Positions 1 to 24,000 of a stretch of DNA of 24,000 nucleotides are shown piece by piece; the first letter of the stretch is position 1, and the number at the start of each line of letters is the position of its first letter. This DNA comes from Endozoicomonas sp. 8E. GTDB taxonomy: Bacteria > Pseudomonadota > Gammaproteobacteria > Pseudomonadales > Endozoicomonadaceae. The stretch lies in the NCBI RefSeq assembly GCF_032883915.1, contig NZ_CP120717.1, positions 1,905,697-1,929,696 of the forward strand, given 5' to 3'. Below the pieces are notes generated by a model. The model made no database searches. It saw only the letters and a list, made by a program, of their open reading frames with translations, and had not been told where the DNA came from. The position numbers and the translations under genes were made by a program.

Positions 1-653
1 TGTATGTAGTCGTACCAGGCACCGTCTGGTGTGGTAATTTCGGTAACAGGCAGGATCTGGTAGTCATCCAGGTGGAGGATACCGGCAGTGATTTCGCGTC
101 CGGTAACAAACTCTTCAACCAATAGTTTTTCATCCATTTGCAGGCCGACTTTCAGCTTGCTCAAAAGGTCTTCATAACCCATGGCAAACTGGACGCCAAT
201 ACCGGAACCCTGACCGGGCGGCTTGATGATGACCTTATGCCCGAGAGATTCGATACAGTCGAGAGTAGCATCTTCATAGTTTTCGCTGCGATAGACGACT
301 CTGTCTCTGGCCATAGTGATGCCGACAGGCTGAAGCAAACGTTTGGTAACCACCTTATCCAGAGAACAGGCGCTTGCCAGGGCTCCGGAACCTACGTAAG
401 GAACGCCCATAATATCCAGAAGACCCTGCAGGCGGCCATCTTCACCATAGGGACCGTGGGCGACCGGGAAAGCAACGTCAACCTGTTGGGCTATGAGTTG
501 TTCCGGAAGCGTTTCGTCGAGCTCAAGGTGGATGGCTCTGCCATAATGTTCTTCCAGACAGGGGGAGATTCGGCTTGCGGAGAGTCTGGATACATCTGCT
601 TCGGGAGACAGGCCGCCGCAGATGACGGCAACCGTTTTGCTTTTGTCAGGCAT
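1..653 (-). CDS. ddl: D-alanine--D-alanine ligase family (ATP-grasp) protein, N-terminal part only; the gene continues past the left edge
   Basis: Not in the ORF track because it runs off the edge. Hand translation of the minus strand from ATG 653-651 gives MPDKSKTVAVICGGLSPEADVSRLSASRISPCLEEHYGRAIHLELDETLPEQLIAQQVDVAFPVAHGPYGEDGRLQGLLDIMGVPYVGSGALASACSL. This carries the Ddl N-terminal GG-S-E-VS and HG-GEDG-QG-L...PYVGSG motifs. Confidence 0.8.
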   Translation of the reverse strand, partial: MPDKSKTVAVICGGLSPEADVSRLSASRISPCLEEHYGRAIHLELDETLPEQLIAQQVDVAFPVAHGPYGEDGRLQGLLDIMGVPYVGSGALASACSLDKVVTKRLLQPVGITMARDRVVYRSENYEDATLDCIESLGHKVIIKPPGQGSGIGVQFAMGYEDLLSKLKVGLQMDEKLLVEEFVTGREITAGILHLDDYQILPVTEITTPDGAWYDYI

Positions 654-736
654 TCGTCTGATGGCTTTTGTTTGGGCTATGATCAGACAAGCCTAGTACA
701 TAAGCCAAATCTGACCAGTCAGGTTAATGAATCCAT

Positions 737-1453
737 TCAGACCCTTCCTCTGTCCAGTTTTACCCTGAGCCATTTAAAAAATTCCGGTGTCGCCTGCTTT
801 AGCCAGAGATGCTGGTATTTCAGGGTCAGCTTTAGCCAGCCTTTATCATGATACTTTCTCGCACTGGTACCCAGCCTGGTGCCACAGGTGTGGAGGAGGA
901 TCCTGTTTTGTCGGGCTTTCCAGACAAATACATGATCTTCACCGTAGAAAGTGTCGGTGGGATAACCCTTGAGGTCGAAAAATTGTGTCCGGCTGAGGCA
1001 AAACCCTTGATCTCCATAGGGGCATCCCAGAATATCGGAGCGGAATCTGGCTCCCCATTCGTTGATGGATAACCAGCAAGTGTCTTTGTCGTAAAACCAG
1101 AGATCAAAGTAGAGCAAGCGTCTGGGATATTGAGCAATGGCATTCAGTAAGCTTTGTACATTCTCTTTGTCCAGTATTGTGTCTGCATGCAGAAACCAGA
1201 GGTAATTCCCTGTAGCTTTCTCTGCGCCTGTATTGAGCTGACAGGCACGTCCCTGTTCTGCAGTACACCAAATCCACTTGAGGTGAAGCAAAGGGTCCGG
1301 AAGCTGATCCAGTTTGGCAGGCCGCTGATTGTCGTCATAGCCAACAAGGATGACCTCGTTACCCTCGGGAAGAAGACTCAGTTGTTCAAGAAGCGTTGGC
1401 CACTGCGGCTCACAAGGGCCCAGTGGCACGATTACAGATAGGCTGGGCATCAT
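737..1453 (-). CDS. Family-2 glycosyltransferase of the rSAM/selenodomain-associated type (TIGR04283-like, accession recalled)
   Basis: 238-aa ORF with LSVIVP at the N-terminus and GRACQLNTGAEKATGNYLWFLHADT, both typical of this GT2 subfamily. Its ATG shares nucleotide 1453 with the stop of the upstream phosphorylase gene (TAATG on the minus strand). Confidence 0.75.
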   Translation of the reverse strand: MMPSLSVIVPLGPCEPQWPTLLEQLSLLPEGNEVILVGYDDNQRPAKLDQLPDPLLHLKWIWCTAEQGRACQLNTGAEKATGNYLWFLHADTILDKENVQSLLNAIAQYPRRLLYFDLWFYDKDTCWLSINEWGARFRSDILGCPYGDQGFCLSRTQFFDLKGYPTDTFYGEDHVFVWKARQNRILLHTCGTRLGTSARKYHDKGWLKLTLKYQHLWLKQATPEFFKWLRVKLDRGRV

Positions 1454-2313
1454 TATCTTTGCAATACTTCCAGCAATGCTTTCTGCTTCTGGCCAAGCGT
1501 GTTCTCAGGAGAGAGTACTGCTGATTTCAGTGCGCTCCTGCACTGGCAATAATTGCTGTCATGAGGTGTTTCTTCCTGCTGTTTCAGATATTGTCCTAAC
1601 AATGCTTTAGCCAGTGTCAGGCTTTTGCCGTATCTGGCAATAATCTGCTCAACGCTGGCGTGGGCTGAAGGGTCCTCCTTCCAGCAATCGTAATCGGTGG
1701 CAATGGCGATTGTTGTATAACAAAGCTGAGCTTCCCGTGCCAGAAACGCTTCAGGCACATTAGTCATGCCGACAACATCGCACTGAGCAGCGTTTTTCAG
1801 GAACAGGCTTTCTGCACGGCTGCCCAGTCTTGGGCCGTCAACACAAGCATAGGTTTTCTCTTTATGCAGTCCTATTTTCGCCAGGTTAGCGGCATTGAGC
1901 AGTTGTTCTGATTGGTGATGACAGCTCGGTATTGCGGTGGAGACATGAGCGACAAGACCGTGACCAAAAAAGCTTTTTTCCCGGTGTCCTTTGACAAAGT
2001 CGAAGTACTGACTGACCAGCGATAATTCGCCCGGCGCAATCTCCTCCTGCAGACTGCCAACCGCAGAAAGGCCTATCACCCGGGTCGCACCCAGACTTTT
2101 TAATGCCCAGATATTGGCCCGATAATTGATTTCATGAGGCAGGAGTTCGTGGCCACTTCCATGTCTGGGCAGGAACAACAGCTTTTGTTGATTAAAAAGA
2201 CCTGTTGTTATTGGGCCTGAGTGAGGGCCATACGGTGTTTCAATGCTCTGCTCATTCAATACTTCAAGTCCATCCAGGCTGTAGATGCCTGTTCCGCCAA
2301 TCACTGCCAGCAT
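1453..2313 (-). CDS. S-methyl-5'-thioadenosine / purine nucleoside phosphorylase family (MTAP-like) enzyme
   Basis: 286-aa ORF with MLAVIGGTGIY, FLPRHGSGH, INYRANIWALKSLG, VVGMTNVPEAFLAREA and ATDYDCW. These are typical PNP/MTAP family motifs. Confidence 0.85.
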   Translation of the reverse strand: MLAVIGGTGIYSLDGLEVLNEQSIETPYGPHSGPITTGLFNQQKLLFLPRHGSGHELLPHEINYRANIWALKSLGATRVIGLSAVGSLQEEIAPGELSLVSQYFDFVKGHREKSFFGHGLVAHVSTAIPSCHHQSEQLLNAANLAKIGLHKEKTYACVDGPRLGSRAESLFLKNAAQCDVVGMTNVPEAFLAREAQLCYTTIAIATDYDCWKEDPSAHASVEQIIARYGKSLTLAKALLGQYLKQQEETPHDSNYCQCRSALKSAVLSPENTLGQKQKALLEVLQR

Positions 2314-2334
2314 TGGGTTTCCTTTTCATTGTGT

Positions 2335-2775
2335 TTAATCAGATATCTGTTGGATCAGGCTGGGAAGCTGATTGACCCACACCCTGATCTCGTCTCTTAC
2401 ACGACGATAGATTGCTAATGATTCTTCTTCTGTATCCACCGATTCAGTCAGTCGGGGAGGGTCATCAAAACACTTGAGTATAATCTGACCCTGCCTGGGT
2501 GTTGGACAGGTTTTATGGGCGTGATCACAAACGGTGATAATAAAGTCAAAATCTTCCTGACCCAGATCATTGAGGGTTTGTGACTGCTGTCGGCTGATAT
2601 CAACGCCAGCTTCCTGCATGACCCTGACTGCAGATGGGTTGAGCCCGTGGGCTTCAATGCCGGCAGAAAATGCTTCATAACCTGAAGGGAGCAGGTTTCT
2701 GGCCCAGCCTTCCGCCATCTGGCTGCGACAGGAGTTGCCAGTGCAGAGGAACAGTATCCGGATTTTAGCCATCAA
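2335..2775 (-). CDS. arsC: Arsenate reductase, LMW-PTP / thioredoxin-coupled type
   Basis: 146-aa ORF with the P-loop LCTGNSCRSQMAEG and a downstream Cys pair VCDHAHKTCP, spaced like Cys82/Cys89 of Gram-positive-type ArsC. Confidence 0.85.
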   Translation of the reverse strand: MMAKIRILFLCTGNSCRSQMAEGWARNLLPSGYEAFSAGIEAHGLNPSAVRVMQEAGVDISRQQSQTLNDLGQEDFDFIITVCDHAHKTCPTPRQGQIILKCFDDPPRLTESVDTEEESLAIYRRVRDEIRVWVNQLPSLIQQISD

Positions 2776-2799
2776 AATTTCCTGTTGTTGTGCAGACGA

Positions 2800-3729
2800 T
2801 CAGAGTTCGCTGCAGGAAGAGCCAAAAGCAAAACAGCTATAGCAACGGTGGTGTTTCATACTGATGGTTTCACTCAGGCTGGTTCGTAAACTCTTGCCAA
2901 GGTTGTACTCGGTATCGTCATCCACCAGTGTGCAGGCGTAAACCTGCATCTGCCCGTTTTGTTTGACCATCATTTTGGAAAACGCGCACATAAATTGACG
3001 ACGACTCTCTTCTGTCTGATAGCGGGTCATACAGTCTGTGCTGACGTGGGGAACATCCGGTAAAGAACCGGGTGGCAGGAAGTCCGGAAAGGCCACCTGT
3101 TTCAAGTTGACGGGCAAACCGTTCAGTTCAAAAAGATCTTTGAAGGCCTGTTCAACCACTGCCGTGTTTTCATCTTTTTCCATATGTCTGGCGACGGAGA
3201 TGTTAAAGCCTTTTTCATGCAGTAGTTTCAGTCCGGAAAGAGCGATGGCAAAGCTGTCTTCACCTCGTCCTGCATCATGTTGTTCAGCGTTTGGATGATC
3301 CAGACTGACTCTCAGGGATATGGGGTAGGGGTTACTGCTCAACCGGGCCAGCTCATCGAGCCTTTTGATCATGGGGGTCGTGCCATTAGTCAGAACCAGG
3401 CAGGGGCGATGCTGTGAGGCATAGTCCAGGATTCGAATAATGTCTTTAATGACAAAAGGCTCTCCTCCCGTAAAAGAGAACTGTTCAACCCCCAGTTCAA
3501 GTGATTCATCAATGTAGGGTTTTACCTCTGTCAAAGTGGGGGCATCCAGCCTCTTGCTGGCCGGACTTGAACCTTCCAGACAAAAGCCGCAGGAAAGATT
3601 GCAGCGGGTTCCGGTATGAAACCAGAGCTCTTTCAGTTGATGAGGTTTGATATAACCTCTGGGGCTGCCATCAGGTGTAAAGTGCCAATCCTGGCTTTTA
3701 GTGTCTGGAGGCGTTCCTGTCAGCAACAT
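2800..3729 (-). CDS. arsS: Radical SAM enzyme with a Cys-rich C-terminus, ArsS-like (arsenosugar biosynthesis radical SAM protein; TIGR04167-like, accession recalled)
   Basis: 309-aa ORF with the CX3CX2C motif CNLSCGFC, FSFTGGEP, and the C-terminal Cys-rich tail HHRCYSCFAFGSSCSEL. Its ATG (3729) overlaps the arsM stop (3720-3722) by 10 nt. Confidence 0.8.
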   Translation of the reverse strand: MLLTGTPPDTKSQDWHFTPDGSPRGYIKPHQLKELWFHTGTRCNLSCGFCLEGSSPASKRLDAPTLTEVKPYIDESLELGVEQFSFTGGEPFVIKDIIRILDYASQHRPCLVLTNGTTPMIKRLDELARLSSNPYPISLRVSLDHPNAEQHDAGRGEDSFAIALSGLKLLHEKGFNISVARHMEKDENTAVVEQAFKDLFELNGLPVNLKQVAFPDFLPPGSLPDVPHVSTDCMTRYQTEESRRQFMCAFSKMMVKQNGQMQVYACTLVDDDTEYNLGKSLRTSLSETISMKHHRCYSCFAFGSSCSEL

Positions 3730-4772
3730 GATCCATCACTTCCTTTGTTTTCATGGGTGGAAGATGAGAAGGGCAGCGAAGTTCCGCAGCCCTCAAAAAT
3801 GCCATAATGGGTGCTGAAGTTACCAATGAACTCGAAGTGTTCACGGAATCTTGTATCGTGCAGCATTCTCCAGGTGTTACCGCAAACCGGGAAAACCTTG
3901 CCTTTGGTAATAGGATGGTGCCCATCCAGGTTGAAGGTGTTGGGATGGTGATCAATTGTGCCTTTATAGATCACAGCCTGACCATAGTCCTCGCAATGAC
4001 TTTCCAGCTCTGGCAGTTTGAACAATCGATAAGTCGCCGAGAAAAACCGGATATCACCGACCTGGGTTTCAATCTTACGGTTATTGATGGTGACAGGTTT
4101 GTCTTCCACCAGTCTGGGGTCAGTGAAACCGGCCTTTTTAGCCAGATTCAAAAAGTCATTCCAATAAAGGGCACCGCTGAGACACTCTCCATAAAGTACC
4201 GGATCATCGACCAGTTCAGCAGGAATGCGGCGATCAGAATAGACGTCAGAGAAGTAAAGTTCGCCGCCTGGTTTCAGCAGGCGCCAAGCTTCTCTCAATA
4301 CTGCTTCCTTGTCCGGAGAAAGGTTGATCACGCAGTTTGAAATGATCATGTCGAAGCTGTTTTCTTTAAGGTTCAGTTGATCCAGTTTTTCAATATAGCC
4401 TTTATGGAATTCAGTGTTGGCTTTTGCGTAGCCGAATTTTTCCCGATGGTATTCGACATGTCGGTTGGCTATGGCAAGCTGTTCGTCTGTCATGTCGACA
4501 CCGACGACATAACCTTCTTCTCCGACCATTTGTGCCAGGGCATAACAGTCACGACCTGATCCAGAGCCAAGGTCGAGTATTCTGGCGCCTTGCAACTGCT
4601 CAGGGCAGACCAGTCCGCAGCCATAGTAATGGCTCAGAACCTCGTCATGAATATTGGCAAGGGCACTTTTCAGGTGGCGTGGCATGGCTGTATCGGTGCA
4701 GCAGGCATTGGTCTGCAGGTCATCGCTGCCCTGCAGAGTCTTGCCATAGTAATTCTGTACTGATTCATGCAT
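3720..4772 (-). CDS. arsM: Arsenite S-adenosylmethionine methyltransferase
   Basis: The ORF-track entry is 3720..4847. I place the start at ATG 4772 (MHESVQNYYGKTLQGSDDLQTNACC), with AAGGA about 10 nt upstream and an 8-nt overlap with the upstream stop. The conserved ArsM cysteines are present (NACC, YYGCG, ISNCVINL, GECLSGA), as are the SAM-binding LDLGSGSGRD and the C-terminal GSCC. The alternative start at 4847 would add 25 aa. Confidence 0.85.
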   Translation of the reverse strand: MHESVQNYYGKTLQGSDDLQTNACCTDTAMPRHLKSALANIHDEVLSHYYGCGLVCPEQLQGARILDLGSGSGRDCYALAQMVGEEGYVVGVDMTDEQLAIANRHVEYHREKFGYAKANTEFHKGYIEKLDQLNLKENSFDMIISNCVINLSPDKEAVLREAWRLLKPGGELYFSDVYSDRRIPAELVDDPVLYGECLSGALYWNDFLNLAKKAGFTDPRLVEDKPVTINNRKIETQVGDIRFFSATYRLFKLPELESHCEDYGQAVIYKGTIDHHPNTFNLDGHHPITKGKVFPVCGNTWRMLHDTRFREHFEFIGNFSTHYGIFEGCGTSLPFSSSTHENKGSDGSCC

Positions 4773-5472
4773 GAGAGGTTTTTCCTTGCTTGAAAATAGA
4801 TTGAATATGTTTTGCCAGTGCCCTTCGGGCAGGTCGATTGTCGCCATTCAGTTCGGGGAGCACTCCGAGCAAATCTTTTAAATGATCAACATCCTGGCCA
4901 GAAGGCGCGTAGCCGACAGATAAGCGGGATTGACGACAAAGACTGGTCAGTGACACTCCCAGAGAGCCTGTGCTCCAGGGCAGCTCTGAAAGGTCAGGCC
5001 AATGAGTTCGGTTGGCCATGATGGTGACGCCGCCATCACTGGCCTTGCTGAATACTGTGTCGTAGGTCTTGAGCCTTTGTGCCGTGTCCGAGAGGTCTTT
5101 GAGGCTGAGTGTCGGACAGTCACTGCCAATATAGATGAGGTTTTCTTTTCCCTGAAGTCTCAGCTCATTGTCGATGTGGTTCAGTCTCTCACCCAGGTTG
5201 CCAGAGCCCTGGGGTACGACCAGGTTGTCCTTGCCCTCCAGAAGCTGACTGGCCCAGTCACAGTCGCTTTCATGAGAGGGAGCAATAACTTTTTGGCCAG
5301 GCCACTCTGATAAATCTTCCAGTGCACAGGCTAGCAGGTGTTGAGCAACAGTGAGCGCCTGTTCTGTTCCCATGTCAGCAGCAAGGCGTTGTTTTCCCTG
5401 GTGTAAGGCGGGCTTTTTGCACACAAGTATCAATGTTGCCTTTTTTATCAGACTCGGTTCGTTGCTTATCAT
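4765..5472 (-). CDS. DUF2064 / CofC-like 'transferase 1, rSAM/selenodomain-associated' protein (TIGR04282-like, accession recalled)
   Basis: 235-aa ORF with LILVCKKPALHQGKQRLA, QGSGNLGERL, IGSDCPTL, ASDGGVTIM, LPWSTGSL and QDVDHLKDL. These match the DUF2064 pattern (KaP-G-vKtRL, QG-GDLGeRm, iGtDcP, DGGYyl, WST, DvD). It is the first gene of the operon. Confidence 0.7.
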   Translation of the reverse strand: MISNEPSLIKKATLILVCKKPALHQGKQRLAADMGTEQALTVAQHLLACALEDLSEWPGQKVIAPSHESDCDWASQLLEGKDNLVVPQGSGNLGERLNHIDNELRLQGKENLIYIGSDCPTLSLKDLSDTAQRLKTYDTVFSKASDGGVTIMANRTHWPDLSELPWSTGSLGVSLTSLCRQSRLSVGYAPSGQDVDHLKDLLGVLPELNGDNRPARRALAKHIQSIFKQGKTSHA

Positions 5473-5770
5473 TATTCTTTGATTTTAATTTCGCTAAGTG
5501 TTCGTAAGAGCCAGACTCCAGCCTGCTACTGCATAACTATACTGCGGAAACAGTTATTTGGATTCAAGGCTGTGATTATTTTTTAAAAGCTCTCTTTGCG
5601 GTTGTCTGCTGGTTAACCTGCCGGGTGTTGTTCTGCTGACAGGGAAAGCTCTGTGATTTGAGTCAGTATAAATCCGGAAAGAGCAATCAAGCATAATACT
5701 GGTGTCAATTCAGGTCGGGCTTTATAATCCTCTCCCAAATTTTTTATTGAATTTCCCCTGGTAACTTTTT

Positions 5771-6862
5771 ATGGGCTTTAAATGTGGCATCGTTGGTCTG
5801 CCCAACGTCGGCAAATCAACACTGTTCAATGCTTTGACCAAGGCAGGGATTGATGCAGAGAACTTCCCTTTCTGTACTATCGAGCCAAATGCGGGTGTTG
5901 TGGCTATGCCCGATCCGCGTCTGAATAAGCTGGCTGAGATCGTTAAGCCTGAACGTGTGTTGCCTACTACCATGGAGTTTGTCGATATTGCCGGTCTGGT
6001 AGAAGGTGCCTCCAGGGGTGAAGGTCTGGGCAACAAATTTCTGGCTAATATTCGTGAGACAGATGCTATTGCCCACGTAGTACGTTGCTTCGAGAATGAT
6101 AATGTGATTCATGTGGCCAATAAAATTGATCCGGCGGCGGATATTGACATTATCAATATCGAGCTGGCCATGGCGGATCTGGAAAGCTGTGAAAAACAGC
6201 TACAGCGAGTCACTCGTGTCGCCAAGAGCGGCGACAAGGATGCCAAAGCCCAGAAAGCCCTGCTGGAAAGAATTGTTCCCCATCTGGAAGAAGGCCTCCC
6301 TGTTCGCTCCATGGCAATGACCGATGAAGAGCAGAAACTGACCAAAACATTCCACCTTCTGACGACAAAACCCACCATGTACATTGCTAATGTTGATGAA
6401 GATGGTTTTGAAGATAACCCCTATCTGGATGTTGTCCGTGGCATTGCCCAGAGCGAGGGCTCTGTTGTGGTAACAGTCTGCAACAAGCTGGAAGCTGAGA
6501 TTGCTGAGCTCGAAGATGAAGAGCGAGATGAATTTCTGGCCGATCTGGGTATGGAAGAGCCGGGTCTGGATCGTGTGATCAGGGGTGGTTATGAACTGCT
6601 TGGACTGCAGACGTATTTCACTGCCGGAGTTAAAGAAGTGCGTGCCTGGACTGTGAAGATCGGCGCGACGGCTCCTCAGGCTGCAGGTGTGATTCACACT
6701 GACTTTGAGCGTGGTTTCATTCGTGCGGAAGTGACGGCTTATGATGAGTTTGTTCAGTACAACGGTGAACAGGGTGCCAAGGAAGCAGGTCGTTTGAGAG
6801 TGGAAGGCAAGGACTACATCGTCAAAGATGGCGATGTTATGCATTTCCGTTTCAACGTCTGA
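5771..6862 (+). CDS. ychF: Redox-regulated ATPase YchF (Obg-like GTPase family)
   Basis: 363-aa ORF with the N-terminus [23 protein letters not shown] (P-loop), [10 protein letters not shown], and a C-terminal TGS-like end ...[15 protein letters not shown]. Confidence 0.95.
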
Positions 6863-6870
6863 TTCAGTTG

Positions 6871-6901
6871 GGGCTGTCTGATCAGATAGCCCTATCCTTT
6901 T
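6871..6901 (+). terminator. Rho-independent terminator of ychF
   Basis: GGGCTGTCTGA/TCAGATAGCCC is a near-perfect palindrome (one G-T pair) at 6871-6892, followed by TATCCTTTT. Confidence 0.65.
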
Positions 6902-6987
6902 AAACTCCGGGTCATTAACTTCTGGAGAGCCATTGAATGTTGCCACCGACATTGCTCTTGTCCAGGAGGGTTAAAAACAGTTCGCAG

Positions 6988-7023
6988 AAATCTATTATAA
7001 TCTAAAACTATCTTATAAAATCT
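6988..7023 (+). repeat. Left sub-terminal block: four 10-bp-phased AAATCT-like units
   Basis: AAATCT ATTA TAATCT AAAA CTATCT TATA AAATCT. TCT recurs at 6991, 7001, 7011 and 7021, which is one helical turn apart. It lies immediately upstream of the tnpA remnant. Confidence 0.6.
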
Positions 7024-7028
7024 CAAGC

Positions 7029-7328
7029 ATGGATAAGTGATTACTGAAGATAGGTGAGGCAGCTCGTTTGCATGGTACAGACCCAGTAACACTACGAAAA
7101 TCGGAAAGTACAGGTGAGCTGCTTCCTGCCAGAAAGACCAAAGTTGGAACTTGTTACTACGACGTGTCTGAATTGATGGGCTACAGTAACGAAGCTGTGC
7201 CTATGCTTTGCTATTGCAGAGTATCCAGTCACGACCAAAAGCCAGACTTAGACAGGCAGCAAGAGTTACTGGAAGCCTACTGTTCTATAGAAGGTTGGCG
7301 AACTCAGGTTATACGAAAAAATGCTTGA
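7029..7328 (+). pseudogene. tnpA: IS607-type serine recombinase transposase TnpA, disrupted and truncated
   Basis: In the frame of track ORF 7068..7328, reading upstream gives ATG(7029) GAT AAG TGA(7038), then LLKIGEAARLHGTDPVTLRKSESTGELLPARKTKVGTCYYD (MerR-like HTH). This is followed by LCYCRVSSHDQKPDLDRQQELLEAYC (serine recombinase catalytic motif). The frame ends at 7328 after about 100 codons, roughly half the usual length. Confidence 0.7.
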
Positions 7329-7339
7329 GACTTTGCGAG

Positions 7340-8503
7340 ATGTTGTTAGCTCACAAGATTGAACTCAGACCGACAAAACAACAAGCCGATTATCTTGATA
7401 GGGCTTGTGGTTCCCGTCGTCATGCGTTCAATCAACTGTTAGCCCATTTCAATCAAGAAGGCGTTAAATGGTCAAAGAAGGCTGCGAATGAAAAATACCA
7501 AGAACTCAGGCTTGAGTTTCCCTGGTATGCCGAAGTCAGCCAACGTGTCACCAGGAACACAATCGACGATCTTCATGACGCCTTTACTCACTTCTTTCGT
7601 CGGGTGAAGAAAGGAGAAAAAGCAGGTTATCCAAGATTCAAGAAGCGAGGACTACACGACAGTTTTTCTCTCAGAGAAAAAACCAAGTTCGATGTTGATG
7701 GCAGAACACTTCGCATTGAGAAACTGAAAACCCGCATCAAGATGCGCCAGGAGCTGAGATTTACAGGAACACCCTGTCAGGTGACGATCAGTAAGCGAGC
7801 CGGAAAGTATTTCGCTTCTATTTTGGTAGACACTGAGGATTACGAACCAAAAGCACAAAGCAATGAGTCTGTAGGCGTTGATTTTGGCGTCAAAGATTTA
7901 GCTATTTGTTCGAATGGCAAAACCTTTGCTGCTAATCAGAAACTGAAGGGCTCTCTGAAACGCCTTAGCAGTAAACAGAGAGCGTTAAGCCGCAAAACAA
8001 AGGGAAGCAACCGCTACGCGAAAGCCAAGCGAGCGGTTGCCAAACTGCATTACCGGATAAGTAACCAGCGATCAGCCGCAATACATGAGGTAAGTGATTA
8101 TCTGACTTCAAGATTCAAAATAATCACCCTCGAAAATCTGAATGTCAAAGGCATGGTAAAAAACCGCAAACTGGCAAGAGCAATCAGTGACGCAGGTTTC
8201 GGTAAGCTGAGAGAACTTGTTGAATACAAGGCAGAGCTGAGAGGATGCCAGGTTGTGATTGCAGATCGGTTCTTTCCCAGCTCGAAGAAGTGTGCGGTTC
8301 ATACTTGCGACTACGTAAATGACAATCTTACTCTGTCTGATCGTGAGTGGCGGTGTCCAAAATGTAAAACTCTGCATGATAGGGATTACAGTGCGAGTTT
8401 TAACCTTGATAATTATGGTCGAGACACGTTACAGCTCGACCCTAAACCCTACGCAAGAGTGGAGTCAGACACGATTCGTCGTGCATCCATGTCGACGGCG
8501 TAG
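7340..8503 (+). CDS. tnpB: TnpB (OrfB_IS605/IS607-type RNA-guided endonuclease family)
   Basis: Track ORF 7208..8503 trimmed to ATG 7340, which gives MLLAHKIELRPTKQQADYLDRACG, a typical TnpB N-terminus. The RuvC-like residues are all present: D in VGVDFGVKDLA, E in IITLENLNVKGM, a Cys-rich zinc-finger region CAVHTC...CPKC, and D in HDRDYSASFNL. Confidence 0.85.
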   Translation: MLLAHKIELRPTKQQADYLDRACGSRRHAFNQLLAHFNQEGVKWSKKAANEKYQELRLEFPWYAEVSQRVTRNTIDDLHDAFTHFFRRVKKGEKAGYPRFKKRGLHDSFSLREKTKFDVDGRTLRIEKLKTRIKMRQELRFTGTPCQVTISKRAGKYFASILVDTEDYEPKAQSNESVGVDFGVKDLAICSNGKTFAANQKLKGSLKRLSSKQRALSRKTKGSNRYAKAKRAVAKLHYRISNQRSAAIHEVSDYLTSRFKIITLENLNVKGMVKNRKLARAISDAGFGKLRELVEYKAELRGCQVVIADRFFPSSKKCAVHTCDYVNDNLTLSDREWRCPKCKTLHDRDYSASFNLDNYGRDTLQLDPKPYARVESDTIRRASMSTA

Positions 8504-8537
8504 ATAAGTCTACATAATTACAGATTATGTTAGATTT
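8502..8537 (-). repeat. Right sub-terminal block: inverted copy of the four phased units
   Basis: The reverse complement reads AAATCT AACA TAATCT GTAA TTATGT AGAC TTATCT. By hand alignment, 24 of 36 positions match the left block, and 20 of the outer 26. On the plus strand, AGAT recurs at 8502, 8522 and 8532, with ACAT at 8512. The block overlaps the tnpB stop codon. Confidence 0.6.
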
Positions 8538-8679
8538 TTAGTAGCGGTATCAATGGAAGCATTAACGGTCCGTTTTGAAAAAATAATAAGGCTTTGAATA
8601 AGGTGCATTCCAGTGCTCGCAGAAATACGAAACAGGGGTAGGGGTTTTCTGAAAGTTCCTAAAAAAGCCGCTTAAACAG

Positions 8680-8708
8680 TTGACAGGACAGCGTTAAATC
8701 CTGAAAAT
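8680..8708 (+). promoter_or_regulatory. Sigma70-type promoter of the tRNA operon
   Basis: TTGACA (8680-8685), a 17-nt spacer, then GAAAAT (8703-8708), followed by the GC-rich discriminator GCGCACC. An A-rich stretch (AAAAAA, 8661-8666) lies upstream. The first tRNA starts at 8726. Confidence 0.6.
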
Positions 8709-8725
8709 GCGCACCATCTTTCGGC

Positions 8726-8802
8726 GGCTAGGTAGCTCAGTTGGTTAGAGCACAGCACTCATAATGCTGGGGTCGGCAGTTCGAATCTGCCCCTAGCTAC
8801 CA
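8726..8802 (+). tRNA. tRNA-Met (CAT), elongator type, copy 1
   Basis: 77 nt, folded by hand. Acceptor GGCTAGG/CCTAGCT (G1-U72 wobble), D arm GCTC-AGTTGGTTA-GAGC, anticodon arm CAGCA-CTCATAA-TGCTG, T arm GGCAG-TTCGAAT-CTGCC, CCA encoded. It closely resembles the E. coli metT-type elongator tRNA. Confidence 0.9.
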
Positions 8803-8892
8803 CTATTCAGGAGCTTGCAGGCAGGCGACTGCGAACGTAGGGTCGAAAGTGCACACGGAATGTCCATGTCCTGTATAGCATTTCGTATTTGC

Positions 8893-8967
8893 TGGGGTGT
8901 CGCCAAGCGGTAAGGCAGCAGGTTTTGATCCTGCCATGCGGGGGTTCGAATCCCTCCACCCCAGCCA
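8893..8967 (+). tRNA. tRNA-Gln (TTG), copy 1
   Basis: 75 nt. Acceptor TGGGGTG/CACCCCA (U1-A72), D arm GCC-AAGCGGTAA-GGC, anticodon arm GCAGG-TTTTGAT-CCTGC, T arm GGGGG-TTCGAAT-CCCTC, discriminator G, CCA encoded. Confidence 0.9.
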
Positions 8968-8975
8968 CATAAAAT

Positions 8976-9052
8976 GGCTAGGTAGCTCAGTTGGTTAGAG
9001 CACAGCACTCATAATGCTGGGGTCGGCAGTTCGAGTCTGCCCCTAGCTACCA
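8976..9052 (+). tRNA. tRNA-Met (CAT), elongator type, copy 2
   Basis: Identical to copy 1 except for one T-loop base (TTCGAGT versus TTCGAAT). Confidence 0.9.
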
Positions 9053-9058
9053 TTTTAC

Positions 9059-9133
9059 TGGGGTGTCGCCAAGCGGTAAGGCAGCAGGTTTTGATCCTGC
9101 CATGCGGGGGTTCGAATCCCTCCACCCCAGCCA
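9059..9133 (+). tRNA. tRNA-Gln (TTG), copy 2
   Basis: Same sequence as copy 1 by eye. It starts 6 nt after tRNA-Met copy 2. Confidence 0.9.
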
Positions 9134-9142
9134 TCTTTCTGA

Positions 9143-9171
9143 AGCCCGACTGAAACAGGTTGGGCTTTTTC
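9143..9171 (+). terminator. Rho-independent terminator of the tRNA operon
   Basis: AGCCCGAC (9143-9150), loop TGAAACAG, GTTGGGCT (9159-9166), giving an 8-bp stem with one G-T pair, followed by TTTTT. Confidence 0.8.
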
Positions 9172-9440
9172 GTTGTCAGTGACTTTTAAAATCTCAATGT
9201 ACATGTAATGCCCAACTTGTTTTGCTCAGGAAGGTGATCTTCGGGGGGCAGATGCCGTTCTGAGCATGAAGTTATTTGTATGTATGTTTATCTGTTGTCA
9301 TTGCGGATAGCCAAGCACTTAAAACATCAAGATAATCTCATTCGTGTTTGGATTCGATCCAATAAAAAAAGACATTTCATCATTAAAGAAAAAGCGTTTG
9401 GGTTATTTTCTGGACGACAAATACCTGAAGTATCATAAAG

Positions 9441-10232
9441 TTGAGGCCTGTTTTGGATTTTGTACTTACTCTTGATTGGGGGTTTTTGCTGTTTTTTGTT
9501 GCGATTCTGGCTGGTTTTGTTGACTCCATTGCAGGCGGCGGCGGATTGATTACAGTCCCCGCGCTTCTGGCGGTGGGGCTTTCTCCGGCACAGGCTCTGG
9601 CAACCAATAAATTACAGTCAACAGGCGGCTCTTTCTCTGCCAGTGTTTATTTTATTCGAAGAGGGCTGGTGAATCTCAGGGAAATGCGTTTTGCCATTTT
9701 CATGACCTTTGTTGGCAGTGCCGCAGGCACGATTCTGGTTCAGTTGATTGATGCTTCGGTTTTGAAGCAGATTATTCCCTTCCTGTTATTGGGTATAGCC
9801 GCTTACTTTGTTCTCTCCCCCAGTGTCCGAAATACTGAAGCTTCTACTGCCAGAATGAGCCTGACCGCTTTTGCCTGTTCAGCAGGGTTGGGAGTCGGCT
9901 TTTATGATGGCTTCTTCGGCCCGGGCACGGGCTCTTTCTTTGCCATAGCCTTTGTCAGCCTGCTTGGTTATTCCCTGACAATGGCGACGGCTCATACCAA
10001 AGTTCTGAACTGTACCAGTAATGTGGCCTCCCTGCTGTTCTTTATATTGGGTGGTCAGGTTGTCTGGGCTGTAGGGGGAATCATGCTGATAGGTCAGTTC
10101 ATCGGCGCCAGACTGGGATCGAGAATGGTTGTGAAGCGTGGTCAGCAGATTATTCGTCCCATGATCGTCGTTATTTCACTGGTCATGACCGGCAAACTCA
10201 TGTGGGACGAATACGGACATTTGCTGTTTTGA
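9441..10232 (+). CDS. yfcA: TauE/SafE family membrane transporter (YfcA-like)
   Basis: 263-aa ORF with FVDSIAGGGGLITVPALLAVGLSPAQALATNKLQS, FYDGFFGPGTGSF and GARLGSRMVVKRGQQIIRPM, which closely parallel E. coli YfcA. The start is uncertain. The track uses TTG 9441, but TTG 9453 sits 6 nt after GAGG (9443-9446). Confidence 0.85.
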   Translation: MRPVLDFVLTLDWGFLLFFVAILAGFVDSIAGGGGLITVPALLAVGLSPAQALATNKLQSTGGSFSASVYFIRRGLVNLREMRFAIFMTFVGSAAGTILVQLIDASVLKQIIPFLLLGIAAYFVLSPSVRNTEASTARMSLTAFACSAGLGVGFYDGFFGPGTGSFFAIAFVSLLGYSLTMATAHTKVLNCTSNVASLLFFILGGQVVWAVGGIMLIGQFIGARLGSRMVVKRGQQIIRPMIVVISLVMTGKLMWDEYGHLLF

Positions 10233-10344
10233 CGTTTTTTCTGCGCAAGTGACAGTTTAGGTTTATTATAGGTAGTCCTGCAGGCTCCTCGCCCTGGAGT
10301 CTTATTACTGTTTATTGCAAGAATAACGTTACTCAGATATTTGA

Positions 10345-11811
10345 ATGGACAACAGCTGGCTCAGTGCATTGTTTGGGGGAATCTATCTTGCCCTGATCAT
10401 CGCCTTCGGAATTCACGTTATTATGCAGCGCAGGCCGGTAGGTGTGACTCTGGCCTGGATACTGTTGCTGTTCATTCTGCCGGTAGCCGGTTTCTTCTTT
10501 TACCTGCTGTTTGGCTCAAGGCGCCTTGGGAGAAGAAGGCTCCGACGTCTGGAAAGTTTGTATCCTGACTACGAACAGTGGTCCAGCCACCTTTCGAGAG
10601 TGATCACCCAGCGGCAACTTGAGTGTCCCTCTAATGCCCCTCACACAGGGATCTACAAGCTGGCGGAGCAAACCCTGGGTATCCCAGTGCTGCCTTGTAG
10701 CAAGCTTCAGCTGTTTCATGAAACCGATACAATTCTTCATGGCCTGTTACAGGACATAGAGAAAGCCAGGCGCAGTATTGTACTGGAGTTTTACATCTGT
10801 GAGCCCAAGGGGCGAATCAAGGTTCTGGCTGAGGCTCTGATCAGAGCTTCACGGAGGGGTGTTGACTGTATGGTGATACTTGATGCAGTGGGTAGTCGTC
10901 AGTTTCTTCGAAGTGAGTGGGCAAGACGTTTCCGTCTGGAGGGCATCAGTGTTACCGGGTCAATGCCGGTTGGTCTTTTAAGGATGCTGTTTGAACGCCT
11001 TGATATTCGCAACCATCGCAAAATTCTCGTGATTGATGATGAAATTGCCTGGAGTGGCAGTTTTAACCTGGTCGATCCTGTTCATTTTCGTCAGACGGCT
11101 AATGTCGGACAATGGATCGACGCCATGGTCAGGGTAGAGGGTATACCTGCACACGTTATGGCGGTGATTGCTCATTGGGATAAAGCACTTGAAACGGGTG
11201 AAAAGCATTCGTCGTTTAATGCTACTTACGAGTTTCCACCTTCCTGTCTTGACAGTTACACCGGTGCTGATGTTCACGTACTGCCATCAGGGCCGGGAAT
11301 CAACCGGGAAAGGCTTCATCAGGTTTTGCTTACCGCAATTTACGAAAGTAAGGAGGAGCTGCTGATATCCACGCCTTATTTTGTTCCGGACGAATCATTG
11401 CTGACAGCCCTGAAGTCAGCAGCCATGCGAGGGGTGGACGTTCAGTTACTGGTTCCTCTCACAAATGACTCCAGAATGGTTCACTATGCCAGTCGCTCCT
11501 ATTATGAAGACCTGTTAAACGCAGGGGTGAAAATATTACAGTTCAAGGGAGGGTTGCTGCATACCAAGTGTGTCCTGGTGGACCGATCGACCATTCTTTT
11601 TGGTACCGTAAATCTGGATATGCGCAGCGTCTGGCTTAATTATGAAGTGACCATGATCATCTATGACAGAGCCTTCAGCCAGACTATGGCGACACTTCTG
11701 GATCAGTATATGCAGAGCTCCGTGCGTGTTCGTTTGTCTCTATGGAGCCGAAGGTCTGTGACCAGACGATTTCTGGAGAGTCTTTTTCAGCTGTTGAGTC
11801 CTTTGTTGTGA
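10345..11811 (+). CDS. clsA: Cardiolipin synthase A
   Basis: 488-aa ORF with two N-terminal TM helices and two HKD motifs (HRKILVIDDEIAWSGSFNL and HTKCVLVDRSTILFGTVNLDMRS). Confidence 0.9.
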   Translation: MDNSWLSALFGGIYLALIIAFGIHVIMQRRPVGVTLAWILLLFILPVAGFFFYLLFGSRRLGRRRLRRLESLYPDYEQWSSHLSRVITQRQLECPSNAPHTGIYKLAEQTLGIPVLPCSKLQLFHETDTILHGLLQDIEKARRSIVLEFYICEPKGRIKVLAEALIRASRRGVDCMVILDAVGSRQFLRSEWARRFRLEGISVTGSMPVGLLRMLFERLDIRNHRKILVIDDEIAWSGSFNLVDPVHFRQTANVGQWIDAMVRVEGIPAHVMAVIAHWDKALETGEKHSSFNATYEFPPSCLDSYTGADVHVLPSGPGINRERLHQVLLTAIYESKEELLISTPYFVPDESLLTALKSAAMRGVDVQLLVPLTNDSRMVHYASRSYYEDLLNAGVKILQFKGGLLHTKCVLVDRSTILFGTVNLDMRSVWLNYEVTMIIYDRAFSQTMATLLDQYMQSSVRVRLSLWSRRSVTRRFLESLFQLLSPLL

Positions 11812-11812
11812 T

Positions 11813-11844
11813 GTAAGTACCTAACCAGCAGGCCTGGTACTTAC
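11813..11844. terminator. Hairpin between convergent clsA and the zrgD-like gene; possible bidirectional terminator
   Basis: GTAAGTACC (11813-11821) pairs with GGTACTTAC (11836-11844). An alternative fold has an inner CCAG/CTGG stem. There is no clear T-tract on either strand. Confidence 0.4.
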
Positions 11845-11904
11845 TGCGTCGGTTAAGAACATCCATGTTTTCATCAATAAAGATTTTAACTGAAACAGTT
11901 CGCC

Positions 11905-12453
11905 TTATTTATAGACTTTCAGCGAGTCAACAGTCAGGGAGTAAAGGGTTTCAGTGTACGTTGACTGAGTGGTCTCAACATGCAGGGTTCCAACCAGCCA
12001 ATAAGGGGTGTAGCCCGCTTCCTCGACTTTGATGCCTTTTTCGTTATTCTTGAATTTCACATAAATAGTTTGGTTAGGCGGCGGTGCTGGTACGTGGATG
12101 CAGGCACCCATCGTTGGTACCAGCAACAGCTCCGTCGCTCTCTGGTTTTTATCGAGGTTGAGTGGCACGAGGTATCCGGGTATTTTTACCGTGCGTTTGT
12201 CCAGTCTTGTAACGGGTGTCTGGCCGAGCTTATCCAGATAGTAGATGACATCAGCTTTGCTCATCTCTCCGGCCTGATAACTGTCAACGACTTTTTGATC
12301 CGGTGCAGGCATCAGTTCGTCCCAAGTGATCTCTATGGCTTCTGCTTGGGTTGCTGGCTTTTCCAGCGGCTTGGCTTGAACGGCGACTACTGGCAGCAGA
12401 GCCAGTAGCGTTGTCAGTATCAGGGATTTTCCTGTTTTCATAATGATTTTCAT
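11905..12453 (-). CDS. zrgD: DUF3299 periplasmic protein (ZrgD / PA4066-like)
   Basis: 182-aa ORF with a signal peptide (LLALLPVVAVQA) and the DUF3299 signature VPTMGACIHVPAPPPNQTIYV. The ORF begins 1 nt after the permease stop. Confidence 0.75.
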   Translation of the reverse strand: MKIIMKTGKSLILTTLLALLPVVAVQAKPLEKPATQAEAIEITWDELMPAPDQKVVDSYQAGEMSKADVIYYLDKLGQTPVTRLDKRTVKIPGYLVPLNLDKNQRATELLLVPTMGACIHVPAPPPNQTIYVKFKNNEKGIKVEEAGYTPYWLVGTLHVETTQSTYTETLYSLTVDSLKVYK

Positions 12454-12454
12454 C

Positions 12455-13717
12455 TTAGACTCTTATAGTCAGGCCATCGGCAAGAGAGTTTTTGTAGGCG
12501 CGCCAGGCCGGGATTATGCCCAAAACAATGGCGCAGACAATGATCATTCCGGCCAGTGACCATTCAAAGGTGCCCGGAGCACTGATGGCCAGGTGCAGTC
12601 CCAGGATTTGTTGCACAACGGGCTGAATAGCGAAAAGCAGTCCATACAGTATAAGGAAGCCCAGAAGGGTTCCGGACACCGCATAAACGACAGATTCAGT
12701 GATCATCAGCGTGAAGATATGGATGGGCCTTGCACCGGCAGAGCGGAGAATGGCCATCTCACGGCGCCTTTCATTAAGAGAGGTGAGAATCGTAGTCAGC
12801 ATGCCCATCAGACCTGCCAGGACCACCATGACGGAAACTGCAAGTAATGCCTTTTCTGCGGTGCCTACCAGTTGCCAGAGCTCCTGAAGAGCAACACCGG
12901 GCAGAATGGCGGTCATGGCTTCCTGCCGGTATTCATTGACTTTCCTCTGGTAACGGAAGGCGGCAGTACGGGATTTCAGACCAACAAAATAGGCGGTAAC
13001 ACTGGTGGGCTGAAGATTCATGGCCTGAGCCTCTGCAGCGGACACTGAGAATGCGGCAATGGGTGGTGCACCGCTTACCCAATCGATGTGCAGGGCTTCG
13101 ATCCCCTCAAGAGAGATCAGAATCACTCTGTCCGAAGGCGTACCCGTTGGCTTGAGAATGCCTGAAACCTTAAAAGGCTTATCATCGTGAGACAGCAGAC
13201 TCTTACTTTCTACGCCATGGTTCAGAACAATGCTGTCACCGACTTTATAGCCAAGGCTGGCAGCGACTTCAGATCCAAGTACAGCGTCGTACAAAGCGTT
13301 GAAAGGTTTGCCCTTGGACAGTTGCAGTGATTCGTTGTCGCCGTATCGAAAATGATTGAAGATGTCATGGGAGGTGCCCATGACCCGATAGCCATGGTGG
13401 GAGTCACCCAGGGAAATGGGAACAGACCAGGCAACATCCGGGGCAGACGTCAGGTCCTGATAAGTCTCCCAGGAGATATTGTTGGTGGCATTGCCAATGT
13501 GGAAAACAGAATACAACAGAAGATTCATAGAGCTGCTTCTGGCCCCCACAATCAAATCCGTACCTGACACGGTGTTGGTAAAGCTGTTTTTGGCTTCGAC
13601 CCTGATACGTTCAACCCCCAATAGCAGGGCTACGCTGACAGCAATAGAGAATATAGTCAGCAAGGCGGTTGTTTTTCGGTTTTTAAGGCTCTTCAAAGCC
13701 AGACTTAAAATCGACAT
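12455..13717 (-). CDS. zrgC: ABC transporter permease, FtsX/MacB-like (ZrgC / PA4065-like)
   Basis: 420-aa ORF with N-terminus LKSLKNRKTTALLTIFSIAVSVALLLGV, a large periplasmic loop, and a C-terminal FtsX-type helix bundle (ERRREMAILRSAGARP). Its ATG overlaps the ATPase stop (TGATG at 13715-13719). Confidence 0.8.
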   Translation of the reverse strand: MSILSLALKSLKNRKTTALLTIFSIAVSVALLLGVERIRVEAKNSFTNTVSGTDLIVGARSSSMNLLLYSVFHIGNATNNISWETYQDLTSAPDVAWSVPISLGDSHHGYRVMGTSHDIFNHFRYGDNESLQLSKGKPFNALYDAVLGSEVAASLGYKVGDSIVLNHGVESKSLLSHDDKPFKVSGILKPTGTPSDRVILISLEGIEALHIDWVSGAPPIAAFSVSAAEAQAMNLQPTSVTAYFVGLKSRTAAFRYQRKVNEYRQEAMTAILPGVALQELWQLVGTAEKALLAVSVMVVLAGLMGMLTTILTSLNERRREMAILRSAGARPIHIFTLMITESVVYAVSGTLLGFLILYGLLFAIQPVVQQILGLHLAISAPGTFEWSLAGMIIVCAIVLGIIPAWRAYKNSLADGLTIRV

Positions 13718-14436
13718 CAGTCCACCTCTGTTGCTTTGCTGGCCCGGTTGATTTCATTGAGCGCAATGCTGCGATCAAATAACGATTCAAGGCCACGGTC
13801 GTGGCTGACAAATAGCAGGGTGTTGCCAACTATTTCACATTCTGCGAACAGCAGATTGATGAAGGCTTCCCGGGTATCTGTGTCCAGTGCTGAAGTAGGC
13901 TCGTCGGCAATGATCAGATCAGGCTTGCCAATTAAAGCTCTGGCGGCGGCTACTCGCTGTTGCTGTCCGATACTCAGTTCTGTGACCGGACGATGGAGTA
14001 CTGAGTCGTCCAGTTCCAGATGTTTAAGAAGACGTCTTGCTTCATCCTGCTCACTGCCAGCAATACTGGCGAGATTGCTTTTGCGCTCTATGGCAAAGCC
14101 CAGAGGCAGAGTGACGTTCTCTATTACAGAGAGATAGGGAATCAGATTAAACATCTGGAAGATAAAGCCAATATGATCAGCACGGAAGCGATCGCGCTGC
14201 ACCGGGGAAAAACGACTAATGTCGTTCCCCAGCACTTTGACCTGTCCCCGCTCCGGTGTAATGACGCCGCCGAGCAGTCCCAATAGAGTGGTTTTACCGG
14301 AACCCGACGGGCCGCGGACAAAAACCTTTTCGCCTCTGGATACAGTCAGTTCAGGAATATCCAGAACAGGTATTCCTGCTTTCCAGCTGAACTCAACAGC
14401 TGTGAGCTCAATAACTTGAGAGCGGGAGTCAGTCAT
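13717..14436 (-). CDS. zrgB: ABC transporter ATP-binding protein (ZrgB / PA4064-like)
   Basis: 239-aa ORF with Walker A GPSGSGKTT, signature LSIGQQQRVAAARAL and Walker B LIIADEPTSALD. Confidence 0.85.
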   Translation of the reverse strand: MTDSRSQVIELTAVEFSWKAGIPVLDIPELTVSRGEKVFVRGPSGSGKTTLLGLLGGVITPERGQVKVLGNDISRFSPVQRDRFRADHIGFIFQMFNLIPYLSVIENVTLPLGFAIERKSNLASIAGSEQDEARRLLKHLELDDSVLHRPVTELSIGQQQRVAAARALIGKPDLIIADEPTSALDTDTREAFINLLFAECEIVGNTLLFVSHDRGLESLFDRSIALNEINRASKATEVD

Positions 14437-14437
14437 C

Positions 14438-24000: not shown

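Follow-up and report, generated by a model that had tools for sequence, protein, structure and literature searches.

We analysed a 24,000-nucleotide stretch of the Endozoicomonas sp. 8E genome (the window), in which six co-directional genes on the minus strand lie between positions 737 and 5472. The first gene of the operon (4765-5472) encodes a DUF2064 or TIGR04282-like protein of 235 aa. It is followed by the As(III) SAM methyltransferase ArsM (3720-4772, 350 aa from the ATG at 4772), a radical SAM enzyme of an unnamed family (rSAM; 2800-3729, 309 aa), a thioredoxin-type (pI258-like, LMW-PTP fold) arsenate reductase, ArsC (2335-2775, 146 aa), an MTAP-family phosphorylase (1453-2313, 286 aa) and, as the last gene, a small, soluble, TIGR04283-like GT2 (737-1453, 238 aa). 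Read in this order, the junctions are overlaps of 8 nt (DUF2064/ArsM) and 10 nt (ArsM/rSAM), gaps of 24 nt (rSAM/ArsC) and 21 nt (ArsC/MTAP), and a 1-nt overlap (MTAP/GT2). The divergent gene ychF starts at 5771 on the plus strand, leaving an ORF-free intergenic region of 298 nt (5473-5770) that presumably holds the operon promoter; a consensus scan of its minus strand found no sigma-70-like site, and an Rfam search of the region gave no match. The six proteins could be assigned to the broad families PF09837, Methyltransf_31, PF04055, PF01451, PF01048, and PF00535, respectively, and none of them reached an NCBIfam equivalog cutoff. The genes, their overlaps and gaps, and the motifs in rSAM, GT2, and ArsM were all located as a preliminary description of this DNA had reported. 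The ORFs of the whole 24-kb window include no arsR, arsB/acr3, or arsA, whose absence had been noted there for the operon, and the earlier reading of the operon as biosynthetic rather than efflux-type fits this lack of efflux genes. The proposed heterotroph-like gammaproteobacterial context was borne out as well, rSAM being 98-99% identical to its counterparts in Endozoicomonas strains.

ArsM matched the arsenite methyltransferase of PDB entry 5EVJ with 370 bits (E 1e-109) and the 4FR0/4FS8 entries with 291 bits, and its best NCBIfam match was PRK11873 (181.6 bits, cutoff 263). Its cysteines Cys24/25, Cys52, Cys147, and Cys197 lie in the contexts ACC, YGCG, SNCV, and GECL. The reading frame has its first ATG at 4847, upstream of 4772; the start at 4772 yields the 8-nt overlap and spans the whole conserved ArsM domain. 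ArsC scored 63.7 bits on PF01451 and 137.2 bits on TIGR02691, under the cutoff of 174.3, and has Cys11 (within CX5R), Cys83, and Cys90. With an ArsM that retains all Cys motifs and a thioredoxin-type ArsC in one translationally coupled operon, the predicted link of the operon to arsenic is direct. In Endozoicomonas sp. ALC020, arsC carries a 202-nt internal deletion and the rest of the operon is intact, indicating that ArsC is dispensable.

The first arsenosugar steps are known from ArsM-ArsS of Synechocystis sp. PCC 6803, where ArsM likewise lies directly beside a CX3CX2C radical SAM enzyme (ArsS; TIGR04167, PF04055 plus PF12345). In the window rSAM this motif reads CNLSCGFC (residues 43-50); the protein also has a tail rich in cysteine (CYSCFAFGSSC, residues 296-306) and had been described as ArsS-like. 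In the strict sense this did not hold: rSAM scored 46.8 bits on TIGR04167, far below the cutoff of 300, as opposed to 439 bits for an ArsS named by PGAP. PF04055 was the sole Pfam domain detected in rSAM, and PF12345/DUF3641, which is found in true ArsS proteins, was absent. Furthermore, the identity to two true ArsS proteins was 19-23%, with significant alignment confined to the radical SAM core. Membership of rSAM in the ArsS family was ruled out by these results. Since the preliminary description had itself named a position outside this family as grounds for refutation, they count against the hypothesis in its original form. The best NCBIfam match of rSAM was the Rv1681 family (114.6 bits, cutoff 380), and its AF2 model (pLDDT 81) was closest to the solved folds of SkfB, BlsE, MoaA, SuiB, and DesII. 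At least 585 relatives were found in species-representative genomes, and C233, C248, C266, C296, C299, and C306 were further invariant cysteines in 16 family members. On sequence grounds, rSAM belongs to a distinct, unnamed, highly conserved radical SAM family, and our literature search found no paper on any of its members.

Comparison of the C-terminal regions showed that C248, C266, C296, C299, and C306 of rSAM are colinear with C282, C297, C333, C336, and C344 of ArsS, and that both tails (HRCYSCFA-FGSSC in rSAM and QHCYGCTAGAGSSC in ArsS) follow the pattern CYxC…GSSC. The resemblance lacked statistical significance (hhalign probability 12.5%) and could stem simply from a twitch/SPASM-like cluster domain common to both enzymes. 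A selenoproteome review gives 'GxxU' as the selenocysteine motif of selenoprotein ArsS (PMC13188914), which would fit a correspondence with the last Cys of GSSC, a placement that we infer. The two enzymes have the same partner families. A DUF2064 protein about 48-49% identical to that of the window adjoins true ArsS in Stutzerimonas, and equally similar ones adjoin window-type rSAM in Nitrosomonas, Methylotenera, a Fibrobacteria MAG, and an unclassified metagenome contig. The window-type rSAM family occupies the genomic slot of ArsS. It is also functionally tied to ArsM through adjacency and through natural fusions in both orders, found alongside DUF2064::rSAM and DUF2064::GT2 fusions. For example, one ArsM::rSAM protein (P0362) showed 46% and 51% identity to the window proteins and one rSAM::ArsM protein (P0364) 48% and 50%, the latter as an unbroken ORF on two independent metagenome contigs. 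Because the rSAM family sits in the ArsS slot and is fused to ArsM, the arsenosugar idea survives in modified form.

Neighbours were counted in 60 rSAM-family loci with enough flanking DNA. DUF2064 was adjacent to rSAM in 52 loci and a GT2, of the window type or a second type, in 54; MTAP was adjacent in 34, ArsM in 29, as the immediate upstream neighbour, and ArsC in 18. Dozens of genomes from other genera have the window gene order, indicating that the arrangement is not due to chance, and the complete six-gene set is carried by a Vibrio plasmid. As to co-conservation of the six genes, which the preliminary description had put forward as a test, the order stands across genera, but the conserved core is limited to DUF2064, rSAM, and GT2, and MTAP is a conserved accessory outside this trio. 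ArsM or ArsC was nearby in 30 of the 60 loci. Judging by the other half, the trio may not be arsenic-specific everywhere, or ArsM may lie elsewhere in those genomes.

The operon also resembles the NCBIfam triad of TIGR04167, TIGR04282, and TIGR04283, as in Stutzerimonas stutzeri (L083) and on a Hymenobacter plasmid (L081). DUF2064 and a small GT2 adjoin a radical SAM enzyme, and accessory DUF547 and VTT/disulfide-reductase genes surround both kinds of locus. However, the radical SAM component in the window is swapped for another family, and the two canonical loci inspected (L081 and L083) have no adjacent MTAP, ArsM, or ArsC. The window DUF2064 (112.5 bits on TIGR04282, cutoff 134) and GT2 (156.7 bits on TIGR04283, cutoff 182) fell just under the trusted cutoffs that they had been expected to exceed, and GT2 is just 25-30% identical to the canonical TIGR04283 proteins of these true-ArsS loci. 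NCBI names the DUF2064 orthologs of E. numazuensis and E. arenosclerae as TIGR04282 family. The preliminary description had regarded both families as defined only by co-occurrence, with no demonstrated chemistry. In NCBIfam, however, both TIGR04282 and TIGR04283 bear the name 'arsenosugar biosynthesis glycosyltransferase', so that placing them in this pathway has precedent; the point on chemistry stands, as our literature search found none demonstrated for either family.

The DUF2064 protein scored 64.1 bits on PF09837 and gave an AF2 model with a pLDDT of 93.7. The top Foldseek match was 3CGX, followed by CofC, FbiD, 3-phosphoglycerate guanylyltransferase, a MobA-like protein, CMP-Kdo synthetase, GlmU, and IspD. 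No named glycosyltransferase occurred among the top 50 matches, of which 3CGX alone bore the generic label 'putative nucleotide-diphospho-sugar transferase'. The predicted fold is that of a CofC/FbiD-type nucleotidyltransferase, not a glycosyltransferase; the nearest functionally characterised structures are nucleotidyltransferases acting on phospho-substrates and sugars. CofC, FbiD, and 3-phospho-D-glycerate guanylyltransferase of the F420 pathway were the closest characterised folds (TM 0.62-0.78, Foldseek E 1e-10 to 1e-9), and they suggest a reaction in which NTP and a phospho-substrate yield NMP-phospho-substrate and PPi. However, the identity is just 15-17%, the F420_cofC model gave 21 bits (cutoff 105), and the genomic context is unrelated to F420. 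GT2 scored 37 bits on PF00535 and contains GRACQLN at residue 68 and FLHADT at residue 87. DUF2064 and GT2 seem to act one after the other: the former has the fold of a nucleotidyltransferase and the two occur fused, as would be anticipated if an NDP-sugar is first made and then transferred.

The MTAP-family protein scored 110.9 bits on PF01048 and stayed under every MTAP equivalog cutoff (e.g., 249.7 bits against 274.85 for TIGR01694). It matched the Sulfolobus MTAPII type over its full length (1V4N, 215 bits, including the C-terminal CxC motif; 2A8Y, 207 bits). All catalytic residues are kept, as are those that bind phosphate, ribose, and base. In contrast to the Sulfolobus enzymes, it lies in an arsenic operon, not with methionine-salvage genes, and has GPRLG in place of GPRFS (Phe to Leu, Ser to Gly), a change present in 41 of 41 cluster-linked copies. 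Judged from the structural literature and the human sequence, this position would line the 5'-substituent pocket. The invariant change with retained catalytic residues makes the enzyme look adapted.

We consider it moderately probable that the operon makes a dimethylarsinoyl-riboside of the arsenosugar type around a non-ArsS rSAM doing the job of ArsS, by a route that we infer at every step. ArsC would reduce As(V) to As(III), and ArsM would add two methyl groups to give dimethyl-As(III). ArsS is published to convert DMAs(III) and SAM to DDMAA (PMC13598754; PMC12159101; PMC8552651); analogously, rSAM would cleave SAM reductively and place the 5'-deoxyadenosyl radical on arsenic, giving 5'-deoxy-5'-dimethylarsinoyl-adenosine. 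The MTAP paralog would then remove adenine by phosphorolysis to leave 5-deoxy-5-dimethylarsinoyl-alpha-D-ribose-1-phosphate, which the CofC/FbiD-like DUF2064 protein would join with NTP to NDP-arsenoribose. The GT2 family inverts anomeric configuration, and GT2 would move the arsenoribosyl group to an acceptor (e.g., glycerol or glycerol phosphate), giving the beta-riboside linkage by which arsenosugars are defined. Alternatively, what DUF2064 activates could be a phospho-compound on the acceptor side, as in the case of CofC and FbiD, and not arsenoribose. Of the complete route suggested earlier, the gene list is correct, and the fold and fusion evidence supports late-step roles for MTAP, DUF2064, and GT2, whereas the identification of rSAM as ArsS did not hold. 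Compared to Synechocystis ArsM-ArsS, the operon adds ArsC, MTAP, DUF2064, and GT2, and it is carried by a marine, animal-associated heterotroph of the Gammaproteobacteria instead of a cyanobacterium. A C-As bond is also formed by the radical SAM enzyme ArsL working with ArsM in arsinothricin synthesis in Burkholderia gladioli. However, it is the 3-amino-3-carboxypropyl group of SAM that the noncanonical ArsL transfers, its cluster has no MTAP, DUF2064, or GT2, and the arsinothricin ArsM model gave the window ArsM 149.7 bits, far below its cutoff of 500.

An organoarsenical might instead be made with rSAM acting as an ordinary hydrogen-abstracting enzyme on a sugar, a nucleotide-sugar, or a methylarsenical, MTAP destroying 5'-deoxyadenosine, and DUF2064 and GT2 building an ordinary nucleotide-activated glycoside, so that the product is not a 5-deoxy-5-arsinoyl riboside. 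The position of rSAM outside the ArsS family is consistent with this, as are its nearest solved folds, which to our knowledge all belong to enzymes using the 5'-deoxyadenosyl radical for hydrogen abstraction. MTAP could clear 5'-deoxyadenosine as an inhibitory by-product of ordinary radical SAM turnover, and MTAP-family enzymes are known for such salvage (PMC8102628). We nevertheless regard this alternative as rather unlikely. The DUF2064-GT2 pair is interchangeable between true-ArsS and window-type loci, which argues for the same overall chemistry in both; the ArsM fusions in both orders point to arsenic as the direct rSAM substrate; rSAM and ArsS have colinear cysteines in their C-terminal parts; and the invariant MTAP pocket change would not be needed for 5'-deoxyadenosine, which is smaller than MTA.

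The same early chemistry could also deliver arsenoribose to a lipid or envelope acceptor (diacylglycerol, phospholipid, polyprenyl phosphate, or a cell-surface glycan), producing arsenosugar lipids or an arsenic-decorated envelope. Several genes of related loci hint at steps in the membrane or on lipid carriers. In 8 loci, the gene of an MsbA-related ABC exporter (834 bits on TIGR02204, over the cutoff) follows downstream on the same strand, and 21 of the 60 loci encode a fusion between a VTT/DedA membrane domain and a pyridine-nucleotide disulfide reductase. An AglJ/dolichyl-phosphate-hexose-transferase-like GT2 and a GT87-like membrane glycosyltransferase occur in 13 loci each and together in 8, and an MptA/B-family::GT2 fusion occurs in one (L088). 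For the window this outcome is unlikely, as its operon and flanks have no such component and its GT2 matches a soluble-type catalytic domain only, of the TIGR04283 and not the dolichyl-phosphate type. Finally, ArsC and ArsM are classical resistance genes, and a detoxification operon could have come to lie beside unrelated sugar-metabolism and radical SAM genes by accident; or the system could act on selenium, tellurium, or antimony instead of arsenic. Half of the related loci combine DUF2064, rSAM, and GT2 without adjacent ArsM or ArsC, and the ArsS family was first noticed through selenocysteine-containing members. Both alternatives appear very improbable in view of the overlapping or closely spaced genes, the order kept in many genera and on a plasmid, the fusions among rSAM, ArsM, DUF2064, and GT2, the lack of an efflux pump or ArsR in the window, the arsenate-specific type of the reductase, and the decay of arsC in a sister strain with the rest of the operon intact.

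The operon joins ArsM with a member of a radical SAM family that had no name before and with three enzymes plausibly able to complete an arsenic-containing sugar. It is a candidate, accessible to testing, for the late steps by which heterotrophic bacteria of the sea would make arsenosugars.

The preliminary description had placed six genes on the minus strand, and all of the open reading frames were confirmed: GT2 (737-1453), MTAP (1453-2313), ArsC (2335-2775), the radical SAM protein, here rSAM (2800-3729), ArsM (3720-4772) and DUF2064 (4765-5472). As described, neighboring genes either overlap, by 1 nt (GT2/MTAP), 10 nt (rSAM/ArsM) and 8 nt (ArsM/DUF2064), or are separated, by 21 nt (MTAP/ArsC) and 24 nt (ArsC/rSAM). 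The first in-frame ATG of ArsM lies at 4847; the ATG at 4772 yields the 8-nt overlap and spans the whole conserved ArsM domain. The quoted motifs were also present, namely CNLSCGFC and the tail CYSCFAFGSSC in rSAM, GRACQLN and FLHADT in GT2, and the cysteine contexts in ArsM. The rest of the 24-kb window contained no arsR, acr3/arsB or arsA, as had been claimed, and the heterotroph-like gammaproteobacterial setting was borne out by Endozoicomonas sp. ALB032 and ALC020, whose proteins match rSAM at 98-99% identity.

The suggested check of the proteins against family cutoffs, run here on the curated NCBIfam models, failed for every one of the six, while the best NCBIfam match of each was the expected one (for rSAM, an uninformative 'Rv1681 family' model, 114.6 bits, cutoff 380). 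The scores were 156.7 bits for GT2 on TIGR04283 (cutoff 182), 112.5 for DUF2064 on TIGR04282 (cutoff 134), 137.2 for ArsC on TIGR02691 (cutoff 174.3), 181.6 for ArsM on PRK11873 (cutoff 263) and 249.7 for MTAP on TIGR01694 (cutoff 274.85), all other MTAP equivalog scores also being below cutoff. GT2 matched PF00535 (37 bits) and showed 25-30% identity to canonical TIGR04283 members; a Hymenobacter control protein scored 230.8 bits on TIGR04283. DUF2064 reached PF09837 (64.1 vs 25.8 bits), and its Endozoicomonas orthologs with 81% and 71% identity are named TIGR04282 in NCBI. ArsM aligned with PDB 5EVJ over residues 4-334 (370 bits) and has the three domains of ArsM, with Cys24/25, Cys52, Cys147 and Cys197 in conserved contexts; following the CmArsM literature, we take these to be the conserved cysteines. 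ArsC matched PF01451 (63.7 bits) and combines this LMW-PTP domain with the triad of a thioredoxin-coupled ArsC, Cys11 in CX5R, Cys83 and Cys90, presumably corresponding to Cys10/Cys82/Cys89 in the numbering of pI258 ArsC.

rSAM had been described as ArsS-like, and this assignment was overturned by HMM score, Pfam architecture, and pairwise and profile comparisons. On TIGR04167, the ArsS model, only residues 27-178 aligned and the score was 46.8 bits (cutoff 300), which falls in the range of MoaA or PqqE scores. Two ArsS proteins served as controls: a Hymenobacter plasmid protein, named ArsS by PGAP, scored 439.3 bits on the same model, and a Stutzerimonas stutzeri protein carried both PF04055 and PF12345 (DUF3641). 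rSAM carries PF04055 only and lacks DUF3641, as do its family relatives (120/120 among the matches listed), whereas PF12345 is present in the ArsS relatives (120/120 among the matches listed). The identity of rSAM to the two true ArsS proteins was 19-23%, and a full-length profile-profile comparison aligned just 141 columns, all within the radical SAM core. This low identity and core-only alignment place rSAM outside the ArsS family (TIGR04167), and the possibility that rSAM is ArsS was thus ruled out. A sequence search of the PDB gave no solved close relative of rSAM, only generic core matches (SkfB, AbmM and BlsE), and no ArsS structure was among the matches.

By alignment, rSAM falls in a tight family that has no name. 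Across 16 of its members, drawn from different genera, the mean column identity was 69%, and the CX3CX2C cysteines (C43, C47 and C50) and six further cysteines (C233, C248, C266, C296, C299 and C306) were invariant. Their public labels are 'radical SAM protein' or generic MoaA/AslB-type names only, and no paper on the family or on this operon type was found in our literature search. At least 585 stretches in a species-representative genome collection encode an rSAM relative, and 69 clusters at E <= 1e-30 were found among 1.84 billion representatives at 50% identity. The AF2 model of rSAM (pLDDT 81, pTM 0.83) was closest to SkfB, BlsE, MoaA, SuiB and DesII, radical SAM enzymes that carry auxiliary domains at the C terminus. 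In the C-terminal halves, C248, C266, C296, C299 and C306 of rSAM pair with C282, C297, C333, C336 and C344 of ArsS, and the rSAM tail resembles the ArsS tail CYGCTAGAGSSC; aligned, the two read HRCYSCFA-FGSSC and QHCYGCTAGAGSSC, respectively. The profile match of these halves was colinear but weak and non-significant (probability 12.5%, E 0.0023). It does not prove homology to ArsS, and the C-terminal likeness is suggestive only. According to a selenoproteome review, the Sec motif of selenoprotein ArsS is 'GxxU' (PMC13188914). Its Sec position may match the last cysteine of GSSC in rSAM.

Despite belonging to another family, rSAM probably does the job of ArsS, as judged from what surrounds it. 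Its family shows the genomic association typical of ArsS, with ArsM and TIGR04282/TIGR04283-type partners. A DUF2064 protein 48-49% identical to that of the window adjoins a true ArsS in Stutzerimonas. Equally similar DUF2064 proteins (48-49%) have a member of the rSAM family beside them in Nitrosomonas, Methylotenera, a Fibrobacteria MAG and an unclassified metagenome contig; these rSAM proteins share 54-59% identity with that of the window. The Nitrosomonas and Methylotenera copies also adjoin a methyltransferase with 63% identity to ArsM of the window. Gene fusions bind the components together. The protein representatives P0362 (ArsM::rSAM) and P0364 (rSAM::ArsM) join domains 46-51% identical to the window pair; P0364 occurs on two independent metagenome contigs (L090:3720-5741 and L091:4533-6554) as an uninterrupted ORF of 673 codons. 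The compact system on these contigs consists of DUF547, rSAM::ArsM, VTT, a pyridine-nucleotide disulfide reductase and DUF2064::GT2, the last a 428-aa protein at L090:7908-9194. A DUF2064::rSAM fusion was found as well (P0402). Other members of the family are fused to a metallophosphoesterase (P0391 and P0410), a Pyr_redox domain (P0436) or an HD/YfbR-like 5'-deoxynucleotidase domain (P0419).

We fetched 80 genome loci, mostly from marine gammaproteobacteria and some from alphaproteobacteria, in which the gene order was DUF2064-(ArsM)-rSAM-(ArsC)-(MTAP)-GT2. The genera included Endozoicomonas, Vibrio, Enterovibrio, Psychromonas, Paraglaciecola, Colwellia, Psychrobium, Shewanella, Neptuniibacter, Motiliproteus, Amphritea, Marinobacterium, Aliikangiella, Kistimonas and Emcibacter. 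Neighbors were counted in the 60 loci where rSAM has 3.5 kb or more of flanking sequence on each side, giving DUF2064 in 52/60, GT2 of either type in 54, MTAP in 34, ArsM in 29 and ArsC in 18. These counts identify DUF2064, rSAM and GT2 as the core, to which ArsM, MTAP and ArsC are frequent accessories. Conservation of the six-gene order therefore holds in part: the exact order recurs across genera (Endozoicomonas, Enterovibrio, Motiliproteus and a Vibrio plasmid), but the three accessories are not constant. The plasmid copy, at 5257-9931 of locus L006 (Vibrio sp. nBUS_14, 72-kb plasmid unnamed2, NZ_CP179209.1), suggests horizontal mobility. In the plasmid collection, no cluster of the window type was found beside the three GT2 relatives, one of which gave the ArsS control. 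The cysS and glnS neighbors in Marinobacterium/Amphritea-type loci were set aside as housekeeping synteny outside the system.

Several other genes accompany rSAM in the comparison loci, two of which, the VTT/disulfide reductase and DUF547, are absent from the window. A protein of ~710 aa that joins a VTT/DedA membrane domain to a MerA/lipoamide-dehydrogenase-like disulfide reductase occurs in 21/60 loci (e.g., L026:9443-11581, L085:10417-12567 and L087:9506-11638), and DUF547 in 11/60. DUF547 also lies near a TIGR04283-type GT2 on Hymenobacter and Roseomonas plasmids (L081 and L082), with VTT and FAD-oxidoreductase genes on the latter. Loci of Colwellia, Psychrobium, Shewanella and Aliikangiella type (L015, L018, L019, L022-L024, L030, L032, L047 and L048) are without the terminal TIGR04283-like GT2. 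Some 1-5 kb upstream of DUF2064, they have an AglJ/dolichyl-phosphate-hexose-transferase-like GT2, mostly accompanied by DUF547, in several cases by a GT87-like membrane glycosyltransferase and occasionally by an FAD/NapH-like protein. These loci hint at a polyprenyl-phosphate-linked route in the lineages concerned.

In the window, the operon is bordered by ychF (5771-6862, plus strand) and by a co-directional D-alanine--D-alanine ligase-like gene (ddl; 1-652, minus strand), which runs off the left end. The GT2 stop is followed after 83 nt, with no convincing terminator in between, by the start of ddl. In ALC020, pth and rplY come after ddl, which locates the arsenic operon, with ddl, between ychF and pth; these two genes are usually neighbors in gammaproteobacteria. 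No regulatory element of the operon was found by promoter/terminator scan or Rfam, and base composition gave no clear island signature. The ALC020 arsC (L001:7927-8218) has a 202-nt internal frameshifting deletion relative to window 2335-2775 that takes out the Cys83/Cys90 region; the other five genes are intact and 94-99% identical. Between ychF and a tandem plus-strand tRNA cluster, Met(CAT)-Gln(TTG)-Met(CAT)-Gln(TTG) (8726-9133), lies an IS605/IS607-type element (7068-8503) with a TnpB (7208-8503; OrfB_IS605 and a Cas12f1-like TNB domain). A short ORF ahead of it (7068-7328) resembles, by eye, an N-terminal fragment of serine-recombinase TnpA, and the matching ALC020 interval is ~1.5 kb shorter. 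Farther along are a likely zinc-uptake cluster (11905-15145, minus strand; DUF3299, a MacB/FtsX-type ABC permease, an ABC ATPase and a His-rich ZrgA-family protein) and, in a locally AT-rich stretch (GC 0.43), the gene of a Lys/Glu/Gln-rich 478-aa protein with no Pfam match (17826-19262).

The model of DUF2064 was very confident (pLDDT 93.7). Its top structural match was 3CGX, an uncharacterised DUF2064 structure, followed by CofC, FbiD (Rv2983) and 3-phospho-D-glycerate guanylyltransferase, and then by a MobA-like protein, CMP-Kdo synthetases, GlmU, IspD and glucose-1-phosphate cytidylyltransferase. None of the top 50 entries is named a glycosyltransferase. On these matches, DUF2064 is predicted to have a nucleotidyltransferase fold and not that of a glycosyltransferase, despite the NCBIfam name 'arsenosugar biosynthesis glycosyltransferase', and the DUF2064::GT2 fusion is consistent with NDP-sugar formation followed by transfer. 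MTAP has the PNP_UDP_1 fold and is of the Sulfolobus MTAPII type with a C-terminal CxC motif, conserving residues that bind phosphate, ribose and adenine, the equivalents of human T18, R60, H61, H65, A94, M196, T197, D220 and D222. In all 41 cluster-linked copies, the equivalent of human T93 is serine and GPRFS reads GPRLG (F177 to Leu, S178 to Gly). We take this phenylalanine to line the 5'-methylthio pocket, in which a smaller side chain would make room for the bulkier dimethylarsinoyl group.

ArsS adenosylates DMAs(III) to 5'-deoxy-5'-dimethylarsinoyl-adenosine (PMC13598754; PMC12159101; PMC8552651). In the mechanism that we propose, rSAM would likewise transfer the 5'-deoxyadenosyl group to dimethyl-As(III). 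Phosphorolysis by MTAP would then give an alpha-ribose-1-phosphate derivative, nucleotidyl transfer by DUF2064 an NDP-alpha-sugar, and the inverting GT2 a beta-riboside. The GT2 family inverts anomeric configuration and natural arsenosugars are beta-ribosides, so this sequence of steps would explain their linkage; on balance, we lean slightly towards the mechanism as a whole. If rSAM were instead an ordinary H-abstracting enzyme, MTAP would scavenge 5'-deoxyadenosine and the product would be another organoarsenical. The interchangeability of ArsS and rSAM proteins and the ArsM fusions argue against this, and we consider it improbable. A pure detoxification operon with chance neighbors, or a non-arsenic substrate, is also unlikely: an adjacent ArsM is indeed absent from half of the loci with the core trio, yet the gene couplings and fusions speak against such an explanation.

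The product may also be linked to lipid or envelope rather than be a free arsenosugar, which would differ from the proposed mechanism in the last step only. In related loci, an MsbA-like exporter, fusions of VTT/DedA with a disulfide reductase, DUF547, a GT2 of dolichyl-phosphate-hexose type and membrane transferases of GT87/MptA type would fit such a product, but none of these is present in the window. We tentatively suggest, at somewhat less than even confidence, that the bond between arsenic and C5' is formed by a second radical SAM family, with either no relationship to ArsS or only a remote one. Marine heterotrophs and animal symbionts (such as Endozoicomonas, Vibrionaceae, Alteromonadales and Oceanospirillales) would rely on this family, as would Nitrosomonas and Methylotenera, and together with MTAP, DUF2064 and GT2 it would make up a complete late pathway via NDP-activated arsenoribose.

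Arsenosugars rank among the major arsenic species of marine organisms. Of the enzymes that make them, the accessible literature describes only the first two, ArsM and ArsS, as characterised (PMC13598754; PMC12159101; PMC8552651). The closest known system is this pair with the TIGR04282/TIGR04283 partners labelled 'arsenosugar biosynthesis' by NCBIfam, so that their membership in the pathway is already embedded in annotation; we found no paper giving any chemistry for them. Unlike that system, the present operon has a different family in place of ArsS. New here are this replacement, the predicted nucleotidyltransferase fold of DUF2064, the dedicated and altered MTAP, the fusion evidence, and the hosts, which are heterotrophic marine bacteria and animal symbionts. 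The operon offers chemically coherent candidates for the steps from dimethylarsinoyl-adenosine to the glycoside in one clonable 4.7-kb unit. A different, unnamed radical SAM family, present in at least 585 species-representative genomes, can probably fill the ArsS slot, and surveys with ArsS alone would overlook the organisms that carry it. Bacterial symbionts of corals, sponges and molluscs are possible makers of organoarsenicals ascribed to algae. If our tentative reading is true, heterotrophic bacteria, too, would supply arsenosugars to marine food webs, beside algae and cyanobacteria.

Follow-up and report, generated by a model that had tools for sequence, protein, structure and literature searches.

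A candidate adenine-removing phosphorylase of the MTAP family in a predicted arsenosugar operon of Endozoicomonas sp. 8E

In the classical arsenosugar scheme, which dates from the 1980s, adenine is lost from an arsenic nucleoside. An arsenic locus in the genome of Endozoicomonas sp. 8E, which contains a gene for an MTAP-family phosphorylase, raises the question of whether such an enzyme could perform this step. In the literature searched, steps of arsenosugar synthesis are assigned to ArsM and ArsS alone, and a preprint of May 2026 says of the adenine that it 'can then be removed' without naming an enzyme. No papers linking MTAP to arsenosugars were found, which is weak evidence because most subscription journals lay outside the search. 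No name for this phosphorylase was found in the literature or curated families searched. The window referred to below is the whole 24,000-nt stretch analysed (contig NZ_CP120717.1, positions 1,905,697 to 1,929,696), and coordinates are those of the window.

The phosphorylase gene and its operon

A block of six tightly packed genes lies on the minus strand of the window, listed here from the first cassette gene to the last, together with the spacer in front of the phosphorylase gene.

4765..5472, minus strand: DUF2064 protein (TIGR04282-like, CofC-like), predicted nucleotidyltransferase; first cassette gene
3720..4772, minus strand: ArsM, As(III) SAM methyltransferase; likely start Met26 (4772), within an ORF that reaches 4847
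2800..3729, minus strand: radical SAM enzyme (unnamed family) with the predicted function of an ArsS analogue, dimethylarsenite adenosylation
2335..2775, minus strand: ArsC, thioredoxin-type arsenate reductase with an LMW-PTPase fold (Pfam LMWPc, 63.7 bits)
2314..2334, minus strand: arsC-MTAP spacer, 21 nt, with an AAGGAA ribosome-binding motif, read from the sequence
1453..2313, minus strand: MTAP-family phosphorylase of the 'GPRLG' clade, 286 aa, ATG start; predicted 5'-deoxy-5'-dimethylarsinoyl-adenosine phosphorylase
737..1453, minus strand: GT2 glycosyltransferase, TIGR04283-like; last cassette gene

The original prediction described a 286-aa ORF of the PNP/MTAP family whose stop shares a nucleotide with the GT2 start and whose own start follows the arsC stop by 21 nt. 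All three points are borne out. The ORF is real, matches PNP_UDP_1 and is encoded on the minus strand, a detail missing from the original prediction. Its TAA (1455..1453) and the GT2 ATG (1453..1451) form TAATG with one base in common, and the arsC stop (2337..2335) and the phosphorylase ATG (2313..2311) enclose the 21-nt spacer. On the coding strand the spacer reads ACACAATGAAAAGGAAACCCA, and its Shine-Dalgarno-like AAGGAA motif lies 6 nt 5' of the ATG. The remaining junctions are an 8-nt overlap between DUF2064 and ArsM (taking Met26 as the ArsM start), a 10-nt overlap between ArsM and the radical SAM gene, and a 24-nt gap between the latter and ArsC. The Met26 start matches the arrangement in E. 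numazuensis, and ArsM orthologues are called at 348-350 aa. A promoter and terminator scan of window positions 1-6200 revealed no convincing intergenic terminator in the block; terminator-like hairpins were weak and intragenic, and the single promoter-like site was on the wrong strand. The six-gene order is identical in E. numazuensis, Enterovibrio and Motiliproteus.

The DUF2064 protein (Pfam DUF2064, 64.1 bits) has NCBIfam TIGR04282 as its best and specific match, below the cut-off (112.5 bits vs 134). It shows weak homology to the CofC guanylyltransferase (E 2e-4), and its sole PDB relative is 3CGX, a 'putative nucleotide-diphospho-sugar transferase'. The GT2 protein (Pfam Glycos_transf_2, 37 bits) likewise has TIGR04283 as its best and specific match below cut-off (156.7 bits vs 182). 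ArsM scores 182 bits against the NCBIfam arsenite methyltransferase model PRK11873 (cut-off 263), matches several further ArsM models, and its translation contains the ArsM-type Cys motifs NACCTD, SNCVINL and YGECLSGA. ArsC scores 137.2 bits against arsC_pI258_fam (cut-off 174.3) and contains the motifs CTGNSCRS and VCDHAHKTC.

The radical SAM enzyme (Pfam Radical_SAM, 71.8 bits) falls outside the ArsS family, as it reaches only 46.8 bits against TIGR04167 (cut-off 300). Its best NCBIfam match is the Rv1681 family (114.6 vs cut-off 380), and NCBI labels its relatives only 'radical SAM protein'. It shares 23% identity with bona fide ArsS across the radical SAM core, and both have the C-terminal motif H-x-C-[YF]-x-C-x5-7-[GS]-S-C. 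Since this enzyme is not ArsS, its product, too, is one that we infer.

Family membership and active site of the phosphorylase

The phosphorylase belongs to the PNP superfamily, with a match to Pfam PF01048 (PNP_UDP_1) of 110.9 bits over residues 2-232 (E 8e-32, cut-off 25.1). Its ten NCBIfam matches (E <= 0.001) are all MTAP, MTIP or PNP models. The best is PRK08931 (276.6 vs cut-off 437), and the scores against PRK08564 (264.8 vs 382), TIGR01694 (249.7 vs 274.85) and the MTIP model PRK09136 (204.5 vs 223) are also below threshold. The phosphorylase thus falls under every NCBIfam MTAP equivalog cut-off and, judged by these scores, is not a housekeeping MTAP. Among solved structures, archaeal and human MTAPs come closest (E 8e-63 to 3e-51), and sequence identity to these already fixes the fold. 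PGAP names its relatives 'MTAP family purine nucleoside phosphorylase' or 'S-methyl-5'-thioadenosine phosphorylase'.

A phylogeny against housekeeping MTAPs, which had been proposed as a check, placed the phosphorylase in a separate clade supported by 200/200 neighbour-joining bootstraps, the bipartition being clean only after one degenerate Micavibrio sequence (L053) was dropped. The clade is patchily distributed over Alpha-, Beta- and Gammaproteobacteria, Myxococcales, Pseudobdellovibrionaceae and Neomarinimicrobiota. Its members are recognised by the motif GPRLG, which is found in 53/53 of them and in none of 29 housekeeping-type relatives; all 29 of the latter, human MTAP among them, have GPRFS. 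In human MTAP numbering the clade signature is F177L/S178G/I194V/F113Y, and the canonical purine-pocket pair Phe177-Ser178 is accordingly absent from the window phosphorylase. Among the best 150 family representatives at 50% identity, 12 have the GPRLG signature and 111 the canonical F-S pair.

The catalytic residues are otherwise conserved. The positions of the phosphate-binding residues of the human enzyme (T18, R60, H61, T93, A94, T197) are occupied by T, R, H, S, A and T in the window phosphorylase and throughout the clade. The adenine-specifying Asp220 and Asp222 and the ribose-contacting Met196 are kept, with conserved DYD and GMT motifs. With these phosphate- and adenine-binding positions intact, the enzyme would be expected to phosphorolyse a 6-aminopurine nucleoside. 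The clade-specific changes F177L, S178G and I194V lie in the purine/ribose pocket, at positions that we take to correspond to Phe200, Glu201 and Val217 of human PNP. The 5'-substituent pocket of human MTAP is lined by H65, P69, H137, V233, V236, L237 and L279; these positions look ordinary in the clade. The alignment of clade and housekeeping MTAPs revealed no obvious adaptation of this pocket to an arsinoyl group, and no support for the presumed roles of F177 and S178 was found in the literature.

Genomic context of the GPRLG clade

The neighbourhoods of clade members were compared with those of housekeeping-type relatives, scoring a radical SAM, TIGR04283 GT2 or TIGR04282/DUF2064 gene within 9 kb as linkage; the single scan of genome contigs kept its best 80 loci. 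The orthologue-context check came out in favour of the original prediction, with a cassette gene at 43/54 clade loci and at none of the 29 housekeeping-type loci (Fisher p 1.2e-13). The constant partners of the clade MTAP are the radical SAM, GT2 and DUF2064 genes; ArsM is adjacent at 12/54 loci and ArsC at 6/54. At locus L054 the GT2 and DUF2064 genes are fused. Eleven of the 54 clade members have no nearby cassette gene, and three Marinimicrobia loci share a conserved context unrelated to the cassette.

The radical SAM partners fall into three families, with 9 ArsS-type, 15 window-type and 12 third-type enzymes. Eight of the nine ArsS-type enzymes were checked against TIGR04167 and scored 425-466 bits (cut-off 300), placing bona fide ArsS at eight clade loci. 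In Cupriavidus sp. KK10, for example, ArsS (465.7 bits), TIGR04283 (277.7 bits) and TIGR04282 (201.5 bits) are followed by a GPRLG MTAP; the genes on this chromid (PLSDB) were annotated within the present analysis. The GT2 subtype of the window also adjoins bona fide ArsS at loci L020 and L030. These associations point to two or more other radical SAM families as predicted stand-ins for ArsS.

Sampling that was independent of MTAP gave a similar picture for the window-type arrangement. At loci seeded with the radical SAM gene, a clade MTAP lies directly downstream in 4/5 cases, all with GPRLG; the fifth, in Agaribacter flavus, has no MTAP within 5 kb. Metagenome loci seeded with the canonical GT2, which represent soil-type ArsS cassettes, have an adjacent clade MTAP in 1/80 cases (1/26 on contigs of at least 8 kb). 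The phosphorylase is not universal in arsenosugar cassettes and, since an adjacent copy is mostly missing from the soil-type ones, is lineage-specific.

Proposed route, alternatives and known systems

[quoted passage not shown] In the proposed route, arsenate would be reduced by ArsC, ArsM would produce dimethylarsenite, and the ArsS-analogue radical SAM enzyme would adenosylate it. Phosphorolytic cleavage of the N-glycosidic bond by the phosphorylase would then give adenine and 5-deoxy-5-dimethylarsinoyl-alpha-D-ribose-1-phosphate. This sugar-1-phosphate would be converted into an NDP-sugar, probably by the CofC-like DUF2064 protein, and the inverting GT2 would move the arsenoribose onto an acceptor to give a beta-riboside. 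The beta-riboside is the known configuration of arsenosugars. DDMAA is a known product of ArsS, and a passage in PMC5147791, citing Appleby et al., describes MTAP as accepting varied 5' substituents, 5'-deoxy nucleosides included. The original prediction of a dedicated adenine-removing phosphorylase is supported by the separate clade, the orthologue context, the radical-SAM-seeded loci and the catalytic residues. The part given to it in an arsenosugar route is derived from gene context; the substrate identity, the radical SAM reaction, the nucleotidyl transfer and the acceptor are likewise what we infer.

The same catalytic features could serve by-product salvage, in which the enzyme clears MTA, or 5'-deoxyadenosine left when the radical SAM enzyme cleaves SAM abortively, relieving product inhibition and recycling adenine with no role on the arsenic nucleoside. 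A full MTAP catalytic set with an unremarkable hydrophobic 5' pocket would suit this, as would the use of 5'-deoxy nucleosides by MTAPs noted in that passage of PMC5147791, the 11/54 clade members away from cassette genes, and the canonical-GT2-seeded cassettes that work without an adjacent copy. However, ArsM yields SAH and an ArsS-type adenosylation uses up the adenosyl radical, so the cassette would generate neither MTA nor stoichiometric 5'-deoxyadenosine. The three radical SAM families to which the clade is specifically linked are unrelated and have nothing in common but the arsenosugar context. Nor would generic salvage lead one to expect a separate clade whose pocket change is invariant (53/53), and the CofC-like/GT2 pair needs exactly a sugar-1-phosphate. 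Salvage is regarded as unlikely.

It is quite improbable that the gene is a housekeeping MTAP captured beside the cassette, that is, an ordinary methionine-salvage enzyme whose position reflects shared SAM metabolism. The MTAP-type PGAP names of its relatives fit this, but every MTAP equivalog cut-off is missed, the patchy clade travels with the cassette, cassette neighbours are absent from all 29 housekeeping-type relatives, and a scan of window ORFs yielded no gene of methionine salvage. An arsenolytic role, with arsenate replacing phosphate to give an unstable ribose-1-arsenate that thiols reduce, would make the enzyme an auxiliary in arsenate activation or reduction. Mammalian PNP supports such arsenate reduction in vitro, according to work cited in PMC12608789, and the phosphorylase gene directly follows arsC in the window. 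Yet ArsC adjoins only 6/54 clade loci while the radical SAM, GT2 and DUF2064 genes are constant, the window already has a dedicated ArsC, and the relevant passage of PMC12608789 describes in vivo operation of the PNP route as not established; this role appears highly improbable.

On the sequence evidence, the clade phosphorylase is at present the strongest candidate for adenine removal in arsenosugar synthesis. Through this clade, which can be recognised by GPRLG, adenine removal gains a specific candidate gene, and in combination with the CofC-like and GT2 genes the later steps become testable at the level of the sugar-1-phosphate, the NDP-sugar and the beta-riboside. Families standing in for ArsS would broaden the range of predicted arsenosugar makers, coral and sponge symbionts included. 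More tentatively, and with rather less than even confidence, the six-gene block may by itself lead all the way from arsenate to a glycosidic arsenosugar, through a so far unrecognised ArsS-like radical SAM family, a dedicated DDMAA phosphorylase, a CofC-like nucleotidyltransferase that forms an NDP-arsenoribose and an inverting GT2, in Gammaproteobacteria of corals and sponges such as Endozoicomonas. If so, arsenosugars in marine invertebrates would come from animal-associated heterotrophic bacteria as well as from algae and cyanobacteria.

Among known systems, the phosphorylase shares its fold and family with MtnP/MTAP (TIGR01694; PDB 1V4N, 2A8Y, 1WTA, 1CB0). It is 40-45% identical to archaeal MTAPs (E 8e-63), with which it also shares a C-terminal CxC motif, and its phosphate-binding and adenine-specifying residues are identical to those of MTAP. 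It differs in missing the curated cut-offs, in the invariant F177L/S178G/I194V/F113Y signature, in having arsenosugar rather than methionine-salvage genes as the genomic partners of its clade, and in a predicted substrate with dimethylarsinoyl in place of methylthio.

The canonical cassette consists of ArsM, ArsS (TIGR04167), TIGR04282 and TIGR04283. The window operon has ArsM and TIGR04282-like and TIGR04283-like genes, and in other genomes the same MTAP clade and GT2 subtype adjoin bona fide ArsS. Unlike in the canonical cassette, the window radical SAM enzyme is from another family (23% identical to the ArsS core) and all components fall under the curated cut-offs; in the metagenome sample, canonical cassettes usually have no adjacent MTAP.

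Hopanoid synthesis offers a parallel in pathway logic only. There, the radical SAM adenosylase HpnH acts before the PNP homologue HpnG, and an HpnG knockout accumulates adenosylhopane (PMC13459092). HpnG belongs to another branch of the superfamily, and an HpnG-type assignment of the window phosphorylase was rejected, as no hopanoid-associated model is among its ten NCBIfam matches. HpnG acts on a lipid substrate, and phosphoribohopane has so far escaped observation (PMC13459092). By analogy, both systems would follow the same two-step logic, with radical SAM adenosylation followed by adenine removal by a PNP-superfamily enzyme of the same cluster.

The phosphorylase and its operon

The left end of the window carries six tightly packed genes, all called as ORFs on the minus strand and assigned with Pfam and NCBIfam, with a truncated ddl gene next to the block.

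4765-5472, minus strand: DUF2064 protein
3720-4847, minus strand: ArsM, likely start Met26 at 4772
2800-3729, minus strand: radical SAM enzyme
2335-2775, minus strand: thioredoxin-type ArsC
1453-2313, minus strand: MTAP-like ORF of 286 aa
737-1453, minus strand: GT2
3-653: ddl, truncated

The original prediction placed an MTAP-family ORF in this operon, its stop overlapping the GT2 start and its start 21 nt after arsC. Re-reading of the junctions confirmed this arrangement and adds the strand, which had not been given. Stop and start overlap at 1453 as TAATG, and the arsC-MTAP spacer (2314-2334) contains an AAGGAA motif. The remaining junctions are -8, -10 and +24 nt, and no convincing internal terminator was found in the block by a consensus scan. 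The first ATG of ArsM (4847) would give an 83-nt overlap with DUF2064, and Met26 (4772) gives 8 nt; Met26 is probably the true start because orthologues are 348-350 aa long.

An IS605-family TnpB (7208-8503, plus strand; OrfB_IS605 and a Cas12f-like TNB domain) lies near the cassette, just past ychF, and is absent at the corresponding position in E. numazuensis. A 478-aa ORF (17826-19262, plus strand) has no Pfam match at E ≤ 1e-5. The ZrgA/ABC ATPase/FtsX permease/DUF3299 block (11905-15145, minus strand) looks like a zinc-uptake system; it and the following genes look like ordinary housekeeping functions.

10345-11811: cardiolipin synthase-like PLD
20071-22068: upp and uracil permease
22718-23977: AbgT transporter

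The window protein belongs to the MTAP family (PNP_UDP_1, 110.9 bits), and solved archaeal and human MTAPs match it with E values of 8e-63 to 3e-51. It misses every curated NCBIfam MTAP/MTIP equivalog cut-off (e.g., TIGR01694, 249.7 versus 274.85). The human MTAP sequence used for alignment was checked against PDB 1CB0 (full-length match, 647 bits, E 2e-194). In human numbering, the phosphate site is conserved (T18, R60, H61, T93 replaced by S, A94, T197), as are M196, which contacts ribose, and D220 and D222, which specify adenine. Phosphorolysis of a 6-aminopurine nucleoside is therefore the chemistry expected from these residues.

One genome per species was scanned, and the best 80 loci showed 64-41% identity to the window protein. 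All 53 loci scoring at least 281 bits carry GPRLG (human F177L, S178G), compared with none of 29 housekeeping-type loci; this site reads GPRFS in human, archaeal and Geobacter-type MTAPs. The clade also shares F113Y and I194V. We take F177, S178 and I194 to be the counterparts of the human PNP purine-pocket residues Phe200, Glu201 and Val217. The residues forming the 5'-substituent pocket are in no way unusual, so the signature marks the clade and does not alone explain arsenic specificity. Phylogenetic analysis against housekeeping MTAPs placed the window protein in this separate clade (200/200 neighbor-joining bipartition, with the degenerate Micavibrio sequence L053 left out), whose members come from the Gamma-, Alpha- and Betaproteobacteria, Myxococcales, Pseudobdellovibrionaceae and Neomarinimicrobiota. 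In a set of 1.8 billion proteins clustered at 50% identity, only 12 of the 150 best-matching representatives have L-G, many of these being fragments, and 111 have F-S. No model in NCBIfam release 20 claims the GPRLG clade or the window-type radical SAM enzyme, and PGAP names for relatives of both are generic.

The L053 protein (9899-10843, plus strand) clusters with the clade, yet it reads F-G in place of L-G, lacks both aspartates that bind adenine (D220A, D222E) and has no cassette neighbors; it may be decayed or repurposed.

Gene neighborhoods and radical SAM partners

In every locus, ORFs were called and compared with the window proteins and a canonical cassette, with a 9 kb limit on distance. 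At least one cassette gene was found at 43 of the 54 clade loci, and none of the tabulated neighbors at the 29 housekeeping-type loci (Fisher p 1.2e-13), so the context of the orthologues agrees with the predicted arsenic link.

Neighbors of the clade MTAP gene (loci of 54)
Any radical SAM: 36
GT2: 37
DUF2064: 35
FAD disulfide oxidoreductase: 15
ArsM: 12
ArsC: 6

The key locus linking the clade to ArsS is on the Cupriavidus sp. KK10 chromid (L084), with the order ArsM, AhpD-like, ArsS, FAD oxidoreductase, VTT/DedA protein, TIGR04283, TIGR04282, GPRLG-type MTAP and a further radical SAM. Scores there exceed the cut-offs for TIGR04167 (ArsS; 465.7 versus 300 bits), TIGR04283 (277.7 versus 182) and TIGR04282 (201.5 versus 134). 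Bona fide ArsS (425-466 bits) adjoins the clade MTAP at seven further loci, and in L020 and L030 true ArsS occurs together with the window-type GT2 and a window-like ArsM.

The MerA/Lpd-like FAD-dependent disulfide oxidoreductase and VTT/DedA membrane domain recur with the cassette (L084, 5415-7660; L004, 11559-13772, minus strand; L001, 9546-11684, minus strand), as separate proteins in Cupriavidus and as a fusion in Neptuniibacter, and also occur in many canonical metagenome cassettes. Three GPRLG members (L019, L027 and L036, from Neomarinimicrobiota and an unclassified MAG) have no cassette gene within 9 kb; their conserved context is instead a Crp-type regulator, a PAP2 phosphatase and a LiaF-like protein.

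The window radical SAM enzyme (2800-3729, minus strand) is not ArsS (TIGR04167, 46.8 bits versus the cut-off of 300; 23% identity), and its homologues are labelled by NCBI just 'radical SAM protein'. Besides ArsS, two other radical SAM families accompany the clade, both below the ArsS cut-off: the window type, itself an unnamed family, and a third, related type that scores 131-165 bits to the window protein and occupies the corresponding position in other genomes. All three have a C-terminal motif in common: HHRCYSCFAFGSSCSEL in the window enzyme, DHCYGCTAGQGSSCGG in Cupriavidus ArsS and HxxCxKFCVLGGGSCS in the third type, with H-x-C-[YF]-x-C-x5-7-[GS]-S-C describing the first two. We read the three families as functional analogues.

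Two samples were not seeded on the MTAP. Five homologues of the window radical SAM were looked up, and four (Thalassotalea montiporae, Aliikangiella coralliicola, Parashewanella spongiae and one MAG) show the order GT2, (DUF547), DUF2064, ArsM, radical SAM, (ArsC), MTAP, with GPRLG in 4/4; Agaribacter flavus has no MTAP within 5 kb. Within Endozoicomonas, ychF and ddl flank the six-gene cassette, the arrangement also seen in the window. A divergent Endozoicomonas-like MAG (L086, 5718-6941, plus strand) has an Abhydrolase_2 esterase and an FKBP isomerase in the ArsC slot and keeps the MTAP-GT2 pair. The GT2-seeded sample comprised 80 metagenome loci with canonical TIGR04283, mostly with ArsS, FAD oxidoreductase and DUF2064; an adjacent MTAP was found in only one (L087, GPRLG), or 1/26 on contigs of at least 8 kb. 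The marine window-type cassette nearly always includes the clade phosphorylase, ArsS cassettes have it occasionally, and most soil-type cassettes lack it in their close surroundings; in these, a housekeeping or unlinked enzyme presumably removes adenine.

The radical SAM-seeded loci (L167-L171) also conserve a ~780-aa FAD/4Fe-4S oxidoreductase, DUF547, an MptA_B/GT87-type membrane glycosyltransferase and a fatty-acid hydroxylase. These genes hint that the arsenosugar product is linked to a lipid or bound to the envelope. Bacteria with the window-type cassette often bear names that point to life with corals or sponges (Endozoicomonas, Motiliproteus coralliicola, T. montiporae, A. coralliicola, P. 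spongiae). This pattern may be sampling bias; the carriers can be compared with arsenosugar occurrence in marine invertebrates.

Proposed role in arsenosugar synthesis

Gene context indicates that the window protein is probably a phosphorylase of DDMAA (5'-deoxy-5'-dimethylarsinoyl-adenosine), as part of a predicted MTAP subfamily specialised for the arsenic nucleoside. Comparative genomics supports the original proposal of an arsenosugar-pathway phosphorylase, with two corrections: the partner reads as an ArsS analogue, not ArsS, and the clade is lineage-specific, not universal in arsenosugar cassettes. Phosphorolysis of DDMAA would invert C1' to an alpha-1-phosphate, the predicted CofC-like nucleotidyltransferase (DUF2064) would form an NDP-alpha-sugar, and GT2 would yield the beta-riboside. 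GT2 enzymes are inverting and arsenosugars are beta-ribosides; the stereochemistry is consistent across all three proposed steps. DUF2064 is homologous to 2-phospho-L-lactate guanylyltransferase, and the one relative in the PDB is described as a 'putative nucleotide-diphospho-sugar transferase'. Fusion of GT2 and DUF2064 in one 453-aa protein of a Myxococcales MAG (L054, 10854-12215, plus strand) suggests that they act in consecutive steps.

Salvage of by-products by the enzyme would account for the ordinary 5' pocket and for clade members without cassette linkage, but we consider it unlikely, as it leaves the specific, cross-family linkage and the invariant signature unexplained. Moreover, the cassette makes no MTA and an adenosylating radical SAM enzyme no stoichiometric 5'-deoxyadenosine; therefore, the nucleoside needing processing would be DDMAA. 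Capture of an ordinary housekeeping MTAP beside the cassette is less probable still, being contradicted by the sub-threshold equivalog scores and a patchy distribution that follows the cassette. Arsenolysis, by which the enzyme would activate arsenate, has an in vitro precedent for PNP (cited in PMC12608789), yet it is hard to square with the few clade loci (6 of 54) that have ArsC alongside and is very improbable.

DDMAA phosphorolysis is also plausible because MTAP tolerates varied 5' substituents (PMC5147791). It is established that ArsS adenosylates dimethylarsenite to DDMAA; a May 2026 preprint says only that adenine 'can then be removed'. No literature assigning a role to the GPRLG clade or to arsenosugar adenine removal was found in our searches, whose coverage mostly excluded subscription journals. 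If correct, our assignment would supply the enzyme for one step in the classical arsenosugar scheme, still unassigned as far as the literature searched shows. Hopanoid synthesis offers a direct precedent, in which the radical SAM enzyme HpnH adenosylates and the PNP-family enzyme HpnG then removes adenine (PMC13459092).
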